The notes beneath the pieces were generated by a model that had not been told where the DNA came from, did not search any database, and was given only the letters and a program-made list of their open reading frames with translations. Positions 1 to 61,169 of a DNA stretch of 61,169 nucleotides are shown piece by piece; the first letter of the stretch is position 1; each line of letters begins with the position of its first letter. Both the position numbers and the translations under genes were made by a program. The stretch comes from a virus. Taxonomy: Duplodnaviria; Caudoviricetes. Location of the stretch: positions 1-61,169 of IMG/VR virus record IMGVR_UViG_3300031227_000040; one strand, written 5' to 3'.

Positions 1-63
1 TAAAAGATAGTGAAAGGGGAACATTCTATGTTGGTATTTTAAAAGAATTAAATAAATAGTTAT

Positions 64-159
64 ATGAAAAAATATCAAGTAATTTTATTCTACACTGGTT
101 CTATTTGTTTAGGTTCTTTGTTAGGATATATAGCATTTATATTGTGTCTTAATAAATAG
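64..159 (+). CDS. small hydrophobic peptide (31 aa)
   Basis: Read manually: MKKYQVILFYTGSICLGSLLGYIAFILCLNK*. One predicted TM segment; below the ORF-track cutoff. Confidence 0.4.
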   Translation: MKKYQVILFYTGSICLGSLLGYIAFILCLNK

Positions 160-181
160 TTCATTAGAAAGGAGGACAATT

Positions 182-460
182 TTGAAAAAGAAAAAGAAAA
201 AATGTCAGATTTTTATTCCAATACCTGCAAACAAAACAACAGATCATCATCATATTATTCCCAAGAGCCGTAAAGGTAGAGGTGATAGCAATAATTATAT
301 TGAGATTAACAAGGAATTACATAAACACTACCACAGTTTATTCGGGAATTTAACGCCTGATGAAATTATCTGTTATCTTGTAAAAGATTTTTGGAATAAT
401 CAAATCGATTGGATCGACAAAGCGCTCCTATCTTTAAAGAATGAGAGGGAGGCGAAATAA
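182..460 (+). CDS. HNH-like endonuclease
   Basis: DHHHIIPKSRKGRG..NN...LHKHYH motif. AGGAGG SD lies upstream of a TTG start. Confidence 0.6.
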   Translation: MKKKKKKCQIFIPIPANKTTDHHHIIPKSRKGRGDSNNYIEINKELHKHYHSLFGNLTPDEIICYLVKDFWNNQIDWIDKALLSLKNEREAK

Positions 461-473
461 AACCTCCCCTCAT
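441..473 (+). terminator. stem-loop over the HNH stop codon
   Basis: ATGAGAGGGAGG-N10-CCTCCCCTCAT inverted repeat; no clear U-tract. Confidence 0.35.
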
Positions 474-503
474 TAAAACAATTAATTATGTAATTTAAAT
501 ATT

Positions 504-722
504 ATGAAAAAAGAAATGTATCAAGAAGTTTATGAGATTAATTTTTCAAAGTTTGATTGTTATGATGACAAGAAAATTAGTGTTATCTCTACTTCAGTTT
601 CAATGGCAATAGTAAAAGCAAAAAAACTGCTACCAATAGTATTAAAAGAGGATGGATTTGGAGCAAATGAAATGAAAGGTTGGTATATTAAAAAAGCAGA
701 ATTTGTTTTAAACGTGTATTGA
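504..722 (+). CDS. hypothetical protein
   Basis: ATG ORF in the co-directional gene run. Confidence 0.55.
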   Translation: MKKEMYQEVYEINFSKFDCYDDKKISVISTSVSMAIVKAKKLLPIVLKEDGFGANEMKGWYIKKAEFVLNVY

Positions 723-731
723 TCTAAACAA

Positions 732-1316
732 ATGATAGAAACAATAAACTACATAAACTACACAGACTATCTAAAGGAATTGTTACCTTATGTAAAATTC
801 CCAATAGATAAATTGTTACTGCTAGGTTCTGGCGAAATGAATGCAGATGGATGTATAGAAGCAGAAACAAGATTAGCTGTTGAGTGGGCCGATGATTGTC
901 TTCTTAAAATAAAAGATAAGAAAGGTTTGATACCAATTAAGTTTGATGCAAAACATATTACAGAGATACTAGTTCCTAAAAGCTTTGATACTGTTGTGAT
1001 GTTTGATTTCCTTGAGCATCTAGTTAAAAGAGATGGAGAAAAATTATTGAACAATATAGAAAAATACGTTAAGCAACAAATCTTAATGTTCATTCCACTA
1101 GAGAATAGACTGAGAGACAAGGAAGATATAGCTAGGACAGTAAAGGCAAATAAGAACTCTAAGAAAAATAATGTATCTATGGGTAATCATTCCTCTCAGT
1201 GGACGCCAGAGGAAATGGAAGAAAGAGGATTTAAGGTTCTAGTTTCCCCATTCTATCATAAGGAGAGAAACTGGGGCGCTATGATCTGTATTAAGGATTT
1301 GTGGCAAGTGATCTAA
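732..1316 (+). CDS. class I SAM-dependent methyltransferase
   Basis: LLLLGSGE (motif I-like), FDAK, and SFDTVVMFDFLEHL (FD..EH motif typical of Methyltransf_11/23). Confidence 0.7.
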   Translation: MIETINYINYTDYLKELLPYVKFPIDKLLLLGSGEMNADGCIEAETRLAVEWADDCLLKIKDKKGLIPIKFDAKHITEILVPKSFDTVVMFDFLEHLVKRDGEKLLNNIEKYVKQQILMFIPLENRLRDKEDIARTVKANKNSKKNNVSMGNHSSQWTPEEMEERGFKVLVSPFYHKERNWGAMICIKDLWQVI

Positions 1317-1485
1317 TGGCGCGAAGAATTTGTGTGCAGCTAAATTAGGTTGGTCTAACAACTGCTCTGTAACTGAAATACGGGATCACAATAAGCCGTA
1401 GCAGTGAGCGAACGGGCCTGTGACCAAAATTGCAGAACCTGTTTAAGTAAGCTCAAGTTAGGTGGTTCAAATCCACGACTTGCCT
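1303..1485 (+). ncRNA. tRNA-like element with ~120-nt structured insertion in place of the anticodon loop (Cys-like acceptor)
   Basis: 7-bp acceptor GGCAAGT(1303-09)/ACTTGCC(1478-84) plus T discriminator; D-arm TCT-AATGGCGCGA-AGA; T-arm GTGG-TTCAAAT-CCAC. Confidence 0.55.
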
Positions 1486-1497
1486 TTTATAAACAAT

Positions 1498-1848
1498 ATG
1501 CCATATAAAGATATTTCAAAAAGAAAAGAATATCATAAACAATACCATAAGGTGTGGTACAAAAAGAACGGAGTTAAGAGAAGGAAACAGGTTATGGAAC
1601 GTAAGAGGGAAATTAAGAAATGGTTTAAAAAGTTTAAGAAGACATTGAAATGTTCCCAATGTTCTGAATCGGACGCAGCTTGTTTAGACTTCCATCATCT
1701 AGATCCAAAGAAACACGATGACTATATTTCTAACATGATCAGAGATGGAAGAAGTAAAGCAATCATCTTAAAAGAGATTAGTAAATGTATTGTTCTTTGT
1801 TCTAATTGTCACAGAAAGCTTCATTATCGGGAGTCGTCTAAACGGTAG
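1498..1848 (+). CDS. HNH endonuclease (Zn-binding)
   Basis: CSQC...LDFHHLDP...KCIVLCSNCHRKLH. ATG at 1498 is preferred over GTG 1462, which lies inside the tRNA-like T-arm. Confidence 0.8.
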   Translation: MPYKDISKRKEYHKQYHKVWYKKNGVKRRKQVMERKREIKKWFKKFKKTLKCSQCSESDAACLDFHHLDPKKHDDYISNMIRDGRSKAIILKEISKCIVLCSNCHRKLHYRESSKR

Positions 1849-1898
1849 GACGGGTGGTTCTGGACCATTTAATCGGAGTTCGAATCTTCGCTCCCGAG
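1827..1898 (+). tRNA. tRNA-Gln(CTG), CCA not encoded
   Basis: Acceptor TCGGGAG/CTCCCGA; D-arm GTCT-AAACGGT-AGGAC; anticodon arm GGTGG-TTCTGGA-CCATT with CTG at 1860-62; T-arm CGGAG-TTCGAAT-CTTCG. Confidence 0.9.
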
Positions 1899-1914
1899 CT
1901 TAAACATTAAAATT

Positions 1915-2310
1915 ATGGAAGACAAAAAAATACAATTTGGAAAAAAGGTATTTGAACTAACCATCCCAAGCCTTCCTCCTACAGATAATCATTTGTATGG
2001 ACAGAGGGGGAAAATTAAGTTCATGTACCCAGAGGGAAAGAAATGGAAACAGGAAGTTTATGATCTAGCTAAGAGTAATTATGGGGGCCAGATCTTAGAA
2101 CAAAATTTAGAAGCAGACGTTTGGATCTATTTTAAAAGAGATAGAGATGTTCATGGAGGACTCAAAGTTTTATTTGATGCTTTCGAAGGAGTCCTTTATA
2201 AAAATGATAAACAAATAAGAGATCAGCATTCTCACAAAAGAAAAAATGACATCTCAAAAATAAATCCATTCATTATTGTAAAATTTTATGAAACAGATTC
2301 CAACAACTAA
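1915..2310 (+). CDS. rusA: RusA-family Holliday junction resolvase
   Basis: PPTDNHLY N-terminus; RDRDVHGGLKVLFDAFEGVLYKNDKQI matches the RusA D..K...D....D pattern. Confidence 0.75.
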   Translation: MEDKKIQFGKKVFELTIPSLPPTDNHLYGQRGKIKFMYPEGKKWKQEVYDLAKSNYGGQILEQNLEADVWIYFKRDRDVHGGLKVLFDAFEGVLYKNDKQIRDQHSHKRKNDISKINPFIIVKFYETDSNN

Positions 2311-2647
2311 AAAGCACTTTGAAATTTTTAAAGATGAGTGCAATCATTGGGCAAAGGAATGGAAACTTGATGATTGGAAACTTTCATATCAAGTTGCAGA
2401 GATTAAAGGACGAGGAGAATGTTATAGATCATTAGAAGGATGCATGGCAACTATTACTTTATGTAAATATTGGGAAGATACTATTCGTCCTATTTGTGAA
2501 GAAGAGATAAGAGAAGTAGCTAAACATGAAATGCTTCATGTGTTACTTGGAAGATTAGGGACTTTAAACTATTGTAGATTTGTAACCATAGATGCAGTTG
2601 ATGAAGCAGAGCATGCTTTACTCAATAAGTTAATGGAACTTCTATGA
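2288..2647 (+). CDS. HExxH zincin-like metallopeptidase
   Basis: AKHEMLH motif followed by a downstream E (EAEH). Confidence 0.5.
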   Translation: MKQIPTTKKHFEIFKDECNHWAKEWKLDDWKLSYQVAEIKGRGECYRSLEGCMATITLCKYWEDTIRPICEEEIREVAKHEMLHVLLGRLGTLNYCRFVTIDAVDEAEHALLNKLMELL

Positions 2648-3012
2648 AACAAATCCCCCCTAAGTTAAGAAGTGAACTAGCTTCAGATCCATATTATATG
2701 AAGTGTTGTCTAACTAAGATTGAAGGAGAGTTAGAATGGCATCATGCTTGGACATATGCAAAGGGTCAGATTAATGAGCGTTGGAACATTGTCCCAGTTA
2801 CACACAGTAAACATGCTTACGATGGAGATAAGGATAGTATTCATAATGATTTGATCACAAGACAGATTGTCAAATATCTTTGCTTACGTAGGATTAGCAT
2901 GGAGGATCTTTATAAAAGATTTCCTAAGACTAATTGGAAACAAGAGTTTAAGTATCTTGAATATGTTTATGAAAATAATAAGAATCGTTTTCCTCATATT
3001 AGGTTTGAATAA
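2644..3012 (+). CDS. HNH-like/His-Cys nuclease-fold protein
   Basis: CC...LEWHH....INERWNIVPVTHSKH resembles the beta-beta-alpha-Me fold. Confidence 0.45.
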   Translation: MKQIPPKLRSELASDPYYMKCCLTKIEGELEWHHAWTYAKGQINERWNIVPVTHSKHAYDGDKDSIHNDLITRQIVKYLCLRRISMEDLYKRFPKTNWKQEFKYLEYVYENNKNRFPHIRFE

Positions 3013-3055
3013 TCATTAACTTGTATCTTTTAAATTATATTGCTTAAGTGGTATT

Positions 3056-4045
3056 ATGATGACAATAACATGGGACTCACAATTTGATTTGCATTCCACT
3101 TACGGAGTTATTTCCACCCGTATGTGTGAAGAACTTTTAAAGCTTGGAGTTGATATTAGAATTAAACCATGGTCCGAATCAACTAAAATTTCTAGGTTAC
3201 TTAATAAATGTTCTAGAGTCCCTGGGGGATTTAAAGTTAGAATGTCGGGAATTAATTCTATCTCAAACTTAGATGACTTTAGTTTCATCCCAGACTTTGT
3301 TCCTTCTTTTCAATCCCCCAATTTTGATAAGCAAATGGCAATGTTAAATGCTGCAAATCATTTAATCATTCCATCTCAATATCAGAAGGTTGCCTTTGAT
3401 GCTCTCTCTTTAAAAGCAAGTGTAATCCCAAGAGGCTCAGATTTTACACCAATACATAGAAAGCAAAAAAAGAATTACACATTTTTATTCATAGGTTATC
3501 TTTCTAAATATAAAGGGCTTCATTATTTAGCTGAAGCTTATAAGAGAAGTTTTACGGGAGAGGAAAATGTAAAATTAATTTTAAAGGGAAATGATATAAT
3601 GACTCACCCAGATCAAATGACAGATGAACAGATTAAGAAAATCTTTGGGAGAACTTTTAAAACTTTAGAAATTATTAGAGAGAACTGGGACTATTCAAAA
3701 CTTTTAAAATTATACAAGAGATCAGATTGTTTCGTTAGTCCTCATTGTAGTTTAGGGGCTTTTGGAACCAGAGTAGCTTTAGATGCCAGAAAAACAGGTC
3801 TCCCTTTAATTGCTCCTAAGTATGGAGATGTCAAATTATGGCATGACCAAAGATTTCTAGTTCCATATAAACTTAGGGATGATGGAATCGAACTAGATAT
3901 TGAAAAATTTGGTTGGGCATTAGGAGTTTGTTATAAGTATCGTGTTAATGCTAATCCTTTACCATCAGAGTCCTGGACTTGGGAAGAAGCAGCTAAACAA
4001 TTTATAGAAATATTATATGAAAAAAGTACTAATTTGGGCAGATAG
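3056..4045 (+). CDS. GT-B (GT4-like) glycosyltransferase
   Basis: TFLFIGYLSKYKG..L, LYKRSDCFVSP, FG..ALDA...GLPLIAP. Confidence 0.8.
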   Translation: MMTITWDSQFDLHSTYGVISTRMCEELLKLGVDIRIKPWSESTKISRLLNKCSRVPGGFKVRMSGINSISNLDDFSFIPDFVPSFQSPNFDKQMAMLNAANHLIIPSQYQKVAFDALSLKASVIPRGSDFTPIHRKQKKNYTFLFIGYLSKYKGLHYLAEAYKRSFTGEENVKLILKGNDIMTHPDQMTDEQIKKIFGRTFKTLEIIRENWDYSKLLKLYKRSDCFVSPHCSLGAFGTRVALDARKTGLPLIAPKYGDVKLWHDQRFLVPYKLRDDGIELDIEKFGWALGVCYKYRVNANPLPSESWTWEEAAKQFIEILYEKSTNLGR

Positions 4046-5216
4046 TCCAACAGCTACAACTGGTTTCGCTAGAGTTACTAGAGAGATCTTTACAAGATTA
4101 GATAAAAAGGTTAAGATGAAGATAGCTTGGCTAGGAGTTAATTATTCTGGGAAGCCACATGACTTTCCTTTCAGTATTTATCCTGCTCAAGATCAACTGG
4201 TTAAGACTCCGGATATAACTGGAATTAAAAGACTTCCTGGTTTCATTCAAGATTTTAAACCTGATGTTATTTTTATCCTCCAAGATCTTTGGATGTTTTC
4301 TAGAGTTGAATCTAGACTGGCAAAACTTAAACAAATAGCTAAAGACCAAGGACATCCTTTTAAAATTATCTATTACTTTCCTGTAGATGGAGATCTTCAT
4401 AAAGATTGGGTAGATGCTCTTGATATAGTTGATGTACCTATTACGTATACTAATTGGGCTAAAGATAAATGTGTAGCTCTTAATCCTAATTTAAAGGATA
4501 AGCTAAAGGTTATTCCTCATGGAGTTGATGCAAAGACTTTTTATCCAATTAAGAAAGAGAAGAAAGATTTCTTCCTATTCTCAAACGTGGGGAGGAATAT
4601 GCAGAGAAAACAATTAGCCTTAAGTATAATGGCTTTCTCTAAAGCTTTTGAAACTTTAAAACAAAGTGGAATCAATATTAAACTCTATCTTCATTGTCAA
4701 CCTGAAGAGTTTGGAATCTCATTACCTAGAATTGCTAAGCTTTATGGATTAACTACTGGAGATGATGATGATGCAGATGTTATTTTTCCCAATCAGTTTG
4801 GCTTTGTAGAACACAAGGGAATCTCAGATGAAGATCTTAATCGCGTTTATAATAAAGCTGATTGCTTAATCTCTACTACAGTAGGAGAAGGATGGGGACT
4901 TCCTCTTATGGAAGCAGCTGCTTGTAAGACTTTGTTAATAGTTCCGGAAATTCAACCTCTCATTGAAAATTTAGAAACAAAAGCAATCTTCTATGGACTA
5001 AAAGGAAGTGTAAATTTTGAGAGAGACCTATCCATTATTAGGCCGCTCCCAAATCCACATGAGCTTAGTCTTAGAATGATTGAAGTTGTTGCTGGATTTT
5101 ATGATGATAAAATAATAAATAGAATTAAAGAACGGGCATATAGTTGGTCACAGGATCTTGATTGGAATAAGGTCTTTAAAACCTACTGGTTTAACTTGTT
5201 AAAAGAACATTTATGA
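4017..5216 (+). CDS. GT4 glycosyltransferase
   Basis: DSPTATTGFARV, IPHGVD, NVGRNMQRK, GEGWGLPLMEAAAC (E-x7-E motif). Confidence 0.9.
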   Translation: MKKVLIWADSPTATTGFARVTREIFTRLDKKVKMKIAWLGVNYSGKPHDFPFSIYPAQDQLVKTPDITGIKRLPGFIQDFKPDVIFILQDLWMFSRVESRLAKLKQIAKDQGHPFKIIYYFPVDGDLHKDWVDALDIVDVPITYTNWAKDKCVALNPNLKDKLKVIPHGVDAKTFYPIKKEKKDFFLFSNVGRNMQRKQLALSIMAFSKAFETLKQSGINIKLYLHCQPEEFGISLPRIAKLYGLTTGDDDDADVIFPNQFGFVEHKGISDEDLNRVYNKADCLISTTVGEGWGLPLMEAAACKTLLIVPEIQPLIENLETKAIFYGLKGSVNFERDLSIIRPLPNPHELSLRMIEVVAGFYDDKIINRIKERAYSWSQDLDWNKVFKTYWFNLLKEHL

Positions 5217-5458
5217 AAACATACGATACTAACGATCTAAACATAACTACTTCACTTACTGTAGCTGGATTTGATTTACAAGAAGTGATAGTAGATGATA
5301 AAGGAAGAGTATTGTTTAAATTCGAAGATACTAAAGAACTTAAGCAAGCTGTAAACAATTTTAGAATTGACAGACTTGAATTGCCCGCACAAGGACTTCT
5401 AATTAAATATCGCCAATTAAAAGCAATAGTTAAAGAAGTTCTTCAAGAGAATAAATAA
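5213..5458 (+). CDS. DUF5659-like small protein
   Basis: TNDLNITTSL..AGF.L...D.KGRVLFKF pattern recalled for DUF5659. Confidence 0.55.
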   Translation: MKTYDTNDLNITTSLTVAGFDLQEVIVDDKGRVLFKFEDTKELKQAVNNFRIDRLELPAQGLLIKYRQLKAIVKEVLQENK

Positions 5459-5462
5459 ATTC

Positions 5463-5477
5463 CGGAAATTATTTCCG
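5463..5477. promoter_or_regulatory. 15-bp palindrome CGGAAATWATTTCCG, copy 1 (intergenic)
   Basis: Perfect 7-1-7 palindrome; recurs at 22440 and 37382. Confidence 0.45.
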
Positions 5478-5493
5478 ATTAAATTTTAAAACT

Positions 5494-7674
5494 ATGGAAG
5501 ATGATGGAATGTATTTAGAAATGTTACCGCCTCAGCAAGAAGAAGCAAAGTCCCCGGAGGAATCTCCAGAGACAATTTCAAAGCTTCAGGCAGAAAATTT
5601 GAGCCAAGAGTTTGGCCCAGTTGAAGTTATCATGATTCGCTATAATTTAAAAGAGACAGAAGATAGAGCAATTAAAGCACTTTATGAAAATACGGTTTAT
5701 CCATTTCACTTAACAGATTATAATAACTATCCTAAGAATAAAGATCTTTCTAGATTGTGGAATGAGTTAATAGAAAAATCTGACTGTGAATATATTTGCC
5801 TATTAAACTCTGACGCATTCGTTTCTCCTGGCTGGTTACTTGAGATCATGCAAGGCTTCCAAGGCTTTCCTAATGCTGGTTGTGTTGGTCCATCCGGAGA
5901 TCACGTAGGAGGAGTTCAAAGATCTCTAGGGGGAATTCAAAGTGCCTCTGAACATAGTGGAAGCTTTGATATCTTAGAAGGGAAAGATACATTATCAGGA
6001 TTTTGCATGGTAATAAAGAAAAGTGTGTGGAAAGAAATAGGAGGATTTACAAATGAAGTCCCATTCTATGGTGGAGAACATGCATTTAATTTTATGGTCA
6101 GAGAAGCTGGCTACAAACTAGTTTGGGCTAAGGGCGCTTGGGTTTATCACGAAGGTGAAGCCAGTGCCAAAAAAGCAGGAACTCACATTGAACTGAGGAT
6201 CACGGGTCCTCAACAGTTTATTAACTGGCAGATTCATAGAGTTCCTATTTTATTTACAACTTATAATCGTTTGGACTTTACCAAACAAACCTTTCCAGAT
6301 CTTGTTCAGAAATATCCCCGCAATGAGATTTATGTCTGGGACAATACTAGTACAGATGAAACTAAGAAATGGTTAAAGAAAACTGTAAAGGGAAATAAGC
6401 TTTATAAAAACGTTGTCCTTAATTTTTCAAAAAAGAATGTTGGAGTAGCTGGCGCAATGAATGCTTTCTTAGATTATACTGTTAACAAAGAGTTTATTGC
6501 TAAAGTTGATAACGATACAATCGTTCCAGCTGATTGGTTAGAATGCTTACTAAAACTAACTGAGTATAAACATACAGATATCTTACAGCCTAAGCATCCA
6601 ATCTTACATTCAAAATATAAAAACTTTGCACAATGGATGGAACATTTACCAAAAATAGATCATCGTCTACGCCAGTCATCCTACGTGGGAGGATCAGGAA
6701 TACTGATCAGGCGTTGTAAAATAGGAGAAGAAAGAATTGAACAAACTTCAACTGCTCTATCTGGTTGGACTCAATGGCAAGATTCACATCCAGAAATATT
6801 TAAATGTTTTTGTTCTAACATTGAAATCAAATTACTTGATATGATTGAAGATAATAAGATAGATACTTCAAAGTATCCTGATTATTACGTAGAGACTGGA
6901 AGGGCAAAAGAGACAACAGAGAATAAAGTAATGACAACCCTATCAACTCATAGAGCAATTGCTAGACTGATTACTAAAAACAAATTATTCTCCTATACTC
7001 GTTATGGAGATGGAGAACTTCTAATGATGGAGAATGAATTTAAGGGAAGAGATATTACCCAATACAATTCAAAGGCATTTGCTAAGGAAATTAAAGAGGG
7101 CTTTGAGATTGATGATCCGAATTATTTACTTGCAATCTCTGCTGGTTATCAGAATGAAGAGGGAATGGCCCCCGGACTTTTCTCTCCATTTGAAAACGAT
7201 ACTACTCTTCAAGACCTAGTAAAGAAAACTTATGATAAGAAAATCTTTTACAATCCAGTTGCTTATCATTACTTAAGTGTTTTTTCTTGTGGAGAGTTTA
7301 AAGAGTTTATAGATCTATTAAATACTAAGAAGCTAGGATTCGCAGGAGGAAATCATTTAAGGGAAGCGAATAAGTATTTAAAGATTAAGCATTTTGTGAA
7401 CACCCCAGTTTCTCAGGCTTATAATTCTATCAATCATTGGTATAGGAAGATAAAAGAACTTGAGGGAAAAATTGATATCCTTCTTCTTGCAATAGGACCA
7501 ACTGCTAAAGTAGTACAGAAGAGATTATGGAAAGATGGAATAAAGATTTCGACTATAGATATTGGAAGTGTAGCTGCTATTCTAGCTAATGATGAGAATG
7601 ATGGACATACTTGGCTTCGACTAGGTAAAGCTAAAATAAATAAAACATTAAGCTTATTAACTAACTTGAAATAA
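5494..7674 (+). CDS. tri-domain glycosyltransferase (GT2 + GT2 + GT-D/DUF1792-like)
   Basis: LLNSD...GFCM (GT2); FTTYNR..WDNTSTD..KVDND (GT2); YTRYGDGE..LAIGPTAK..IDIGS (GT-D fold). Confidence 0.8.
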   Translation: MEDDGMYLEMLPPQQEEAKSPEESPETISKLQAENLSQEFGPVEVIMIRYNLKETEDRAIKALYENTVYPFHLTDYNNYPKNKDLSRLWNELIEKSDCEYICLLNSDAFVSPGWLLEIMQGFQGFPNAGCVGPSGDHVGGVQRSLGGIQSASEHSGSFDILEGKDTLSGFCMVIKKSVWKEIGGFTNEVPFYGGEHAFNFMVREAGYKLVWAKGAWVYHEGEASAKKAGTHIELRITGPQQFINWQIHRVPILFTTYNRLDFTKQTFPDLVQKYPRNEIYVWDNTSTDETKKWLKKTVKGNKLYKNVVLNFSKKNVGVAGAMNAFLDYTVNKEFIAKVDNDTIVPADWLECLLKLTEYKHTDILQPKHPILHSKYKNFAQWMEHLPKIDHRLRQSSYVGGSGILIRRCKIGEERIEQTSTALSGWTQWQDSHPEIFKCFCSNIEIKLLDMIEDNKIDTSKYPDYYVETGRAKETTENKVMTTLSTHRAIARLITKNKLFSYTRYGDGELLMMENEFKGRDITQYNSKAFAKEIKEGFEIDDPNYLLAISAGYQNEEGMAPGLFSPFENDTTLQDLVKKTYDKKIFYNPVAYHYLSVFSCGEFKEFIDLLNTKKLGFAGGNHLREANKYLKIKHFVNTPVSQAYNSINHWYRKIKELEGKIDILLLAIGPTAKVVQKRLWKDGIKISTIDIGSVAAILANDENDGHTWLRLGKAKINKTLSLLTNLK

Positions 7675-8243
7675 TGGAATATACACACACCACATTCCTT
7701 GGGGATGGAATGTCACAAACAGAAGCAGAGTTTCGTTTGTGGGAAACCATTTTAACTGAGTATGATTTTAAAAGGATTATCGACTTAGGAACTTGGAAGG
7801 GAAATCATGCTCTGTATTTAAATATGTTTGCCATTAATAGAGGTGCTGACTTCTATACTTACGACAATAAGGATTATGAAGACAGTCCAATGAAACAGTT
7901 CATCGGGTTTGATAAGTCTTTTTTCAAAAAGGATATATTCAAAGAGGCTACTAGTATTAGGACTCTCATTAAGAAACCCGGAAGAACAATTCTCTTCTGT
8001 GATGATGGAGACAAGATAAGGGAATTTAGAACTTTTAAACCTTATCTAAAAGTAGGGGATGTTATTGCAGTTCATGATTGGGGAACAGAATGTAAACCAA
8101 TTGATGTTAATACCAAAGATCTTCATCAAGTAGCTCATGTAGATCGATTAATCTTTTTTGAAAGGATAGCATCAAGGTTTAGACTTATTAAAGATAAAAT
8201 AAAAGTTGAAGTATCTAATCCTAAAATAACTCCAATAACATGA
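7674..8243 (+). CDS. SAM-dependent methyltransferase (CmcI/Methyltransf_24-like)
   Basis: IIDLGTWKG, LFCDDG, LKVGDVIAVHD. Confidence 0.7.
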   Translation: MEYTHTTFLGDGMSQTEAEFRLWETILTEYDFKRIIDLGTWKGNHALYLNMFAINRGADFYTYDNKDYEDSPMKQFIGFDKSFFKKDIFKEATSIRTLIKKPGRTILFCDDGDKIREFRTFKPYLKVGDVIAVHDWGTECKPIDVNTKDLHQVAHVDRLIFFERIASRFRLIKDKIKVEVSNPKITPIT

Positions 8244-8974
8244 AAGAGAAAATTTACTTAGGAGGAACATTTGATTTGTTTCATCCTGGACACATTAACT
8301 TATTTAAGGAAGCGCGCAAAATCGCCCCCATTGTTTGTGTTTCTCTTAATACAGATGAGTTCAATTTAAAATATAAGGGGAAGAAACCCTACATGAACCT
8401 GGCTGAAAGAATGGAAACAGTAGCCTCATGTAGGTATGTAGATGAAGTAGTAGTTAACACGGGTGGAACAGACTCCAAGCCAGCCATTATTAAGGCGGCC
8501 CCCCAATATATCTTACATGGTTCAGATTGGAAGGGAGATTCTCTTATGATACAGATGGGCTTAACTAAAGAGTTTCTCAAGGAAGAAGGAATTAAAATGG
8601 TTACAGTACCTTATACTAAAGGAGTTTCAACTACAGAGCTTATAAATCAAATTAAGTGTGGGCCCAAAGTTATTGCAGTCGATTTAGATAAGACTCTTTG
8701 TCAAGGAGAAGCTTGGACCCCAGAGGATTGTCTCACAATGGTTCCTATAAAAGAAAATATAGAAATTGTGAACCAACTTTATAAGAAGAACTTCATCGTC
8801 ATCTATACCGCAAGGAGAGATCACATGATTCTCAATACTCTAACATGGTTGAAACTTAATGGAATCATGTTCCAATCAATCTCAAACAATAAAATGTCAG
8901 CCGACTACTACATAGATGATAAGGCAATAGAATTTGAAGCGCTTAAAAATAAACTCAATGTCAAAAACAGATAA
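8240..8974 (+). CDS. cytidylyltransferase (TagD/RfaE-like) fused to HAD phosphatase
   Basis: GTFDLFHPGH (HxGH), HGSDW, TKGVSTT; C-terminal VDLDKTL..YTAR..YIDDK HAD motifs. Confidence 0.85.
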   Translation: MKEKIYLGGTFDLFHPGHINLFKEARKIAPIVCVSLNTDEFNLKYKGKKPYMNLAERMETVASCRYVDEVVVNTGGTDSKPAIIKAAPQYILHGSDWKGDSLMIQMGLTKEFLKEEGIKMVTVPYTKGVSTTELINQIKCGPKVIAVDLDKTLCQGEAWTPEDCLTMVPIKENIEIVNQLYKKNFIVIYTARRDHMILNTLTWLKLNGIMFQSISNNKMSADYYIDDKAIEFEALKNKLNVKNR

Positions 8975-9476
8975 GTATCAACATGGTTTAATTGCTTTTT
9001 ACTTGAAAGAGTTTAAAGCACTTAAGAATAAAAAGATTTCCTTCCTAGAACTAGGGGTATTCAAGGGGGATAGCTTAAAGGTATGGGGAAAATTCTTTAA
9101 GAATGGACGTATATATGGACTAGATGGCTGGATACCGCCAGTAAAATTCCCCCCTAATGTAAAGACATTCCAAGGAGCACAAGAGAACATACCCTTTATA
9201 GATGAAATAGGTAAGCAAGCTGGACCCTTTGATATTATATTAGATGATTGTTCTCACGAATACGCTCCCACGGCTATAAGTCACAACACTCTTTATCCTT
9301 ACTTGAAGCCAGGAGGCCTCTACATAATTGAAGACTGGACAGCAGGCTTCATTAAGACTAAGAAGTTTTACGGATTACAGAAACTCATTTTAGAATTAGT
9401 TGAAAGAAGAGACTTCCAAGAGATGCGAATAATTAAACTGCCCCAAGGTGGGTCAACTATCTTAATAAAAAAATGA
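8958..9476 (+). CDS. SAM-dependent methyltransferase (sugar O-MTase-like)
   Basis: FLELGVFKGDSL, YGLD, FDIILDDCSH, LKPGGLYIIED. ATG at 8958. Confidence 0.8.
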   Translation: MSKTDKYQHGLIAFYLKEFKALKNKKISFLELGVFKGDSLKVWGKFFKNGRIYGLDGWIPPVKFPPNVKTFQGAQENIPFIDEIGKQAGPFDIILDDCSHEYAPTAISHNTLYPYLKPGGLYIIEDWTAGFIKTKKFYGLQKLILELVERRDFQEMRIIKLPQGGSTILIKK

Positions 9477-10099
9477 TAATTACAATTGTAACTCATAGAG
9501 AAAACAAACCTTTACTAGTTCAATGTCTATTGTCCTTAATTAAATGTAAGTATCCAGTAGTCGTTGTTGTAAACGATGCAGAAAATACCCCCCCTGGTGA
9601 TATTAAATGGTATACAGACCTTAAGGTTAAAACAATATTAAACATGAACGATGGTTTTGAGCTAGGCGCGCTTAAGGCTGCTATGGAAGCTAACCCCGAG
9701 GAGGAGGATTTCTTCCTAATGCAGGATAGCTGTAAGGTTCTAGACTTAAAACTGTTTGATGTTGTAGCTGAGAACCCCAACAGTGTGAGTATGTCTAACG
9801 AATACTTATCTTACCTGGGAAAGTATCAGCGTAAAATAGTGAACCTAGTCCCAATTCCTCCTGTTAAAACTAAGAAGGAGAGTATATGGAATGAGAGTCA
9901 TTGGAATAAAGATTACATTAAAGCCTGTAAAGGTAACTATACCATACTTGACCCCATGTTCGGGAACTCATGGTATCAAGGGAATGAGTATAAAATGATA
10001 TTTGGTAAAGAGAGACAAGTTTCAATTAATGAGTATCTAATTAAATATAAGGCGGTTTACAATGCTGCCAAAGCTAAAGAGGTATTAAATGGAAATTAA
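9473..10099 (+). CDS. GT-A-like glycosyltransferase
   Basis: N-terminal IVTH..VVVVND, GFELGA, FFLMQDS; located in the GT cluster. Confidence 0.5.
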   Translation: MIITIVTHRENKPLLVQCLLSLIKCKYPVVVVVNDAENTPPGDIKWYTDLKVKTILNMNDGFELGALKAAMEANPEEEDFFLMQDSCKVLDLKLFDVVAENPNSVSMSNEYLSYLGKYQRKIVNLVPIPPVKTKKESIWNESHWNKDYIKACKGNYTILDPMFGNSWYQGNEYKMIFGKERQVSINEYLIKYKAVYNAAKAKEVLNGN

Positions 10100-10313
10100 A
10101 GAACTAGAGCAGGAGGAAATTTTAAAATTCTACAGAGGAGTATATGCTATGCATATTAGGAGCGTAGTAGAGCTTTCACAGTTATCTGTAGATAATTTGA
10201 CCCTCTCAGATCCTAAAGATATTAAAGAATTACAAGATAGAAGAAGCAAGGCCAAGATAGTAAAGGAGACTACAGCTGATACGATGAAGACTATTCGAGA
10301 GGAACTTTTATAA
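10089..10313 (+). CDS. hypothetical protein
   Basis: Overlaps the previous ORF; last gene before a terminator. Confidence 0.55.
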   Translation: MEIKELEQEEILKFYRGVYAMHIRSVVELSQLSVDNLTLSDPKDIKELQDRRSKAKIVKETTADTMKTIREELL

Positions 10314-10348
10314 TCTCTGTGGTTAATCCCACAGTCGTTTCTTTTCTT

Positions 10349-10382
10349 ACAAGAGAGCCCCTACACGGTGGCTCTTTTGTTT
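10349..10382 (+). terminator. intrinsic terminator ending the GT cluster
   Basis: ACAAGAGAGCC...GGCTCTTTTGT stem followed by T's; an additional CTGTGG/CCACAG hairpin at 10317-10334. Confidence 0.55.
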
Positions 10383-10472
10383 AAAAATCCCCCTCATTGT
10401 TATTGTACCATAGAGCATACTAAACCTTTTAATCTTACGGAGGTTTTTTCGTTTTGGACGAGAACTACTATC

Positions 10473-10584
10473 TAACCAGCACGAGCCGGTATAACCAGCA
10501 CGAGCCGATATAACCAGCACGAGCCGATATAACCAGCACGAGCCGATATAACCAGCACGAGCCGATATAACCAGCACGAGCCGA
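10473..10584. repeat. tandem repeat, 19-bp unit TAACCAGCACGAGCCGATA x ~5.9
   Basis: Copies start at 10473 (one A>G change), 10492, 10511, 10530, 10549 and 10568 (17 nt). Confidence 0.95.
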
Positions 10585-10687
10585 GAGTATCACAAAAACA
10601 CACACAAAGGGTCACGGGGGGGGAAAAATATACAGAGAGAGAAACAAAAAAAAATAAACACAAGAGTACATGGCACCAACTATCAAC

Positions 10688-10709
10688 GCCCGCCGTGTAC
10701 GAACGAGAA
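10688..10709 (+). promoter_or_regulatory. 22-bp repeated motif copy 1 (candidate phage-specific promoter)
   Basis: GCCCGCCGTGTACGAACGAGAA upstream of ORF 10758. Confidence 0.55.
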
Positions 10710-10757
10710 TCATTCCCTACTAAAGTAAGGTAAGTTAATTAACTAACTAATAAATTT

Positions 10758-10892
10758 ATGAGCGAACAAATTAAACGTTGTCCCATCCACAATGTTCCTA
10801 TGAGTAAGTCTTATGTAGAGGGTGAGTCAGACTGGTGGTGTCCTATCTGTGAGTACGAGAAGAAGAGGAAGAAGCAAGAGGATCTTAATTAA
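10758..10892 (+). CDS. small Zn-ribbon protein (44 aa)
   Basis: Read manually: MSEQIKRCPIHNVPM...WWCPICEYEKK; CPxH/CPxC pair; leader shared with ORF 11021. Confidence 0.65.
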   Translation: MSEQIKRCPIHNVPMSKSYVEGESDWWCPICEYEKKRKKQEDLN

Positions 10893-10898
10893 GTATAG

Positions 10899-10931
10899 AG
10901 GGGAGTCTTAATCGGCTCCCCTTATTACTTT
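10899..10931 (+). terminator. intrinsic terminator
   Basis: AGGGGAGTC-TTAATC-GGCTCCCCT followed by TATTACTTT. Confidence 0.6.
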
Positions 10932-10951
10932 AGTAGGGTGGTGTTCTACAC

Positions 10952-10973
10952 GCCCTCCAAGTACGAATGAGAA
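10952..10973 (+). promoter_or_regulatory. 22-bp repeated motif copy 2
   Basis: GCCCTCCAAGTACGAATGAGAA upstream of ORF 11021. Confidence 0.55.
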
Positions 10974-11020
10974 CCTTTACTTCTAAAGTAAGTGAATTTA
11001 ATTAACTAACCTAACAAATT

Positions 11021-11233
11021 ATGATTTGTCATTTTCAACCTGACCCGCTTAAAGATGCCCCTCTTGAAGCGATAGGGAAAATTAATGTCGGAGAAAACTT
11101 CGATATGGATAAGCCTATAATCTTAGGCATGGGGTTGCTTCCTAATGAGTCAGTCACTCTAGAGGGAGGCGAGCAGTTTATAGTATCAGTTCGTGGTGAT
11201 GAACTAATACTTGAACTTCGTAATAATAAATAA
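11021..11233 (+). CDS. hypothetical protein
   Basis: Follows motif copy 2 with the conserved leader TTAATTAACTAAC..AAATTATG. Confidence 0.6.
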   Translation: MICHFQPDPLKDAPLEAIGKINVGENFDMDKPIILGMGLLPNESVTLEGGEQFIVSVRGDELILELRNNK

Positions 11234-11249
11234 GTAAACGACTAAATTT

Positions 11250-11498
11250 ATGGAACTTAAATTTACACAAGTTAAAAGTAAAAATGATTCTGACTGGGAA
11301 AAGATAGGCGGAGGGTGGGATAAGCGTAAAGACGGTAAAGCAGTTGCTAGCGGTAAAGGTATCAGCTTTAAGATTGATAAAGGCGTTGATATTCATCTTA
11401 AAGGCGGTGATAGCTTAATGGTCTTTACTAATGATAATGTTTCTAAAGGTCAGCCAAGTCACAGATTATCTGTGAATACTGCTCCTGAAAAGAAATAA
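11250..11498 (+). CDS. DUF736-like small beta protein
   Basis: KIGGGWDK...ISFKID...LMVFTN...QPSHRL resembles the DUF736 pattern. Confidence 0.45.
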   Translation: MELKFTQVKSKNDSDWEKIGGGWDKRKDGKAVASGKGISFKIDKGVDIHLKGGDSLMVFTNDNVSKGQPSHRLSVNTAPEKK

Positions 11499-11504
11499 TT
11501 AACT

Positions 11505-11536
11505 AGGGGAACTCCAAGAGCGGGGTTCCCCTTTTT
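11505..11536 (+). terminator. intrinsic terminator
   Basis: AGGGGAACTCC-AAGAGC-GGGGTTCCCCT followed by TTTT. Confidence 0.8.
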
Positions 11537-11561
11537 AATTTCTTCTTATTTTTTCCATAGT

Positions 11562-11583
11562 GCCCTCCTAGTACGAACGAGAA
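11562..11583 (+). promoter_or_regulatory. 22-bp repeated motif copy 3
   Basis: GCCCTCCTAGTACGAACGAGAA directly after the terminator. Confidence 0.55.
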
Positions 11584-12025
11584 CCATTTATTCTAAAAAT
11601 AATAAATACTAAAACTTACTTAGGTCGGGTAGGTTATCAATATATATAAAAGGCTAAGCGTATGCGTAATCGATTTTGGTCCTTATTACAAGACAAAAGG
11701 ACAGGCAGGCGCGCTAAAGCCGAGCTAATCCGTGGTGGATTCGGAAGTAATCCTTCAAGACGTTGTTATGCGGCTATTCTGTTCTTTACTATTTGTTTTT
11801 TGTTTGGATTGTATTTGATTGTTAGTGGTTTGATTGTGTTGTTAGGGCTGTGTTGAGCTGTTGTGTGTTGTTTGTTGTTACTCTCCACAGCCCTTCTTGA
11901 CGTCATCTCCACGTCAGGTTAAAAGTTTATTCCCTTAGGTGATGATAAGAAAAATAGGGGGAAATTTTTAGGATCGTGTTAGGAGAGAAGTAAAGGTCGT
12001 TAAACAAGCAAGTTAATTAATGCTT

Positions 12026-12193
12026 ATGAAAGATTTATCAAAGGAAGCAGAAGCAACTCTATGTGAAATGCTTGACTATCTTTGTTCAAAAGTAAATTTT
12101 GGTCAAGCAAACTTAGATGCTAAGGCTGTTCAAAGTATGAATATTCTTTTCATAGAACTTAAGAAAGATAAGAGGAAATTTGAGTTAACTTAG
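12026..12193 (+). CDS. hypothetical protein (55 aa)
   Basis: Read manually: MKDLSKEAEATLCEMLDYLCSKVNFGQANLDAKAV...; an alternative ATG lies at 12020. Confidence 0.55.
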   Translation: MKDLSKEAEATLCEMLDYLCSKVNFGQANLDAKAVQSMNILFIELKKDKRKFELT

Positions 12194-12219
12194 GTGTTTG
12201 AACAAGCGGATTGTCCGTA

Positions 12220-12461
12220 AAGATATTAAACAGCAAAATGCCGCTGTAAATCGGCATTCTTCCTGTTTAATATCTTAAACGATTTTCAACAGCAAAATGT
12301 ACGACTGGAGTTGTAAACAACTCCTGAGGCACATTCTTCCTGTTGAAAATCTTAGTGCGACTTCAACCACAAAATATTCTTGGCATCGCGATATTTTATT
12401 CAGGAACTTACAGTTCCTAAAACAATATCGCAGGAGCCCGAATATTCTTCTGATTGAAGTC
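12220..12461. ncRNA. array of three long hairpins with conserved CAA-AAT...ATT-CTTC internal motif
   Basis: Units at 12220-12276, 12281-12351 and 12359-12461. The 11-14-bp basal stems differ in sequence but keep their pairing. Confidence 0.6.
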
Positions 12462-12484
12462 TTAATTAGTTAACCTTAGATTGT

Positions 12485-12646
12485 ATGAAGAAAAAAGAAT
12501 TATTAAGCAGATTAAGTGACGTTATTACTGCTTATTCTAAGGATCATACCGACTCAGTGGATAAGGATGAAGAGAAAGAATTTACTAAGAATGTTCGAGC
12601 CTGTGAAGAAGTTGAGAGATACTTTAGAATATCTTATCCTGGATGA
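12485..12646 (+). CDS. hypothetical protein (53 aa)
   Basis: Read manually: MKKKELLSRLSDVITAY...; ATGA overlap with the rtcB start. Confidence 0.6.
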   Translation: MKKKELLSRLSDVITAYSKDHTDSVDKDEEKEFTKNVRACEEVERYFRISYPG

Positions 12647-13839
12647 AAAAAGTAATATCAACAGAAAGGAACCCAATTAAATTGTGGACTGAAGACGTGG
12701 AAGATGGAGCCATGGTTCAATTAAAGAACCTGGCTAATCTGCCCTTCATCCACAAATGGGTCTGTGCTATGCCTGATTGTCATCAGGGTTATGGCATGCC
12801 TATTGGTGGAGTAATCGCCACTAGAAATGTCATCATTCCTAACGCAGTCGGCGTGGACATTGGCTGTGGAATGTGTGCTGTTAAAACCTCCTTAACAGAA
12901 ATAGATACTGAGACTCTTAAGAATATTATGGGGAAAATTAGAGAAGCTATCCCTGTCGGATTTGAACATTATGAAGAGAAACAAGACCAAAGTTTAATGC
13001 CAGAATATAGTAAAGATATGATTAATGGTGTTGTAGTTGCTGAATATAATAATGCTCAAACACAAATAGGAACTCTTGGTGGTGGTAATCATTTTATCGA
13101 GATTCAAAAAGGTTCTGACGGACATATTTGGATTATGATACATAGTGGTTCAAGGAATTTAGGATTTAAAGTTGCTAAACATTATAACGAAGTTGCTAAA
13201 AAATTAAATAAGCAATGGTTTAGTTCAGTTCCTGAAGATCAGGGCCTAGCATTCTTACCAATACAAAGTGATGAAGCTAAGGCTTACTTAAGAGAAATGA
13301 ATTATTGTATAGATTTTGCTTTGGCTAACAGAAAATTGATGATGAATAGAGTAATGGAAATCTTTATAGATAAAATAGATTATTCTTATAAAGGTGGAAC
13401 AGAAACTAAGACTGGATGTGTTGAATTTGAGCCAATGATAAACATCGCTCACAATTATGCTGCTTGGGAAAATCATTTTGGAAAGAATGTTTTAGTCCAT
13501 CGCAAAGGAGCTACGCTTGCCAGGAAAGGAACAATAGGAATTATTCCTGGAAGTCAGGGAACTAAGTCTTATATAGTTGAAGGACTTGGTAATCCAGATA
13601 GCTTTATGTCTTGTTCTCATGGAGCGGGAAGAAGAATGGGAAGAAAACAGGCCAAGAGAGAGCTAGATCTAAAAGCAGAGCAGGATAAGATGAAAGGTAT
13701 TCTTCATTCCGTTAGAGGAGTTGAGCAATTAGATGAAGCTCCCGGTGCTTATAAAGACATAAGTACGGTTATGGGAAATCAAAAGGATTTAGTGAAAGTT
13801 TTAGTCGAACTTTCCCCCTTAGCTGGTATTAAAGGCTAA
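12643..13839 (+). CDS. rtcB: RtcB RNA ligase (3'-P/2',3'-cyclic-P to 5'-OH)
   Basis: MPDCH.GYG.PIG, GVDIGCG, GTLGGGNHF, HSGSR, HNY, HRKGA, SHGAGR, DEAPGAYK. Confidence 0.95.
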   Translation: MKKVISTERNPIKLWTEDVEDGAMVQLKNLANLPFIHKWVCAMPDCHQGYGMPIGGVIATRNVIIPNAVGVDIGCGMCAVKTSLTEIDTETLKNIMGKIREAIPVGFEHYEEKQDQSLMPEYSKDMINGVVVAEYNNAQTQIGTLGGGNHFIEIQKGSDGHIWIMIHSGSRNLGFKVAKHYNEVAKKLNKQWFSSVPEDQGLAFLPIQSDEAKAYLREMNYCIDFALANRKLMMNRVMEIFIDKIDYSYKGGTETKTGCVEFEPMINIAHNYAAWENHFGKNVLVHRKGATLARKGTIGIIPGSQGTKSYIVEGLGNPDSFMSCSHGAGRRMGRKQAKRELDLKAEQDKMKGILHSVRGVEQLDEAPGAYKDISTVMGNQKDLVKVLVELSPLAGIKG

Positions 13840-13841
13840 TT

Positions 13842-14030
13842 ATGACCTATGAAGAAGAGATTAAAACATTAACTCTTAAACAATTAGAACACCAGATAAT
13901 AGGATCAGATAAAGGAGAAATGACATGTCATGGAATAAAAGATGTAAGAATGTTATCTGCTTGTTATAGAGAAGCTGCGAGTCGTGGTTTAAAGGTCTCT
14001 TGTAAGCTTCACTTAGTTAAAGATAATTAG
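13842..14030 (+). CDS. hypothetical protein
   Basis: Tightly packed + strand ORF. Confidence 0.55.
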   Translation: MTYEEEIKTLTLKQLEHQIIGSDKGEMTCHGIKDVRMLSACYREAASRGLKVSCKLHLVKDN

Positions 14031-14039
14031 GAGAAAATT

Positions 14040-14477
14040 ATGAAATTGATGCAAAAGTATAAGAAAATGACGGATTTAATAGGTAAGAGTAATGAGTTAA
14101 AGTTGCCATTACTTAAAGAGTTAAATGGATACTTAAAAGATTTGAAGTTAGCATCTTTTTATTTATCCTTTAGTAGTACAATCGAAATAAAAGAAGTTGT
14201 TTTAGATCATGAAGGTCATCTTCTTAATAAAATGAAATGCTTAGTGGTTACTGAATATACTCATACAGAAGAAGGTAACAATTGCTTTATTATACCAAGC
14301 TTTGTTTTAACTGATAAGGATTATAAAACTAGATACTTTAATTTGATTAAGCAATGGAAGCAACAAGCTATTGATAATGATAAAGCTTTTAAGTTACAAC
14401 AGAAAGAGAACAAAAAATTGTATGATGAGAAAGAATACAAAAGATTAAAGAGGAAATTTGGAAGAGTGCTTAAATAA
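14040..14477 (+). CDS. hypothetical protein
   Basis: AGGAG upstream; coiled-coil-like C-terminus EKEYKRLKRKF. Confidence 0.6.
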   Translation: MKLMQKYKKMTDLIGKSNELKLPLLKELNGYLKDLKLASFYLSFSSTIEIKEVVLDHEGHLLNKMKCLVVTEYTHTEEGNNCFIIPSFVLTDKDYKTRYFNLIKQWKQQAIDNDKAFKLQQKENKKLYDEKEYKRLKRKFGRVLK

Positions 14478-14485
14478 GTTAATAA

Positions 14486-14689
14486 ATGTTTATGACTAAA
14501 ACAATAATGTTAGGATTGTTAGGATTGTTTCTAGTAATAGCAGGTGGATTACTTGCTGTTAGAAACTTAATTGTTATTCGTAATGCTACTGAATTTGGTT
14601 CGGTTGGATTGTTCTTAAGTCTCTTACCATTAATATTAATATTAATTGGATGGGGATTTACTATGTATTCAGAGCATAAAGGTCATTAA
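14486..14689 (+). CDS. small membrane protein (2 TM)
   Basis: Two long hydrophobic segments. Confidence 0.6.
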   Translation: MFMTKTIMLGLLGLFLVIAGGLLAVRNLIVIRNATEFGSVGLFLSLLPLILILIGWGFTMYSEHKGH

Positions 14690-14789
14690 TTAAAAGAGTA
14701 ATAAATTTGGGAATGATAATTGAAACTTGGATCTATTACTCCTGGCTCTTTGTGGGCCTAATGGTAATGATTATAACTAAAAAAGTGAT

Positions 14790-15041
14790 ATGAAAATTGA
14801 ACTTTATATTGCGTTAATATGTTTGTTCTTTCTCATATTAATGCACATCAGACGCATGTTCTATGTAAGCTACTTTAAAGTAAAGACTTGTGCTCTTCTT
14901 AAAGTAGCTAAGATAGATGAAAAAGAAAGAGAAACGTGTATAAAATTAATTAAAAACATGGAGATAAGTGCTTTAAAATTAATCAGTTATATAATATGGA
15001 CAAAACTACAACAAAGGAAATCGTCACACAAGACGAAGTAA
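14790..15041 (+). CDS. hypothetical protein with N-terminal TM
   Basis: Hydrophobic N-terminus. Preceded by a 26-aa hydrophobic ORF (14713-14793) with ATGA overlap. Confidence 0.5.
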   Translation: MKIELYIALICLFFLILMHIRRMFYVSYFKVKTCALLKVAKIDEKERETCIKLIKNMEISALKLISYIIWTKLQQRKSSHKTK

Positions 15042-15400
15042 AGCTCTGGATTGTTAACCTTGGAATAAATACTCCTCTAGATAGCTGGTATCTTAGTGAG
15101 CGAGCACTTGTTAAAGAAGTTTATGTTAACTTCAAAGATGAGAAGTGCTGGGTCCCTGATATTGAATCTCTCCTAGATCAAATCAGAGACGAGATGGCTA
15201 GAGTCTTAATGCTATCTGGCTTAAAAAAGATACACTATGATTGGCGTGGTGTGGTTTTCGAGGTTGATCCTAGAGAAAAAGAACATTGCAAAGATTTGTG
15301 GAACAATGCTGCTGTGTATGGCATTGATCCTAAATTAGTAATTGAACGAGCTAAAGAAGCAGAGTTGAATAAGAAAGCTGAAGATAAATTCGATGAGTAA
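14996..15400 (+). CDS. hypothetical protein
   Basis: Packed + strand ORF. Confidence 0.6.
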   Translation: MDKTTTKEIVTQDEVKLWIVNLGINTPLDSWYLSERALVKEVYVNFKDEKCWVPDIESLLDQIRDEMARVLMLSGLKKIHYDWRGVVFEVDPREKEHCKDLWNNAAVYGIDPKLVIERAKEAELNKKAEDKFDE

Positions 15401-15572
15401 AAATATCTGTCCCATCTGTCATGAGACACAGTATACAGAGACAGATAAGAAGTATCTGGAACTTTATAATCAGTGTTCATGTTGTGATCAGAGAAGCTGG
15501 GAGATAGGAGAATTATCTGATCAGGATTTTCAGGCAAGAGAAGTAATAGCTTTAAAGGCTTGTAATGGATAG
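15393..15572 (+). CDS. small Cys-rich Zn-finger protein (59 aa)
   Basis: Read manually: MSKNICPICHE...NQCSCCDQ...; fills the gap between neighbouring ORFs. Confidence 0.6.
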   Translation: MSKNICPICHETQYTETDKKYLELYNQCSCCDQRSWEIGELSDQDFQAREVIALKACNG

Positions 15573-15903
15573 GAAAAAATTCTTGCTTTCCTTAGAACAG
15601 AAAAATAATGAATGGAAATTAATTCAAAGACTTAGAGGAACGAGTTTTGATTTAAATGATGTCGTTTGTTTCTGTTATAAAGATTTCTATCTCAAGATTA
15701 AGTTAGAAGTGACAGAATATCATCAAGGAAGATTTTGGCTTAAAATCTGGGAACAAGATGATGATGAAGAAAAAAGAGCTTTACATCTTGACTTTTGGAT
15801 GGGTGATCAAAAATTTCCAAGATGGCAGAGAATCTTCTTAGTTAGACCTGCTTCAACTAAAAAGTGTAAACCAGTAATAAGACGCTATGCAAAAACTAAA
15901 TAG
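15565..15903 (+). CDS. hypothetical protein, paralog family type A1
   Basis: W.L...R....DVVCFCY..FYLKIKL ... RWQRIFL. Confidence 0.65.
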   Translation: MDRKKFLLSLEQKNNEWKLIQRLRGTSFDLNDVVCFCYKDFYLKIKLEVTEYHQGRFWLKIWEQDDDEEKRALHLDFWMGDQKFPRWQRIFLVRPASTKKCKPVIRRYAKTK

Positions 15904-16240
15904 GGATGCTTGGATATTCTTATCTAAACAGCGAGGTTATTTGTGGGGTGATGTGATTAGGCTTCACTATCTTAAATTTTACATAGATATTAAATTGATG
16001 AAAGGAAAAAAATTTAAATTAGGAAAGTATTTAATTGAAATGAGTGAGGGAAGTCCAATTAAAGATCCTAGATATGTTTCTAGATATGTTTCTTGTCCTC
16101 CAATCTTTCTTGGAATATCTCCAATCTGTACAGAAGTAGGCTTACAACATGAAAGAAAATTATACTTACTTATTCCTAAAGAGCTAGCACCTAAGACTTT
16201 TAAACCTAAAATTGTATATGAACAAAGGAGAATTGTATAA
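15887..16240 (+). CDS. hypothetical protein, paralog family type B1
   Basis: W..LSKQRGYLWGDVIRLHYLKFYIDIKL. Confidence 0.65.
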   Translation: MQKLNRDAWIFLSKQRGYLWGDVIRLHYLKFYIDIKLMKGKKFKLGKYLIEMSEGSPIKDPRYVSRYVSCPPIFLGISPICTEVGLQHERKLYLLIPKELAPKTFKPKIVYEQRRIV

Positions 16241-16523
16241 ATGGGAAATGCTTCTTAAGTCAAGACATTTAGAATTCGGTGATGTGGTTTTATTCTGTTT
16301 TCCTAGACTAGAAATTAAGCTTTGTTTAAAGAAAGGCAGTCATTCTTTCTCTCATTATGATATTGATATTAATGTTTGGATAGATAAGGAAAAAGAAATA
16401 CATGTAGAATTCTTTAAGGAGGGATTACAACTTGCTAGGTGGCAAAGAATTTTCTTACTTGAACCTGTTGAATTAAATCCAGAGTTTATAGGTGGTAAAA
16501 TAATGTACTATGATCCAAAATAA
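16212..16523 (+). CDS. hypothetical protein, paralog family type A2
   Basis: W.MLLKSR...GDVVLFCF...IKL ... RWQRIFL. Confidence 0.65.
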   Translation: MYMNKGELYKWEMLLKSRHLEFGDVVLFCFPRLEIKLCLKKGSHSFSHYDIDINVWIDKEKEIHVEFFKEGLQLARWQRIFLLEPVELNPEFIGGKIMYYDPK

Positions 16524-16863
16524 CTGGACCTTATTAGTTAAGCTTAGAAATTATAGATGGGGTGATATAGTTCGCTTTCATTATATGGCTTTTTATATTG
16601 ATATTAAACTTGATAAGAAAAAGAAACATGTTTTTGATTTTGATGATAAAAAACTCAAAGTTTGGGTAAGTGCATATCCTAATCCTGGTAATCCAAGAAT
16701 GAGATTTGGAATTGAACCTGAGAATATTTATATCCACGTTAGAGATCTTGGAAGATATTATTGGGTTGAAGTAGAACTATTACATCCAGTTGAGTATTCT
16801 CAACCTAAGAATTTTTATGCTAAGTTAGTCGAATCTGAAGAAATGAAAGAATGTCATCATTAA
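16510..16863 (+). CDS. hypothetical protein, paralog family type B2
   Basis: W.LLVKLRNYRWGDIVRFHYMAFYIDIKL. Confidence 0.65.
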   Translation: MIQNNWTLLVKLRNYRWGDIVRFHYMAFYIDIKLDKKKKHVFDFDDKKLKVWVSAYPNPGNPRMRFGIEPENIYIHVRDLGRYYWVEVELLHPVEYSQPKNFYAKLVESEEMKECHH

Positions 16864-17408
16864 AAGAACTCAGAGACGATGTAATAGATTGTAAGATGTG
16901 TGAACTTCACAAGACACGAACCTATCCTGTAATTGGAATAGGTTCTCATAATCCTAAAGTTGTGTTTGTAGGAGAAGCTCCTGGTCGTGAAGAGGATTTA
17001 ATAGCAACCCCGTTTGTGGGTAAGTCTGGACAGATCCTCCGAGCTCAGATACATCGAATAGGATTAAAAGATGTTTATCTTTGCAACGTTCTAAAGTGTA
17101 GGCCTCCAGAGAATAGAGACCCAAGTCATGAAGAGACGGAGAATTGTTCTGTGTATTTACGCAGGCAAATAGAAGTCCTTAAACCACTGTTTGTGGTAAC
17201 ACTGGGTCGGTTTGCTATGGAGACAATTAAAAGGATGTATGGAGGAAGTTACTATTCCTTATCTGAATGTCATGGAAGTAAGTCGACTTTCAAATTAGAT
17301 AATGGAAGCATAGTAACATTCATTCCTTTCTTTCATCCTGCCGCTGTTCTTTATAATCCCCTCATTCCATTTGAGGAGGATTTTAATAAGTTAAAAGAAT
17401 TGTTATGA
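16851..17408 (+). CDS. family-4 uracil-DNA glycosylase (Fe-S)
   Basis: CKMC.L, VGEAPG, PFVGKSG, NVLKCRPP.NR.P, FHPAA. Confidence 0.92.
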   Translation: MSSLKELRDDVIDCKMCELHKTRTYPVIGIGSHNPKVVFVGEAPGREEDLIATPFVGKSGQILRAQIHRIGLKDVYLCNVLKCRPPENRDPSHEETENCSVYLRRQIEVLKPLFVVTLGRFAMETIKRMYGGSYYSLSECHGSKSTFKLDNGSIVTFIPFFHPAAVLYNPLIPFEEDFNKLKELL

Positions 17409-17725
17409 GTATATTTAAGCTTCCTTTTAGCAAGGAGGAAATAGGAAAGGCGTGTGCTAAAAATCCCCTTATTGATAGGGAGGCTATTAGAAGAAGAGAT
17501 GAAGTAACTATCAACGAGATTGTTAAGAGAAACAAACATCTCAAGATAGATATTTCAGAGGTAAACGATATTGTTTTACAGATCAGTCCTGAATACAGAG
17601 AAGATATTATTATCTCTAAGTTTGAGAACAGGGTTGAAATTGAGAAAGAATATTGTATACCCGAAGGACCTATGAACGATGAGATTGGAAGTGAGTTGGA
17701 AAGTTTAAAGGTCTTTAATGTTTAA
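17405..17725 (+). CDS. hypothetical protein
   Basis: ATGA overlap with the UDG gene. Confidence 0.6.
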   Translation: MSIFKLPFSKEEIGKACAKNPLIDREAIRRRDEVTINEIVKRNKHLKIDISEVNDIVLQISPEYREDIIISKFENRVEIEKEYCIPEGPMNDEIGSELESLKVFNV

Positions 17726-17745
17726 ATTGTGTAAACAAAAATTGT

Positions 17746-18246
17746 ATGAAAACTAAATTGTCAATTAGAACTAGGAACTTTAAGTTCAAGACTACTGATT
17801 ACACTCAAGCTTTAGCTTTCTTCTTACACTATATTCCCTCTTTGGGGAAAAAGTATGACGTGGAAATTTCTGAAGCTAAAGATGAGCGTATAAGATCCAT
17901 CTTTGTTAGAATGGCAGACATGTTAAGACCAATAACTCCTAACAGTGAAAAGAAAAAGTCTGTTGAAAAGAAATTAAAGAAGTCAGGTAATAAAGTTGCT
18001 TCTTTAAATTCTCCTGTAAGAAGTAGAGTTATTAAGAAGCTATGGTCTGAAAGAGAAATTCGTCAGGTCTGTCTTTATTGTAAGAATAACAAGACATTAT
18101 CTAAGATTAAAGGACTCTCAGCTTACAAAAGTTTAGCACGAAGACATGGTGATAGTGGTATCTCTCAGTTATGCTGGGCAATAAAGAACAATAGACTTGA
18201 TAAATATTCTGAAAAGATTAAGTCAGTTGTTAAGAGTTCTAAATGA
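17746..18246 (+). CDS. basic hypothetical protein (possible DNA-binding C-terminus)
   Basis: Lys-rich; the WSEREI motif is reminiscent of an HTH/Myb-like start. Confidence 0.55.
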   Translation: MKTKLSIRTRNFKFKTTDYTQALAFFLHYIPSLGKKYDVEISEAKDERIRSIFVRMADMLRPITPNSEKKKSVEKKLKKSGNKVASLNSPVRSRVIKKLWSEREIRQVCLYCKNNKTLSKIKGLSAYKSLARRHGDSGISQLCWAIKNNRLDKYSEKIKSVVKSSK

Positions 18247-18605
18247 AGATAAAATGTTTTAGGTGTGGTAAAAAAGGAAACGTTAGAAAATATTATCACA
18301 CCTATCGACTTCGTGTTAAGATACTTGAACAGGTGGGTAAAAAGGTGTGTGAAAAAACAGAAGTTAAAGAATTTGTGGGAGATATTTGGAAAGCTAAAGG
18401 CTTCAAAAACATAGGTCTAATGGGTGTTTCTATTCCTTTAGATAGATATGTTTGGGTATGTGATAAATGTTTAAAGAGAAAATGTAAGCTTTGTTCGATT
18501 GGTCTTTCCAATAAATGGATTTGTAAGTGTGGATTAAAACATGGTGCTTTTTACCCCAATCATCCTGACTATTGTAAGCAGTGTTGGGATGCTAAACGAA
18601 AATAA
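18243..18605 (+). CDS. multi-CxxC Zn-finger protein
   Basis: CFRC, CDKC, CKLC, CKC..H, CKQC. Confidence 0.6.
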   Translation: MKIKCFRCGKKGNVRKYYHTYRLRVKILEQVGKKVCEKTEVKEFVGDIWKAKGFKNIGLMGVSIPLDRYVWVCDKCLKRKCKLCSIGLSNKWICKCGLKHGAFYPNHPDYCKQCWDAKRK

Positions 18606-18607
18606 TT

Positions 18608-18910
18608 ATGGACAAATTAATTAAAGAACTTAAAAAGATATTAAAGGATGATATAGCTGTTGAGAAAGTGGTTATGATAGTTGAAGAATATAAACCACTT
18701 CGGAAAGTAACAGCATCATCTCTCTCTATTAAGTCTAGAGGAATTATGGCGTCTGTAGCTTTGAAAGCAGCAGTGGAACTTCTCCCTCAGATTAGTGATA
18801 AAACTTTTGAAGAGCTTGCAGATGTCTGTTATGTCTGGCTTAGAACTAAACAAGAAGTCGGAATGCCTAAAGAGATTCAGAAAGCTGTTGAAGCTATTGA
18901 ACCCTTTTAG
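18608..18910 (+). CDS. hypothetical protein
   Basis: Packed ORF ending in EPF. Confidence 0.6.
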   Translation: MDKLIKELKKILKDDIAVEKVVMIVEEYKPLRKVTASSLSIKSRGIMASVALKAAVELLPQISDKTFEELADVCYVWLRTKQEVGMPKEIQKAVEAIEPF

Positions 18911-18912
18911 TT

Positions 18913-19155
18913 ATGAAAGTCCCAAAGTATAGAACGTGGACACAACTTTTCTCAGGTCCTTATTCAAAATATGTTAGTGGACTTTCTATTGGAATGTTAT
19001 GTACTATGATAAAGAGTCATTCTGAAATAGTAACTATACAAAAACTTAAGGGGGAAAAACCTGAATCTGATTATCCTGATTATCCTGAGGGAAATTTAGC
19101 CCCCTTAATGTTAAAGGTCGAATTAAAAGAACTTAAGAAAAGAGGTAAGCTATGA
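18913..19155 (+). CDS. small helical protein (paralog array member 1)
   Basis: TIQKLKG ... LKELKKR. Confidence 0.55.
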   Translation: MKVPKYRTWTQLFSGPYSKYVSGLSIGMLCTMIKSHSEIVTIQKLKGEKPESDYPDYPEGNLAPLMLKVELKELKKRGKL

Positions 19156-19397
19156 ATAAAAAAATAAAAAAAGAATGGAAAAAGGTAGAAAAGATTAGCC
19201 AAGTTTCTGATTCTATTTCTTTGTTTCAAGAGTATCTTGATGATTTAAATGATAAAGAATTAGTAAAAGCAATAGAAAATTCAAAACAAAACATAATTGT
19301 TACTAGAATTCAAGGTGAGGATGGTGTAATTTTTCTGAAGTTCTTTTTAGATTTAGAGGAACACGAATTAAGAAAAAGATTAAATGAGGATACATGA
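19152..19397 (+). CDS. small helical protein (paralog array member 2)
   Basis: IVTRIQG ... HELRKR. Confidence 0.55.
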   Translation: MNKKIKKEWKKVEKISQVSDSISLFQEYLDDLNDKELVKAIENSKQNIIVTRIQGEDGVIFLKFFLDLEEHELRKRLNEDT

Positions 19398-19759
19398 GTT
19401 ATAAACTTCCTCCAAAAGATGAATGGCAAATGGAAAAAGATGATGATATGATTCAAGCATCTGCTTATCGTGATCAAGTCTTTGAAGCTTCTATTGATCC
19501 AAGTATAAGTGAATTGAAAAAAAGAATAGATGAACTTAAAGGTAAGAAACAGTTGACCTATAGAGGATTCTTATTAGAAACTACTTCCATAAAGTCTTTA
19601 GAAGAAATGATAAATAAAACTAAGAGAGGGATTACAATTGCTAAGTTGCAGGGAAGATCTATTGATATACTTAAAGACATTCTTGAAGCTCAGCAAGGAG
19701 TTTTTAAAGAGAAGAGAATAAAGCTCATCCTTGAAGATAAGAAAAATGAGGATGAATGA
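19394..19759 (+). CDS. small helical protein (paralog array member 3)
   Basis: TIAKLQG ... LEAQ..FKEKR. Confidence 0.55.
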   Translation: MSYKLPPKDEWQMEKDDDMIQASAYRDQVFEASIDPSISELKKRIDELKGKKQLTYRGFLLETTSIKSLEEMINKTKRGITIAKLQGRSIDILKDILEAQQGVFKEKRIKLILEDKKNEDE

Positions 19760-19977
19760 AAAGTATATTAGCTAATATTCCTAATCATGTATGTGAAGAA
19801 ATAATGGGAAACTTAAGGAAAATTCCAGTTAGTGAATTAAAAGCTCATAGAAAAAATACTCTTGAAAGCTTGACTCTATCTAAACTAAAGGAAGATAAGC
19901 TTGAAGCTAAAGCGAATCAAGTTTTCTTGGAGCTTGTTAATCGTGTCCTAAATGAGACACATGGTTTGGACTACTAA
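19756..19977 (+). CDS. small helical protein (paralog array member 4)
   Basis: TLSKLKE ... LELVNR. Confidence 0.55.
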   Translation: MKSILANIPNHVCEEIMGNLRKIPVSELKAHRKNTLESLTLSKLKEDKLEAKANQVFLELVNRVLNETHGLDY

Positions 19978-20191
19978 AAATGGTGAAGTAATGAATCTGA
20001 GTGACATGTCTATTCAGCATTTGATTCGTGCTCTTAAGTATAATGATAGAAAGAAAACAATTGCTAGATTAAAAGGATATGGAAAAGGGTCAATTGAATT
20101 TAATCAGATAGCAAGAGTTCAAGGTATGTTAGAAGCAGAGTTAGAAAGACGGAATAGAAAAAGCTTTGATAAAGATTGTAAATTTCTGTAA
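19952..20191 (+). CDS. small helical protein (paralog array member 5)
   Basis: WTTKNG...DMS..HL; TIARLKG ... LEAELERR. Confidence 0.55.
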   Translation: MRHMVWTTKNGEVMNLSDMSIQHLIRALKYNDRKKTIARLKGYGKGSIEFNQIARVQGMLEAELERRNRKSFDKDCKFL

Positions 20192-20193
20192 CT

Positions 20194-20421
20194 ATGAAAA
20201 AATATAAATATGGAATTATAAAAGAACCTGGGGGATTTGTTATAGTAAAGAATAATTCTACAATCCCATTAAGAACATGTTCTGTTTCTTCTTTGTTAGA
20301 TATTCGTAAATGGGCAATTTTAGGACAAACAACAATACAACTTGAGGGAGAATATCGCATTGATCAACCAAGGCTTTTTAAAGATCTAATAAAAGAAATT
20401 GATAAGCTTGTAAAAGATTAA
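20194..20421 (+). CDS. hypothetical protein
   Basis: Packed ORF. Confidence 0.55.
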   Translation: MKKYKYGIIKEPGGFVIVKNNSTIPLRTCSVSSLLDIRKWAILGQTTIQLEGEYRIDQPRLFKDLIKEIDKLVKD

Positions 20422-20442
20422 TTAGTTAATCGACAATTAAAT

Positions 20443-21579
20443 ATGTATACAGTAAATTTGGAGTATCTAGGAAAGATGCTCCCACTTTATTTTAAGTTGA
20501 AGAAGCCTTTGTATTTGTGGGGGAAACCCAGTACGGCAAAGTCTTCTATCATTAGACAGTTCGCAATAGAAGAAGCTGCGAAAAGAAAGTTAGAATATTC
20601 GGAGGATAAATTTGGTCCTCAATATTTCACTTGTAAAATAATTCCTTTATCCCAATTTGATGCTCCTGATTTAAGGGGTATGCCTGAGATTAAGAATGGA
20701 ATGACAACCTTTATTCCAGGCTGTGAGTTACCACGTGACGGTCAAGGAATAATTTTCTTTGACGAAATGAATTTGGCAGATGAGATAGTTCGTAAAGCTA
20801 TGTATCAGTATATCTTAGAAGGTAGGTATTCAAATCTTCCTCCTATCTATGATAAGAATGGACAGCTTTCTTATTGGAGAGTAGCTGCTAGTAATGAAGA
20901 GAGTGACTTTAGTAATGTCGGGAGGTTAAGACTGGCTTTACTTAGAAGATTTCATCACTTAAAGGTTGTGCCTGAGTCTAAGGAAATATTAGATTACTTT
21001 AGTAAGATTGGAGCGAATTCAATGGTGATAGCATATCTTCTTAATTATCCTACTGATTTGTTTCCTCATCCATATGATGAGAAATTGTTAGAAGCTAAAG
21101 CAAATCCATTCCCTTGTATGTGGGAGGCAGTCTCAGATTATATGTTAGCCTATCCTGATTTAAAAGGTAAGGGTAAGATGAATGATCTTAGAATTTTTGT
21201 TTCCTCCTCAGTGGGATTAGGAGCTGCTGCTAAGTTCATAGGTTTCTTAACCATGGCAACTAAGCTAAAGATTAAAGATATAATTAAGGATCCTAAGAAA
21301 GAAATTAAGAAGATTGATAAAGAGGATGAAAAGATTTCATTACTTTATGCTGTAATTGCTTCTCTTCAAGAGCGTTGGGTAAGAACTAAGAGTGCACTTA
21401 CTCCTCAACAAGTCGAGGGAGTATTAACTTGCCTTGATGTTGAATTCCAAACAGCATTTTTAAAGTTGTTAATGGGAGGCCAGAAAGGTAAGAGAAAAAT
21501 TCCTAAACTCTTGGCACAACCAGGAGTTACTAAAGCTATACAAGACCTTGGAATTTATCTAAATGATGATAATGGATAG
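20443..21579 (+). CDS. MoxR-type AAA+ ATPase
   Basis: Walker A variant GKPSTAKS, DLRGMP, Walker B IIFFDE, AASN, ALLRRF arginine finger. Confidence 0.85.
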   Translation: MYTVNLEYLGKMLPLYFKLKKPLYLWGKPSTAKSSIIRQFAIEEAAKRKLEYSEDKFGPQYFTCKIIPLSQFDAPDLRGMPEIKNGMTTFIPGCELPRDGQGIIFFDEMNLADEIVRKAMYQYILEGRYSNLPPIYDKNGQLSYWRVAASNEESDFSNVGRLRLALLRRFHHLKVVPESKEILDYFSKIGANSMVIAYLLNYPTDLFPHPYDEKLLEAKANPFPCMWEAVSDYMLAYPDLKGKGKMNDLRIFVSSSVGLGAAAKFIGFLTMATKLKIKDIIKDPKKEIKKIDKEDEKISLLYAVIASLQERWVRTKSALTPQQVEGVLTCLDVEFQTAFLKLLMGGQKGKRKIPKLLAQPGVTKAIQDLGIYLNDDNG

Positions 21580-22777
21580 AGAAAGATTTATAAGAGCTAA
21601 GATTCAAATGCTAGTTGATGAACCTTTCTTCGGTCAGTTAGCATCTTACTTAGTTCCTGTTGAAGTTGATAAGAAACTCTGTCCAACCATGGGTGTAAAT
21701 CAATTGGGAGAATTATATGTGAACCCAGAGTTTGTAGATAGTCTTCCCTTTAAAGAACTTAAGGGGGTTTTAATGCATGAGATTCTTCATCTTGCATTGT
21801 TACATCCCTCCAGAGTTCAAGACTTTAATCATAGATTGTTTAATGTAGCTGCTGATTTAAAGGTAAATGATATCCTTCTTAATGGAAATAAAGAAGTTTG
21901 TCTTCCTAAAGACGGAATCTTTCCTAATTATAGACATGAATGGGCTTTGGGAAAGATTAGAATTGAAAAGATTGATGAGAAAACTGCTGAACAAATCTAT
22001 CATGAGCTACAGAAACAGTGTCCTAAAGAGAAAAAGATTAAAGTAATGCTAGATTTAAAGTCTTCGACAGGACAAAATGATAAGAATAATAAGAAAGGCA
22101 AAGGCAAAGGAGGAGCAAATATACCAGGAAATAGTAGAGCCTTAACAAAAGAAGAAATGGAAACAGCAAAGAATGCTTGGTCAGATAAAGTTAATGGTCT
22201 AAAGGTCCAGGGATTGATGCCAGCTAATATAGATAGAGCCTTAAACAAGTTAAGAGCTCATAAGATTACGTGGAATTCTTGGTTGAACGGAAGGTTTGCT
22301 AGAATAGTTAAAGAAAGATCTTGGTCTAGAGCAAATAAAAGATGGCTTCCATGGTATTATCCAGGAGCTTCTAAAGTAAAAGGACTACGTTGTGTAGTTG
22401 CTGTGGATACTTCAGGTTCAATTTCCGATAAGGAATATTCGGAAATAATTTCCGAACTCTATGGAATCTATAATGATTTTAGAGGAGCAGTTGAGATGAT
22501 AGTTATTTCTTGTGACTCAGAAATACATGATGTATATTACTTAAAAGAAAATGAACAAGAGAAATTGAAGAACATAAAATTAAAAGGCGGTGGTGGTACA
22601 GATTTTAATCCAGTCTTTAATTGGATTAGAAAAGAACTTAGGCAAGAGGTCGATTGTCTATTGTACTTCACTGATGGCTATGGAGATTTTCCCCCTAGAG
22701 CATTACCGTTTGATACTATGTGGGTAATGACAAGTGATGTTAAACCTCCATTTGGCAAAACATTAAGCTTGAAATAA
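21563..22777 (+). CDS. DUF2201-type HExxH metallopeptidase + VWA domain protein
   Basis: PFFG.L, HEILH, FNVAAD..VN; MIDAS DTSGSIS, GGGGTDF.PVF, FTDGYG. Confidence 0.88.
   Translation: MMIMDRERFIRAKIQMLVDEPFFGQLASYLVPVEVDKKLCPTMGVNQLGELYVNPEFVDSLPFKELKGVLMHEILHLALLHPSRVQDFNHRLFNVAADLKVNDILLNGNKEVCLPKDGIFPNYRHEWALGKIRIEKIDEKTAEQIYHELQKQCPKEKKIKVMLDLKSSTGQNDKNNKKGKGKGGANIPGNSRALTKEEMETAKNAWSDKVNGLKVQGLMPANIDRALNKLRAHKITWNSWLNGRFARIVKERSWSRANKRWLPWYYPGASKVKGLRCVVAVDTSGSISDKEYSEIISELYGIYNDFRGAVEMIVISCDSEIHDVYYLKENEQEKLKNIKLKGGGGTDFNPVFNWIRKELRQEVDCLLYFTDGYGDFPPRALPFDTMWVMTSDVKPPFGKTLSLK
22440..22454. promoter_or_regulatory. 15-bp palindrome CGGAAATWATTTCCG, copy 2 (intragenic)
   Basis: CGGAAATAATTTCCG inside the VWA gene. 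Confidence 0.35.
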
Positions 22778-22778
22778 T

Positions 22779-22988
22779 ATGAAATTCTTTACAATGATTA
22801 CAATAGTTTATCCTATTATTCTATTTGCTTATATAGCAGGATCATTAGCAGAAGCTATTGGAGATGAAACGTGTTTAGAAAGTTATACATTTACTATGGG
22901 AAATTTTTTGTGGACGATAGCTATGATTGGAATAGTCCTAGCAGTATGTTTCTGGTCTGGACAAGAGTGGGAAAAGAATAAAAAATAA
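22779..22988 (+). CDS. small membrane protein (2 TM)
   Basis: Two hydrophobic segments. Confidence 0.55.
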   Translation: MKFFTMITIVYPIILFAYIAGSLAEAIGDETCLESYTFTMGNFLWTIAMIGIVLAVCFWSGQEWEKNKK

Positions 22989-22999
22989 AAAGAAATTAT

Positions 23000-23233
23000 A
23001 TGCCAATAGAAAAAAAGACAGTAGTTAAAACACAAAAAACTGTTTATGAATTTGAAGTTGAGTTCAAAATCAATAAGACAGTTAAGGTTATTGAATATAG
23101 TACACCAGATTATAAGAAAGTAGGAGAAATTGAATCAGGAATATTCAAATTTAGAAGTGACGATCTTAAGGAAGTTAGAAAATTAAGTCATGGAATTCTT
23201 AGTCTTATTAAACTAGGTGAGAGAAATGGATAA
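23000..23233 (+). CDS. hypothetical protein
   Basis: Packed ORF. Confidence 0.55.
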   Translation: MPIEKKTVVKTQKTVYEFEVEFKINKTVKVIEYSTPDYKKVGEIESGIFKFRSDDLKEVRKLSHGILSLIKLGERNG

Positions 23234-24233
23234 AGTATTACAAGAAGTTATTAAAAGGTTTGCTTCTATAAAACAAAGACTTCTTTTAATTGAAAAGATA
23301 TGGGGAAAGAAAGAAGATAAGTATGATGCTGAAAGAGATCTTTATAAGTTTGAGAATGCAGCTAACAATTTCTTAGCTTGGTATGAAGTTAAGAAAGTTA
23401 TTGAAAAGGAAATAAAGATTAAAGGTATGATTGATTTGAAAGAGAAAATGGATTATCTTACAAGACATTTAAGACATGCTTCATATTTTGCTTGTCTTAG
23501 TTCAGAAAGAATATTCATGGGTGAAAATAGAAATTATACTTTCCGACCTTATTGTTATTGGAATGATTTGTCTTATATGGGTGGCGATTTCTTTTACTTT
23601 GGAGGGAGAACTCCTCTTGGTATGATTCCTTCCATAGGAGAAAAATGGGATCTAAAGAAAGAAAAGACTAAGTGGATTCTTTCAAGTGAAGAAAATAAAT
23701 ATGATTTGTCTTTAATCTATAATAATTCTCACATCGATAAAGAAAAGTTTATTAAGATTCTAGAATCCATATACTTAGTAAATGAGAAAATAAATAGTTC
23801 AAAGATTAAAATGGATTATAACGGAGCTGAAATTTTAATTAATGAAAGTACTTCGTTTAGCTTTGGAAACGAAAGATTAAGTTTTCTATCTAGTGGAGGT
23901 GATGCTCACTTTGATATTGATTTGATTAACAAAAAATTTCCTGCTGAAAAACTTTTTGAAGATATTAAAGCAAAGAAATCTATGTCTGAAATTGAAAAAG
24001 GATTAAAAGATTTTATGGTTGAAGACTTAATAGATGAATTCTATTCATCTTCTGATAATGATTTTATGGAAGATCTAAAAAGATTTTTAGATTTCTTCAA
24101 TAAATTTTTGCCTTCTGTAAAAAAGGGTATTAAATCAATTGAGAGTGTTGCAAAAATAGTTAAAGAAGAAACAGATAAATTCTCCTGCTATACTGAGAAT
24201 GCTACGACTTATCTTAAATTGTTAAAGAAATAA
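23217..24233 (+). CDS. hypothetical protein (338 aa)
   Basis: Long ORF; likely ATG at 23226. Confidence 0.7.
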   Translation: MREMDKVLQEVIKRFASIKQRLLLIEKIWGKKEDKYDAERDLYKFENAANNFLAWYEVKKVIEKEIKIKGMIDLKEKMDYLTRHLRHASYFACLSSERIFMGENRNYTFRPYCYWNDLSYMGGDFFYFGGRTPLGMIPSIGEKWDLKKEKTKWILSSEENKYDLSLIYNNSHIDKEKFIKILESIYLVNEKINSSKIKMDYNGAEILINESTSFSFGNERLSFLSSGGDAHFDIDLINKKFPAEKLFEDIKAKKSMSEIEKGLKDFMVEDLIDEFYSSSDNDFMEDLKRFLDFFNKFLPSVKKGIKSIESVAKIVKEETDKFSCYTENATTYLKLLKK

Positions 24234-24234
24234 T

Positions 24235-25242
24235 ATGAGTATATTTGAAAAAGTAAAAGAACCATTATCTAAACTTCAAGCTTTGATTAACAAAGATATC
24301 AACCTCAGAATGGGAATGATAAAAGAAATAGAGAAGCATCCAGTTGTTCAAGAGATTAGAAAGATTCAAGATATTATTCATGACGAAGAAAGGAATATGG
24401 AATATATAACTTGTTCAATCCCAAATATAGGAGTGACTGAAATTAAAATGATTAGCAGTAAGAAGACAGGAAGAAATCAATACTATGGAACTGAAGATCA
24501 TTTTATTGATCCAGTTTTTCATAGTAGACTTGGTCTTAAAGGACAGCATCAAAGAGATCGAATTAATCAAGGACAACTAGTAATGAGAGATCTAACTGAA
24601 GTTAAGAAGACTAAAGCTATTTTTGTTTCTGAGGATATAAGAGAGATAAAACTTGACTTTGATCCTGCTTTATATTCTTATAAGAAAGTTAATCAAGAGA
24701 ACTTAGCATTCTTTCTAAGTTATATAGACAATCTAATTAATGTTTATCAAGGTCTTAGTTTAGAAGTTAACTTTGGAGAAAAAGATCAAGAGGGTTCTCT
24801 TCTATTCTCTTTGGCTAAAAAAGAAAAGAGAAGTAAAATGGATAACAAAATTTTCTCCTTTGAGTTTCCCTCCTTAAGAAAAGGTTGGCATAATAGTTAT
24901 AGTTATGGCAGTAGTGGATATCTTGAAATGGATTATGTAAATCTTCTTGGATTCTCTTTAGATCAAATACAAAAGCATCATCATGTTTCAGATATACCTG
25001 ATATTGCTCATCACTCTGGTGCTAATCAAGAGATTAGTTATGAGAAACCTCATCAAGCAAATTCTATTATTCAGTATTCTAATTGTTTTAATTCTGTTGT
25101 TGACAACTGGGATAAGATTGATAAAGGTTTGAAAGAATTCTATGCTAAGAAAATTAAGATATTTGATTTGATTAAGAGTGACTATAAAGTATTCAAGACA
25201 ATTATTCAAACTCAAGCAACGATTAATAAGTTAAAGAACTAA
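24235..25242 (+). CDS. hypothetical protein (335 aa)
   Basis: Long ORF similar in size to its upstream neighbour. Confidence 0.7.
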   Translation: MSIFEKVKEPLSKLQALINKDINLRMGMIKEIEKHPVVQEIRKIQDIIHDEERNMEYITCSIPNIGVTEIKMISSKKTGRNQYYGTEDHFIDPVFHSRLGLKGQHQRDRINQGQLVMRDLTEVKKTKAIFVSEDIREIKLDFDPALYSYKKVNQENLAFFLSYIDNLINVYQGLSLEVNFGEKDQEGSLLFSLAKKEKRSKMDNKIFSFEFPSLRKGWHNSYSYGSSGYLEMDYVNLLGFSLDQIQKHHHVSDIPDIAHHSGANQEISYEKPHQANSIIQYSNCFNSVVDNWDKIDKGLKEFYAKKIKIFDLIKSDYKVFKTIIQTQATINKLKN

Positions 25243-25244
25243 GC

Positions 25245-25721
25245 ATGAAGATAAAAGAATTACAGTTAAAGTCTTTAGGATTACCTTCTGTGTTTGATAA
25301 GCTCTTATCCTTGGTTACTTGTAAAAAGGGAAATCTCTGGACTATAGATGAGAATCTAGTTCTGACTTATGAGAAAGATAAATCTGAAGAGAAAGCTAAA
25401 TTAATTTTAGCTCATGAAGTTTTACATCTTTACTTGCTTCATCCTTTTATTGAGACACCTAAAGAAGTAAAGTTAATGCATGAAGTTACAGATTATCTTG
25501 TGAACGATATTCTAATCTATGAGTTTGGACTTACTGAATTACTTAAGATAGCTAAGTATAAAACAGATAAGGAAGGCTATACTCCTTGTGGAGTTTGTGT
25601 GAGGAATAAATCTTTTGTCGAACTCTTTGCTTTAATGTGTAAGCTGAGAGGAAAAGAAGTTCCTACAATAGTCTTTAAGAGAAAAGAATTAAACCATTTC
25701 TTGAAGTTAATGGTTAAGTAG
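25245..25721 (+). CDS. stand-alone DUF2201-N-like HExxH protein
   Basis: LAHEVLHLYLLHP...VTDYLVNDIL parallels LMHEILHLALLHP...AADLKVNDIL in ORF 21563. Confidence 0.65.
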   Translation: MKIKELQLKSLGLPSVFDKLLSLVTCKKGNLWTIDENLVLTYEKDKSEEKAKLILAHEVLHLYLLHPFIETPKEVKLMHEVTDYLVNDILIYEFGLTELLKIAKYKTDKEGYTPCGVCVRNKSFVELFALMCKLRGKEVPTIVFKRKELNHFLKLMVK

Positions 25722-25727
25722 AGAAAG

Positions 25728-25768
25728 AGTTGAGCCCCGATTTAATTAGTCGGGGCTTGACTTTTTTT
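25728..25768 (+). terminator. intrinsic terminator ending the early/accessory region
   Basis: AGTTGAGCCCCGA-N9-TCGGGGCTTGACT followed by TTTTTT. Confidence 0.85.
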
Positions 25769-25785
25769 ATGCTATTAATTATACT
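25757..25785 (+). promoter_or_regulatory. sigma70-type promoter for the virion module
   Basis: TTGACT-17 bp-TATACT. Confidence 0.7.
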
Positions 25786-25805
25786 ATATTTGATTGTTAC
25801 GTATC

Positions 25806-26105
25806 ATGAAATTTTCTAAGATTATAGAGAACTATCCTAGTCTTAATGATAATTTGTTTGAAAGCAAGCTTTCGTTTGTATTAGACAAAGAGAAGTTTAC
25901 ATTAAGGAAGATTAAAGTTCCAGGAACTTCATTTGTACTTAGATACTATAGATTAGGAGACTATACTTTGATAGAACAAAATCCCCTTGAAGATTCAGGA
26001 GATGCAAAGCTTGTAAGAAAAGGAGAAAGGATTTCTATTCTAGTGGATAATTTAAATGATAAATCTTTATATAAATTTAAAAAGAATAAACTCATTAAAT
26101 TATGA
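25806..26105 (+). CDS. hypothetical protein
   Basis: First ORF after the promoter; ATG at 25806 (track start is TTG 25794). Confidence 0.55.
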   Translation: MKFSKIIENYPSLNDNLFESKLSFVLDKEKFTLRKIKVPGTSFVLRYYRLGDYTLIEQNPLEDSGDAKLVRKGERISILVDNLNDKSLYKFKKNKLIKL

Positions 26106-26401
26106 CAGATCTTAAAAAAGATAAAGAAAAAAAACAACCAGTAGAGGATACAGTAGTTGCTATTCCTTCTCTTGAAATTAGAGATCCTATTGAGGCTCCT
26201 CTAAAAAAAATAGAAACAAAAAAGTCTACAAAGTTTTGGTACATCATTGGTTTTTTGATTGCTCTAGTTTTCTTATTTTTTGTACTCGTTAGTCTTGTCG
26301 CCATATTAAAGATTGAAGTATGTTATAAAATCCTCTCATTGGTTCTAGGATTTTTATTTTTATTAGACTTGTTACATTCATTTAAATTTTTATTCAAATA
26401 A
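26102..26401 (+). CDS. membrane protein (2 C-terminal TM; holin-like possible)
   Basis: Charged N-terminus followed by two hydrophobic helices. Confidence 0.45.
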   Translation: MTDLKKDKEKKQPVEDTVVAIPSLEIRDPIEAPLKKIETKKSTKFWYIIGFLIALVFLFFVLVSLVAILKIEVCYKILSLVLGFLFLLDLLHSFKFLFK

Positions 26402-26402
26402 G

Positions 26403-28025
26403 ATGGAAGTTAAAGACGATAAAATCTTTCAGTGGTTGAAGGATCAAAAGATCTATACAGATAGTGGAGAACCATTTGAGTTTGAACAACATGGATTTTT
26501 AAAAGATTTATTTACAAATTTTAATAAGAACATTGTAGTAAAGAAATGTTCACAGATTGGTGTTTCTCTTGCGTTACTTTCAAAGATACTTTACTTATCA
26601 GATACTATGGACAAGAGAGTTAATACTCTTTATACTTTACCAACTGATGATGATGTTAAAGATTTTGTCAGAACTAAGTTTGACCCTATTGTTTTGGATT
26701 CTTATTTGAGTAAGTATGCGGAGGGTGTACGTAAAGAAGATAAAGTTTATTCCATTCAATTAAAGAAGATCTCTAATTCATTCTTTTACTTTAGGGGGTC
26801 TAAATCTAAATCAAAAGCTTTAAGTGTTTCAATTGATATCTGGATAGGAGATGAATGGGATTACCAAGATCAGAACATTAAGGAAATGTATTCTGAAAGA
26901 CTTAAGGGTTCTGGTTCTTTAAGAATTAATTGGAAGGTAGGGAATCCTACAATTCCAAATTACGGAATAGCTAAAGAGTTTGAAGACTCTACTCAGAATT
27001 ATTGGTACATTACTTGTCCAATGTGTAGACACGTGCAGCGTTTAGTTTGGCCTGATTCTATAGATAAAGAAAGAAAGGTATACGTATGCCGTCAGTGCCA
27101 GCGTCCTCTCACTGATGAGGTAAGGCTAGATGGTAAATGGATCCCAACCTACCCGGATCGTAAGCTAAAGGGTTATTCCTTTAACAGATTAATGGCTACT
27201 TGGTTCACGGCCGAAGATATACTTGATGACTTTAAGGTTAAGAAGATAGAGAATTTTTATAGATTTGTTTTAGGAGAATCATATGAAGGTAAGGGGATTA
27301 ATATTAAGACTAAGTTTAAAACTTTCTTAACGGACTATAAAATAAAGGAAGGTAAGAGAATTATAGGAATAGATCAGGGAGATAGATTCTATGTGGTCTC
27401 CGGTATAGCTGGAAAGAAACATAGGATAATCGATTATGCTGCTGTATTTGATAACCCTGCTGAGATTAATGAGATGATCGCTGAATTAAAACCTGAACTA
27501 GTTGTGATGGATGCTTTACCTAACAAACACTTAGGGAGGATTTTCCAAAAGCAGTATGGTAAAAATAAATTCCTCCTAGCAAATGAGAGAGAGAAATCTT
27601 TAAAGGCGGTTGAATCTTTAGATATTGATCATAGACTTGGGGTTGTTAGTGCTGATAGAACTATGGTACTAGATGAAATGTTTTCATTCCTTGAGTCTGG
27701 AGTTTTAAAAATAAATAAGAATACTTCCAATCAGGACCTTTTCAAAGATCATTTATCTTGTATCGTTCCAGAAGAAAAAGAAATTCGTGGAGTCTTAAGA
27801 AGAAGATACAAGAAGATTGGTGAAGATCATTTAGCCTTTGCTTTATCCTTTTTTCAAATTGGTGCAGCCATTATGGTCCCAATTAAAATAGAAAAGAAAA
27901 AAGATTTGGATAAAAAAGATTTGGAAAAGAAAGAACATAGCAATGATATTATGGATGATAAAGATTTCCGTAAAGCATTGGCTGGAAAAGAAACAGATAA
28001 ATGGGAAGAGATAACAACAATTTAA
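26403..28025 (+). CDS. terL: terminase large subunit (lambda gpA-like)
   Basis: KCSQIGVS Walker-A variant, WIGDEWD Walker B, GNPT, CPMC...CRQC Zn finger, RNase H-like IGIDQG, and DH near the C-terminus. Confidence 0.9.
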   Translation: MEVKDDKIFQWLKDQKIYTDSGEPFEFEQHGFLKDLFTNFNKNIVVKKCSQIGVSLALLSKILYLSDTMDKRVNTLYTLPTDDDVKDFVRTKFDPIVLDSYLSKYAEGVRKEDKVYSIQLKKISNSFFYFRGSKSKSKALSVSIDIWIGDEWDYQDQNIKEMYSERLKGSGSLRINWKVGNPTIPNYGIAKEFEDSTQNYWYITCPMCRHVQRLVWPDSIDKERKVYVCRQCQRPLTDEVRLDGKWIPTYPDRKLKGYSFNRLMATWFTAEDILDDFKVKKIENFYRFVLGESYEGKGINIKTKFKTFLTDYKIKEGKRIIGIDQGDRFYVVSGIAGKKHRIIDYAAVFDNPAEINEMIAELKPELVVMDALPNKHLGRIFQKQYGKNKFLLANEREKSLKAVESLDIDHRLGVVSADRTMVLDEMFSFLESGVLKINKNTSNQDLFKDHLSCIVPEEKEIRGVLRRRYKKIGEDHLAFALSFFQIGAAIMVPIKIEKKKDLDKKDLEKKEHSNDIMDDKDFRKALAGKETDKWEEITTI

Positions 28026-28026
28026 T

Positions 28027-31000
28027 ATGGATACACAAAAGTTTTTAAAAGAGGTTAGTGCATCTAGGGAGATTCATGATAACTTCCTTAGTGCTACTGA
28101 AAAGAATTTATCGTATTTCTTTTGGGGAAAAGATCAGGAGATTGTAACTTTCAAAAAGGGTTTGTTTTCCTATGGGGATTTTATTAGTGCGATGGAATCT
28201 GTGGCCCCAAGTGCTTTTAATCCTAGTTTAATTCCTTTACAGATAATGTTTCAAGAGATGGGGAATTCTAAGATTAAAGTTCGTACAGCTCCTACTGGGG
28301 CTTTAACTAAAGTAGATGGAGCGTTTGAATTTGGGATTGAGTTATCTCAAAAGCTTACTAATATGTTTGAGAACTTTAGTCCTCATGGATTGACGGCCTT
28401 GTTTGAAATGATTAATCATTCTTACATGGTCTTTTATTTAGATGCAGGCCATGGGACAATACATTCATTAAGTTGTTCAGATTTTTATCCTGGAGATTCA
28501 GAGATCTCAGACTTACAATCACAACCATTTGTTGTTAGATTAACTAGTCCTCGTAAAGAATTATTACTAAGAAGTATTCCTAACTCTACTGATCCCAGAA
28601 TAAATTCCTCCGCTTATCATGATATTACTAAGCTATCTGAATTAACTGCAGTTCCTATTATAGATATCTGGAGTAAGGCAATTAATAAGAGAATCTTTAG
28701 CCTCCCTACTGGTGAGGTTTTATTTGAAGATGAAATGCCGGATGTAAAGACTTATCCTTTCTTTAAAGCTAGTGATAATCTTAGTCCTAATCGTTGGTAT
28801 ACTATGCCTATCATGTCAAAAATAAGACCGTTGCTTGAAAAATATAAGAAGGTTACAATGGCTATTGATCATGCAACTCATGCACAAGCTAGACCTTTGT
28901 TAGTTTATGATGAAGAAGCTTCTATTAATATTCCTAAACTTAAAGCTCAGTTGCAAGAGGGTGGTAAGAATATTCTAGTAGGTAAGAGTGAGATAGGTGA
29001 TATTCGTTACAAGCAACCCGGGCAGCTTCCAGAGTATGTCTTTGCTCATCAAGCAAATTTACTTGGTCAGATAAATCAATTACTAGGGATTGCTGGGATG
29101 GCTAGAGTTGGTGCAGTTAGAGAGAAGGGGGCCGTTGAAGCAATGATCCGCTCTTCTTTACGTCAGTTCATTTTCTATTCTAATCAGATTAGAGGAGCTA
29201 TAGTTAAGGCTAGTGATTACTATACTAGATATGTTCAGACTCATCGCCTACAATTTTTAAAAGAATTTAATGCTTTAAATTCCCCCTCTCCTTTATGGAC
29301 AGAGGGAGGTTATAAATCAGAAGTTGAGGTCTTACCTTCAGTAGCTTCTAGAACTTCAACTGAACAAGCTTTTATTTTGAGAAAGAATGATAAGGGACTT
29401 ATTTCTAAAGAACAAGCTCTTAGAGAATTAGGATATTCTAATCCTGATAGACAAAAGAAAGAATTAAATGAAGAGATATTAAGTCAAAAGAAATTAGCTG
29501 AAGAACTTAAGAGACCTTCACTTTCTTTACGTCAGGAAGTAGAACAGGTATTGGGTCCAGTATTAGGATACGTGCCAGATGTTCTTCTCTCTGGAGATTC
29601 TAAAGCAGTTGTTTCAGTTAATGAAAAGGATGTTGAGAAGTCACGTTTCTTATTAGGAGATATAAATGATAGAGTTTATATAGACGGATCAAGAGATCCA
29701 GAAACAAAGTCAGAAGAGGTAGAGTCTATGAGAGACAGAGTATCTGAACAACCTGCTCAACCGCCCATGGAAGCTAAGCAACCAACTGAGCAACCGGTTG
29801 AACAGCCAGCTGAACAGTTAGCTGAGCAGCCAGCCGAAGAACCAGTTGAGAAAGCTGAAACTACTAAGGAAGAAGCTCCTAAAGAAGCTGCTCCTAAGAT
29901 TAGTAAGTTTAAACAGATACTTGAAAAGTTAATTGAGATTTCTAAGGTTGGAATAAAGAAAGAAGCTGTAGGAAAGTTCATAAGTAAGTATCCTGGAATT
30001 TATTTAGCAGACCCAGCAGGTAATGATATCTATAGTGGGAAGAAATTAATGATAGTTAAGTCTAGGTTATTTGATATTATAGATAAGCCTCATATTTTAT
30101 TAGGGGGGAAGTTTGCCTATGGTGTTATAGTGCCACGTCTCCAGTTTAAAATGGATAAGAAAAGATTTCTAGAATTAGAGAAGTATCATTTAATATCTGA
30201 TAAACAGAGAAAGGAATGGTGGGACAATAAACCTTTACATGGATATTTATTTGAATTTCATAAGTTTGAGGAACCAGTAGAATGGGAACGCAAGCCTGGG
30301 GTTAAGAACTTTGTCAAAGCTCCAATTCCTTTGCGAACTGAGCACCTTGGTGTTCCGTATACGGGGGATTTAAAACCAATGAACTTAACTCCTTTTAAGA
30401 TTCCGCCTCCTGCAAAGCCAGAGAAGAAAGCTTTCCAGCCCTATGAAATATTTTCCCCCACTAGATTAAAAGATGTTATTCCAGTAGGAACTTATAATGT
30501 ATCAGAGAAGATAGATGGCATTAGAACTTTCTGTTGGAAGGTGGGAGATAAGGTCAAGTTCTTCACGGATACAGGAAACGAAATTAATGCTGCTAAACTT
30601 ACATTAGTAGCTGACTCAGTACGTAGTCTCTTTAAAACTCAGGATGTTTTATTAGATGGTGAGTTAGGAATGAAGGGGGCCAAACATGAGAGTGTTACAG
30701 GATTTGTGAGTAAGACTAGTCCGACTCCCGAAGAAAAAGCTGCCGTTGAATATATTACTTGGGATATTCTTTACTTGAATGGTAAGTCTTTAGCAGATAA
30801 ACCTTTCATAGATCGTTATAGATTACTTAATCTTAAGATTAAACCTGGACAAGCTAAGGGGAAAATTAGAAGAGTTAAAACAACTAATGCTTCTAGGGAC
30901 CAATTAGCTAAAGCAACTAAGACAGTAACTTCTCCAGAAGGCGTAGTCATTAGAGATATTGATGCAGCTTACTGGGCAACTCATGCAATGTACAAGATGA

Positions 31001-31407
31001 AGAAGACTGCTGACTTAGATGTTAAGATTATTCATGTAGAAAAAACTAAGAATAATCTCCCTGTCTTTCACTGTGCCTTAAGGGATGGAACTTATATGGG
31101 CCAAACCTATGCTCAGGGCGAAGTTAAAGCGATTAGAGGGGATGTTATTCGTGTGATGGTAGATCATTTTACAATTAGACCTGATGGTTCTATAGGGTGG
31201 TTTGCTCCACGTCCTAAAAATATTAAGTCTCCAGGCGCAGCATCTCTTAAACAGAAAGGTATTGGGAGTCCTGATACAATAGCATTTGTTAAGGAACATT
31301 ATCTCAGTCATTCTGGTACAGAGGAAGCTTGGAATAAATGGTTCCCAGCATTTAAAGCTTGGAGAATAGGTCCGATGAAAAAAATAATTAGTAAGTTAAA
31401 AGAATAA
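28027..31407 (+). CDS. portal protein fused to ASCH-like domain and ATP-dependent DNA ligase
   Basis: Directly after TerL with a ~500-aa helical portal-like N-terminus; PAEQ linker; GIYL..P....IYSGKK...K (ASCH-like); ligase motifs EKIDG, LLDGE, WDILYLNG, EGVVIR, KMKK plus an OB-like tail. Confidence 0.8.
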   Translation: MDTQKFLKEVSASREIHDNFLSATEKNLSYFFWGKDQEIVTFKKGLFSYGDFISAMESVAPSAFNPSLIPLQIMFQEMGNSKIKVRTAPTGALTKVDGAFEFGIELSQKLTNMFENFSPHGLTALFEMINHSYMVFYLDAGHGTIHSLSCSDFYPGDSEISDLQSQPFVVRLTSPRKELLLRSIPNSTDPRINSSAYHDITKLSELTAVPIIDIWSKAINKRIFSLPTGEVLFEDEMPDVKTYPFFKASDNLSPNRWYTMPIMSKIRPLLEKYKKVTMAIDHATHAQARPLLVYDEEASINIPKLKAQLQEGGKNILVGKSEIGDIRYKQPGQLPEYVFAHQANLLGQINQLLGIAGMARVGAVREKGAVEAMIRSSLRQFIFYSNQIRGAIVKASDYYTRYVQTHRLQFLKEFNALNSPSPLWTEGGYKSEVEVLPSVASRTSTEQAFILRKNDKGLISKEQALRELGYSNPDRQKKELNEEILSQKKLAEELKRPSLSLRQEVEQVLGPVLGYVPDVLLSGDSKAVVSVNEKDVEKSRFLLGDINDRVYIDGSRDPETKSEEVESMRDRVSEQPAQPPMEAKQPTEQPVEQPAEQLAEQPAEEPVEKAETTKEEAPKEAAPKISKFKQILEKLIEISKVGIKKEAVGKFISKYPGIYLADPAGNDIYSGKKLMIVKSRLFDIIDKPHILLGGKFAYGVIVPRLQFKMDKKRFLELEKYHLISDKQRKEWWDNKPLHGYLFEFHKFEEPVEWERKPGVKNFVKAPIPLRTEHLGVPYTGDLKPMNLTPFKIPPPAKPEKKAFQPYEIFSPTRLKDVIPVGTYNVSEKIDGIRTFCWKVGDKVKFFTDTGNEINAAKLTLVADSVRSLFKTQDVLLDGELGMKGAKHESVTGFVSKTSPTPEEKAAVEYITWDILYLNGKSLADKPFIDRYRLLNLKIKPGQAKGKIRRVKTTNASRDQLAKATKTVTSPEGVVIRDIDAAYWATHAMYKMKKTADLDVKIIHVEKTKNNLPVFHCALRDGTYMGQTYAQGEVKAIRGDVIRVMVDHFTIRPDGSIGWFAPRPKNIKSPGAASLKQKGIGSPDTIAFVKEHYLSHSGTEEAWNKWFPAFKAWRIGPMKKIISKLKE

Positions 31408-31409
31408 TT

Positions 31410-32141
31410 ATGTATACAAACTACTACATCGCAGGTGTTCGCGATGGTAAAAAAACTAGAGTCTTTAATAAGAATCTTCATCAGGGTATTTTAGCTGCAA
31501 GGAAAATTGGTATGAAGCCTACATCGAAAGATGCTTATGGTTATGACTCTAAGAAAAAGAAATGGGAAAGTTTAAAAACTTCTGCTCCTGTTGCTGCAAC
31601 TTTTAGGAAAGATGCTGCTAAGTCTTTATTAGAAAAAAGTAAACCAGTTAAAAGGATAAAGAAAGATTTTAAAGAAGTAAAACAAATGACTCGTGGATTG
31701 ACTGCTAAATCTTTATTGGAGAAAGGTATAAAAAGAACTAGTGATAATGCAAAGGCAATAATTGGAGTTGGAGCTGCTATTCTTAAAGGAGGACAGAAGA
31801 TTTTAAAGAAAACTAATTTTATAGTTCCAGCTGTTAAACTCTTAGGGGAAAAAATTAAGGTAGCAAAATCTACCATAGAAGCTAATCAAGCTCGTAAAGA
31901 TCTATTGAAAAAGTTCAGTGACGATTTACCTTCCACTATAATGGGAGCAGACAATTACAATAAAGCAGTTAGGACTATTGATGATTACTTAAAGAAAGGA
32001 AACTATGTAGCTGCTTCTAATTATATGGTTACTCAATTATTCAAGTTAGAGAATCAGACAAGAGGAACAGGAAGTAATACATACGTAGCAGATAAACTTG
32101 GTAATTGGTATGGGAAACATTTAACTTTTCCTGAAGAATAA
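31410..32141 (+). CDS. basic hypothetical protein (head module)
   Basis: Lys-rich; internal repeat AKSLLEK x2. Confidence 0.6.
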   Translation: MYTNYYIAGVRDGKKTRVFNKNLHQGILAARKIGMKPTSKDAYGYDSKKKKWESLKTSAPVAATFRKDAAKSLLEKSKPVKRIKKDFKEVKQMTRGLTAKSLLEKGIKRTSDNAKAIIGVGAAILKGGQKILKKTNFIVPAVKLLGEKIKVAKSTIEANQARKDLLKKFSDDLPSTIMGADNYNKAVRTIDDYLKKGNYVAASNYMVTQLFKLENQTRGTGSNTYVADKLGNWYGKHLTFPEE

Positions 32142-32143
32142 TT

Positions 32144-32377
32144 ATGACTAAGAAACAAATATATAAAGTTACGTATCATGATATTTCTTCTATCAACAAT
32201 GAGGTTATTGTAAAACCTTATAAGAACTTGATGGCAACATGTTATATCATTGGGGAAATTCTTGAGGACGAAGATACTATTGTGGTAAAATATGGTGGAG
32301 GAATTGGGGAAGAAGATAATGATAGTTGCTTTGATGTTATTCCTAAATGCTGTGAAATAAAAAGAGAGAAGATATGA
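32144..32377 (+). CDS. conserved small phage protein
   Basis: V.Y.D...C...G....IPK.C pattern typical of small beta-barrel phage proteins. Confidence 0.5.
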   Translation: MTKKQIYKVTYHDISSINNEVIVKPYKNLMATCYIIGEILEDEDTIVVKYGGGIGEEDNDSCFDVIPKCCEIKREKI

Positions 32378-32661
32378 ACAAAGAAATCTTTCAGTTAACT
32401 ATGATTAGTCGTAGACTTTCTACCTTAAAAGGAAATAAAGGCAAGGTTTTTCTAGTAGGGGGAATGATTACGAATGGTCGGTCCGTTAGAGACATTGATA
32501 TTTTAGTTCAGAAGAAAGAAGATATTCCTTTAGTTAAAAAAGCAATGGGTCCATTTAGTAAGGATGTTCATTACTCAGTTGATAAAGGAAGCAGACCTAG
32601 TTCTAGATCTTACTTAACAATAGAACCAAAGAGTTTACCAGAAGTTAATAAGATCTTCTAA
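32374..32661 (+). CDS. minimal nucleotidyltransferase (Pol-beta superfamily)
   Basis: KVFLVGG-MITNGRSVR-DIDILV matches hG[GS]x9 DxD. Confidence 0.7.
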   Translation: MNKEIFQLTMISRRLSTLKGNKGKVFLVGGMITNGRSVRDIDILVQKKEDIPLVKKAMGPFSKDVHYSVDKGSRPSSRSYLTIEPKSLPEVNKIF

Positions 32662-33554
32662 TGAAAATAGATACAGAAAAAGTTAAGGGGAAATCTTATA
32701 AGGTTTATAAAGGAACTAAGATTCCTACTAAGGCAGAATTTTTAAGACGGGCTTTAAAGAAAGCTAAAGATTTAGACGTACATGAGAAGTGGATTGACTT
32801 CATTCCGGCTACCTTTACACTTCAATTACATGGTTGGTTTGATGAAGGAAGTTATGGAAAAGGCAAACAGGCCTTGACAAAAATAATATCTATTGTTAAG
32901 ATATCTTTAAAGAATCATGAAGACCCAATTCTTAACCTAAAGTATGGAAAGTTTCATTATGATTTACGAATAAAAAAGAAAGGTTCAGTTACATGGTTTG
33001 GTTTAACTACCTTTCGATTACCTTGGACCGGGACCCCTGAAGATAAAGTAATGGGAACTGTCAAAGGTTATCAAGCTCTAGTTAAGGGGTCTGAAAAATT
33101 AAATAAGTTTTTAAGAACAAAAGCAGAAGAAGCTTTAACTACTCAAGGAACCTCCGAACGTAGAGATCGTCCAAAGTGGATGAAGATTAAAGCAGAGTTC
33201 TGGAATCCTCCTGGACTAGGAACTCCTACTGGACAGCCTGGTGTAATGATAGCAATCGAATATTTAAAACCATGTGTTGTTCATAGAAGAGAATTAGATT
33301 TTCTGGATGCAACATTTATAGGAGAATTTTTTAAGGGAAGATATTACGATAGGCTAGTTGAAAGGAAATTAGAAAAAGGTTTTGGTTTAGGATTCTATTT
33401 TTGGAGAGCGAAACGTGCATGGAGTTTAGCAGCCATGGAGAAAATTGCTAAGGGTCAGACTAAGAAAGAATCAGTAGAAGTAAAGACTCAAGATGAAACT
33501 AATGAAATACAAATCTCCCTTAAGCCTAAATGGAAATATAAAAGTTCGAAATAA
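32661..33554 (+). CDS. LigD-type 3'-phosphoesterase (PE) domain protein
   Basis: FTLQLH ... FHYDLRI matches PE F..Q.H / HYD.R; late GEFFKGRY resembles the PE G..L.G.Y strand. Confidence 0.6.
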   Translation: MKIDTEKVKGKSYKVYKGTKIPTKAEFLRRALKKAKDLDVHEKWIDFIPATFTLQLHGWFDEGSYGKGKQALTKIISIVKISLKNHEDPILNLKYGKFHYDLRIKKKGSVTWFGLTTFRLPWTGTPEDKVMGTVKGYQALVKGSEKLNKFLRTKAEEALTTQGTSERRDRPKWMKIKAEFWNPPGLGTPTGQPGVMIAIEYLKPCVVHRRELDFLDATFIGEFFKGRYYDRLVERKLEKGFGLGFYFWRAKRAWSLAAMEKIAKGQTKKESVEVKTQDETNEIQISLKPKWKYKSSK

Positions 33555-33576
33555 ATAATAAGTTAATCTTGTTTAT

Positions 33577-33822
33577 ATGGCTGAGAAAAAAATAATTCTA
33601 GTTTGTCCTAAGTGTGGCGCAAAAGAGGAAGTCGCAATAGGAACAAAAGATTTAAAATGTAAAAAGTGTAACATTGCTATGCTTCCTGAAGAGAAGGCTA
33701 AGGCTTTTGCTAAGGTTTATGCAGCTGCTAATGTTAGACGAAGACGTAGAGATGCGGCTAGAGGTTTAGCTAGAGGTTTAGCTAACAAGACTGAAGCTGG
33801 CTATGGATACGGTGCAAAATAA
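33577..33822 (+). CDS. Zn-ribbon protein
   Basis: CPKCG...CKKC followed by an Arg-rich tail. Confidence 0.6.
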   Translation: MAEKKIILVCPKCGAKEEVAIGTKDLKCKKCNIAMLPEEKAKAFAKVYAAANVRRRRRDAARGLARGLANKTEAGYGYGAK

Positions 33823-33826
33823 TCAT

Positions 33827-34009
33827 ATGAAACTATTAGACTGGTTTAAAGTTAAGAAATTTAACTTGATTGATGCAAAGATTTTTGCTTTGTGTGGTAT
33901 GTTTATAGGAATGATACTAGCTAAGTTAGTTGACATTAATGTTTATTTACTACTTATATTAGCTGCATTACTTTATATTTGTATCATTCAAAAGGTTTTC
34001 AAAAAATAA
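33827..34009 (+). CDS. small membrane protein
   Basis: Two hydrophobic segments; ATG at 33827. Confidence 0.5.
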   Translation: MKLLDWFKVKKFNLIDAKIFALCGMFIGMILAKLVDINVYLLLILAALLYICIIQKVFKK

Positions 34010-34029
34010 TTAATCATAAATATTAAATT

Positions 34030-34821
34030 ATGAAATTAAAGTTTAGCGAAAAAAAAGAAGAAGAAGAAACTAAAAAAGACGAAGAAGTTAAAGAAGAAAA
34101 GAAAGAGGAAAAAACTGTAGAAAAAACTGTAGAAAAAACTGAAGAGGAAGTTGTAGTCGCTCCTGATAAGTTTATGGAAGCTATCAATGCAGTTAAAGCA
34201 GGTCAAGAAAAGCTGGGGGAAAAACTTGGAGATGTTAACACTCGTCTTGATGTAATGGAAGAGGAAAAAGAAGAAGATTTTAATAGTGTTGGTGATGATC
34301 TATTTAAAGAAGATGAACCTGTTAAGGAAGAACCTAAGACAGAAGTTAAGGAAGATATTAAAAAGACAGAGGAACCTGATCTTGAAGCAGCTATTGCTGA
34401 TGAGGAAGGCTTTAGAAATAAAGTCTCCAAAGGTCAGAGATCTATTGCAGAACGACAAGATAAGATTGAGAGAAAGATTGATGAAGGTGAACTTAAAAGA
34501 GAAGTAGGAATTGCTAAAGAAAAATTCCCCAACGCAAAAGATACTGATATCCTTAGAGGAATAGCAGATGATCCTAACAAGTCAGCTATGGAAATAGCTG
34601 AAGAACTAAGTACAAATTTTGATAATACACGCAATGAAATGCGTAAAGAAATTAAAGAGGAACTTGAAGCAGAGGTAAAAAAAGAGCAAAAAGGTAACGT
34701 CTCTTTACCTCAGACACCAGGTTCAAAAGACTCTTCTACTGAAAATCCCGCTGAAGCTGGGGGCTTAGACCCTTGGCAAGATGCTAGGGATAAAGCAAAG
34801 TCGGAAGTTGAAGAAGAGTAA
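34030..34821 (+). CDS. capsid scaffolding protein
   Basis: Very E/K-rich coiled-coil protein directly upstream of the MCP. Confidence 0.75.
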   Translation: MKLKFSEKKEEEETKKDEEVKEEKKEEKTVEKTVEKTEEEVVVAPDKFMEAINAVKAGQEKLGEKLGDVNTRLDVMEEEKEEDFNSVGDDLFKEDEPVKEEPKTEVKEDIKKTEEPDLEAAIADEEGFRNKVSKGQRSIAERQDKIERKIDEGELKREVGIAKEKFPNAKDTDILRGIADDPNKSAMEIAEELSTNFDNTRNEMRKEIKEELEAEVKKEQKGNVSLPQTPGSKDSSTENPAEAGGLDPWQDARDKAKSEVEEE

Positions 34822-34851
34822 AAATTGTTTAATAAGACTTAAAGTCTTGTT

Positions 34852-35856
34852 ATGTCCTTAATTGCAGAATTAACAGCTGCAACTCACAAGTATTACTCTC
34901 CAGTAGTCATTGATCAGATTTTTCAGTACTCACCTTTATTGTATAGAATATTCAAAATTGCTAAGGAAGGTTCTTGGGGTTTAGCACAAACAACTAGTGG
35001 TGGTCGTAAGATTGCAGAAACGCTAGAGTATCAGGAAACCGCTCAGGCTTCCGGGTCTCATGGTGGATACGCAAGCTCCGACACATGGGTCGCTGATGAC
35101 GAAGATTCATTAACTCAGGCTGAATATAGCTGGAAAATGTATCACGCAACCGTCAAGATTCCAAACATCACAGTATCAGAGAATTCAGCGAAAGCTAGAA
35201 TCTTCGATATTGCCGCCATTAGGTTGAAGAATGCTTCCAAAACTCTTAGAAAAGATCTAGCAACTGACCTCTATGCAGATGAAACCGGTGAATCAGGTAC
35301 TACAATGATGGGTTTACGCGCACTTGTCAAAGCCACTGGTACTATTGGTGGAATTGATAAGGGAAGTTACTCATGGTGGCAAGGTGTCATAAGCACAGCT
35401 GAATCAAATCGTACATTAACTTGGGCGATCTTGAACGACTTGTTTATGGATACTAAGCATTATGGTGACGGAGTCGCTTTATCTCTCTTTGTCTGTTCAG
35501 ACGGAGTAATGCAGAACTATGAAGATACCTATACCAAAGTCGTTGGTGCAGATACTTCTACTTCAGGTGTTCGCTTAGCTTTACAATCTGGTAAAGTACT
35601 TGAAGGTGGATTCAGATCCTTTATGTTCAAAGGAATCCCAATCGTTTCAGATCCTTTTTGTCCCGCAAACAAACTATTCGGTTTAACAGAACAATTCCTA
35701 CATGCTAGAATTTTAAAACAATTTGGAACTCTCGGTTGGAAATCAATTGAAGATCAAGGTAAGGATTACCTCCAGGCCACTTTTAAAGGTTATTTAGCTT
35801 TTACTTGTAGTTGTGCTAGAAAGCAATCTATGGCTGAAGCTTTGACTGAAGCTTAG
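34852..35856 (+). CDS. major capsid protein (HK97 fold, podovirus-type)
   Basis: 334 aa after the scaffold; Y.WK..., LYAD, GL.ALV...GTIGGID....WW, FKGIPIV.DP motifs; followed by a terminator hairpin. Confidence 0.85.
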   Translation: MSLIAELTAATHKYYSPVVIDQIFQYSPLLYRIFKIAKEGSWGLAQTTSGGRKIAETLEYQETAQASGSHGGYASSDTWVADDEDSLTQAEYSWKMYHATVKIPNITVSENSAKARIFDIAAIRLKNASKTLRKDLATDLYADETGESGTTMMGLRALVKATGTIGGIDKGSYSWWQGVISTAESNRTLTWAILNDLFMDTKHYGDGVALSLFVCSDGVMQNYEDTYTKVVGADTSTSGVRLALQSGKVLEGGFRSFMFKGIPIVSDPFCPANKLFGLTEQFLHARILKQFGTLGWKSIEDQGKDYLQATFKGYLAFTCSCARKQSMAEALTEA

Positions 35857-35876
35857 ACTGTTACATAGTGATTAAT

Positions 35877-35910
35877 GGGGCGTGGCTTTAGGTTCGCGCC
35901 CCTTTATATT
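35877..35910 (+). terminator. terminator after the capsid gene
   Basis: GGGGCGTG...CGCGCCCC stem followed by TTTATATT. Confidence 0.6.
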
Positions 35911-36396
35911 ATGAAAAGAAAAAAGTTTTGTTATGTGACTTGGTATCATCCATGTCTCAAAACTAGAAATGATTTAGAAGAGCTAGATCAAAAGGTGTTT
36001 GTTCTTTATCAAGACAGTAAGCAATCAGTTCTTTTAAAGAATGTGAAGATGTTTTATTCTTTTATAGATAATAGAGCAGTAGGAATGAATTTCCTTATGC
36101 ACTATTTAATGTCTAAGTATTATTGGGTGGTAGTTTTTCATCCCAAGGTTCAAGTGTCTCCAGATAAGATACAGTTCCCAGACTATTCAAGAGTGTTTTA
36201 TTCTGCTGGGGAGGATTGGCAAAATCTCCCTAAGGAGTTTAGCTCAATGCATTTCTCTTACATTTTACGAACCTATGATTATCTACCATGGAATACTTCT
36301 AAGACAGACGCTGAATCTTTAGCTGAGTATATTAAGTCTATTAAAGTTTCTAACTTATCTAAACAAATAAATCCTTATTGGAAATTAATTTTATGA
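35911..36396 (+). CDS. hypothetical protein
   Basis: ATG 35911 is preferred because the track start lies inside the terminator. Confidence 0.55.
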   Translation: MKRKKFCYVTWYHPCLKTRNDLEELDQKVFVLYQDSKQSVLLKNVKMFYSFIDNRAVGMNFLMHYLMSKYYWVVVFHPKVQVSPDKIQFPDYSRVFYSAGEDWQNLPKEFSSMHFSYILRTYDYLPWNTSKTDAESLAEYIKSIKVSNLSKQINPYWKLIL

Positions 36397-36851
36397 TAAA
36401 TTCATTAGTATTACCTAGTGAACCTAGGGCCGCTTTCTTTAGACAATATTTAAAAATACAGGGGGTAAATGTAATTAAGGAGTCTTCTAGTAAGAGACCA
36501 AACGTATTACATATTTTTAGCAGAAATCCTAAAGCGATTCTTAGAATGTATAAAATCTTTAAGCCTGACTTATTGGTTCTACATCAAGTTCATTACCCTA
36601 GGATTGCTTATAATCTTCCATATGTTTATTTCCCCCTAAAGAATAAAGAAGATTTTTATAAAAACATAGTAGCCTATACTAACAATATCTCTTTAACTAA
36701 TCTTTACTTGAATAAGATAAATGTTCAATACACAATTAAATTCTTTACTAGTGAGGCTTCTTTTAAAAAGAAAGTCTTCTCTATATTTAGAAAGTCTAGT
36801 AAGATGAAAACCAGGTTAAGAGATTTAAAGACTAAGTTAATGCTGGATTAA
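36378..36851 (+). CDS. basic hypothetical protein
   Basis: Packed ORF. Confidence 0.55.
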   Translation: MEINFMINSLVLPSEPRAAFFRQYLKIQGVNVIKESSSKRPNVLHIFSRNPKAILRMYKIFKPDLLVLHQVHYPRIAYNLPYVYFPLKNKEDFYKNIVAYTNNISLTNLYLNKINVQYTIKFFTSEASFKKKVFSIFRKSSKMKTRLRDLKTKLMLD

Positions 36852-37534
36852 TGAGAGGCGCGTATGAAATCCTAATCTATATTGATGAAGATAGATATCC
36901 TGTAAGGAAGATGATTCAAACTTTTAAGAGTATACGTTACTTTCTTTCAAAGGGTAGAGCTCCTAAACATTTTAGATCATGGGGATTTCCATCAGTCTCA
37001 ATCTTGTTTAAGAATCCTAGTACTAAGAGGTTCATGAACATAAGAATGTATTACAAGTTTTATCCATGGTGGACTAGGATTTATTTTGGGGTTACTCCTT
37101 CTGAGTTCTTAAAGAATCGATTAGTAAGTCCACATACAAAAGCACTTTTAATTATACAAGCTCCTATAAAGTTTGGAGCGACTAATCAAGCTAGTCTTAT
37201 TAGATCAGCAAGATTCTTTGCCTCTGTAGTTTATCCTTTATATTCTAAGCAATGGAAATCTGCGGTAGCTAAGTATCCTGGGTTATTAGCTGTTCATAAT
37301 AAGACAAGGATTAGTGAGGGGGATTTTCAAACAGTTGGGAAAAGACTTAGTAAAGTCTGTCCATATTTCCAATCTGATTTCCGGAAATTATTTCCGAAAA
37401 AGAACTGGAAATGTTTTGCAATAAGAAGAAAAGGTTTGCATAATTTACAACATTATCCTGATGGCAGGATCGGGCCATCAGATAAGAATATAAGATTCAG
37501 AGTGTTACTTGATAATTTATATGACTCTTTATAA
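36851..37534 (+). CDS. basic hypothetical protein
   Basis: Packed ORF with TAATG overlap. Confidence 0.55.
   Translation: MRGAYEILIYIDEDRYPVRKMIQTFKSIRYFLSKGRAPKHFRSWGFPSVSILFKNPSTKRFMNIRMYYKFYPWWTRIYFGVTPSEFLKNRLVSPHTKALLIIQAPIKFGATNQASLIRSARFFASVVYPLYSKQWKSAVAKYPGLLAVHNKTRISEGDFQTVGKRLSKVCPYFQSDFRKLFPKKNWKCFAIRRKGLHNLQHYPDGRIGPSDKNIRFRVLLDNLYDSL
37382..37396. promoter_or_regulatory. 15-bp palindrome CGGAAATWATTTCCG, copy 3
   Basis: The 19-mer TTCCGGAAATTATTTCCGA is identical to copy 1; ~125 bp upstream of the giant ORF. Confidence 0.4.
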
Positions 37535-40500
37535 TCTATTTAAACAGCAAAGTTTACAACTCCCATCAGTATCAGAACGTAAGAAACTATATTCAGGATA
37601 TAAGCTGGGAGAGGATTATGTAGGTTCAGCTGAACAAAATATTAACTTAACCAAAGCTATTGAAAAAGATGTGCGAGCTTTTGATTCTTTTGTTAAGTCA
37701 TTAAAAACTCCTAAGGCTGTTGAGCCTAAGGAAGATATATTTAAAAAGGAACCGGTATTAGAAAGATCAGATCCTTTTGAGACAAGAGAATTAACTGTTG
37801 GTAAGACAGTTGGTGATTGGTTAAAGGAAAATAAAATAGAGTTTGAGGACTTTCAAAAGTTAAATCCAGCGTATAAGACACCGGATTTTAAGGTTGAGAG
37901 TCCTTTTAAAGTTAGAGTTGTTAAAGCTCCTAAGTTTTTAAAGGATTATCCTGAGCTAACAAATAGAACTGGGATGTCTATTGCACCAATTAAAATGATA
38001 AAGGAACCTTCTGAACTAGAGAAGATGATAAAGCAGACAATCCCTAATCTTTTAAAGGAAGGTATTAGAAAAATTCCTAAGCTTTTTGTTGGAGATAAAA
38101 ATATCTTTCCTCAGATAACTAGTGAGATAGCTAAAGGAATAAAGCAAACTAAAGAATTCTATAAGCAAAAAGATATTGAAAAGAAACTAGCTGATAAAAG
38201 TAAAGCTAAAAGTATTAGTTGGAATCCTAAGTCTATTTTAAAGTCTTTAATTTTACTTACTCAACCGGTAGCTCTTATAGAAAGAAGAGCAGATAAGAAA
38301 AAAGTTGAACTAGAAAAGAAAGAAGTTCAAACTTTAATTCCTACTATTAAAGATATTATAAGTGGAGACTCAAAGGTAGATATTAGTCGTAAAGAACAAT
38401 TAATACTGATTCAACCTAAAGAAGATAATCTTGGAGTCGAAGGAAATGCTGCTAGGTTAAAGAGATCTTTAAAAGAAACTGCTGACTTAAAGGAGGATTT
38501 TCTCCAAAAGAATATCACCTTAGTTTCTAGAGGAGATGAGATCACTGGGTTTACAGATGAGAAAGGAAAATATGAAGACTTCTATGAGTTAGATAAAGAT
38601 GTTAAAGAAGCAGAAGCGATGAAGGTAGAGGTAGAAGCACTTACTCAAAAGATAGGAGGGAATACTGCTAAGCTTCAGACTAACTCCGATGAATCTCTTA
38701 AGTGGCAAACTGAAATGTTTAACAATCTTGAGGAACGAACTGAAGTTATCTTCAGTATTATTTCAGATCCTGATATAATTAAAGACCCTTCCTTACTTGC
38801 TAAAATCTTTTCAATTTTCCCCTCACGTTCTAGCTTCATGTTAGGAGTTACTAAGGCCCCCGAAGAAACATTAATTCAAACTCCAGAGGTTAAAGAACTT
38901 ATCTCTGAGCTGGAAGGATTATATACTGAAAGAATGAAAGAGATTTTAGATGTTGCTTCTAGTGTCCAAGCTGGAGATGAAGCTGCTTCCACAAAATTCT
39001 GGGAGGGTCTTACAGAAAAGGAAATGGAAAATCTTGAAAGAGTAATGACTCTCAATAGATTGATTGGAGAGAAGGATGATTCAACTAAGATCCAAAAGAC
39101 ATGGGAACTAATGGAAGATCCTTATTTTCAGAAAGCCCTTTTAGATAGTTATGAATATCTTTCTGAAGAACAGAAAAAATTCTTAAAGCCTATAGTTGAA
39201 GTAGCTAGGTTAAATGCTGAGAGAGTTATTTTATGGCCACTAGTAAATAAAGAACTAGAATCTCAATCAGAAGAAGTAAAGAATTTGATAACTGAATATC
39301 AAAGTTTAATTGATAGTATTAATAGAAGGGTTGTAGTTCTTGGAGATCCTTCAGTCTCTGGGACTCTTGCTCATAATCTAGTTGAACTTAGTGAGACTGG
39401 TCAAGATTATTATAGAAGTATAAAACTATCTGAATTAAAGAGTGAAGCTGATAGATCAGAATTTCTAGAGACCTATGAGAGAGCTAGAACTTTTAAATCT
39501 ATGGCTAAAGCTAGAATGAATTTTCTACTTGGCCTTGGGAAAAAAACTGAGTGGCAACCTTGGAAAGCTTATAAGCAATCTTTATTCCCTGGAGGTTTTC
39601 AAACTTACTTAAGAGAAGGTGGAATTGGAATGGATCTTCCTCGCATAGTTAGTATCCCAATTTATCATGCTGCTAAATTTGGTTGGAAGACAATGATAAA
39701 AATGTGGGATACTGGTTTAGCTGCTGTCAGTACAGGAATTATAGCTGCTTTAGATATTACTTCTTCAGGATTCAAAGCTATTATAGAGAACCTTGGAGCT
39801 TTGTATGGGTATGAAGAGAAAGATGTTATTAATCAAACTACATTAGGGGAGTATCCATTTAAGGAAGATAATTTTCTTAGTAAGATGTGGAATGTTGCTT
39901 CTTTTAATGTATTCAATTTACCTGATGCTTCTAGATATAGTGATATCAAATCTATCCCAGTTGGAGAAAGATTTCTTCCTGAGAATATAGGTAAGTGGGT
40001 TGATTTTAAAAGAGGTGGATATATTCCACAAGTTTTTGCTTCTCAATATCATCCTCGTGCTTATGAAAAAAAGTTGATTGTTGAAACTTCTAAACCATTT
40101 GATCATCTTCCTAAAGAATTTATGGGAGTAAGAGAGGAATTTTTACAGTTAAATGGTTTAACTGAAAATTCAGTTTTAAAAATGGGACAAAGAATTATGG
40201 TTCCTACAGAGGCTTTTGTTTCTCCACGTAATTTACTTGATCCTAAGTTAGTAAACAAATTAGAGCAATCTCTTAATGGTAGATTAAGTTTGTTAGCTTT
40301 TGATTTTCTTGGATGGGTTAAGTTAGATCCACTTACAGTTTTTTGGAGTGGTATTGGTTCCACTTCTAAATCGATAATGAAACATATTTCCCCTAAGTAT
40401 GCTAAGCAATTAAAGACTAGGAAGGATCTGTTAGCTTTTTCTAAACAGTATTCTAAGTCTACTGATATCGCTGAGGATTTAGCTAGCTTTATTACAGGAG

Positions 40501-43500
40501 ATGCTGTAGCAGAAGGATTTTTAAAGGCAACCTTCCCGGGAATGATAGAAGCCAGAAAAGCTTTAACCAGCGTTAGAGTTCTTGATAATTTAGATCCACG
40601 AATTTTAAACCAAATAGAAAAGCTTTCACAAAAAGGAGAACTTTGGAGAAGTGGATTCTTCTCTAAGACTTTTCTTGATGATGTAAAAGGTAAGATTGGA
40701 AAAGAAAAGTTTAAAGTTTTTAAAGAAGGTTTAGAAGGATTAATGTTAAAAGGTAAACTTCCTGAAGCTACTAATAATATTGTATGGGAAGTGTTGAATC
40801 AATATGGTGGTGATGGATTTAAAATGATACAGAAAATAATTAAGGGTACTCCAAAAACATTTACAAATGAATTAGGGAAATTAGTAAAGAGTTATCACAC
40901 TGCTGAGATGAGACAATACGTACTACGTAAAAATTTAGATGATGCTTTAAAAGGATTAGCTCCATCTGAAAGAAATGCTGTATTAACTCTTTCTCAAAAA
41001 ACTCCTGCTCAAATTACATTAGAGCTTTCTCGAATGAAAAAGCTTGGAAAAGGAATCTCTTTTAAGGGTAAGTTATTTCAGAGAGCTGAGTTTAATAGTA
41101 AATCAATTGAGAAAATTAAAAGGGCTGTTGCTGAAACTAAAAAGAATCTATCTGAGATTGAGAGTATAATCTTAAAAGGTGACTCTATTATTAAATTACC
41201 AAATGGAAGTAAGATTGTATTTAAATTTAAGGATGGGGGAAAGAACTATTATGATCCGATCAGTAAAGTTTTTGTAATTGAGAAGCCAGGAAACATGGGA
41301 GTTAGTGGAGTCCTTAATGATTTCTATAGTCAGGTTGGAAAACAAGCAACTAAATATTTAGATAATACTACTGCTTATTTCTCTGAGTCAACTCTTTTAA
41401 AAAGATATTACCTCTCTTATGAAGATATTGTAAAGGAGATTAAGAATGGGAATATTGGACTAGGCCATAGATTAACTGATACTCTAGTTAAGTTTAATGG
41501 TGAGGAAATAAAGCTAAAGAAATTCCTAGCAGAAATTAAACAATTAGCTAAAGAAGAGCCTGGTCTTCCTTTTAAAGAGAGAGCATGGAAAAAGATTAGT
41601 AAGAATTTACCCAATGAGGGGAGCTTTTCATCTAAGAAATGGAGTTTTGAAATTCCAGTTAATACTAAAAATTCCTCCTCAGTAGTTGAAGCGATGTTAA
41701 AACATATTAAGTTTGATGTTCTAACCAATAATAAATGGGAAGGAATGAGTGGGAGTGAGTTTAGAACTATGTTAGAAAAAGTTGCTAAGATAGATAATGC
41801 TTTCATTCCTACTACTGTAAGTAAAACAGTTTATACTACTCTTCCTTTTCAGTATGGACAAGCTAGTAAGGCTCTTAAGGGCTATTCAGCCTGGGGAGAG
41901 ATGCCAACTAGGCAAGCCATGCAGAAACTTTTAAAGGAAGAATCTAAAAAGATAATCAAGGTTACTGATCCTAAAGACTTTAGAGCTTATTTTGAAGAGG
42001 CTATGAGTCTATACTTTATGAAGAAGTATGATCCTACATCTTATGTTAAATATAAGAGTGATATTTTTCAGATGTTTGAGAATCTTACTCCTCAAAAATT
42101 AAATCAGTATTTAAATTCTCATCAAAAGATTGCTTTAATGATCTTTAATAATGAGAAGAAAGGTATTCAATCTTTACCCCCTTCACTTATTTCTTTATTA
42201 GAAAAGTTTACTGGCAATGCTGATGATGTTAAGAATGCATTAACTAAGTTTTTAAAAGGAAGAATAGAGGCTGAGAAGATTCAGATATTAAAAGCTGAAA
42301 AGATTAGAAAGTTAAATGATTTTAGAGTTGGTAAGATAAGGAATCCAGAAGCTGAATGGCAACTATATAAAAAGAAGTGGTCCCTTGACCTAGCAATTAA
42401 TCCTAAGAGTGAAGAATTTTCTGTTCTCCATGATATTTTAAAAGAAGCTCCTATCTTGAATTTTAAAAAGACTCCTTATTTAGTTCCTAAGAAATGGATT
42501 ACTAGAGCTGAAGATAATTACTACTTAAGAAGAGGGAGATCTGTTGCTGAACATGAAGCTTTATTCTTAGATATTCAACAAGGTGGAAGACAAAAGCTTG
42601 CTCAAATCTTATCTAAGAAGATTCCAAAGACAAAAAGAATTGTAATCATGGAAGATTTAAGTAAGTCTATTAAGAATGTTAAAGCTCAAACCTATACGTA
42701 TTTACCTTCTAATACTAGAAAAGAAATAGATAAAGAAGTTGAAAGAATAGTTTCTAAACTTGGAAGAGAAGGTTACTTCGTGATTCCAGAAAGTCATAAG
42801 CTGTCTAAGTATGCTTATAATAAGATGTCTGAAGTTTTGCCTCCTGGCAAAGTAAGCTTACTTAAAAGACATGGAGCAGGGAAAGATAGATTTGCAATGA
42901 GTGAAGCTAAGGCCGTTAATACACTAAAGGAACTAGGTCAGTATGAAAATTATACAATGTGGGGGGCAATTTCTGAGAAAGATATTTTTGAATTCTGGAG
43001 CAGAGTTCCTGAATATATTCCTAGGTTTAAATACTATCATGGTACAGGTAAAAAGTTTACTGCTCCTATTGAAGGAATGAAAACAAAGGGAACCTTTACC
43101 TGGATGCCTGATCTCAGAGCAAAGAATTTAGATTTCAGAAGAGAGATACTTCCTTTTATAAAAAAGAGAAAGAATACAAATGCTAAGTTATTGGCAGAAT
43201 TTATTTCTTCTCCTACTGGAGCTGTAGATGATCTTTCTGTTTCTGCAATTGCTCAAGCTGTAGAAGTCTTAGAAAATAAGAAAAGAATTTTAAATGGAAT
43301 TTTCGACTCTAAGAGTTTCTATATTCAAAAATCTAAGAGTGGAAAGAAACTAATAAACTTTAAAGGAAAAGGAAAACTTGATGATCTAGACTTGGATTCT
43401 ATTATCTATTTTTCAAATGGTAAGACTGTTGGGAATATTTCTGATTCAATTAGGAAGAGAGCAAAGAAGTTTATCTATGAACAGAAGTATTTAGATAGAT

Positions 43501-46500
43501 TAGATGATGCGCAGTGGCCGGCCAACTTAACTCTTGGAGATGTGAGAGCTGATTTACGTCAAGCATTTAATCTACATAAGTATTCTGATAGAGATCAATT
43601 TGCAAAAGTCTTTAAAGAAGTTTTAAATTCTAAGGGGAAAAATGATTCAGCTATCAAGAAGTTAATACGACAAATGAAACTAGACGATCTTATTGAGCTC
43701 CCAAAGATGGAAAGAGATTTCTATGTTCTTATGTCTGATTTAAATGAAGCAGCTCAACGTGGAAATTTTCTTTCAGTATTAAGAAGTGAAGCGGATGATG
43801 CTTATAATAATTTAAATAATTTAAAAGTTGCTTTAAAAAGATTAAAGAAACTAGATAAGCAAGGTAATAAATATATCTATTCAGTTAAGCATCCTAGTAT
43901 TGAGGGAGAAACAGCAACTATAATGAAAGCTTATTTTGATAAAGGTACCGGGACTTTAAAGAAGATAGAGAAAGAACTTCCAAAAACTGGAGGCTTGAAT
44001 AATTTTTCAAATAAGTTTATTGCTTCTAAGATTGAACTTAAGAAGGTTGAAGGTTCAGTCCAGGTTAAAGTTAAAGATGCAATAACAAAATTAAAAAGTA
44101 ACATAACTTCATTAGAAGAATATGTTCCTAGAGTTGAGAGTATGAATAAAGTCTTTAGTATGTTTGATTTTGATTCATTTAAAATTAGAAACGTAGATGA
44201 TTTCATAGATGCTATCTGGGATATTTCTAGAAGTACTCCTTCTGAGAAAGCTCTTGCTTTAATTGGTGATTGGCGTGGTAAAGGAATTAAGAAGGCTCAG
44301 GGGGCTGGTAGGCTTGAATACAAGCACGTAGATGTTGAAAAGGTTAAGTTAGTTGATGCTAAGATCAAACCTTTACTTACAAAAGATGTTACTAAATTTA
44401 TAGAACTTCATCAAATTACTGCTCCTAAGTTTATAATAACAGATAAAAGTACTCAGGTTTCCTTAGACATATTAAAATCATTAAAAGAAGTTAAAGCAGA
44501 TTTAGTTATCTTTGTTGATTTAAAAGTACCTAAGAATGTTCTGGATAAAATAAAAAGAAAAGCTATTATTGATTCTTCTAAATTCTTTCCTGCTAAGTCT
44601 TTAATAGCAAATAAAGAAGAGGTTGCTCTAGCTAGAAGAGTTCGTGATGCTTTTTATAAGAACCAACGTGTAGTAATTATAGGGGGAAAAGCTAAGAAGG
44701 TTAAAGAGAGATTGATAGATTTATTCCCCCCTGTAGAAGCTGAAGCTTATAAGGGACTCTTTCATATAGATAGAATGCCTAAGATAAGAAAGAAAAAATA
44801 TCCTGGTCCAACATATTTAAAAAGAAAAGGAAAGACTCCAATTCAAACAGGAATGGATAAGGAGGCTAAAGAGATTTATTCAAAAACTATTCCTTCTAAA
44901 TCATTAGCTGATTGGGATAATTACTTAAAGAAACCTTCAGTACCACGTTTGGTTGAAGAAATTCCTGCAGAAAGAACCAGGAGAATAACTGATATTATTT
45001 TAGATAAGCTAGAAGATTCAATAGAACAGTCTCCTGATTTTAAAGAGTTCTGGATTAAGAAAGTAAAGAGGGTAATAGGTTCTAAAGTAAAACAAGTTAA
45101 AGTAAAGTTACCTGAGATTATAAACTTTAATGATGTTGAGAATCTTAAGTTGTTAGATGATGCTGGTATTAAATTATATGTTGCTAAGACTGATACTCTA
45201 AGGATGGAATCTCTCTTACAGTTAAAGAAAGAAAAGATTTCAATTAGACTGATTTCAGAAGCTGATGCTCTTAAGTTAAAGTATTCTTATGCTAAAGGAG
45301 TTACTGGGAAAACTGAACTTTATGAACGTCTTGATTTCTTTAAGAGGAAAATTCATTCAGAGATTAAATCAGATGTTAGAAATTTCTTTAAAGAGTATAA
45401 GAAAATAATTCCATTCTCCACTGTGAGTATGGGAGATCTTAGAAAGAATACTTATGAATGGCTAACTTCTGTTTATAAAAGTAAGGGGAATAAAGCATTA
45501 ATTAAAGAGTGGAAAGAAACTGCAGTTAAGATGAGAAAGACTTATGAGGAACAGTTACGTGCAATTATCATTAAAGAGTTTGGTACTCTAAATAATAAAG
45601 CAGCAAGACATATCTTTACTAGAAAGCTATCAAAGTTTGATGAGCTAATTAAAATGGCAGAGGAGTTAAAGCTTGGGTTTGGTGCTCCAACTAAAATAGG
45701 ATTTGTTTCATTAATCTCAAAGCTTAGAGCCGGACTTAGTACAGCTTTTAATTGGATAATTAAAAAGTCTGAAGGCCCTCTTTCTTTAGGAGAAGAGGGA
45801 ATGTTGTATACTATAAAAGGATTAGACATGGGACTTAAAGCAACAGGACAGGTTGTTAGTGGTTCATTTAGAGCATTAAGAACCTTTTGGATATGGAATG
45901 TATTGTTCTTAAGACCGGCTTGGCATATAAATAATCAATTGGGAGATACTCTTCGTGGGACTATGGTTTCTAAACAAGTTCGTTATATGATGGATTCGTT
46001 TAGGACTTATGGATTAATTTCTGCCTCCTATCTTTCTTTCTTAGGCAGAGATATTAAATCTTTAGTCTGGCCATTGTATAGATATTTCCTTCCAGCTAAG
46101 GTAAGAAAGTATATTAAGGTTACAGATCCATTAGTTAAGACTAAAAAACAAATACTTAAACAGTTAAACTTAACTCTTAGACCTAATACAGCTAAGAATA
46201 CTTATGCTTTAAAGAAGATTTTAAGTCAGTATGAAGTTACATTTAACCCTAGGACTATTAAATTGATGAATACTAAGGGCCCTCAGGGATGGACTTCTAA
46301 GAAACTCTTTAAAGATATGACCAGTCCTAAGTACTGGCAAAGAAATTATAAGATTCCTATGTCTACTGTTAATCAAAGTACTCATATGGGTTTGCTTACT
46401 GCTTTAGAAGATCCTATATTAGGAGCTAAGATGTGGAAGTTAATGAAAGAAACTGGGATTGGAAGTGCCTTAAGAAAGCGTGGAGCTTTAATGAAACTTG

Positions 46501-49500
46501 ATTTAGTTTTGTTTGCAAATATGAATGAGAAGATGAGAAGATTGTTATTGCTTGATAATCTAATGAAGACCAAAGCAATGTCTTTAGCTAAAGCATCTAT
46601 GAAGGTTCGTTCTTATCTCTTTGACTATTCCCATTTATCTAGAGCAGAAAGAGTATTCAGATTAGTCTGTCCTTTCTGGTCTTTCTCACGATTTAGTTTT
46701 GAGTTATATTCTAAAATGCTTTTAGAAATGGGTTCTAAGTTTTATTGGGCCGGACAGTTTTTTATAAAGTCTTTAGAAGAAGCATCAGCAGGTTTACCTG
46801 AGCAATTTAAAAATAGAGTTAAGATTCCATTTACAGATAGCTTTGCTTATCTTCCTTTTGGTATCATAGACTATTGGAGTTTTCTAGCAAATCCCCGTGA
46901 AGAGTTGATGCGATTTATAGACAACCCTCAACAGTTACCTTTTGGTTTAGGGTGGGACCCAGGATTAGCTTTACTCTTGAAAAATCTTACGGGGAAAAAA
47001 TGGTATCAAACTTCTAGAATTTTAAAGGATCATACTGGCTGGACAGATGAAGAAGTTAAAGCAGAGATGGAGAGAGATAATGTTCCTAACATAAATATGA
47101 CTATTGATTTTCCAACCATGCTTACTTCTTTTATACCAGTTATGGATTTAGCTGGAGTAATTTTCCCCTCCTTATTTAAAGTAGATCAAGCAACTGTAGG
47201 GGATGAATTATCTTTAATAGGTTCCAAACCAATTAGATCAGCATTTAAATTCTTTGGTTTTAATATAATGAAAGCAGAACCATGGATGGAATTTTCTGCT
47301 ATTTATGATAGAACTGCTCCTCATCTTAGACCGTTTTTAATAGAGCAGACTAAGAAAGAAGGTACTGGAATCTACGAAGCATGGGAGAATATGATTGCTA
47401 AGAGTCATATGATTAAAATGTTGAATGCTAGAACCAAAGATGAGAAAGATAAAGCTGCTCATGATATGGAGAAGTTTATTGTAGTCTCTAAGTTTTACGA
47501 GTTAGAAGAAAAACAAAAAGGTTTAGGAGATAGATGGATAGAATTTAAAGCTAGGGAAGGAAACTTAACACCTAAGGCCTTAATGAAAGAGCATTGGGAT
47601 TATGACATTGATGATAGTTCTTATAGAAGAGAACAGAAAGCTAAGTTTGAAAAGATAAAAGCTAAGTCTATTTTAAAACTAGTGGAGAAAGAATACGTGG
47701 CTAAAATTTCTCCTACTACTGAAGCTGTTCTTGATGTTCTTAATATTCCTCATCCAGATGTTGGTTTTGCAGAAGTATTTGAAACAGAAGTTTTTGATCA
47801 GTATGGAACCCCTAGGTTTGATACTGTTGAGGAAGCTATTGAAAAGATTAAGGAGCTTAAGGAAAGATATAGCGTTCCAAATTTAATCCCCCAAGAGATT
47901 AGAAGGAGAATGGATAAGGAAACATTAGAGTGGAAGGCTAGAAGTTGGGAGGCTAAAGAGTTAAAGAAGATAGATGATTCTAAATATTATGCGAAGATGA
48001 GTGTAGCTTACTCATATATTCCTGAGAATGTTGAGACCCTATCAGCTGAAGCTCAACGTTTAGCTTTTGCTAAGCGTGATGCTTATATTGTTAAGATGCC
48101 GGTTGAGTATCAGAAGAGATGGAAAGAATCTCAGCCAGAATATATTATTCAGTTTAGAGAACTTCTCAATACTGCTTATGAAAAGATAGGAGGAATTTAT
48201 GCCTCAACACAAGAAGATCCTTATAACAAAAATTACTATGTAGAGTTCCAAAAACTTCCTCAATGGATTCGGAATGTTCATTTTGTTTATCATCCTGAAG
48301 ATATTAATGTCATTCCATTTAAAGCAAAGTTATTTGAATTCTTCCAGGAAGATAGAGCCCAGCATTTAAAAGGTTATAGTTCTAACTTAAGGAATGATTA
48401 TTATTTTTCAAATGATTCTTTAGCAGTAAAAGCAAGACAGGACATGGATGCAGAAGAGTTAGCATTCCAGAAACTTAAAGGAGAATTAAGTACTAAGATT
48501 GATCAAAGCTATAAGTCCGGGTCATTGGTTGGATACTATACTCTGTTTTCAACAATGCCAAAGACATGGCAAGATCATTACTGGGAACTCCAGGAAAACT
48601 CAGTTAAGAGTGGTTGGATGAAACAGGAGGATTATGATCTTTCTAAGGAGTGGTTTGAATTTAATTCTAAAGTTGAAAAGGCTAGGATTCAAGATAATGA
48701 AAATCTTAAGAATGGAATTTTTTCTTCCTTAGAAGAAAAAGTCTGGAGTGATTCTAAGTGGGATAAGGTTAAAGCTTGGTATGAAAAGAATGAAATGAAT
48801 AAAGGATACGTAGAATATTCTAAGCTTAAATTTAAATTCAATAAGGAAACTAAAGAGGAAGGTCCCCAGAATTATTATAAGTTTATAAATGAATTACCTG
48901 GAGAAGCTAAGTGGTATTACTATCGTCACCACCTTGATTCTATTAAGTATATAGATTTTATGGCTGAGTATACTGACCTTCTTGTTAATGAAGATAATAC
49001 AGATGCTTCTGATTTCCTCTGGGATGAAAAGAATAAGGTAGCTAGAGAAGCTTTCTTCTCATCTCATCCTAATGAAAAGTATTACATAGAATATAGAGAG
49101 CGAATTTTCGCCCTGTCTAAAGATGCGGGGGAATATTATGATTTAATTTTAAATGCCCCCCAGAGATTTCAAGATATTTATTTCCGTAAACATCCTTTAG
49201 CTAAGTTATATTTAAAAGAAGTTCAAAGATATTTTAAAGCAATTACTCTTGATACTGAGAACAAGAGTAAAGGAATTAAAAGCAAAGAAGCTAAAGAAGT
49301 TTTTGAAAGCAAGAGTTTTCAGAAAGCTCTTAAGGTTTGGGATAGGGTTGATAGTGGAGTCTTTGCTTACTATACCGGGTGGTATGAAATTTCTAAACAA
49401 GTTGATGAGAAAGGTATTGATAAATGGGGAGAAATCTATGAAGACTATATTGCTACTCATCCTGCTTTTAGAAAGCAACTTGAAAAAAGACAACCAGAAA

Positions 49501-51026
49501 AGTATAATATTCTTTATCCATTTAAGATTAAGTTATGGAAAACCCCCTCAGATAAAATGAATGAATTCTTCTTTGCTCCTGAGAATAAAAGAGCAAGAGA
49601 GTTAATGGAAGAAGCAGAACCTGGAATAATTGCTTATCGTAAGTTCTGGAATGCTCTTAGTGACATGGCTCAGAAGGGACATTGGAATCGTTATTTCAGT
49701 TATTATTTTAGTGAAAAGAATAAAGTCAGTAGGTTAAAGCATTGGGAGAATAACCCAGAGGCGGAAAGACTTTATCCTATATGGAGGAATTATCAACTTA
49801 AACCTGCAGGGAATTGGGAGGAACGAAGAGCTAAAACTAAATACTTAGATTCACATTCTGATTTAAAAGCTTTCTTCTCTAAAGGAACTGATGATGTTAA
49901 ATTAAGAGCTGACATTGATGAATACTTTAAAATAAAGAATGAGTATCCTGATGAAGGAGAAGGTTATTCTTTTTTCCTTAAGTGGAAAATACAGAATACT
50001 CTTGCTGAAAAGTTCTTAGAAAATCACATGGAGATTGTAGAATACTTCCAAAGATTTCCTAAGAAGTATGGTGACGAAGAGTCCGGGTACATGCAAGAGC
50101 TTGCAACTAAATACAATCAACTTCCAGTTGTTGAGAAAGATGCATTCTTAAAAGCTCATCCTCCTCTCTTTGATTTTCTTATTAGATTTTCTCCTCCTGG
50201 AGTAAGGAAAGCTATTAAGTTACAAAGAGAATACTTTCAAATAGTCTCTGATGATTGGGATGCGAAGAATACTTTCGTTAAAAATAACCCTATATTAAAG
50301 GAATATTGGGAAGTAAATGCTTATCCAAAAGTTTTGCTTTTAGATCCAGCTAGATTAAAGCATTATAAGGATGTTGACAAAAAAATAGTAGAGTATTATA
50401 CTCTAATTAAGACAGCAGATTGGTCATCAGGAGAGAAATTACGCCAGCTCCTACCTGATTTTTATTCTAGTCCTGGCACTGGTGAGATTGGAGAATGGTT
50501 TAAATCACGAATCTATAGAGAAGCAATGTCTGCCTGGTCTAGTTTACTTAAGAGAAACCAACTAGGAGGTATTACATTCTTTAGAGCTCTTCCTGAATGG
50601 CTTAGAAATCGTTACTTAGAAAAGCATCCTGAGTATAATCTAATGACTCAGTATCCTATTAGTCGTTTTGCAGAAGAACCTTTGAGAAAAGATCTTTTAT
50701 CCAAGGCTGCTTTAAGACTCCATTTAGCAGAACGCATGCACTATAAATATTCTCCTAATCTTCCTTGGAAAATCAAGGAAAGAATAAAGAAGGAATTTAT
50801 TAGAGCGGGAGTGTGGGAGTCTAGAGCACATTGGAAAAAGTCTGATTGGCAAAGGTATTATATGCAGAAAGCAATTAAGAAGAACAATCTGTTCGAATTA
50901 GATTTACATCATAATGCTTTGCTTCGTAAAGAATTTGAGAGACTGTCTAAAACTTGGTTAACTCGTGGAAGGATACTTCCTTTTAAGAAGAAAGTAGTTC
51001 CCCATGAAGTGGAATTAATTGACTAA
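37521..51026 (+). CDS. giant (~4500 aa) internal virion / DNA-ejection-type polyvalent protein
   Basis: Lies between capsid and tail genes. Has N-terminal YVGSAEQN (DUF3597-like), two LysM-like segments and FDY..LS..ER..R...PFW typical of podoviral ejection proteins. ATG at 37521. Confidence 0.7.
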   Translation: MTLYNLFKQQSLQLPSVSERKKLYSGYKLGEDYVGSAEQNINLTKAIEKDVRAFDSFVKSLKTPKAVEPKEDIFKKEPVLERSDPFETRELTVGKTVGDWLKENKIEFEDFQKLNPAYKTPDFKVESPFKVRVVKAPKFLKDYPELTNRTGMSIAPIKMIKEPSELEKMIKQTIPNLLKEGIRKIPKLFVGDKNIFPQITSEIAKGIKQTKEFYKQKDIEKKLADKSKAKSISWNPKSILKSLILLTQPVALIERRADKKKVELEKKEVQTLIPTIKDIISGDSKVDISRKEQLILIQPKEDNLGVEGNAARLKRSLKETADLKEDFLQKNITLVSRGDEITGFTDEKGKYEDFYELDKDVKEAEAMKVEVEALTQKIGGNTAKLQTNSDESLKWQTEMFNNLEERTEVIFSIISDPDIIKDPSLLAKIFSIFPSRSSFMLGVTKAPEETLIQTPEVKELISELEGLYTERMKEILDVASSVQAGDEAASTKFWEGLTEKEMENLERVMTLNRLIGEKDDSTKIQKTWELMEDPYFQKALLDSYEYLSEEQKKFLKPIVEVARLNAERVILWPLVNKELESQSEEVKNLITEYQSLIDSINRRVVVLGDPSVSGTLAHNLVELSETGQDYYRSIKLSELKSEADRSEFLETYERARTFKSMAKARMNFLLGLGKKTEWQPWKAYKQSLFPGGFQTYLREGGIGMDLPRIVSIPIYHAAKFGWKTMIKMWDTGLAAVSTGIIAALDITSSGFKAIIENLGALYGYEEKDVINQTTLGEYPFKEDNFLSKMWNVASFNVFNLPDASRYSDIKSIPVGERFLPENIGKWVDFKRGGYIPQVFASQYHPRAYEKKLIVETSKPFDHLPKEFMGVREEFLQLNGLTENSVLKMGQRIMVPTEAFVSPRNLLDPKLVNKLEQSLNGRLSLLAFDFLGWVKLDPLTVFWSGIGSTSKSIMKHISPKYAKQLKTRKDLLAFSKQYSKSTDIAEDLASFITGDAVAEGFLKATFPGMIEARKALTSVRVLDNLDPRILNQIEKLSQKGELWRSGFFSKTFLDDVKGKIGKEKFKVFKEGLEGLMLKGKLPEATNNIVWEVLNQYGGDGFKMIQKIIKGTPKTFTNELGKLVKSYHTAEMRQYVLRKNLDDALKGLAPSERNAVLTLSQKTPAQITLELSRMKKLGKGISFKGKLFQRAEFNSKSIEKIKRAVAETKKNLSEIESIILKGDSIIKLPNGSKIVFKFKDGGKNYYDPISKVFVIEKPGNMGVSGVLNDFYSQVGKQATKYLDNTTAYFSESTLLKRYYLSYEDIVKEIKNGNIGLGHRLTDTLVKFNGEEIKLKKFLAEIKQLAKEEPGLPFKERAWKKISKNLPNEGSFSSKKWSFEIPVNTKNSSSVVEAMLKHIKFDVLTNNKWEGMSGSEFRTMLEKVAKIDNAFIPTTVSKTVYTTLPFQYGQASKALKGYSAWGEMPTRQAMQKLLKEESKKIIKVTDPKDFRAYFEEAMSLYFMKKYDPTSYVKYKSDIFQMFENLTPQKLNQYLNSHQKIALMIFNNEKKGIQSLPPSLISLLEKFTGNADDVKNALTKFLKGRIEAEKIQILKAEKIRKLNDFRVGKIRNPEAEWQLYKKKWSLDLAINPKSEEFSVLHDILKEAPILNFKKTPYLVPKKWITRAEDNYYLRRGRSVAEHEALFLDIQQGGRQKLAQILSKKIPKTKRIVIMEDLSKSIKNVKAQTYTYLPSNTRKEIDKEVERIVSKLGREGYFVIPESHKLSKYAYNKMSEVLPPGKVSLLKRHGAGKDRFAMSEAKAVNTLKELGQYENYTMWGAISEKDIFEFWSRVPEYIPRFKYYHGTGKKFTAPIEGMKTKGTFTWMPDLRAKNLDFRREILPFIKKRKNTNAKLLAEFISSPTGAVDDLSVSAIAQAVEVLENKKRILNGIFDSKSFYIQKSKSGKKLINFKGKGKLDDLDLDSIIYFSNGKTVGNISDSIRKRAKKFIYEQKYLDRLDDAQWPANLTLGDVRADLRQAFNLHKYSDRDQFAKVFKEVLNSKGKNDSAIKKLIRQMKLDDLIELPKMERDFYVLMSDLNEAAQRGNFLSVLRSEADDAYNNLNNLKVALKRLKKLDKQGNKYIYSVKHPSIEGETATIMKAYFDKGTGTLKKIEKELPKTGGLNNFSNKFIASKIELKKVEGSVQVKVKDAITKLKSNITSLEEYVPRVESMNKVFSMFDFDSFKIRNVDDFIDAIWDISRSTPSEKALALIGDWRGKGIKKAQGAGRLEYKHVDVEKVKLVDAKIKPLLTKDVTKFIELHQITAPKFIITDKSTQVSLDILKSLKEVKADLVIFVDLKVPKNVLDKIKRKAIIDSSKFFPAKSLIANKEEVALARRVRDAFYKNQRVVIIGGKAKKVKERLIDLFPPVEAEAYKGLFHIDRMPKIRKKKYPGPTYLKRKGKTPIQTGMDKEAKEIYSKTIPSKSLADWDNYLKKPSVPRLVEEIPAERTRRITDIILDKLEDSIEQSPDFKEFWIKKVKRVIGSKVKQVKVKLPEIINFNDVENLKLLDDAGIKLYVAKTDTLRMESLLQLKKEKISIRLISEADALKLKYSYAKGVTGKTELYERLDFFKRKIHSEIKSDVRNFFKEYKKIIPFSTVSMGDLRKNTYEWLTSVYKSKGNKALIKEWKETAVKMRKTYEEQLRAIIIKEFGTLNNKAARHIFTRKLSKFDELIKMAEELKLGFGAPTKIGFVSLISKLRAGLSTAFNWIIKKSEGPLSLGEEGMLYTIKGLDMGLKATGQVVSGSFRALRTFWIWNVLFLRPAWHINNQLGDTLRGTMVSKQVRYMMDSFRTYGLISASYLSFLGRDIKSLVWPLYRYFLPAKVRKYIKVTDPLVKTKKQILKQLNLTLRPNTAKNTYALKKILSQYEVTFNPRTIKLMNTKGPQGWTSKKLFKDMTSPKYWQRNYKIPMSTVNQSTHMGLLTALEDPILGAKMWKLMKETGIGSALRKRGALMKLDLVLFANMNEKMRRLLLLDNLMKTKAMSLAKASMKVRSYLFDYSHLSRAERVFRLVCPFWSFSRFSFELYSKMLLEMGSKFYWAGQFFIKSLEEASAGLPEQFKNRVKIPFTDSFAYLPFGIIDYWSFLANPREELMRFIDNPQQLPFGLGWDPGLALLLKNLTGKKWYQTSRILKDHTGWTDEEVKAEMERDNVPNINMTIDFPTMLTSFIPVMDLAGVIFPSLFKVDQATVGDELSLIGSKPIRSAFKFFGFNIMKAEPWMEFSAIYDRTAPHLRPFLIEQTKKEGTGIYEAWENMIAKSHMIKMLNARTKDEKDKAAHDMEKFIVVSKFYELEEKQKGLGDRWIEFKAREGNLTPKALMKEHWDYDIDDSSYRREQKAKFEKIKAKSILKLVEKEYVAKISPTTEAVLDVLNIPHPDVGFAEVFETEVFDQYGTPRFDTVEEAIEKIKELKERYSVPNLIPQEIRRRMDKETLEWKARSWEAKELKKIDDSKYYAKMSVAYSYIPENVETLSAEAQRLAFAKRDAYIVKMPVEYQKRWKESQPEYIIQFRELLNTAYEKIGGIYASTQEDPYNKNYYVEFQKLPQWIRNVHFVYHPEDINVIPFKAKLFEFFQEDRAQHLKGYSSNLRNDYYFSNDSLAVKARQDMDAEELAFQKLKGELSTKIDQSYKSGSLVGYYTLFSTMPKTWQDHYWELQENSVKSGWMKQEDYDLSKEWFEFNSKVEKARIQDNENLKNGIFSSLEEKVWSDSKWDKVKAWYEKNEMNKGYVEYSKLKFKFNKETKEEGPQNYYKFINELPGEAKWYYYRHHLDSIKYIDFMAEYTDLLVNEDNTDASDFLWDEKNKVAREAFFSSHPNEKYYIEYRERIFALSKDAGEYYDLILNAPQRFQDIYFRKHPLAKLYLKEVQRYFKAITLDTENKSKGIKSKEAKEVFESKSFQKALKVWDRVDSGVFAYYTGWYEISKQVDEKGIDKWGEIYEDYIATHPAFRKQLEKRQPEKYNILYPFKIKLWKTPSDKMNEFFFAPENKRARELMEEAEPGIIAYRKFWNALSDMAQKGHWNRYFSYYFSEKNKVSRLKHWENNPEAERLYPIWRNYQLKPAGNWEERRAKTKYLDSHSDLKAFFSKGTDDVKLRADIDEYFKIKNEYPDEGEGYSFFLKWKIQNTLAEKFLENHMEIVEYFQRFPKKYGDEESGYMQELATKYNQLPVVEKDAFLKAHPPLFDFLIRFSPPGVRKAIKLQREYFQIVSDDWDAKNTFVKNNPILKEYWEVNAYPKVLLLDPARLKHYKDVDKKIVEYYTLIKTADWSSGEKLRQLLPDFYSSPGTGEIGEWFKSRIYREAMSAWSSLLKRNQLGGITFFRALPEWLRNRYLEKHPEYNLMTQYPISRFAEEPLRKDLLSKAALRLHLAERMHYKYSPNLPWKIKERIKKEFIRAGVWESRAHWKKSDWQRYYMQKAIKKNNLFELDLHHNALLRKEFERLSKTWLTRGRILPFKKKVVPHEVELID

Positions 51027-51036
51027 TATTTAAACC

Positions 51037-51660
51037 ATGAATACAGCAGAATTTATAAAAGAGTTAGGAGATTCATTCTCTGATCCTAACTATCAATTGT
51101 TCTCACAAGAAGATTGGAAAGATGTTATAAACTTCCAATTAAAAGATATTGCAGGTGATGTTAAAATTCAGACAACTACAGAAGTAACTTATGATAGCTC
51201 TACTTTACAAGTAGATATTTCTGGTGATACTTATGACAATTTAATTTCCGTTGATTCAGTCTTACTTGAAACTTCTAATGGGAGAATAGTTGAATTTGAT
51301 AATTGGACTTGGCTTCCAGGAAAGAAAGTAGTTGATATGGATCCAGATGTTTACAAGGATGCAGATAGGAATATTGATGACTATTCTAAAACTTATATTG
51401 TTTGGTCTCATTATGCTGATGAGCTAGATGATGAGAATGATACAATTCCGGTTAACAATAAGAACGTTGGCCTCCTAAAGAAACTCTGTAAAAAAGAAGC
51501 ATTAAGTAGACTCTTAATGGACAAGGTTAAATTCAAACGCTATCAAGTCTATGCGGGACAAGTTTCGCATTTTTTTGTTTTAGGTTTGATAAAGGAATTG
51601 GACAATGAAATCGAGAGGGAAAAAATGCTACAAAAAGATAATTCAATAGATACATTCTAA
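51037..51660 (+). CDS. head-tail adaptor-like protein
   Basis: Acidic 207-aa protein with helical termini, upstream of the large tail protein. Confidence 0.5.
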   Translation: MNTAEFIKELGDSFSDPNYQLFSQEDWKDVINFQLKDIAGDVKIQTTTEVTYDSSTLQVDISGDTYDNLISVDSVLLETSNGRIVEFDNWTWLPGKKVVDMDPDVYKDADRNIDDYSKTYIVWSHYADELDDENDTIPVNNKNVGLLKKLCKKEALSRLLMDKVKFKRYQVYAGQVSHFFVLGLIKELDNEIEREKMLQKDNSIDTF

Positions 51661-54188
51661 TGGAAAATATAAACGTAAATAAAAAATATGATGTAGAATT
51701 AGATTATTTTGGTTATATAATTGAACCTGCATCATTCAGAATAACTCCTGCTTCTTTATTTGGAACTAGATTTACTAGAGGCAGACCAGAATATTCTGGG
51801 TTAGATCTCTGGCAGATCGGAGCACTAACTGATTTCTCAAAAGGAATGGGCCAAGACTTCTTAGTTGATCCTTCTAGATTTTCTTTCTCCGAAGGAATAG
51901 ATATTACTACTCCGGGGGAAATTAAATTAGAAAGAGATTTAGTTGCTATAGATGGTGATCATTATCCAGCTAGTAAGGGAAAAGTTACTGCACATTATAG
52001 AAGTGCTTCAGCTATTTATCTTGGAACAGAAGATGGAAACATACTTAAGTCTACAGATGGAGTTACTTTTACTCAACATCAGGATACTGGAGCTGGTAAG
52101 ATCTATCAATTTTATGAAGTTGATGATGCCTTAGTAGCTACTAAGGGTGCAAAAGCTTCTTGGTTTTATTCTGATTGGCAAAAGATATTTAGTTATCCTT
52201 CTACTAATAAGGATGGATCCTTTGCTATTGGAAACAAATATCAATATGGACAGACATTCCAACCAACGGCAAGTAATAAAATAGTGAAAATGATAAAGGC
52301 TTATATGCTTTCAATGCCAGGTAAAGCTACTGGGAATTTGGAATGTGCAATTTATGAACTTGATGGTTCTCATCTTCCTACTGGAGACCCGGTTGCTACT
52401 GCAGAACATGGCCCACTAACTAACTTTGAATCTTATGCTTGGGTTACCTTTAGATTTTCAGAAGCAATTACATTAGATGAGAGTACTGAATACGGTATGG
52501 TCTTTAGTGTAATTGGAGGAGCTGATGAATCTGCTTTGGTTGGCAGAGATGAATCTTCCCCTTCAGATGCTGGAAGAGCCATTGAATATGATGGAGAAAC
52601 TTATACTGTTTCTACTACAGAAGCTTGTATCTATGAGATATGGAATCAAGAAGGCTCAGCAGCGTGGGCGGAAATAGGTCCTGTTAATCTTTATTTTGTT
52701 TCAGTTGAAAGTCAAATAATTTACGGATATTTTAATGATGGAGTCAGACAGTCTGAAGATGGATTGATTTGGGTTCCTGAACCACCAGATCCTTTATGGG
52801 CTTTACCTTCTGGAGATGGAGTTCCTTTATCAGCCTTAACTATTCCTCGTGGTTTCTTACTTGGAACTTCAAGGGGATTATGGATGATAAGTGCTGGTTC
52901 TTCCGGGTATGCAATAAGAGAATTTACTGGACAAGTTTCAACTGATAACTTTAGAGGATTTGGAAAGTATGATTACTTTGGAATCTTCTCTGTTGAGAAT
53001 GAAGGAATTCTCTACACTGATGGGAAGGCAACTTTTGTAACTAATATAGATTCAAAGTCTAATTCTTTTGCGTTCAGATCTTGTGCGGGAATAGAAATAA
53101 TTGGACAGGATATATTTGCTCTTGTTAAAAATTCAGATGATGAATGGTATTTAGCTAGATCAAATCAACGTTACTTTAATTCCCCCACACATTTTACTAT
53201 GGTTAAGAAATTAACTAAGACCCCTTATCATCTTTCTACGTATGGTACCGCAACAGTAAAGAAAGTATTTATTCATTATGAAGATGAGACTACAGATGTT
53301 CTTGATCTTCTTGCTGGAGTTTATCAGACATCCGGATGGTTAGAAACTTCTAAGATTGATGAGGATTTAATTAGACTTCAAAAGATGTATAGAGTAATCT
53401 CATGTGTTCTCTCTGACTCACCGGCCAGTGCTAAAGTTTCTATTGCGTATGCAAAAGATAATGAGGCTATTGGTTCGTATGAAGATAATACTTTAACTGC
53501 AACTACAGTGGAAGTTAAGAAGACTTTAGATAATGGAACTACTGGAAATAGAATTAAGATTAGAGTTAAGCTAACTAAGACTGGAATTTCTACACCAGTT
53601 GTTTCAGATATTACATGGAAATATATTTTAGAAAGACCAAGTGAAGAAACTACTTCTAAGAAGAATTTTACTTTTACAATAATAGCAGAAGATGAAATGG
53701 CTTGTTTAGATAATTCAGATTTCCCCTATACAAGGAGAGAACTAATGGATAATATTTGGGATACCAAAGATAAGAAACAGATACTGAATTTTGTTGGTCT
53801 TGATAACAAGGAGGAGGATGCTATTAAGATAACTCATACCAGCGGGTATACTGTTACAATAGATCAGGTAGATTCCACAATTAAACTTTATAATGCTAGT
53901 GGAGTCTTAGATCATTCTCTTTCATCTAATCAGACTCTCACTGCGATTGTAGTAGCTATTACTGGTTATAGTGGTTATACTTGTGTATTATCCCCCGATG
54001 CTACTGGGACAGATTCAGGGACCACATTAATGCCTGTAAGTAGTATTTCAATTAAAGGAGGAAGAACTTTAAAAAGTGGTGATTCAATTCATAAAGTGAT
54101 TATCACTTCCGGGACTCCAGCAGAGACTCATACTTCTTCTGAGGGGGCCGGTTCAGCTAGAATTAATTTATCGTTAAGAGAAATTTAA
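51660..54188 (+). CDS. tail structural protein (nozzle/beta-propeller-like)
   Basis: 842-aa beta-rich protein with S.DG..W/F repeats (KSTDGVTF, QSEDGLIW). Confidence 0.6.
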   Translation: MENINVNKKYDVELDYFGYIIEPASFRITPASLFGTRFTRGRPEYSGLDLWQIGALTDFSKGMGQDFLVDPSRFSFSEGIDITTPGEIKLERDLVAIDGDHYPASKGKVTAHYRSASAIYLGTEDGNILKSTDGVTFTQHQDTGAGKIYQFYEVDDALVATKGAKASWFYSDWQKIFSYPSTNKDGSFAIGNKYQYGQTFQPTASNKIVKMIKAYMLSMPGKATGNLECAIYELDGSHLPTGDPVATAEHGPLTNFESYAWVTFRFSEAITLDESTEYGMVFSVIGGADESALVGRDESSPSDAGRAIEYDGETYTVSTTEACIYEIWNQEGSAAWAEIGPVNLYFVSVESQIIYGYFNDGVRQSEDGLIWVPEPPDPLWALPSGDGVPLSALTIPRGFLLGTSRGLWMISAGSSGYAIREFTGQVSTDNFRGFGKYDYFGIFSVENEGILYTDGKATFVTNIDSKSNSFAFRSCAGIEIIGQDIFALVKNSDDEWYLARSNQRYFNSPTHFTMVKKLTKTPYHLSTYGTATVKKVFIHYEDETTDVLDLLAGVYQTSGWLETSKIDEDLIRLQKMYRVISCVLSDSPASAKVSIAYAKDNEAIGSYEDNTLTATTVEVKKTLDNGTTGNRIKIRVKLTKTGISTPVVSDITWKYILERPSEETTSKKNFTFTIIAEDEMACLDNSDFPYTRRELMDNIWDTKDKKQILNFVGLDNKEEDAIKITHTSGYTVTIDQVDSTIKLYNASGVLDHSLSSNQTLTAIVVAITGYSGYTCVLSPDATGTDSGTTLMPVSSISIKGGRTLKSGDSIHKVIITSGTPAETHTSSEGAGSARINLSLREI

Positions 54189-54189
54189 T

Positions 54190-54351
54190 ATGACTGAAGT
54201 AAAAGGTTATTGTGTTAAGTGTCGTAAACTTCAACCTCTAGTAGATGGTAAAGAAGTTGTAAAGAAAGTAAGAGGAAAGACAATGAGATTCTTAAGGGGA
54301 AAATGTAAAGTTTGTGGTACTAACATTGCAAAAATGTTACCTAAAAAATAA
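54190..54351 (+). CDS. DUF5679-like Zn-ribbon protein (53 aa)
   Basis: Read manually: GYCVKCRK...RGKCKVCGT; missing from the ORF track. Confidence 0.7.
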   Translation: MTEVKGYCVKCRKLQPLVDGKEVVKKVRGKTMRFLRGKCKVCGTNIAKMLPKK

Positions 54352-55067
54352 TGGGTTATAGTTTAAAGTACAGAAAGCTTAGAGCCTTAGAAGAAAGGCG
54401 CTATGCAGATTATGATTATATTAATCGCCAATCAAAGAGGAAAGAAATTACCTGGCAATCTATCACACCTAACATTCCAGGAACTGTTCCAGAGAAGATG
54501 GTTTATGATTATCTTGTACAATTGGGGATAAATTTTGAATTTCAGTATGCTTTAGCTGATGCAGCTGATACATATATGAATGAGAATAGATGGATTCCTG
54601 ATTTTACATTACCTGATTATGATGTGATAATAGAGATCTTCGGAATCTATTGGCATTCAATTCCAGAAACAGAAGAGGGAGATAAACTCAAAGCTATGTA
54701 TATGCTCAATGAAGGCTATACTAGGTATGCTAATGGAATTCCAACTTATCCTACAGGAGGATATCAAGGGAAAAGATTAATAGTATGGAGTGACTCAGAG
54801 ATTTATGTGATGGGTCCACCAGTATTATTTGCTAGAGATCTTCCTGATATAATTTTCAATCCATTAAAGAGAGGAGTACCTGCTGAATACTTACAGAATA
54901 AGGATGTTGAATTTCTTAAGAAAGAAAAAGCGAAAGCAGCACAGTCAATGCGCATGACTCTTCCTAAAATAACAAAACGTTCACTTAGTTTAATTGTTAA
55001 GAGTAGAAGAAATGTCGGAAAAGTATCCGCAAAATTACATCCTGGATCAAAAGCCAGAGCCTTATGA
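54351..55067 (+). CDS. PD-(D/E)xK endonuclease (DUF559/Vsr-like)
   Basis: PEK.VY..L..LGI.FEFQ ... IPDF.....IIEIFG.YWH. Confidence 0.75.
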   Translation: MGYSLKYRKLRALEERRYADYDYINRQSKRKEITWQSITPNIPGTVPEKMVYDYLVQLGINFEFQYALADAADTYMNENRWIPDFTLPDYDVIIEIFGIYWHSIPETEEGDKLKAMYMLNEGYTRYANGIPTYPTGGYQGKRLIVWSDSEIYVMGPPVLFARDLPDIIFNPLKRGVPAEYLQNKDVEFLKKEKAKAAQSMRMTLPKITKRSLSLIVKSRRNVGKVSAKLHPGSKARAL

Positions 55068-57822
55068 TCCACAAAAGGCAGAGATTCTTAGAGATTCTCA
55101 ACAGAATGCAGTTCTTCCTTTTGGAAGAAAATCTGTTATTCGTTATGCTACGTTACCAGGTTCAACTAAAGTAAGGTTCGGAGCTAGAGGAATGGATGAA
55201 GGCCAGACTAGACCAGAAGATTTAGCCTCCGGAGTTCTAGGAGGATATTTAGATTTGGGCCATACCTCTTTAGTTAAGTTAAGTACTGAGGGGATTTTAA
55301 TAGGAGCTAATCCTGGAGTAGAAGGAGGTGGCTGGCTAATGAGTCACACTGGATTGTTTGGTTATAACGATGCTGATGCTAGATTTCAATTCTATTTAGA
55401 AACTTCTGGAGCACTTGAACCAGGTACCTTAGTGTTAGGAGATTATGATAATGATCAGTATGCAATGTGGGATCAAGCTAATTCTCAGTTTATAGTTAAA
55501 GGAACTTTTTATGCAACGGCAGGATTAATTGGAGGATGGAGTATATCTGATACTGCTCTTTATAAGGAAGATGGAACTGATTCGGCTGGTATGGTTCCTA
55601 CAGATTATGCTTTTTATGCTGGAATAGTTTTAGCTGATAGAGCAACGGCCCCCTTCAGAGTTTATAAAGATGGCTCAGTGACTTGTACAAACCTAACCGT
55701 TACTGGAGGTTCTATAAGTGGAATTGTTTTAAGTGGACTTGCAGCTGGTTCAGAGCCTAGTATTCAGGGATGGCAACAGGATATGATCTTTAGTTCTACA
55801 GATCATAACACAGTTGCTTGGACTGCTGGAACAATTACTCTTTTAAATGGGGATACATTTAATATAAGTCCTGGTGCAAATACAGGAGATATAACTGCTT
55901 TGACTTATATTTATTTTGATAAAACTTCTCCTACTGTTTTACAAGTTACTACGACTCCAGCCAATGCTGTTGGTGCAGGAAAGATTTTAATAGCAGTTGC
56001 TGAAGATGTTGCTGCTGGAAAGTTAGCTTCTTATCAGGTCTTTGGCGGGACTGGAGGAATAAATAAACTGTGGACTGCTGATAGTATTGCAGCAAATACC
56101 ATTACTGCTAATGAGATTTTGGCTAATACAATTACTGCTAGTGAAATCTATGGACATACAATTACTGCTGATCAAATCGCAGTAGGAACAATTACCACTA
56201 CTGAAATAAATCTCCTATCTTTTGAAATAAGTTCTACTAATGTAAGTGATGTTGATGCCTATTCTACTAATCAGGATAAACAACAGTTGTCTACTTTACT
56301 TGTAGATACTCCAACTGGTTCTGGATTGTTTATGGATGCAACCCATTTAGGATATTATGATTCTCCTAATTGGAAAACTTATATGGATAGTTCAGGAAAC
56401 TTTTATCTAGGTGGAACTAGTGGAAGTTTACAATGGGTAGCTAGTACAGATTCTTTAATAATCAGTGGTACAATTTATGCAACTATAGGAACAATAGGTG
56501 GGTGGACTCTAGATACATTGACACTAAAATCTTATAATAATGAGATAGAATTTTATGCTGGAGATGCTTCAAACACTCCTCATCTTAAGATTTTTTCAGA
56601 AGGTAGTTCAAACCCAAATGATTATGCTCAGCTTACTGGTGGAGAAGATCCAGGCCAAGTAAACGTAGGTATTCCTCGTTTTGATGTGTATAGAGATATA
56701 ACTGAGACTGATGGAAATGTTAGAACACAATATGGTAAAGTTCTTTGGTTTTATACAAAATATCAGACTGTAGCTTATGATCCTTGTCCTCAAGGTCAAA
56801 TATATACAAAGGATGGTAAAGAATGGAAAGAAGATTTTCCTACAATAGGATCTCCTGCTGATCAAGATGGAATAAGTGTTTGGTCTTTACTAATGAAATC
56901 TACTGGTGATGCAGCTAGAGTTGCAAAAGCTGCTATTATGTTTTATGGTTATGCTGCTCAGTCTGGAGCTACAGGAGAAATTGGACTAACAGGACAAGTT
57001 TTAGCTCCACAAACAACAATGAGATTAGGAGATTATAACGCTAAGTATTCACAATTATATTTAGATCAACTTGCTTCTAATCCATCTGCTCCTTATTTAG
57101 TAGAAGGTTTAGTTTTTACAAAAACAGATCATCACATTTATTATTATAATGGAAGTTCTGTTGTTGCTTTGGATTCAAGTGGTGGAATTAGTGAAGTTAA
57201 AGATGATACTACTCCTGAGTTAGGTGGAAGCTTAGATTGTAATTCTCAAACTCTAACTGAGGCTGGACACATTTACCCTTCAAGTAGTAAATATCTTGGA
57301 TCTACAACTTATAGATGGAGTGTTTTATATACAGCTAATATAAATTTAACAGACATGGTAACAGATGCTACTAGTCCAGCATCAGGATATTTATCTTTAG
57401 GTACTAGTTATTCTTATGGATTAGTATTACAAAAAGGTATTTTAGTTAAAGGAGATATTCTTCCAACTGCAGCTACTTATGATCTTGGATCTACTGGAGT
57501 AAATAGATGGCAAAATTTATATACAAGTGGTATAAGTCTATCTGGAAGAATTGTAAATTCTTCTAGTAGTACTTATTATTTATGTTTAGGTACTGCATAT
57601 GATCATGGATTAGTTTTACAAAAAGGAATTGATGTCACAGGTGGATCAATTGATGCTACAGATTCTAATGGTAGAATAAGACAATATCTAGCAGGATTAA
57701 GATCAAGGTCTGCTCCTGGAAGTCCTGCTGCTAGTGAAGTTTATATTTATTATGATAGTGCAGACGGAGATATTAAAGCAAAAAATTCTTCAGGCACAGT
57801 TGTTACAATTGCAAATTTTTAA
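55012..57822 (+). CDS. tail fibre/spike protein
   Basis: G/T/S-rich; GLIGGWSI and APFRV..DG motifs; I.A.TITA repeats; duplicated LGS...RW..LY...LGT.Y..GLVLQKGI block. ATG at 55012. Confidence 0.7.
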   Translation: MSEKYPQNYILDQKPEPYDPQKAEILRDSQQNAVLPFGRKSVIRYATLPGSTKVRFGARGMDEGQTRPEDLASGVLGGYLDLGHTSLVKLSTEGILIGANPGVEGGGWLMSHTGLFGYNDADARFQFYLETSGALEPGTLVLGDYDNDQYAMWDQANSQFIVKGTFYATAGLIGGWSISDTALYKEDGTDSAGMVPTDYAFYAGIVLADRATAPFRVYKDGSVTCTNLTVTGGSISGIVLSGLAAGSEPSIQGWQQDMIFSSTDHNTVAWTAGTITLLNGDTFNISPGANTGDITALTYIYFDKTSPTVLQVTTTPANAVGAGKILIAVAEDVAAGKLASYQVFGGTGGINKLWTADSIAANTITANEILANTITASEIYGHTITADQIAVGTITTTEINLLSFEISSTNVSDVDAYSTNQDKQQLSTLLVDTPTGSGLFMDATHLGYYDSPNWKTYMDSSGNFYLGGTSGSLQWVASTDSLIISGTIYATIGTIGGWTLDTLTLKSYNNEIEFYAGDASNTPHLKIFSEGSSNPNDYAQLTGGEDPGQVNVGIPRFDVYRDITETDGNVRTQYGKVLWFYTKYQTVAYDPCPQGQIYTKDGKEWKEDFPTIGSPADQDGISVWSLLMKSTGDAARVAKAAIMFYGYAAQSGATGEIGLTGQVLAPQTTMRLGDYNAKYSQLYLDQLASNPSAPYLVEGLVFTKTDHHIYYYNGSSVVALDSSGGISEVKDDTTPELGGSLDCNSQTLTEAGHIYPSSSKYLGSTTYRWSVLYTANINLTDMVTDATSPASGYLSLGTSYSYGLVLQKGILVKGDILPTAATYDLGSTGVNRWQNLYTSGISLSGRIVNSSSSTYYLCLGTAYDHGLVLQKGIDVTGGSIDATDSNGRIRQYLAGLRSRSAPGSPAASEVYIYYDSADGDIKAKNSSGTVVTIANF

Positions 57823-57825
57823 CCC

Positions 57826-57854
57826 TTGACATAATTAAACAAGTATTCTAAGAT
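57826..57854 (+). promoter_or_regulatory. sigma70-type promoter
   Basis: TTGACA-17 bp-TAAGAT, 6 nt before ATG 57861 (near-leaderless). Confidence 0.65.
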
Positions 57855-57860
57855 GTTAAT

Positions 57861-58097
57861 ATGATTAAAGTAATTTATAGAGGATCATCTGAGAAGAGAT
57901 CCTATAAGACAAAAGAATTTCATGCCTCTATTGGTAATGTTGTTTTTATGTCTGAAGAAGCCTGGGAGAAAATTAATGAAGAGGGTGATGCTAAACTTTT
58001 TGAGAAGGTCGAAAGTATAGCAAAAAAATTCCCCCTATTCAGAACTGTATCCCCAGGCGTGCCTTTTGAGAAGGCAAAAATTAAACAACTAACTTAA
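57861..58097 (+). CDS. hypothetical protein
   Basis: ORF after the promoter. Confidence 0.55.
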   Translation: MIKVIYRGSSEKRSYKTKEFHASIGNVVFMSEEAWEKINEEGDAKLFEKVESIAKKFPLFRTVSPGVPFEKAKIKQLT

Positions 58098-58102
58098 ACT
58101 TT

Positions 58103-58609
58103 ATGTCTGCTACTATAAAATTAGAATGTTGTAATAGTACTGATGCTGGAGTAGAAACAGATATTACAGGAGCTGGTATTGATTTCATTACTGCTGATAA
58201 TGCTCTTAATACTTCAGGAAACAGGGAGGCTTATCCAATCACTATTCCAACTGTAGGGGTAGCTTATTCTTATGAGAAATGGTTAAGATGGAAATGTACT
58301 GTTGTTCCAGATACACAGTGTACGAACTTTCAATTCTGGGGGCCAGCTACAGTTCCAGGAACTGGTTTAATTCTTTATGTTGGAACCACAGACACAGGAG
58401 TAACTCCTGTTGTTACAGACTCAACTCCTGCTGCCACTCAGCAAGATACCAACTACTATGATACTGATCATCAGTTAGCTATCTCAGGAACATTAACTTT
58501 AGAGAATGATGAGACTGATTATTTAGTTATGCAACTTGATGTTGGAACTACAGCAGGTCAGGGAAACATTTCCCAACAGACTTACAATTATTCTTACGAT
58601 GAGAACTAG
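58103..58609 (+). CDS. virion structural protein (T/D-rich beta protein)
   Basis: YSYEKW...NF.FW...TDYLVMQL.V...Y.YDE pattern in the tail region. Confidence 0.5.
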   Translation: MSATIKLECCNSTDAGVETDITGAGIDFITADNALNTSGNREAYPITIPTVGVAYSYEKWLRWKCTVVPDTQCTNFQFWGPATVPGTGLILYVGTTDTGVTPVVTDSTPAATQQDTNYYDTDHQLAISGTLTLENDETDYLVMQLDVGTTAGQGNISQQTYNYSYDEN

Positions 58610-58651
58610 AACTTTTTAGATTACTATACTTAATGTGCTAAGTAAAATATT

Positions 58652-59080
58652 ATGAAATTAGAAAACTTTTTTCGTTACAAATTAGTTTTAGATTCTTCTA
58701 AAGTAATAGAACAAAAGATACCAGGAGAGAGTACGGGGTTTAAATTCAGTACTACTAATCCAGACTTTTATAAAGTAAAGTTTCTTCAACTCATTCCAGA
58801 GGGGGAAAATTTATCTGGACTTACTTTAGAGATTCCTTCTAAGGCTAGAATCATTTGGTTCACTAGAACAATTATTCATCAGGGGAAAACTTCCTTTAAG
58901 ATGCATGTTTATATGGCAGGGTGGCAAACTACTGTTAAACGTTTTGGATCAAAGGATGTAAATATTAAACACATACTTTACTTTTATCCAGATGGAACTA
59001 TAGAGGATTGTCCGGGGGAACCTACGCTATTAAATTTAAAGATTAATGCTATTGAAGATGAGATTTTAAAAGAAGCTTAA
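58652..59080 (+). CDS. hypothetical protein
   Basis: RIIWF.R...YMAGWQ...ILYFYPDG. Confidence 0.55.
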   Translation: MKLENFFRYKLVLDSSKVIEQKIPGESTGFKFSTTNPDFYKVKFLQLIPEGENLSGLTLEIPSKARIIWFTRTIIHQGKTSFKMHVYMAGWQTTVKRFGSKDVNIKHILYFYPDGTIEDCPGEPTLLNLKINAIEDEILKEA

Positions 59081-59090
59081 TTTTTTTACA

Positions 59091-61169
59091 ATGAGTTCAA
59101 CATTTTTAGAAAAAATAAACGGAGGAAAATCTGTTATAACAGATAATCCTCTTGCAAGTGATGGTGCTCAACTTAGTATTACTGGAGGAGAAAATTCTAA
59201 ATTCCCCCAAACGGGAATCTTCAGAGCTACTCTTTGGGATTCAGGAACTTATACTGATCCTAATGATGATCCTAACATGGAGATGGTAGATGCTGAGTTA
59301 AACACTGGTGATACATATGATATTACTAGAGCTAAAGAAAGTACCACAGGAGTAGAGCATGCGCAAGGCTCTGCTTTTCGTCTTTTAATAACAGCTGGTG
59401 GAGTAGAGGAATATGAGACTGCAATTAATATTTTAGAAAACTTAAAGGATTATGCTGATAGTCCTATGATTGTTACTGGTGGAGAAATTACAGAAGGCAC
59501 AGCTGGAACTTTTACCGTTGCTGCTTTAACTGCTTTAGTAAGAATTACTGATAGTTTAATTGGAGAATTAAAGTATATTACTCTTGCCGAACAAGCAAAT
59601 CAAGCTATTACTGCTGCTGATACAACTTATTTTATATGTTTAGATTATAATGGTGGAACACCTCAGATAGTTTTATCTGAAACTAATCCTTATGCACGAA
59701 CAACCTCACCAGATAGAACACAAATTACTATTGGAAAAGTAATGAAAGATGGTAGTGATAATGTTCATTATATTCCAGGTGGATTTAATTTTCAAGATGG
59801 AATTGAGAAACTTCATCAAAGAGCTGGTTCATTAAGAGGACACGAATTACAAAGTGGTTCAGCTATTGCTTATTTAGCTGATAACAAATTTACAATGGAA
59901 GCTGCAGTATTCTATGCTGGAATAAATAGAATAACACAACTTTTATATAATAGTAATACAACTCAATTTACTTCTGTCAGAGGAGATGGTGGAGTTGGTT
60001 GGACAGAAGCCTTGACTAATCTTATTGATTTTGAACATTATGATGATGGTGTTGGTGGTCTTGGAACTATTGCAAATAACAAATTTGGTTGTCATTGGGT
60101 TTATAGACACATAGGAGATGGACACGTTTATGTAAGATTAGGACTTGATAGCTATTCTCTTGCTGGAGCAGAAGAAGCTGATGAGCCAACAAAACCAACT
60201 CACTTAACTGATTTTGGTGCTTTAATTGGAAAGATAATTGCTCCTCAAGCTGGTGGAAGTTTTACTGTTATTCAAATGGTAACTGATACTATGTTCACTG
60301 GAGCTGCTGCTGCTGACCACGGAAATCTAACTGGTTTAGGTGATGATGACCATAGTATTTATCCTTTATTAGCTGGTCGTTCAGGTGGTCAAACTATTTA
60401 TGGTGGAACTGCAGCAAATGAAGATTTAACATTAGAGGGAACTTCACACGGAACTAAAACAACTTCTTATCTTAATTTACAGCCCAATGGTGGTAATGTT
60501 GGTATTGGAACTGCTAGTCCAGCAGCAAAACTACATACTGTTAGTAATACTTACCCAGTAACATTAATTGAAAGAAAAGCAGCTTTATCTGGAGTCAGAT
60601 ATTGGGGAGCTGAATTATATGCTAACGATACTACAACATCAGAAAATGGACAAGGAATAGGTTTTATTTTTAAAGTTAATAATAATATTGGAGAACCTAC
60701 TAATGCTGGTCAATTTTCTGGAGCTTTAGATACAGTAGCCACTGAAAGTGAAGTTGGAGCATTATATTTTGCTCCTGCTTGGCACGGAGATGACCCATCA
60801 ACTCGTTCTGATATGGTATTAAAGGCAACGGGAGTAAATAGTGGAGATTCGGAATTATTAATCGCTGGCAATGTTGGCATCGGAACAACGAGCCCTTTAG
60901 AATTATTATCTCTTGGAACTGCTGGAACTACCGCTGGAGTATTATCTCTGGCTGGGGCAACTTCAGGAAAAGCTATTATAGATGTATCTGCTGAAGCAGG
61001 AACTCCTACACTCACGCTTCCAACTACTACTGGAACGCTGGCACTAATTTCAGATATTCCAACTACCTTAGCAGGACATAATGCTACTGAATTAGATGAT
61101 ATTTCTGCTCAAGACATAACTGATATTGGAAACTTATCAGGAAGTAATACAGGCGACCAAGATTTATCA
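59091..61169 (+). CDS. tail fibre protein (3'-truncated by window end)
   Basis: ATG 59091, and frame checks at both ends agree (>=693 codons). Motifs: DDPNMEMV..TRAKE.T, DHGNLTGLGDDDH, GNVGIGT..P x2, NTGDQ. Not in the ORF track because it has no stop. Confidence 0.8.
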   Translation, partial: MSSTFLEKINGGKSVITDNPLASDGAQLSITGGENSKFPQTGIFRATLWDSGTYTDPNDDPNMEMVDAELNTGDTYDITRAKESTTGVEHAQGSAFRLLITAGGVEEYETAINILENLKDYADSPMIVTGGEITEGTAGTFTVAALTALVRITDSLIGELKYITLAEQANQAITAADTTYFICLDYNGGTPQIVLSETNPYARTTSPDRTQITIGKVMKDGSDNVHYIPGGFNFQDGIEKLHQRAGSLRGHELQSGSAIAYLADNKFTMEAAVFYAGINRITQLLYNSNTTQFTSVRGDGGVGWTEALTNLIDFEHYDDGVGGLGTIANNKFGCHWVYRHIGDGHVYVRLGLDSYSLAGAEEADEPTKPTHLTDFGALIGKIIAPQAGGSFTVIQMVTDTMFTGAAAADHGNLTGLGDDDHSIYPLLAGRSGGQTIYGGTAANEDLTLEGTSHGTKTTSYLNLQPNGGNVGIGTASPAAKLHTVSNTYPVTLIERKAALSGVRYWGAELYANDTTTSENGQGIGFIFKVNNNIGEPTNAGQFSGALDTVATESEVGALYFAPAWHGDDPSTRSDMVLKATGVNSGDSELLIAGNVGIGTTSPLELLSLGTAGTTAGVLSLAGATSGKAIIDVSAEAGTPTLTLPTTTGTLALISDIPTTLAGHNATELDDISAQDITDIGNLSGSNTGDQDLS

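What the first reader, a model, noticed from the sequence alone, without database searches (positions are those of the whole stretch)
1303..1485. tRNA-like RNA whose anticodon arm is replaced by a ~120-nt folded insert
Seen in sequence: a perfect 7-bp acceptor (GGC.../...GCC + T73, the usual tRNA-Cys identity pattern), a D-arm with GG, and a T-arm with TTCAAAT. The anticodon stem ATTTG/CAAGT continues into a long imperfect helix (AGCT/AGCT, AAAT/GTTT, AGGTT/AACCT) that encloses further stems (TCTGTAA/TTGCAGA, TCACA/TGTGA). TGCA occurs near both ends of the insert. The insert is short for a group I intron, has no G3-U70 pair as tmRNA does, and its bulges are not a canonical BHB. Inference: an intron-containing tRNA-Cys (possibly an RtcB substrate) or a tRNA-mimic decoy against anticodon nucleases.
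Basis: partly seen in the sequence, partly recalled or inferred. Interest (0 to 1): 0.7.

Follow-up and report, generated by a model that had tools for sequence, protein, structure and literature searches.

The report
Phage tRNA-like gene with large insert
A phage gene keeps the outer parts of a tRNA but carries about 125 unrelated bases where the anticodon arm should be; many phages turn out to hold similar, unannotated genes of unknown role.

Summary
The tRNA-like frame at 1303-1485 is real. It has a perfect 7-bp acceptor stem, a T-arm and a D-arm with GG. It fills the gap between an ORF and an HNH gene next to tRNA-Gln. Such a frame arose in only 3 of 400 shuffled windows.

No tool calls it a tRNA. 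No excision gives a tRNA more often than a shuffled-insert control does. It is not a group I intron, tmRNA, YrlA or an archaeal BHB intron.

I found no homolog, and one related phage locus lacks the whole block.

The architecture is common elsewhere. I found 10 more cases in RtcB phages and 28 among 121 hits to a Leu-type D-arm pattern, one of them in cultured Bacteroides phage BS-TP2. None is called at default settings. Related frames carry unrelated middles. Phage RtcB is not linked: 0 of 30 insert-bearing records against 2 of 50 canonical ones.

Best reading (0.45): a tRNA-framed small RNA, closest to T4 RNAC/RNAD and the Lak-phage 'enigmatic tRNA introns', with unknown payload function. 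A decaying tRNA gene (0.25) or a spliced tRNA-Cys (0.17) are not excluded.

The parts
1303..1309 (+). acceptor stem, 5' strand (GGCAAGT)
   Evidence: Perfect 7-bp complement of 1478-1484. The last 4 codons and stop of ORF 732-1316 overlap it. Relatives of that ORF end 4 residues earlier.
1312..1327 (+). D-arm-like hairpin: TCT(A)/(A)AGA, loop ATGGCGCG with GG. It is preceded by G8 A9 (1310-1311).
   Evidence: G at position 8 instead of the usual U (the usual base is recalled).
1328..1458 (+). Middle module in place of the anticodon arm. The closing stem ATTTG/CAAGT encloses about 121 bases. AGCT at 1338-1341 and 1450-1453. TGCA at 1335-1338 and 1431-1434.
   Evidence: Not more stable than shuffles (z -0.74). 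No Rfam match. No relative found.
1461..1477 (+). T-arm: (G)GTGG TTCAAAT CCAC(G). The outer pair is a G.G mismatch.
1478..1485 (+). acceptor stem, 3' strand (ACTTGCC) plus unpaired T. No CCA is encoded; a run of T follows.
1498..1848 (+). HNH endonuclease gene lying between the element and tRNA-Gln. Its last 22 bases overlap the tRNA-Gln gene.
   Evidence: phrog_3106 2.4e-23. Weak Pfam HNH match. Pieces of it recur in other contigs of the same lakes with other flanks.
1827..1899 (+). Canonical tRNA-Gln(CTG), the only tRNA called in the window.
   Evidence: ARAGORN. Rfam RF00005 50.9 bits.

Best explanation
1303-1485 is a phage gene for a tRNA-framed small RNA, not a decoding tRNA. It keeps the parts of a tRNA that processing and stabilising enzymes recognise: a 7-bp acceptor stem, a T-arm, and a D-loop with GG. 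The anticodon and variable region is replaced by about 125 nt of non-conserved, weakly structured sequence. It sits in a small islet of tRNA plus homing endonuclease: element, then HNH, then tRNA-Gln.

Inferred mechanism: it is transcribed with its neighbours. RNase P and RNase Z-type enzymes trim its ends and CCA is added, because the frame mimics a tRNA. It then accumulates as a stable RNA whose middle is the payload. What the payload does is unknown.

What is shown: the frame, its non-random nature, its setting, the lack of an anticodon arm, and the existence of many phage genes with the same architecture.

What is inferred: transcription, processing, stability and any function in trans.
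For: 1. The frame is not chance. It appeared in 3 of 400 shuffled windows and exactly fills an intergenic gap next to a tRNA gene.

2. It is not a normal or spliceable tRNA.
- Rfam gives nothing at E<=10.
- ARAGORN finds nothing, with or without introns allowed.
- Excision scans do no better than shuffled inserts.

3. The same architecture recurs.
- The strict scan of RtcB-phage DNA gave 4 hits in 811 kb, against 0.0 per shuffle.
- It gave 11 hits in 1.32 Mb, against 0.33 per shuffle. Of these, 5 are true and 6 are artefacts of tandem tRNAs.
- One phage (G015) holds 3 paralogs with the same acceptor, D and T parts and unrelated middles. It has no tRNA over Rfam's cut-off.

4. A Leu-type D-arm pattern in viral contigs gave 121 matches.
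- 28 loci are insert-bearing (99-221 nt), 63 have canonical length, and 24 have no 3' partner.
- In 9 elements that share one acceptor, the 3' 25 nt are 89% identical. The middles are 52% identical, against 50% for shuffled partners.

5. One member is 100% identical to an unannotated gap in cultured Bacteroides phage BS-TP2.

6. There is a precedent. T4 RNAC and RNAD are stable RNAs of unknown role in the T4 tRNA cluster, beside the homing endonuclease segB (passages of PMC3014915 and PMC9697503). RNAC ends in a T-arm plus a 7-bp acceptor-like stem.
Against: - There is no transcript evidence of any kind.
- No homolog of this element was found, so neither conservation nor covariation can be shown.
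- The one related locus found lacks the element.
- The frame has defects a working tRNA mimic might not tolerate: G8, a G.G mismatch in the T-stem, and a 2-3-nt variable loop.
- The middle is not measurably structured. Across 37 such elements the mean z is only -0.67.
- The 'class' was defined by my own scanner. The Leu set was picked with a pattern that fixes 20 of the 5' bases, so conservation on the 5' side is by construction.
- The window's frame is not Leu-type, and it has no sequence similarity to any other member.
Confidence: 0.45

Rival explanations
1. A decaying tRNA gene: a former phage tRNA (perhaps tRNA-Cys) disrupted by an insertion or rearrangement in its anticodon arm. The homing-endonuclease activity next door may have caused it. 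It is now non-functional and has not yet eroded.
For: - Defects in the frame: G8, a G.G mismatch in the T-stem, a 2-3-nt variable loop.
- No homolog anywhere.
- The block is absent from the related locus L022.
- The insert is no more stable than shuffles.
- The AGCT direct repeat at both ends of a 112-nt segment, with imperfect inverted ends, could be a scar of insertion.
- An HNH endonuclease lies directly downstream.
Against: - The perfect 7-bp acceptor and the good T-loop are retained.
- The same architecture recurs in many phages, with frames conserved over unrelated middles. That argues for selection in those cases, though not necessarily in this one.
- There is no second copy of the insert in the window, and no insert-less allele in 4 laid runs.
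Confidence: 0.25
2. An intron-containing tRNA-Cys(GCA). A protein endonuclease cuts out about 112 nt from the anticodon loop, and RtcB (12643-13839) or the host's RtcB joins the halves.
For: - A T followed by GCA lies where positions 33-36 would be. T73 and an A13.A22 mismatch resemble tRNA-Cys, by recalled rules only. 4 of 5 phage tRNA-Cys in my loci end in T.
- The window encodes RtcB (phrog_1075, 1.3e-123).
- One other element, L137:7115-7222, is a clean tRNA-Thr(TGT) with a 36-nt insert at 37/38 in a near-canonical bulge-helix-bulge.
- Lak megaphages were reported to carry tRNAs with 'enigmatic introns', with insert-less alleles (passages of 10.1101/356790).
Against: - No excision yields a tRNA beyond the shuffled control.
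- The anticodon stem would be 4 bp plus a U.U pair, and the variable loop 2-3 nt.
- The bulges are 5-4-5 and of the opposite hand to a BHB. This is my reading; the BHB geometry is recalled.
- No EndA in the window, nor in 49 related records.
- The host looks bacterial.
- Phage RtcB is not linked with insert-bearing frames: 0 of 30 against 2 of 50.
- No group I or self-cleaving ribozyme match.
Confidence: 0.17
3. A tRNA-mimic decoy. The frame soaks up a host defence or toxin that recognises the tRNA body (acceptor end or elbow). The missing anticodon arm keeps the RNA out of translation.
For: - The architecture keeps the body and drops the decoding part.
- Phage tRNA islets with homing endonucleases have been tied to escape from tRNA-cutting defences. 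I saw this only as the abstract of PMC13096335 in the listing.
- The phage carries RNA-repair capacity (RtcB).
Against: - Nothing here tests binding.
- Anticodon nucleases need the anticodon loop (recalled), which is absent.
- A decoy does not explain why related frames carry unrelated middles of 49-88 nt.
Confidence: 0.08
4. Chance: unrelated sequence that happens to look like the ends of a tRNA.
For: Acceptor plus T-arm alone occurs about 0.5 times per shuffled window. There is no homolog.
Against: With the D-arm added, only 3 of 400 shuffles score. The element also fills an intergenic gap beside a real tRNA.
Confidence: 0.02

Closest known systems
T4 RNAC and RNAD (species 1 and 2 stable RNAs)
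   Same: - They are small stable phage RNAs longer than tRNAs (139 and 119 nt).
- They are encoded inside the tRNA cluster beside a homing endonuclease.
- RNAC ends in a T-arm plus a 7-bp acceptor-like stem.
- Their role is unknown (passages of PMC3014915 and PMC9697503).
   Different: - There is no sequence similarity (nhmmer over loci that include T4).
- In RNAC the tRNA-like part is the 3' two-thirds, behind a 5' extension. It is not a frame around a central insert.
- T4 has no RtcB. Its neighbouring endonuclease is GIY-YIG, not HNH.
Lak megaphage tRNAs with 'enigmatic introns' (10.1101/356790; passages only, its Table S6 not seen)
   Same: They are oversized phage tRNA genes with inserts that Rfam does not classify. 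Their hosts are Bacteroidota, and the window's phage also looks Bacteroidota-like (inference).
   Different: - There, the isotype and anticodon were assigned and insert-less alleles were aligned.
- Here, no anticodon arm can be recovered and no insert-less allele was seen.
Archaeal/eukaryal protein-spliced tRNA introns (BHB motif, EndA plus RtcB)
   Same: The insert lies in the anticodon region, and an RtcB gene is in the genome.
   Different: - There is no 3-4-3 BHB; the bulges are 5-4-5 and of the opposite hand.
- There is no EndA.
- The tRNA-Gln is of bacterial type (U1-A72; the rule is recalled), and the nearest RtcB relatives are bacterial.
Group I introns in bacterial tRNA genes
   Same: They are inserts in the anticodon loop of a bacterial-type tRNA gene, often with homing endonucleases nearby.
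   Different: There is no Rfam match at all, group I family included, even at E<=10. At 112-125 nt the insert is well below the usual size (recalled).
tmRNA and YrlA/Y RNAs (tRNA-mimicking RNAs)
   Same: They have an acceptor and T-arm mimic joined to a non-tRNA module. YrlA genes lie near RtcB in some bacteria (passages of PMC4201824).
   Different: - tmRNA: there is no G3-U70, no ARAGORN or Rfam call, and the element is far shorter.
- YrlA: the order is permuted (T-arm, closed acceptor, D-arm), and it has a Ro60 partner. There is no TROVE gene in the window or in 17 relatives.
Engineered 'tRNA scaffold' for RNA expression (recalled, not looked up)
   Same: The design is the same: the anticodon arm is replaced by a cargo RNA, so that the cell processes and stabilises it like a tRNA.
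   Different: That design is man-made. Nothing here shows that the natural element is processed or stable.

Membership tests
tRNA (Rfam RF00005 / ARAGORN) | Score at or above the family threshold (29 bits), or an ARAGORN call | tested here: not met
   No RF00005 match at 1303-1485 even at E<=10. No ARAGORN call. tRNA-Gln at 1827-1899 is the positive control in the same calls.
tRNA (Rfam RF00005 / ARAGORN) | 7-bp acceptor stem, T-arm with a TTCRANY loop, D-loop with GG | tested here: met
   There are flaws: a G.G mismatch in the T-stem, a 3-bp D-stem, and G8.
tRNA (Rfam RF00005 / ARAGORN) | 5-bp anticodon stem with a 7-nt loop, and a 4-5-nt or long variable region | tested here: not met
   131 nt lie between the D-arm and the variable region. 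Only 2-3 nt lie between the closing stem and the T-stem.
Protein-spliced (BHB) intron-containing tRNA | Bulge-helix-bulge (3-4-3 or relaxed) at the two splice sites | tested here: not met
   The only symmetric motif is 5-4-5 and of the opposite hand (sequence). The relaxed search is uninformative, because 58% of shuffles score.
Protein-spliced (BHB) intron-containing tRNA | Excision leaves a canonical tRNA | tested here: not met
   0 of 1050 and 1 of 798 excisions score at the default threshold. Shuffled inserts give 0-17.
Protein-spliced (BHB) intron-containing tRNA | A splicing endonuclease (EndA) is available | tested here: not met
   PF01974 is absent from the window and from 49 RtcB-phage records. 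The host genome is unknown.
Group I intron in a tRNA gene | Match to the group I covariance model / conserved catalytic core | tested here: not met
   No Rfam match of any kind at E<=10 over 1295-1495.
tmRNA | G3-U70 pair, tag reading frame, ARAGORN or Rfam call | tested here: not met
   Pair 3-70 is C-G. No tmRNA by ARAGORN, relaxed settings included, or by Rfam.
YrlA / bacterial Y RNA | Rfam match; permuted tRNA-like domain; Ro60 (TROVE) gene nearby | tested here: not met
   No Rfam match. The order is unpermuted. No TROVE in the window.
T4 RNAC/RNAD-like stable RNAs | Encoded in a tRNA islet next to a homing endonuclease, with a tRNA-like 3' end | tested here: met
   Window. T4.
T4 RNAC/RNAD-like stable RNAs | Sequence relatedness | tested here: not met
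   nhmmer at E<=10 over 3.5 Mb, T4 locus L144 included, gave no match.
T4 RNAC/RNAD-like stable RNAs | Accumulates as a stable processed RNA | not testable with these tools
   The 12 listed runs are all DNA.
Lak-type phage tRNA with 'enigmatic intron' | Oversized tRNA gene with an assignable anticodon, and insert-less alleles in relatives | tested here: not met
   No anticodon arm. No joint or insert-less contig in 4 runs. The one relative lacks the whole gene.
   The window element is the only one of its sequence type.

The most novel reading that the evidence does not exclude
Phages, notably those of Bacteroidota, carry a widespread and unannotated family of tRNA-framed RNAs. A conserved tRNA body, competent for processing and perhaps for charging, carries an interchangeable and fast-evolving payload in place of the anticodon arm. 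These would be natural counterparts of the engineered tRNA scaffold. The window's element would be a member with a Cys-like body. T4 RNAC/RNAD and the Lak 'enigmatic introns' would be faces of the same phenomenon.
Probability: 0.3. Interest if true: 0.8.

Novelty: new variant of a known kind. Interest (0 to 1): 0.55.

Why it matters
If these frames are expressed, standard tRNA finders and Rfam miss a whole class of phage small RNAs. About a quarter of the Leu-type D-arm matches I sampled in viral contigs were of this kind (28 of 121).

That would give a handle on two old loose ends: the unknown role of T4 RNAC/RNAD, and the 'enigmatic introns' of megaphage tRNAs. The identical copy in cultured Bacteroides phage BS-TP2 makes the question testable at the bench.

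For this window alone the gain is smaller. It is a single, orphan, somewhat defective example, and its function cannot be inferred.

Tried and rejected
**Searches for a homolog of the element**
- blastn against cultured phages found no match.
- A 24-mer of the T-arm and acceptor in viral contigs gave 0 hits.
- BLAST in 17 RtcB-phage records gave only 19-24-nt chance hits.
- nhmmer over 2.2 Mb and then 3.5 Mb of loci found nothing.
- A 19-mer in metagenome contigs gave 2 hits, both inside unrelated coding DNA.
- There is no second copy in the window.

**Sequencing runs**
- No RNA holder is listed; the 12 listed runs are all DNA, from salt lakes.
- Contigs of 4 runs were identical where they cover the stretch. 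There was no joint and no indel.

**Relatives of the flanking genes**
- The single-protein scans found none.
- An alignment of 4 relatives of ORF 732-1316 found one locus, L022. It has no element.

**Excision and isotype tests**
- The ARAGORN excision scans looked promising for other elements: 6 of 9 were called with -i. But shuffled middles score just as often, so I do not count those calls as evidence of introns.
- Similarity of the two halves to 187 phage tRNAs gave scores near zero, with Cys not on top.

**Other tests**
- The BHB-like motif search was not discriminating.
- TROVE and EndA were absent.
- The neighbours of 10 Leu-type elements are nin-region genes (NinB, NinG/Rap, DUF2303-like) and unknowns. 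No shared informative partner emerged.
- The promoter and terminator scan gave nothing beyond chance near the element.

**Literature**
- Searches for phage tRNA introns with RtcB found no paper linking them.

**Not used**
- The earlier-findings tool was not open.
- Structure prediction, complex prediction and the protein atlas were not used.

Full report
**Setting**

The window is a 61,169-base IMG/VR virus record, estimated 59% complete. Near-identical DNA is held by 12 salt-lake metagenome runs, and none of them is RNA.
- Genes run on the + strand. They include a large terminase, a major head protein and RtcB at 12643-13839 (phrog_1075, 1.3e-123).
- The terminase is only about 26% identical to those of Bacillus phages of the SPO1 kind.
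- Only 4 of 49 ORFs have a Shine-Dalgarno-like motif.
- The nearest cellular RtcB genes (54-63% identity) are all bacterial. By their titles, most are Bacteroidota, with some Desulfobulbales.
- The one canonical tRNA, tRNA-Gln(CTG) at 1827-1899, has U1-A72. By recalled rules that is the bacterial form.
- I infer a bacterial host, probably Bacteroidota.

**The observation**

- The acceptor stem is a perfect 7 bp, followed by an unpaired T.
- The T-loop is TTCAAAT on a stem of four good pairs plus a G.G.
- The D-hairpin is TCT/AGA, with an A.A and a loop holding GG.
One A is counted in two of them.
- The element fills the only gap between ORF 732-1316 and an HNH endonuclease gene at 1498-1848.
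- ORF 732-1316 runs four codons into the acceptor stem. Its three relatives end just before that point.

How likely the frame is by chance:
- Acceptor plus T-arm alone appears about 0.5 times per shuffled window.
- The full frame with a D-arm appeared in 3 of 400 shuffles.

So the frame is real.

The 'folded insert' is not supported:
- The whole element has z -1.55.
- The insert alone has z -0.74.

**What it is not**

- Rfam gives no match of any family here, even at E<=10. That covers tRNA, tmRNA, group I introns, self-cleaving ribozymes and YrlA.
- ARAGORN finds no tRNA, with or without introns allowed, and no tmRNA.
- Pair 3-70 is C-G.
- The window has no TROVE gene and no EndA gene.
- The bulges around the AGCT/AGCT helix are 5 and 5 nt. 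On each strand they lie 5' of the central helix. As I recall the geometry, that is the mirror image of an archaeal bulge-helix-bulge.

**Is it a spliceable tRNA?**

- I removed every interval in a wide range and asked ARAGORN for a tRNA. That gave 0 of 1050 variants and 1 of 798 at the default threshold.
- The same scan on copies with a shuffled middle gave 6, 0, 2, 0, 3 and 17.
- So there is no sign of a hidden anticodon arm.
- A T followed by GCA, T73 and A13.A22 recall tRNA-Cys (recalled rules). But the two halves are no closer to phage tRNA-Cys than to other tRNAs.

**Relatives**

No relative of the element turned up:
- in cultured phages;
- in viral contigs;
- in 17 RtcB-phage records;
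- in 3.5 Mb of fetched loci;
- in metagenome contigs, where the two hits were chance matches in coding DNA.

Contigs of four other runs are identical where they cover the stretch, with no insert-less form. The one related locus found through the upstream protein (71% identity) goes straight from that gene to an unrelated one. It has no element, no HNH gene and no tRNA.

The block of element, HNH and tRNA-Gln is therefore variable. Conservation of this particular sequence cannot be tested.

**The same architecture elsewhere**

I wrote a scanner for a 7-bp acceptor, a T-arm with G53-C61 and a D-arm with GG, spanning 100-500 nt.

Results in RtcB-bearing virus records:
- The records were the window, 17, and 79 loci. 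At least 3 of the 79 repeat earlier records.
- The scanner gave 4 hits in 811 kb, against 0.0 per shuffle.
- It gave 11 hits in 1.32 Mb, against 0.33 per shuffle.
- Of those 11, six are artefacts that span tandem canonical tRNAs. I dropped them. Five are true.
- nhmmer added two paralogs in one phage, G015.
- That makes 11 elements in 9 records, 103-238 nt long. ARAGORN at default settings calls none of those it was run on. Rfam's tRNA model reaches threshold for one of them, L013 (35.1 bits, with a 72-nt insertion where the anticodon arm belongs).
- The three G015 copies share the acceptor, D and T parts and have unrelated middles. That 98-kb record has no tRNA above Rfam's cut-off.
- One element, L137, is different. 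It is a clean tRNA-Thr(TGT) with a 36-nt insert at 37/38, in a near-canonical bulge-helix-bulge.

**A broader sample**

Several frames had a tRNA-Leu-like D-arm, so I scanned viral contigs for that 20-base pattern.

It gave 121 matches:
- 63 loci held genes of canonical length.
- 28 loci held insert-bearing frames of 99-221 nt.
- 24 loci had no matching 3' end. Most of these look like truncated tRNA-Leu 5' parts of the kind seen at integration sites. That is judged by eye.

Among nine elements that share one acceptor:
- The 3' 25 nt are 89% identical.
- The middles are 52% identical, against 50% for shuffled partners.
- The 5' identity is fixed by the search pattern and counts for nothing.

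The middles are only weakly structured. Mean z is -0.67 over 37 elements, and 3 are below -2. They yield 'spliced tRNAs' no more often than shuffled middles do.

One member is 100% identical to an unannotated gap between gp31 and gp32 of cultured Bacteroides phage BS-TP2.

**RtcB**

All of the first set was chosen through RtcB, so it says nothing about linkage. In the Leu-type set, RtcB (PF01139) is found as follows:
- in 0 of 30 records with insert-bearing frames, and in 0 of the 6 that are at least 90% complete;
- in 2 of 50 records with canonical tRNA-Leu (I searched 50 of the 63).

A phage-encoded RtcB is thus not a partner of this architecture. A host RtcB remains possible.

**Known neighbours**

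- T4 encodes RNAC (139 nt) and RNAD (119 nt) in its tRNA cluster, next to the homing endonuclease segB. RNAC ends in a T-arm and a 7-bp acceptor-like stem, with only a 17.5-bit match to tRNA-Sec. Their roles are stated to be unknown (passages of PMC3014915 and PMC9697503).
- Lak megaphages of Prevotella were reported to carry tRNAs with 'enigmatic introns', said there to be the first in phage tRNAs (passages of 10.1101/356790). I could not see their Table S6.
- YrlA RNAs mimic tRNA but are permuted and pair with Ro60 (passages of PMC4201824).
- I found no paper that links phage tRNA inserts to RtcB or explains them.

**Verdict**

The insert's proposed fold is not supported, and neither is the intron or RtcB reading.

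My estimates:
- 0.45: a tRNA-framed small RNA whose frame serves processing and stability, and whose payload has an unknown role.
- 0.25: a decaying tRNA gene.
- 0.17: a protein-spliced tRNA-Cys.
- 0.08: a decoy.
- 0.02: chance.

The wider result is that such frames are frequent and unannotated in phage DNA, with conserved frames and unrelated middles. That is the more interesting lead. It rests on my own scanner and on an ascertained sample, so it needs a proper census and RNA data.

Noticed in passing
L145-L261 (viral contigs); e.g. L190:5195-5293, L208:11773-11910, L193:8144-8347: 28 of 121 matches to a tRNA-Leu-type D-arm pattern are insert-bearing tRNA frames of 99-221 nt. Nine share one acceptor (AGTCAGG) and T-arm but have unrelated middles of 49-88 nt. 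Most end in A73.
   Followed up: partly
L262:2528-2634 (Bacteroides phage BS-TP2, PQ571275.1, about 19550-19656): A 107-nt Leu-type insert-bearing frame lies in the unannotated gap between a DUF2303/YfdQ-like gene and NinG/Rap in a cultured phage. It is 100% identical to metagenomic locus L191.
   Followed up: partly
L055:2277-2412(-), L054:6488-6595(-), L055:13874-14035(-): One 98-kb phage (G015) has three paralogous Leu-like frames with different middles and no tRNA above Rfam's cut-off. One copy ends in an encoded ACCA after an 8-bp stem.
   Followed up: partly
L137:7115-7222: A clean tRNA-Thr(TGT) with a 36-nt insert at 37/38 in a near-canonical bulge-helix-bulge (4-bp CTTG/CGAG, bulges of 3 and 4 nt). 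It lies inside a phage tRNA cluster. Lak phages were reported to have an intron in the same isotype. No EndA in that record.
   Followed up: partly
L013:4824-4969: A 146-nt Leu-like frame ends about 27 nt before the start of RtcB on the same strand. It is the only one that Rfam's tRNA model scores above threshold (35.1 bits).
   Followed up: partly
L222:7916-8098: The 183-nt insert-bearing frame seems to hold a second T-arm-like motif inside its insert. This recalls the Lak report of an intron that itself looks like a tRNA.
   Followed up: no
window 10473-10584: 5.9 tandem copies of a 19-nt unit (98% matches) in a 700-nt non-coding stretch. It looks like an iteron array or origin.
   Followed up: partly
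window 10697-10711, 10961-10975, 11571-11585: A 15-nt motif (GTACGAAYGAGAAYC) occurs three times, against 0 in 100 shuffles. Two sites lie about 50 nt upstream of a small ORF start; the third lies about 80 nt upstream of an ATG. It may be a phage-specific promoter or regulatory site.
   Followed up: partly
window about 12195-12470: Three tandem units of similar design (outer stem AACAG/CTGTT, CAA, a variable inner hairpin, CTTC) lie in the non-coding stretch upstream of the RtcB region. They may be a small structured-RNA family. No Rfam match.
   Followed up: no
window 1827-1848: The HNH ORF's last 22 bases overlap the 5' part of the tRNA-Gln gene.
   Followed up: no
window 37509-51026: A single ORF of 4505 residues.
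   Followed up: no
L145, L157, L169, L174, L179, L185, L231, L234, L239 and others: Many viral contigs hold only the first 38 or so bases of one tRNA-Leu, followed by unrelated DNA. They look like attachment-site fragments at prophage ends.
   Followed up: no

Follow-up and report, generated by a model that had tools for sequence, protein, structure and literature searches.

A predicted phage portal protein extended by an ASCH-fold domain and a minimal ATP-dependent DNA ligase

Why would a phage join a DNA ligase to the protein through which its genome passes? The question is raised by a single unbroken open reading frame (ORF) of 1126 aa (28027-31407, plus strand) from an uncultured salt-lake phage, which was analyzed within a window consisting of the whole 61,169-nucleotide stretch of DNA. 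The first-pass annotation of this stretch placed one uninterrupted ORF of this length in the portal slot after the gene for the large terminase subunit (TerL), and such an ORF was indeed found, starting 2 bases past the TerL stop. As read from sequence comparison and structural models, the gene encodes a portal with a C-terminal extension that comprises an acidic flexible linker of ~82 residues, a basic ASCH fold, and a basic minimal ligase (Table 1).

Table 1. Predicted features of the fusion protein and of the surrounding head genes
Feature	Residues (aa)	Position (nt)	Strand	Evidence or remark
TerL (large terminase subunit)		26403-28025	+	Pfam GpA_ATPase, E 6.7e-24; phrog_675, E 7.2e-84; directly upstream of the fusion ORF
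Portal domain	1-565	28027-29721	+	AlphaFold model, Foldseek against PDB, remote profile link to P22_portal
Acidic disordered P/E/Q/A linker	566-647	29722-29967	+	Composition, pI 4.85
ASCH-fold (PUA-like) domain, basic	654-771	29986-30339	+	VIA-align fold matches
Whole minimal ligase (NTase, OB, helical tail)	773-1126			
Extended leader peptide GDLKP...KPEKKAF	773-810	30343-30456	+	Conserved in 12 aligned ligase-bearing proteins
Ligase nucleotidyltransferase (NTase) domain	811-993	30457-31005	+	Pfam PF01068, Foldseek, motifs
Motif I, EKIDG	827-831			Lys828 at 30508-30510
Motif III, LLDGE	875-879			
Motif IIIa, WDILYLNG	912-919			
Motif IV, EGVVIR	971-976			
Motif V, KMKK	990-993			
OB-fold domain	994-1063	31006-31215	+	Beta strands in model; ligase alignments run through
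Basic C-terminal helical tail	1085-1126	31279-31404	+	Helices in model, conserved
ORF without assigned role		31410-32141		Between portal and capsid gene
ORF without assigned role		32661-33554		Between portal and capsid gene
ORF without assigned role		34030-34821		Between portal and capsid gene
Major capsid protein		34852-35856	+	phrog_9953, E 1.7e-33; Pfam SU10_MCP, E 2.4e-4, under its cut-off; marks the head module

Integrity and genomic context of the fusion gene

The fusion ORF lies in the head module, between the TerL gene and the capsid gene, and the order of these three genes is the same in four related loci (L002-L005); in two of these, L002 and L003, the synteny of TerL, portal-ligase, and head genes is kept. 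The source record is a single metagenomic contig that is 59% complete according to CheckV, and the whole protein had no match in a tblastn search of 50,697 phage records, so that no counterpart in a cultured phage was found. Both facts would be compatible with an artefact, either a chimera created in assembly or read-through from a portal gene into a ligase gene, but we consider this extremely improbable. A continuous ORF of the same layout is present in 14 of 21 relatives from several sources, no break in composition occurs across the ORF, and every junction is spanned at >=99%, without joints or loose ends, by contigs of other sequencing runs (X2 record 1, 28800-30391; X4 record 9, 30347-31126), this support coming from assembled contigs. 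Given that the full layout is kept in divergent relatives and bridged by contigs of other runs, which answers the concern about misassembly raised in the first pass, chance and artefact can be set aside: the portal-ASCH-ligase fusion is not a misassembly.

Domain architecture

The N-terminal part, previously described as a portal-like region of ~500 aa, is modeled as the portal-fold domain of a phage portal protein. The AlphaFold model of aa 1-565 has a pLDDT of 79.9 (<50 for the last residues, 559-565), and each of the 43 Foldseek matches listed from the PDB is a portal or portal-tail structure of a phage (TM 0.37-0.52, best E 8.4e-13), as had been anticipated. Direct naming by sequence failed: Pfam and PHROGs searches with the whole fusion protein returned only the ligase, five N-terminal parts compared with Pfam gave only noise, and the family profile found nothing among PDB sequences at E<=10. 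At E 3e-7 to 5e-4, the same profile did recover 15 proteins with lengths of 599-708 aa, and all 10 proteins scanned from this set belong to Pfam P22_portal above the cut-off; one relative (P0014) additionally matched SU10_portal under threshold (E 7.8e-4). The assignment as a portal therefore draws on the modeled fold, the gene order, and the distant profile match.

The linker, for which the range ~29745-29900 had been proposed, encloses that range and is rich in P, E, Q, and A (45 of 82 residues). Among the relatives, it varies in sequence and in length (24-182 aa) and includes no conserved site, although 8 of the 21 contain RGRP, which we take to be an AT-hook-like core. The acidic linker is followed by two basic parts, the ASCH and ligase regions, with pI values of 9.6 and 9.7, respectively.

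An ASCH/PUA-like segment had been placed at ~29990-30320, close to the range recovered here by fold. VIA-align matched this part to the Zymomonas mobilis ASCH protein 5guq (Z 10.9, rmsd 3.1, 117 residues aligned) and, with lower scores, to 6kir (Z 9.8), 9kyf (Z 9.6), 9kyk (Z 7.7), and 3s9x (Z 7.5). Ten VIA-align matches are confined to this part (model starts 5-15, ends 106-135), all of them small proteins of the ASCH kind, the unnamed ones being presumably ASCH proteins as well. None of the five isolated segments (from the window and L002-L005) matched any Pfam family at E<=10, ASCH (PF04266) included; an Atlas feature search pointed to a viral cluster with ASCH in 15% of its members (score 0.94), which serves as a lead only. 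We accordingly assign aa 654-771 to the ASCH beta-barrel by modeled fold.

The C-terminal part is readily recognized as a ligase. Pfam DNA_ligase_A_M (PF01068) matched aa 825-992 (E 7.2e-18, 65.4 bits vs a cut-off of 26.2), phrog_114 ("ATP-dependent DNA ligase") matched with E 8.5e-21, and all 50 Foldseek matches listed from the PDB are DNA ligases or complexes containing one (best E 9.4e-15), with alignments of 300-400 columns. Motifs I, III, IIIa, IV, and V were located as previously reported, with the codon of Lys828 beginning at exactly the given position, 30508, and are intact at the sequence level. The annotation of a complete ligase followed by an OB-like region is likewise borne out by fold alignments that run through the OB domain (2q2t, Z 15.9) or span NTase and OB together (3gde, Z 21.6, 288 residues aligned, model 146-457). 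Pfam DNA_ligase_A_C did not match the fusion protein, and the OB domain is assigned by fold. It ends in a conserved W[FY]APRP (aa 1058-1063), a candidate equivalent of motif VI. The leader peptide, which is missing from the ligase-less relatives, is modeled without helix or strand (block-mean pLDDT 67-85 for model residues 141-170, that is, aa 780-809, and <50 before), whereas the tail is modeled as helices (model residues 446-455 and 460-486, pLDDT 84-95) and is kept in 11 of the 12 ligase-bearing proteins, one (P0010) stopping short of it.

Across these 12 sequences, Gly831, Glu879, Glu971, Gly972, and Arg976 are invariant, and Lys828, Asp830, and Lys990 are each conserved in 11. P0010 shows apparent decay, with Lys>Arg and Asp>Asn in motif I, Lys990>Glu, and truncation of the protein. 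Four relatives contain inteins with a Cys...His-Asn|Cys signature exactly inside a motif, namely, motif I in P0012 and motif V in P0007, L002, and L003. Inteins at such sites are typically found in enzymes whose activity is under selection. Because the key residues are conserved among the 12 sequences and inteins interrupt motifs I and V, the ligase is probably active.

Proposed role at the portal vertex

The most likely reading, which we adopt tentatively, is that the extension forms a capsid-internal, portal-tethered nucleic-acid-binding module, the ligase of which would seal nicks at the portal vertex in the DNA of the phage. Portals are dodecamers, and in established structures, their C-terminal crown faces the capsid interior, so that up to 12 ASCH-ligase modules (~55 kDa each) would be suspended where the DNA channel opens into the capsid. 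The first-pass annotation had likewise envisaged up to 12 ligases that are either tethered at this vertex or cleaved and co-ejected, and that would seal nicks, circularize the genome, or repair breaks inflicted by defense systems. AMP would be loaded on Lys828 in the cytoplasm, before procapsid closure, and the charged ligase would remain tethered, sealing nicks in the phage's own DNA during packaging or near the portal-proximal end of the genome, with the result that an intact genome reaches the next cell. Binding of DNA or RNA would fall to the ASCH domain as the constant element of the tether, with the ligase as an ancestral but dispensable add-on. A tether that binds nucleic acid would fit the variable linker devoid of a conserved site, the basic ASCH and ligase domains, and the RGRP in the linkers.

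Several considerations weigh against tethered sealing. A DNA-filled capsid would leave the enzyme little room to search, and a ligase on the inner side would meet a nick only once it is past the motor; ATP supply within the capsid is doubtful, so that a given ligase may complete no more than one reaction. Moreover, the ligase has been lost at least three times and has decayed in P0010. The missing DNA_ligase_A_C match and a motif VI represented by no more than a candidate also speak against it. The more specific version, in which a ring of up to 12 pre-adenylylated ligases at the inner portal mouth repairs the chromosome in the virion or in transit, with ASCH as the family-wide DNA-holding element, is conceivable but doubtful.

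Evolution of the family

We compared 21 full-length relatives with 22-67% identity in the portal part. The ASCH-like domain is present in all 21, and 14 have the portal-ASCH-ligase layout, whereas 7 have portal-ASCH only; thus, it is the ASCH-like domain, not the ligase, that all of the C-terminal extensions have in common. The full layout is also found on one MAG contig. In the portal tree, the ligase-bearing forms are basal and at least three ligase losses are needed. These losses and the decaying ligase of P0010 indicate that the ligase is dispensable, and we infer that it is an ancestral addition.

The constancy of ASCH compared with the ligase (21 vs 14 of the 21), together with the basic domains, the RGRP in linkers, and the retention of the remainder after each loss of the ligase, would also fit a structural or DNA-organizing role. 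ASCH and ligase would then form a DNA-binding mass, such as an inner body, a genome-end anchor, or a valve, with catalysis secondary or absent. The retention of the catalytic residues in 11 of the 12 ligase-bearing proteins and the inteins at sites expected of catalytically selected enzymes make this improbable.

The contig of one relative was assigned by binning to a MAG of candidate division WOR-3; a binned phage contig names no host.

The 59%-complete record yielded no ligase match other than the fused copy, and no separately encoded ligase was detected in two ligase-less records (L004 and L005, 69% and 85% complete, respectively). The only standalone relatives of the ligase part are three short proteins, probably fragments, two of which are on contigs of ~1 kb or less. 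The lack of another ligase match in the record could suggest that the fusion is no more than the way in which a cytoplasmic ligase is expressed, with free portal subunits sealing nicks in concatemers before assembly and the later enclosure being functionless. Head filling in T4 requires ligase (in the accessible part of PMC10893049), and late co-expression with the packaging genes would suit the timing. However, the record is incomplete and may miss a separately encoded ligase, a structural partner present in 12 copies yields few molecules, no close standalone relatives were found, and the persistence of the fusion across 22-67% portal identity speaks for selection on the linkage itself. This scenario is, in our estimate, even a little less probable than the structural one.

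Search for processing and genome ends

The main rival to tethered sealing is that the ligase is released cargo, which we regard as unlikely. The protein would be cut at the linker or at the ASCH-ligase junction, during maturation or ejection, and the adenylylated ligase would exit with the DNA and, in the new host, seal cohesive ends or nicks or repair breaks made by defense nucleases, before phage gene expression. Enzymes on portal and MuF domains are interpreted as packaged and injected in the available portions of two comparative studies (PMC5512222, PMC9503650), and a ligase that entered together with the genome would be at work when the DNA is most exposed. Proteases readily cut long disordered stretches such as this linker, and a possible zincin-like protease is encoded by an ORF of 158 aa (25245-25721) that is conserved in L002 and L003 and resembles the metallopeptidase-like DUF2201_N below threshold (E 8.4e-4, 19.5 bits vs a cut-off of 23.2).

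Conversely, no maturation protease was recognized in the head module among the three ORFs between the portal and capsid genes, a result that carries little weight; none of the three matched Pfam at E<=0.01 or PHROGs, or had a usable PDB phmmer match. With the Pfam threshold relaxed to E<=10, 31410-32141 matched only at noise level and 32661-33554 not at all, and the best Atlas score for 31410-32141 (0.82) was not usable. The linker lacks a conserved site for cleavage, and a folded protein of 40-55 kDa has to be unfolded to fit through the portal-tail channel. Furthermore, because the nearest cultured relatives of TerL, SPO1-like phages, are only ~26% identical, a need for cohesive-end sealing cannot be assumed.

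Two other candidate features were considered and set aside. A T_TTA_AAA heptamer occurs at the ASCH-ligase boundary (30369), where a -1 shift would stop after 8 codons, and recurs in three of the four DNAs examined; AT-rich codons on the conserved GDLK explain it equally well, and we make no claim of a programmed frameshift yielding a ligase-less portal. Cos ends produced by a GpA-type terminase were dropped in view of the same distant TerL relationship. The genes of this phage carry no Shine-Dalgarno sequences that could mark internal starts.

If tethered sealing at the portal vertex is correct, a DNA-repair enzyme would be built into the capsid instead of being cytoplasmic, and a virion with an active internal ligase would carry its own DNA-sealing activity at the vertex of genome passage. 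This would bear on how phages keep a pressurized genome free of nicks, on how the leading DNA is protected upon entry into a cell, and on the purpose of C-terminal extensions of portals. The family provides natural controls: ligase-bearing members, ligase-less members, and one with a decaying ligase.

Comparison with known systems

The portal domain shares its modeled fold, over nearly all of its 565 aa, with the solved portals of short-tailed phages (Pan3 9vyf, LME-1 9efk, SU10 7z44, T7 7ey6, and N4 9yf5; alignments of 460-720 columns with TM 0.4-0.5 and E values as low as 8.4e-13), and, as in those phages, the gene directly follows TerL. In contrast, sequence identity is only 9-14%, neither Pfam nor PDB sequences are matched directly, and the extension of ~560 aa has no counterpart in these structures, as judged by titles and lengths.

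The ASCH domain adopts the same small beta-barrel as Z. mobilis 5guq, Escherichia coli YqfB (9kyf), and TRIP4/ASC-1 (9kyk), with Z-scores of 10.9, 9.6, and 7.7, but this likeness, which lacks a Pfam ASCH match for all five segments, is at the level of fold. Its placement at the end of a portal tether appears to be new as far as the literature search shows; by title and abstract opening, none of the leading matches naming "portal protein" and "ASCH" indicates such a fusion.

The ligase follows the minimal NTase and OB plan of the Chlorella virus enzyme 2q2t, which lacks a large N-terminal DNA-binding domain (Z 15.9, 232/293 residues aligned), and of the small bacterial ligase 4d05 (Z 15.1, 226/249 aligned), and shares motifs I, III, IIIa, IV, and V with them. 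It differs from these in sequence (~19-20% identity), in the conserved leader and helical tail, in a motif IV that ends in Arg (12 of 12 sequences), and in being joined to a structural protein.

Head proteins of the portal and MuF families with enzymatic "cargo" (PBECR RNase, 2H phosphoesterase, InPase, Nudix, and ADP-ribosyltransferases) have been described by comparative genomics (PMC5512222, PMC9503650). The first-pass statement that no characterized example was known thus holds for the ligase, for which no fusion to a portal was found in the titles, abstracts, and article portions searched, but not for portal and MuF fusions to other enzymes, which have been described computationally. The resemblance is close: here, too, an enzymatic domain is C-terminal to the portal in one ORF, and in the accessible portions of those studies, the cargo is likewise C-terminal on a head-vertex protein encoded in the terminase-portal block and predicted to be enclosed in the capsid. 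The differences are that the cargo here consists of an ASCH fold and a complete ATP-dependent DNA ligase, that "ligase" in those portions refers to RNA ligases only, with no portal-DNA ligase fusion, and that the published interpretation is injection into the host, whereas here nothing points to release. Enzymes on portal and MuF proteins are therefore already known, and a portal-tethered DNA ligase is new within the literature searched. For tethered sealing, the closest functional parallel is T4, in which ligase deficiency impairs head filling (in the accessible part of PMC10893049), likewise tying nick sealing to successful DNA packaging; the T4 ligase, however, is a free cytoplasmic enzyme, whereas the ligase described here is part of the portal.

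Domain architecture of the portal-ligase protein

The N-terminal part of the 1126-aa protein (aa 1-565) showed no direct match to family models or PDB sequences. When 1.84 billion representatives were searched with a profile of five such N-terminal parts (A2), 31 proteins were retrieved. Fourteen were strong matches (E<=1e-30): eleven with lengths of 786-1515 aa and three short fragments (P0016, P0018, and P0020). Another 15 proteins of 599-708 aa matched weakly (E 3e-7 to 5e-4); all 10 of these that were scanned matched Pfam P22_portal over its cut-off, and most matched SU10_portal as well. In a Foldseek search with a model of aa 1-565 built from a 31-row alignment (pLDDT 79.9), all 43 matches listed were phage portal or portal-tail entries, including Pan3, LME-1, HRP29, SU10, T7, N4, 80alpha, and SPP1 (best E 8.4e-13, TM ~0.4-0.5). 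Given these matches of the modeled structure and the position after TerL (large terminase subunit), the portal identity proposed in the first-pass annotation can be considered settled at the fold level.

Structural comparison of a model of aa 640-1126 with VIA-align indicates that aa 654-771 (model residues 15-132) adopt the ASCH fold, without Pfam-level membership in the ASCH family. The best match was Z. mobilis ASCH (Z 10.9, rmsd 3.1, 117 residues aligned), followed by mouse CXorf40A (Z 9.8) and E. coli YqfB (Z 9.6); the seven further matches are small proteins of this type, among them TRIP4 and an entry whose title is ASCH domain. Because unrelated models typically reach Z 7-8, the top matches are above noise and the lower ones are not. 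None of the five isolated ASCH-like segments matched Pfam, even at E<=10, and an Atlas feature search (score 0.94, in a cluster with 15% ASCH) provides a lead only. Viral proteins in BFVD are 33-34% identical to this domain over 113-119 columns; the ASCH-like matches (of A0A516LT18, A0A481Z0I5, and A0A3G5AF11) are 125-aa and 372-aa proteins from giant-virus bins. The best BFVD match of the whole C-terminal model is an unnamed 827-aa protein (E 1.5e-17, 342 columns).

The ligase assignment rests on Pfam DNA_ligase_A_M (aa 825-992, E 7.2e-18, over its cut-off) and PHROG 114, "ATP-dependent DNA ligase" (E 8.5e-21); mRNA_cap_enzyme matched under its cut-off, and the PDB sequence search yielded weak matches to archaeal ligases. 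The previously annotated ligase motifs were found at the positions given for them. For the model of aa 640-1126, built from a 17-row alignment (mean pLDDT 86.9), all 50 Foldseek rows against PDB were ATP-dependent DNA ligases or complexes containing one (best E 9.4e-15, 300-400 alignment columns). VIA-align superimposed model residues 146-457 on the closed A. fulgidus ligase (Z 21.6, 288 aligned), and also aligned the whole Chlorella virus ligase (Z 15.9, 232 of 293 residues) and a minimal bacterial ligase (Z 15.1, 226 of 249 residues). From these alignments, the ligase is predicted to consist of NTase and OB domains and to lack a large DNA-binding domain. Both flanks are conserved: an extended peptide (aa 773-810) precedes the NTase, and a basic helical tail (aa 1085-1126) follows the OB domain.

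Relatives, inteins, and loss of the ligase

The misassembly across the linker that the first-pass annotation had asked to exclude, that is, an artefactual fusion, is highly improbable. Contigs from four other salt-lake metagenome runs match the region at >=99%, with no joints and no loose ends; this support comes from contigs rather than reads, and the runs may come from one campaign. Word-indexed searching identified three relatives with the full-length fusion, sharing 36-47% identity over the best local alignment, plus one of 799 aa that lacks the ligase. Another fused relative, 36% identical over aa 123-1126, occupies positions 94-3132, at the start of a contig of 51.9 kb that was assigned to the bin of a candidate division WOR-3 MAG; this is a lead only as to host or habitat. 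Domain HMMs built from the A1 set were applied to every protein collected and to four viral loci, and the fragments P0016, P0018, P0020, and P0021 were not counted in the resulting census. Among the 21 full-length sequences, 14 combine portal, ASCH, and ligase (P0001-4, 7, 10, 12-15, 17, and 19, L002, L003) and seven have portal and ASCH only (P0005, 6, 8, 9, and 11, L004, L005); Pfam confirms this census for six sequences.

Four relatives contain insertions of ~330 aa that start with Cys, end with His-Asn, and are followed by Cys, the Pfam model Intein_splicing matching two of them under its cut-off. The P0012 intein splits motif I between its lysine and the following residues, and in P0007, L002, and L003 the insertion separates the two motif V lysines. 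Inteins usually occupy the conserved active sites of enzymes whose activity is required. Across 12 ligase parts, the motif I residues Lys828 (11), Asp830 (11), and Gly831 (12) are conserved, as are Gly878, Glu879, Asp913, Glu971, Gly972, and Arg976 (12 each) and Lys990 (11). Together, the catalytic residues and the inteins in the motifs appear to be signs of an active ligase; a mainly structural, DNA-holding role is improbable. RGRP, an AT-hook-like core, occurs within the disordered linker in 8/21 relatives (P0002, P0003, P0004, P0007, P0010, P0012, P0013, and L005) and is absent from the linker of the window's protein. In L005, the TerL ORF is longer than that of the window (850 vs 540 aa), and two ORFs share the capsid-protein match; further inteins or introns are possible.

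The portal parts of 21 family rows and eight P22-like outgroups were placed in a quick maximum-likelihood tree with SH-aLRT support. The ligase-bearing P0019 branches first, on a long branch flagged by the tool, followed by an all-ligase clade that includes the window's protein (support 99). The ligase-less forms make up three separate nested groups, requiring a minimum of three changes over the 21 rows. The simplest reading is that the ligase was gained once, early, and lost at least three times. One member, P0010, groups as sister of a pair that lacks the ligase; it has the substitutions Lys828>Arg, Asp830>Asn, and Lys990>Glu and terminates within the ligase, which looks like decay in progress. 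No ligase was found elsewhere in the records of the ligase-less L004 and L005, and a search for close standalone relatives of the fused ligase found none.

Genome setting

The IMG/VR record is linear (61,169 bases, CheckV completeness 59%), with all large ORFs on the + strand and ~33% GC, the composition being unbroken across the portal-ligase ORF, which starts two bases after the TerL stop. L002 and L003 share the window's arrangement of genes from upstream of TerL to past the capsid gene. Even the nearest cultured phages are only distantly related, with <=28% identity in the capsid protein and ~26% in TerL.

Coordinates of features in the window, in matching contigs of other runs (window positions), and in loci of relatives
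Feature	Source	Positions	Strand	Remarks
tRNA-Gln	window	1827-1899	+	anticodon CTG
Glycosyltransferase cluster	window	3056-8974	+	two glycosyltransferases (phrog_2170)
RtcB-type RNA ligase	window	12643-13839	+	phrog_1075 E 1.3e-123
HNH endonuclease	window	21563-22777	+	404 aa; phrog_1314 E 5.2e-77; 3.6 kb upstream of TerL
158-aa ORF	window	25245-25721	+	upstream of TerL; also in L002, L003
TerL	window	26403-28025	+	GpA_ATPase E 6.7e-24; phrog_675 E 7.2e-84
Portal-ASCH-ligase ORF	window	28027-31407	+	1126 aa, uninterrupted
T_TTA_AAA heptamer	window	30369-30375		ASCH-ligase boundary
Major capsid gene	window	34852-35856	+	phrog_9953 E 1.7e-33
Giant ORF	window	37509-51026	+	4505 aa, TTG start; directly after head and neck genes
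Contig match	X2 record 1	28800-30391		portal end, linker, ASCH, 49 bases of ligase part
Contig match	X3 record 4	28968-30247		>=99%
Contig match	X4 record 9	30347-31126		>=99%
Contig match	X2 record 2	30416-31400		>=99%
Intein-bearing portal-ligase	L002	6001-10389		orthologue
Intein-bearing portal-ligase	L003	6001-10338		orthologue
TerL ORF	L005	3434-5986		850 aa
Capsid-protein match	L005	10042-12503		two ORFs

None of nine inspected gene starts (26403, 28027, 31410, 32661, 34030, 34852, 35875, 37509, and 51660) is preceded by a Shine-Dalgarno-like sequence, AT-rich leaders being present instead, which hints at a host that initiates translation without Shine-Dalgarno. The giant ORF, with no Pfam match at E<=0.01 and no PHROG match at E<=0.001, may encode a virion-internal or tail protein. 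The RtcB match indicates that the phage has an RNA-repair ligase besides the portal-fused DNA ligase. The glycosyltransferase cluster could modify the cell surface or DNA; its products also include a protein of 726 aa, whose GtrB-like match is weak, and a fusion protein in which a heptose-phosphate kinase/adenylyltransferase-like part is joined to one resembling a phosphatase or polynucleotide kinase. One part of the HNH endonuclease is similar to the L002 orthologue of the 158-aa ORF.

Possible mode of action

Portal C-termini point into the capsid interior. The linker is acidic (pI 4.85), ranges from 24 to 182 aa among relatives, and is variable in sequence, with no site conserved among them; the ASCH (pI 9.6) and ligase (pI 9.7) parts are basic. 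Pfam, PHROG, and PDB sequence searches of the three head-module ORFs between the portal and capsid genes, and an Atlas search of one of them, revealed no recognisable protease. On these grounds, we tentatively prefer a model in which the module would stay permanently tethered inside the capsid and bind phage DNA at the portal, its ligase sealing nicks there. Release of the ligase from the portal followed by co-ejection is rather unlikely; the 158-aa ORF, with a sub-threshold match to DUF2201_N, "putative metallopeptidase domain" (E 8.4e-4, 19.5 bits vs cut-off 23.2), is a candidate, unproven processing peptidase. Arguments against tethered nick sealing are that the ligase was lost repeatedly, that a filled head is crowded, and that the ATP supply within it is doubtful; a cytoplasmic role of the ligase before assembly seems slightly more improbable than the DNA-holding one.

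The heptamer T_TTA_AAA is in frame and is present in three of four DNAs examined, a recurrence for which AT-rich codon choice accounts equally well. A -1 shift at this site would stop after eight codons, yielding a ligase-less portal.

Relation to known portal fusions

PBECR, 2H, InPase, Nudix, and ADP-ribosyltransferase domains have been described as fused to MuF or portal domains and are interpreted as packaged, injected effectors (PMC5512222, PMC9503650). The three occurrences of "ligase" in PMC5512222 all concern RNA ligases. T4 head filling is impaired by ligase deficiency, according to PMC10893049. No portal-DNA ligase or portal-ASCH fusion was found in the literature searched, the supplements of which may list more architectures. 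As in these published fusions, an enzyme domain is joined to a portal domain in the window's protein; the predicted cargo, an ASCH-fold domain with a DNA ligase, is different.

What the first reader, a model, noticed from the sequence alone, without database searches (positions are those of the whole stretch)
30430..33554. Candidate virion-borne end-repair kit: ligase + Pol-beta nucleotidyltransferase + LigD phosphoesterase inside the head module
Between portal-ligase and scaffold/MCP lie a minimal NTase (GG-x9-DID, 32374-32661) and a protein with LigD-PE motifs (FTLQLH, HYDLR, 32661-33554), coupled by a TAATG overlap. Established: bacterial NHEJ LigD combines ligase, 3'-phosphoesterase and polymerase activities. 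Here the same three chemistries (heal the 3' end, add nucleotides, seal) appear as separate modules with no Ku, embedded among capsid genes, with a Pol-beta fold in place of the primase-type POL. Inference: an undescribed Ku-independent, capsid-associated break-repair or circularisation system in which the portal may hold the DNA ends.
Basis: partly seen in the sequence, partly recalled or inferred. Interest (0 to 1): 0.85.

Follow-up and report, generated by a model that had tools for sequence, protein, structure and literature searches.

The report
Portal-linked DNA ligase, phosphoesterase and small NTase-like domain
A group of uncultured phages carries, inside its capsid gene block, a DNA ligase fused to the portal protein plus a LigD-type end-cleaning enzyme and a small polymerase-beta-like domain, a trio that other phages fuse into one protein and that may repair or seal the phage's own DNA.

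Summary
ORF 28027-31407 carries an ATP-dependent DNA ligase domain (Pfam E 7e-18). ORF 32661-33554 folds as a LigD 3'-phosphoesterase (PE): Z 11.8 and 10.9, next row 3.1. ORF 32374-32661 has an invariant GG-x9-DxD, and the TAATG overlap is real.

New here:
- The ligase sits behind a portal domain, shown only by a transitive profile match (prob 98.1).
- Ligase lies upstream of PE in 20 of 20 related loci with at least 2 kb of upstream sequence. The small domain (NT95) is found in 18 of 20.
- Other phages fuse portal-NT95-ligase (3 representatives) or ligase-NT95-PE (13 representatives) into one protein.
- Two of nine fused PE domains tested pass Pfam's LigD_N cut-off, which bridges the window's divergent PE to the family.

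Weak points: NT95's nucleotidyltransferase fold is only weakly supported, the window PE lacks the His84 equivalent, and packaging into the virion is inferred, not shown.

Best reading: a LigD-like end-healing and sealing unit tied to the portal, without Ku or a primase-type polymerase. I rate it a new variant of a known kind, interest 0.72.

The parts
26403..28025 (+). Large terminase subunit (context; marks the start of the head module)
   Evidence: Pfam GpA_ATPase 6.7e-24; phrog_675 7.2e-84
28027..29706 (+). Portal-like N-terminal domain (aa 1-560) of the 1126-aa protein
   Evidence: It lies directly after TerL. There is no direct Pfam or PHROG portal hit. hhalign of its family against the N-termini of 27 'X-NT95' proteins gives prob 98.1, E 7.3e-14, 393 columns. 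Against the three of those proteins that hit Pfam SPP1_portal it gives prob 96.5, E 7.4e-10.
29707..29943 (+). Acidic, proline-rich low-complexity linker (about aa 560-640)
   Evidence: Read from the translation (EQPAQPPMEAKQPTEQPVEQPAEQ...). That it acts as a flexible tether is inference.
29944..30426 (+).
   Evidence: Conserved in all full-length homologues and also found at the N-terminus of P0113 and P0133. No Pfam hit at E<=1 and no PDB sequence hit. The fold was not tested.
30430..31407 (+). ATP-dependent DNA ligase domain (aa 802-1126), C-terminal part of the portal protein
   Evidence: Pfam DNA_ligase_A_M at aa 825-992, E 7.2e-18; phrog_114 8.5e-21. The best PDB sequence hits are archaeal and eukaryal DNA ligases at 4.8e-5. 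Motif I is read by eye as K828-I-D-G-I-R. Relatives L001 and L002 carry a canonical intein (C...HN|C) inside motif V.
31410..32377 (+). Two ORFs of 243 and 77 aa between ligase and NT95, function unknown
   Evidence: No family hit. The 243-aa ORF is recognised only in the two closest loci, L001 and L002.
32374..32661 (+). NT95: 95-aa small domain with the Pol-beta-type signature GG-x9-DxD
   Evidence: Motif invariant in 19 of 19 homologues. AF2 model pLDDT 76.3 with helix-strand-loop-strand-helix-strand-strand order. PDB fold searches were inconclusive. 6 of 10 ESM-Atlas structural neighbours are clusters whose aligned part is Polbeta or NTP_transf_2, TM 0.59-0.68, all under that tool's bar. 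99 cluster representatives carry the domain.
32661..33554 (+). Divergent LigD-type 3'-phosphoesterase (PE) with an N-terminal extension and two helical insertions
   Evidence: AF2 pLDDT 84.5, pTM 0.80. VIA-align: 3p4h_A Z 11.8, rmsd 2.1, 116 of 118 residues; 3n9b_A Z 10.9, rmsd 3.3, 130 of 148; third row Z 3.1. H57, H99, D101 and R103 invariant in 32 of 32. Profile bridge through the fused relatives.
33577..33822 (+). 81-aa zinc-ribbon protein (context)
   Evidence: Weak zinc-ribbon Pfam hits only, best E 0.0016 and below cut-off. Recognised by phmmer only in the closest loci, L001-L004.
34030..35856 (+). Scaffold-like acidic protein and major capsid protein (context; end of the head block)
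   Evidence: phrog_9953 major head protein 1.7e-33. The scaffold assignment rests on position and composition only.

Best explanation
The region encodes a phage version of the LigD end-processing toolkit, physically tied to the portal. It has three modules:
1. An ATP-dependent DNA ligase that forms the C-terminal part of the portal protein, behind a roughly 80-residue acidic, proline-rich linker and a conserved domain of unknown fold.
2. NT95, a 95-aa domain with the Pol-beta nucleotidyltransferase signature.
3. A divergent LigD-type 3'-phosphoesterase.

The three act as one unit on 3' DNA ends. PE cleans the 3' end (3'-phosphate or ribonucleotide tracts), NT95 probably adds or positions a nucleotide, and the ligase seals.

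Because the ligase, and in other phages NT95, is part of the portal polypeptide, the unit is most likely built into the procapsid at the portal vertex, up to 12 copies. It would then act on the phage's own DNA, either sealing or repairing it as it is packaged, or sealing and circularising it right after ejection. It would do so without Ku or a primase-type polymerase.

Shown: the domain identities of ligase and PE, the conserved linkage, and the fusions. Inferred: the chemistry, the DNA substrate, NT95 activity, and the location in the capsid.

My odds: the three form one functional unit, 0.8; they act on DNA ends or nicks, 0.6; they are present in the virion, 0.45.
For: 1. Ligase domain.

2. 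PE fold. The two LigD-PE structures stand alone at Z 11.8 and 10.9 above a background of 3.1 or less among 48,161 chains. LigD-PE entries are 7 of the top 12 Foldseek rows, though none reaches E 1e-3. The residues corresponding to the Mn ligands His42, His48 and Asp50 and to Arg52 of P. aeruginosa PE (passages of PMC3300020) are invariant here in 32 of 32 homologues.

3. Sequence bridge.
- The PE domains of 13 fused relatives align to the window family at hhalign prob 99.6, E 1.5e-24, and to 13 canonical LigD_N domains at prob 98.0, E 2.7e-13.
- Of 9 fused proteins scanned with Pfam, 2 pass the LigD_N cut-off, 5 hit below it and 2 do not hit.
- The profile of the fused family hits PDB 3p4h at 4.1e-10 and 3p43 at 1.4e-9.

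4. Linkage. In 20 of 20 related loci with at least 2 kb upstream of PE, a ligase domain lies upstream. NT95 is found in 18 of 20 and a portal-like domain in 18 of 20. PE identity to the window protein ranges from 72% down to 33%.

5. Fusions. Of 97 NT95-bearing representatives, 13 are X-ligase-NT95-PE, 3 are portal-NT95-ligase, 5 are other ligase fusions and 22 are portal-NT95. NT95 changes place relative to the ligase: a separate gene in the window clade, N-terminal to the ligase in loci L028-L032, and C-terminal to it in the fused family. The trio is nevertheless kept.

6. Conservation tracks the ligase. D40 is kept in 20 of 21 and D42 in 21 of 21 ligase-linked NT95 domains. In portal-only NT95 domains D40 is kept in 12 of 22.

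7. Translational coupling by TAATG and ATGA overlaps.

8. A canonical intein sits in ligase motif V of L001 and L002. From general knowledge, inteins tend to sit in conserved catalytic sites.

9. Precedent. Passages of PMC5512222 describe enzymatic domains fused to portal or MuF domains and predicted to be packaged and injected.
Against: - Pfam LigD_N does not hit the window PE at all. A direct profile comparison with canonical PE aligns only the HYDLR segment (prob 9.7).
- The place of catalytic His84 is Gln138 or Asp169, depending on where the 31-residue insertion is put, and Tyr88 is Trp173. [quoted passage not shown] The window PE may therefore have altered or no activity.
- NT95: no Pfam nucleotidyltransferase hit in 0 of 19 members. 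Best PDB Z is 4.7, and minimal nucleotidyltransferases at Z 3.8-4.2 tie with unrelated folds. hhalign to 9 NTP_transf_2 domains aligns only the 24-column motif (prob 34). No third carboxylate is seen on a strand. In portal-only forms the DxD is often lost, so the domain may be structural.
- NT95 occurs on a portal with no ligase or PE detected in a 12.8-kb locus (L066).
- In L063 and L064 the fused gene lies next to a replication-initiator gene, not inside a head block, although a capsid gene is about 2 kb away.
- There is no direct evidence of packaging for any of the three. A portal domain stays in the capsid at ejection, so a tethered ligase could reach the cell only if it were cleaved off.
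- All loci may descend from one ancestral arrangement, so 20 of 20 is not 20 independent events. At least two pairs of loci look like duplicates (L020/L037 and L026/L045).
Confidence: 0.55

Rival explanations
1. Ordinary intracellular ligase and repair genes. The ligase is the phage's replication or repair ligase, and PE and NT95 are its cytoplasmic helpers. The portal fusion is resolved before assembly, by proteolysis at the linker or by internal translation initiation, so nothing enzymatic ends up in the capsid.
For: It is the only ATP-ligase domain in the record, so it might have to serve replication as well. The long low-complexity linker is a plausible cleavage site. In L063 and L064 the fused ligase-NT95-PE gene sits beside a replication-initiator gene.
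Against: - The portal-ligase reading frame is uninterrupted in every full-length homologue seen, at portal E-values from 1e-229 down to 1e-15.
- NT95 is a C-terminal portal domain in 25 of 97 representatives.
- The record is only 59% complete, so another ligase may exist.
- A replicative ligase has no obvious need for a PE.
Confidence: 0.22
2. An RNA-directed system. The ligase-like domain joins or caps RNA, PE removes 2',3'-cyclic or 3'-phosphates, and NT95 rebuilds 3' ends. This would be tRNA repair against host anticodon nucleases, carried in with the DNA.
For: - Pfam mRNA_cap_enzyme hits the same region: 26.8 bits in the window against a 29.6 cut-off, 31.5 bits in L006 and 29.6 in L001.
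- PE chemistry is directed at 3' ribonucleotides and 3'-phosphates (PMC3300020 passages).
- From general knowledge, many Pol-beta-type enzymes act on RNA 3' ends.
Against: - DNA_ligase_A_M scores far higher (65.4 bits).
- All PDB sequence hits are DNA ligases.
- The phage already encodes an RtcB RNA ligase at 12643-13839 (phrog_1075, 1.3e-123).
- Nothing explains a portal link for tRNA repair.
Confidence: 0.1
3. Exapted, largely non-catalytic head proteins. NT95 and the window-type PE are structural or DNA-binding parts of the portal vertex that derive from enzymes but no longer catalyse anything. Only the ligase is active.
For: - His84 is not kept in the window PE family.
- The DxD of NT95 is degenerate in portal-only forms (D40 in 12 of 22).
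- The most conserved NT95 residues over all groups are G29 (97 of 97), G35 (94 of 97) and D50 (86 of 97), not the DxD.
- PE has large added helical segments.
Against: - The metal-binding His-His-Asp and Arg of PE are invariant in 32 of 32 at 35-72% identity.
- The DxD is kept in 20-21 of 21 ligase-linked NT95 domains.
- LAGLIDADG-bearing in-frame insertions sit in PE of four loci. From general knowledge, inteins favour conserved sites of active, important proteins.
Confidence: 0.1

Closest known systems
Bacterial DNA ligase D (LigD) with Ku: prokaryotic non-homologous end joining
   Same: An ATP-dependent ligase module combined with a 3'-phosphoesterase of the same fold and metal-binding motif, plus a nucleotide-adding module. 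As in LigD, the modules occur fused in varying order or as neighbouring genes (PMC7470946 passages).
   Different: - No Ku and no primase-polymerase (AEP) domain in the record. A roughly 90-aa Pol-beta-like domain stands where POL would be.
- The ligase is closer in sequence to archaeal and eukaryal ligases (5.1e-17) than to M. tuberculosis LigD ligase (3.3e-8).
- The window PE has two helical insertions and lacks His84.
- The system is encoded by a phage and is fused to its portal.
Stand-alone archaeal PE enzymes (Candidatus Korarchaeum and Methanosarcina; PDB 3p4h, 3p43)
   Same: PE as a separate polypeptide. 3p4h is the best structural match of the window protein (Z 11.8), and both are sequence-level hits of the fused phage relatives.
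   Different: The window PE has 297 aa against about 120-150. It adds a 47-aa N-terminal extension, insertions at about aa 61-95 and 137-175, and a C-terminal tail.
Phage 'polyvalent' and portal- or MuF-fused effector proteins (Iyer et al. 2017, PMC5512222)
   Same: Enzymatic domains attached to the portal or to minor head proteins, predicted to be packaged and delivered with the DNA. Pol-beta nucleotidyltransferases are among the listed domains (passages).
   Different: In the passages I read, the portal- or MuF-fused domains named are RNases, 2H phosphoesterases and InPase, and the listed Pol-beta nucleotidyltransferases are predicted to modify proteins. No DNA ligase or LigD-PE fusion to a portal appears. 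That paper's supplementary architecture files could not be opened and might hold one.
Mycobacteriophage Corndog and Omega Ku (Pitcher et al. 2006, as cited in PMC4351075)
   Same: A phage that brings part of an end-joining system to recircularise its own genome on infection (passage).
   Different: There the phage supplies Ku and borrows the host's LigD. Here the phage supplies the ligase, PE and a nucleotidyltransferase-like part, and no Ku is seen.
Minimal Pol-beta-superfamily nucleotidyltransferases (MNT / NTP_transf_2)
   Same: The signature hGG-x9-DhDh, the size and the order of secondary structure. MNT-type clusters dominate the ESM-Atlas structural neighbours.
   Different: No HMM-level match, no identified third carboxylate, no HEPN partner, and the domain is attached to portals, ligases and PE.

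Membership tests
LigD 3'-phosphoesterase (PE) superfamily | Eight-stranded beta-barrel PE fold | tested here: met
   AF2 model pLDDT 84.5. VIA-align gives 3p4h_A Z 11.8, rmsd 2.1, 116 of 118 residues, and 3n9b_A Z 10.9, with the next row at 3.1. LigD-PE entries top the Foldseek list at prob 0.96-1.00 but with E >= 5e-3.
LigD 3'-phosphoesterase (PE) superfamily | Mn ligands His42, His48, Asp50 and Arg52 (P. aeruginosa numbering; PMC3300020 passages) | tested here: met
   H57, H99, D101 and R103 are invariant in 32 of 32. HYDLR aligns to the canonical HYDLR.
LigD 3'-phosphoesterase (PE) superfamily | His84 and Tyr88, important for both activities | tested here: not met
   The aligned places are Gln138 or Asp169, and Trp173, in the window family. 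The fused relatives keep the His (YHD) and have Trp for Tyr. Whether H208, R209 and R210 substitute in space could not be checked, because no model coordinates were on hand.
LigD 3'-phosphoesterase (PE) superfamily | Match to Pfam LigD_N (PF13298) above its cut-off | tested here: not met
   No hit for the window protein at E<=1 or in the record at E<=10. It is met by 2 of 9 fused relatives, P0127 at 34.7 bits and P0112 at 35.7 bits against a 31.1 cut-off. Those relatives align to the window family at prob 99.6.
LigD 3'-phosphoesterase (PE) superfamily | [quoted passage not shown] | not testable with these tools
   Needs an enzyme assay.
ATP-dependent DNA ligase | Adenylation domain with motif I lysine (KxDG) | tested here: met
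   Pfam DNA_ligase_A_M 65.4 bits against 26.2. K828-I-D-G was read by eye. The motif names are recalled, not from a call.
ATP-dependent DNA ligase | OB-fold domain after the adenylation domain | tested here: inconclusive
   No Pfam DNA_ligase_A_C hit. The window's aa 993-1126 is homologous to the region of fused relatives that phrog_114 covers up to position 516-525 of 634. The fold was not modelled.
Bacterial LigD / NHEJ system | Primase-polymerase (AEP) POL domain | tested here: not met
   PF21686 gives no match at E<=1 in the 61-kb record. The record is 59% complete.
Bacterial LigD / NHEJ system | Ku partner | tested here: not met
   PF02735 gives no match at E<=1 in the record. The record is 59% complete, and a host Ku was not examined.
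Pol-beta superfamily nucleotidyltransferase (minimal NTase) | Signature hG[GS]-x9-13-Dh[DE]h | tested here: met
   VGG-x9-DIDIL, with G29, G30, D40 and D42 invariant in 19 of 19. It is kept in 20-21 of 21 ligase-linked domains but in only 12-13 of 22 portal-only domains. The signature itself is recalled, not from a call.
Pol-beta superfamily nucleotidyltransferase (minimal NTase) | Third catalytic carboxylate on a following beta-strand | tested here: inconclusive
   The only further invariant acidic residue, D50, lies at the start of the helix after strand 2 in the model.
Pol-beta superfamily nucleotidyltransferase (minimal NTase) | Fold or profile match to known members | tested here: inconclusive
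   Pfam: 0 of 19 members at E<=0.1. PDB: best Z 4.7, with minimal NTases 1ylq at 4.2, 1wot at 4.1, and 2rff and 1no5 at 3.8 among unrelated folds. hhalign to 9 NTP_transf_2 domains gives prob 34 over 24 columns. ESM Atlas: 6 of 10 structural rows have a Polbeta or NTP_transf_2 aligned part, TM 0.59-0.68, all 'under the bar'.
Phage portal protein (SPP1 gp6-like) | Profile match to the portal family | tested here: inconclusive
   No direct Pfam or PHROG hit for the window protein or for 5 homologues. Transitive evidence: hhalign prob 98.1 over 393 columns to the N-termini of 27 X-NT95 proteins. 3 of 5 such proteins scanned hit SPP1_portal above its cut-off, and a profile of those 3 recognises 25 of the 27.
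Phage portal protein (SPP1 gp6-like) | Gene directly downstream of the large terminase, about 500-600 aa | tested here: met
   The same order is seen in all 12 related loci where TerL is seen (window clade only).

The most novel reading that the evidence does not exclude
Twelve copies of a DNA ligase hang inside the capsid from the portal crown on flexible tethers, together with packaged PE and NT95. This would be a self-contained, Ku-independent end-healing and sealing machine. It either checks and seals the genome as it is threaded in, or is released with the DNA and, being pre-adenylated, seals or circularises the genome within seconds of entry without host ligase or ATP. That would be a virion-borne DNA repair system, a class of packaged enzyme not described for tailed phages in the literature I could search.
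Probability: 0.3. Interest if true: 0.88.

Novelty: new variant of a known kind. Interest (0 to 1): 0.72.

Why it matters
Known prokaryotic end joining needs Ku plus LigD with a primase-type polymerase. Here the same healing and sealing chemistries are rebuilt around a different, very small nucleotidyltransferase-like domain. They are welded to the phage portal and kept across phages that share only 33% identity in PE.

If the enzymes are packaged, this would add DNA repair to the short list of functions carried in phage heads, and it would give a new way to survive host nucleases or to circularise a genome.

It also supplies compact natural ligase-NT95-PE fusions (the complete three-domain unit spans 555 aa in P0129, which may be a fragment) that could be useful as end-repair reagents. 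The window-type PE lacks His84, so it is a natural test of which residues the PE mechanism needs.

Every step can be tested with three recombinant proteins.

Tried and rejected
- Direct sequence routes to PE failed. Pfam and PHROGs gave nothing. phmmer and a family profile against PDB sequences gave nothing useful. Direct hhalign to canonical LigD_N aligned only 21 columns. Only the fold search and the bridge through fused relatives worked.
- The word-indexed homologue search found no relative of the 95-aa ORF other than itself. Local phmmer over the fetched loci, and then the full HMMER search, did find relatives.
- Complex prediction on PE plus NT95 gave 'no answer' (score 0.00). It counts neither for nor against binding.
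- The N-terminal 'X' domain of the fused proteins matched only phrog_16951, of unknown function, in 7 of 9, and no Pfam family. By eye it has protease-like GH..D and GS.S motifs. ESM-Atlas features put prohead proteases S77 and S78 among the nearest named clusters at 0.91. This is a lead only and I did not adopt it.
- The capping-enzyme reading of the ligase domain was rejected because DNA ligase scores are far higher.
- A CYTH or triphosphate-tunnel reading of the 297-aa ORF was rejected. Such entries appear in Foldseek and VIA only at E >= 0.07 and Z 3.0.
- Fetching more portal-NT95 loci mostly failed. The alignment was too diverse to search with, P0055 found nothing, and P0092 gave two loci.
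- Five literature searches found no paper describing a portal-ligase fusion or a phage LigD-type PE. One search (LigD, phosphoesterase, phage, capsid) returned 0 papers. I judged the others by titles and abstract openings only.

Full report
**What is there**

The window is a complete IMG/VR virus record of 61,169 bases. It is linear, CheckV rates it 59% complete, it has about 33% G+C, and all large ORFs are on the + strand.

The finding lies in a head-gene block, in this order:
- large terminase 26403-28025 (Pfam GpA_ATPase 6.7e-24, phrog_675 7.2e-84);
- a 1126-aa ORF 28027-31407;
- ORFs of 243 and 77 aa;
- a 95-aa ORF 32374-32661, here called NT95;
- a 297-aa ORF 32661-33554;
- an 81-aa zinc-ribbon ORF;
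- an acidic scaffold-like ORF 34030-34821;
- the major capsid protein 34852-35856 (phrog_9953 1.7e-33).

The TAATG overlap between NT95 and the 297-aa ORF is in the sequence, as is an ATGA overlap in front of NT95.

**The ligase**

Residues 825-992 of the 1126-aa protein match Pfam DNA_ligase_A_M (E 7.2e-18, 65.4 bits, cut-off 26.2) and the PHROG 'ATP-dependent DNA ligase' (8.5e-21). The nearest solved sequences are archaeal and eukaryal DNA ligases (4.8e-5).

A weaker capping-enzyme hit (26.8 bits, below cut-off) is the usual cross-talk within this superfamily. This is the only ATP-ligase domain in the record.

In the two closest relatives, L001 and L002, the ligase is interrupted at motif V (MYK|C...HN|CKK) by a roughly 330-aa insertion with canonical intein ends.

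**The 297-aa ORF is a LigD-type phosphoesterase (PE)**

No sequence library recognises it directly. It has 40 homologous clusters, none carrying a Pfam domain. In an alignment of 32 sequences, H57, H99, D101, R103, H208, R209 and R210 are among 39 invariant columns.

An AlphaFold2 model built on that alignment (pLDDT 84.5, pTM 0.80) was compared with 48,161 PDB representatives:

| Match | Z | rmsd | Aligned |
|---|---|---|---|
| 3p4h_A, archaeal PE | 11.8 | 2.1 | 116 of 118 |
| 3n9b_A, P. aeruginosa LigD PE | 10.9 | 3.3 | 130 of 148 |
| third row | 3.1 | | |

Foldseek ranks LigD-PE entries first (prob 0.96-1.00), but none reaches E 1e-3.

The barrel carries a 47-residue N-terminal extension and two helical insertions at about aa 61-95 and 137-175. 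These insertions explain why the HMMs fail.

**A sequence bridge for PE**

Thirteen proteins found through NT95 (see below) carry a compact PE domain.
- That domain aligns to the window family at hhalign prob 99.6, E 1.5e-24 over 153 columns.
- It aligns to 13 canonical LigD_N domains taken from genomes at prob 98.0, E 2.7e-13 over 126 columns.
- Of nine of these proteins scanned with Pfam, two pass the LigD_N cut-off, five hit below it and two do not hit.
- Their profile hits PDB 3p4h (4.1e-10) and 3p43 (1.4e-9).

**State of the PE active site**

According to passages of PMC3300020, His42, His48 and Asp50 bind Mn in P. aeruginosa PE. [quoted passage not shown]

The window family keeps the first four (H57, H99, D101, R103). 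At the place of His84 it has Gln138 or Asp169, depending on where the insertion is put, and it has Trp173 for Tyr88. The fused relatives keep the His.

So the fold and the metal site are those of PE, but the window-type enzyme has a changed active site. Its activity is an open question.

**NT95**

Together with G35 and D50 it is invariant in 19 of 19 homologues from the related loci.

The model (pLDDT 76.3) has the helix-strand-loop-strand-helix-strand-strand order expected of a minimal nucleotidyltransferase. The tests for membership, however, are weak:
- No Pfam nucleotidyltransferase family hits any of the 19 members at E<=0.1 or the record at E<=10.
- The PDB fold searches give nothing above Z 4.7. 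Minimal nucleotidyltransferases (1ylq 4.2, 1wot 4.1, 2rff and 1no5 3.8) tie with BON, BolA and other small alpha/beta folds.
- hhalign to nine NTP_transf_2 domains aligns only the 24-column motif (prob 34).
- The ESM Atlas structure search lists Polbeta or NTP_transf_2 as the aligned part in 6 of 10 rows (TM 0.59-0.68), all marked under that tool's bar.

I treat NT95 as probably derived from the Pol-beta fold (about 0.65). It is possibly active in this lineage (about 0.4).

**Where NT95 occurs: the most informative result**

A full HMMER search with the NT95 profile found 99 cluster representatives at E<=1e-3. 97 of them were confirmed with local profiles:

| Architecture | Representatives |
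|---|---|
| stand-alone, up to 200 aa | 36 |
| portal-NT95 | 22 |
| portal-NT95-ligase | 3 |
| X-ligase-NT95-PE, single polypeptides of 555-1329 aa | 13 |
| other ligase fusions | 5 |
| other proteins over 200 aa | 18 |

Pfam confirms SPP1_portal in 3 of 5 such proteins scanned, and confirms ligase and LigD_N in the fusions.

The Pol-beta signature tracks the ligase. D40 is kept in 20 of 21 and D42 in 21 of 21 ligase-linked domains. In portal-only domains D40 is kept in 12 of 22, and D42 is Asp in 13 and Glu in 8 of 22. G29 (97 of 97) and D50 (86 of 97) are the most general features.

**The N-terminal half of the ligase protein is a portal**

It follows TerL directly. No portal HMM hits it or five of its homologues.

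Its family profile aligns to the N-terminal parts of the 27 X-NT95 proteins at prob 98.1 (E 7.3e-14, 393 columns). It aligns to the three Pfam-positive portals alone at prob 96.5.

Between the portal and the enzyme part lie an acidic, proline-rich stretch of about 80 residues and a conserved domain of about 160 residues with no known family.

**Linkage in other phages**

With the PE alignment I fetched 46 loci. Profiles detect PE in 45 of them.

Twenty loci have at least 2 kb upstream of PE. In those:
- a ligase domain is upstream in 20 of 20;
- NT95 is found in 18 of 20 (not in L026 and L045, which look like the same phage);
- a portal-like domain is found in 18 of 20 (the other two are cut by the contig end).

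L020/L037 and L026/L045 appear to be duplicate pairs, so the independent count is lower. The other 25 loci are too short to judge, though ligase or NT95 shows at the contig edge in six of them.

Three arrangements exist:
1. portal-middle domain-ligase, then NT95 and PE as separate genes. This is the window clade, with PE identity from 72% down to about 40%.
2. portal-NT95-ligase in one ORF followed by PE. This is loci L028-L032, with PE identity 33-35%.
3. X-ligase-NT95-PE in one polypeptide (L063-L065 and 13 representatives).

In arrangement 3 the gene lies divergently next to a replication-initiator gene, with a capsid gene about 2 kb away. So that arrangement is not strictly a head-module gene.

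One portal-NT95 locus (L066) shows no ligase or PE within 12.8 kb.

In-frame insertions of about 325 aa with LAGLIDADG domains sit in PE of L026, L027, L044 and L045 at two different sites. They begin with Cys but end in Arg or Gln rather than Asn.

**How it most likely works**

Shown:
- three domain families with the chemistry of LigD (seal; heal the 3' end; possibly add nucleotides);
- their conserved linkage and repeated fusion;
- their attachment to the portal.

Established knowledge (PMC3300020 passages; PMC7470946 passages): in LigD, the polymerase adds ribonucleotides at break ends, PE trims them to a single 3' ribonucleotide or removes a 3'-phosphate, and the ligase prefers that end.

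Inference: the phage trio does the same on phage DNA, with NT95 in the polymerase's place.

Because the ligase is part of the portal polypeptide, up to twelve copies should be built into the procapsid. From general knowledge of portal structures, the C-terminus faces the capsid interior. There the enzymes could act on the genome during or after packaging, or after ejection if the linker is cleaved. A packaged, pre-adenylated ligase could seal once without ATP (general ligase enzymology).

The precedent is the class of portal- or MuF-fused enzymes predicted to be packaged (PMC5512222 passages). Phage use of end joining to recircularise a genome is also known (Corndog Ku; PMC4351075 passage).

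No packaging evidence exists for this system. The complex prediction for PE with NT95 gave no verdict.

**Rivals**

- An ordinary intracellular ligase system released from the portal by cleavage or internal initiation (0.22).
- An RNA repair or capping system (0.1). This is weakened by the much stronger DNA-ligase scores and by a separate RtcB gene at 12643-13839.
- Exapted, non-catalytic head proteins (0.1). The missing His84 and the degenerate DxD in portal-only NT95 favour this reading. The invariant metal ligands and the DxD in ligase-linked forms count against it.

**Novelty**

Five full-text searches and passages of four papers turned up no description of a portal-ligase fusion, a phage LigD-type PE, or a ligase-NT95-PE protein.

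I read only listings and passages. Supplements were closed, and the supplementary architecture lists of PMC5512222 could hold such a fusion.

The parts are known families, and portal-fused enzymes are a known theme. What is new is the combination, the replacement of the primase-type polymerase, the absence of Ku, and the portal tether. I rate it a new variant of a known kind, with interest 0.72.

Noticed in passing
window 12643-13839 (+): The phage encodes an RtcB-type RNA ligase (phrog_1075 'tRNA splicing ligase', E 1.3e-123). So it has a separate RNA-repair enzyme besides the portal-linked DNA ligase.
   Followed up: partly
window 37509-51026 (+): A single 4505-aa ORF follows the head genes. 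It is lysine- and glutamate-rich. It was not searched against any library here, so its role (a giant tail, injected or polyvalent protein?) is unknown.
   Followed up: no
L001:2688-7040 and L002:2679-7079: A canonical intein (starts with Cys, ends His-Asn, followed by Cys), about 330 aa, is inserted in ligase motif V of the two closest relatives. The window's own ligase has no insertion.
   Followed up: partly
L044:6657-8585, L027:2939-4816, L026:3072-4961, L045:6621-8510: In-frame insertions of about 325 aa with a LAGLIDADG domain sit in the PE gene at two different sites (after aa 109 and after aa 134 of the window protein). They start with Cys but end in Arg or Gln, not Asn. Whether they splice is open.
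   Followed up: partly
L012:10602-12632 and L044:10390-12533: The major capsid protein match is split in two pieces, 0.5-1.3 kb apart, in two relatives. This suggests an intron, an intein or an inserted gene within the capsid gene.
   Followed up: no
window 3056-5216 and 8240-8974 (+): Two glycosyltransferase genes (phrog_2170, 7e-12 and 2.5e-42). Also a gene matching heptose kinase/adenylyltransferase, phosphoheptose isomerase and, more weakly, polynucleotide kinase profiles. These point to sugar-modification functions in this phage.
   Followed up: no
window 20443-22777 (+): An ATPase (phrog_1297, 5.3e-44) is followed by a 404-aa protein of the PHROG named 'HNH endonuclease' (phrog_1314, 5.2e-77), with overlapping reading frames.
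   Followed up: no
P0095-P0139 fused proteins, N-terminal about 250 aa; L063:8986-12687: The N-terminal domain of the ligase-NT95-PE fusions matches only phrog_16951, of unknown function (7 of 9). It is followed by CxxC pairs. ESM-Atlas features place prohead proteases S77 and S78 among its nearest named clusters at 0.91. If it is a prohead protease, the fused enzymes would also be delivered into the procapsid.
   Followed up: partly
ESM Atlas row 1; P0068-P0131 (18 proteins of 207-809 aa): NT95-like domains also sit at the C-terminus of proteins of about 250-380 aa that my profiles do not recognise. The best structural neighbour of NT95 (TM 0.71) is part of a 288-aa cluster annotated as Peptidase_S78 prohead protease. 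NT95 may therefore be a general add-on of head-assembly proteins.
   Followed up: no
L048 (G004:C51:910-1212): The genome bin that holds the related phage locus L045 also has, on another contig, a canonical LigD_N match (E 5.2e-26) in a 308-aa open frame. Binning of phage contigs is unreliable, so no host inference was drawn.
   Followed up: no
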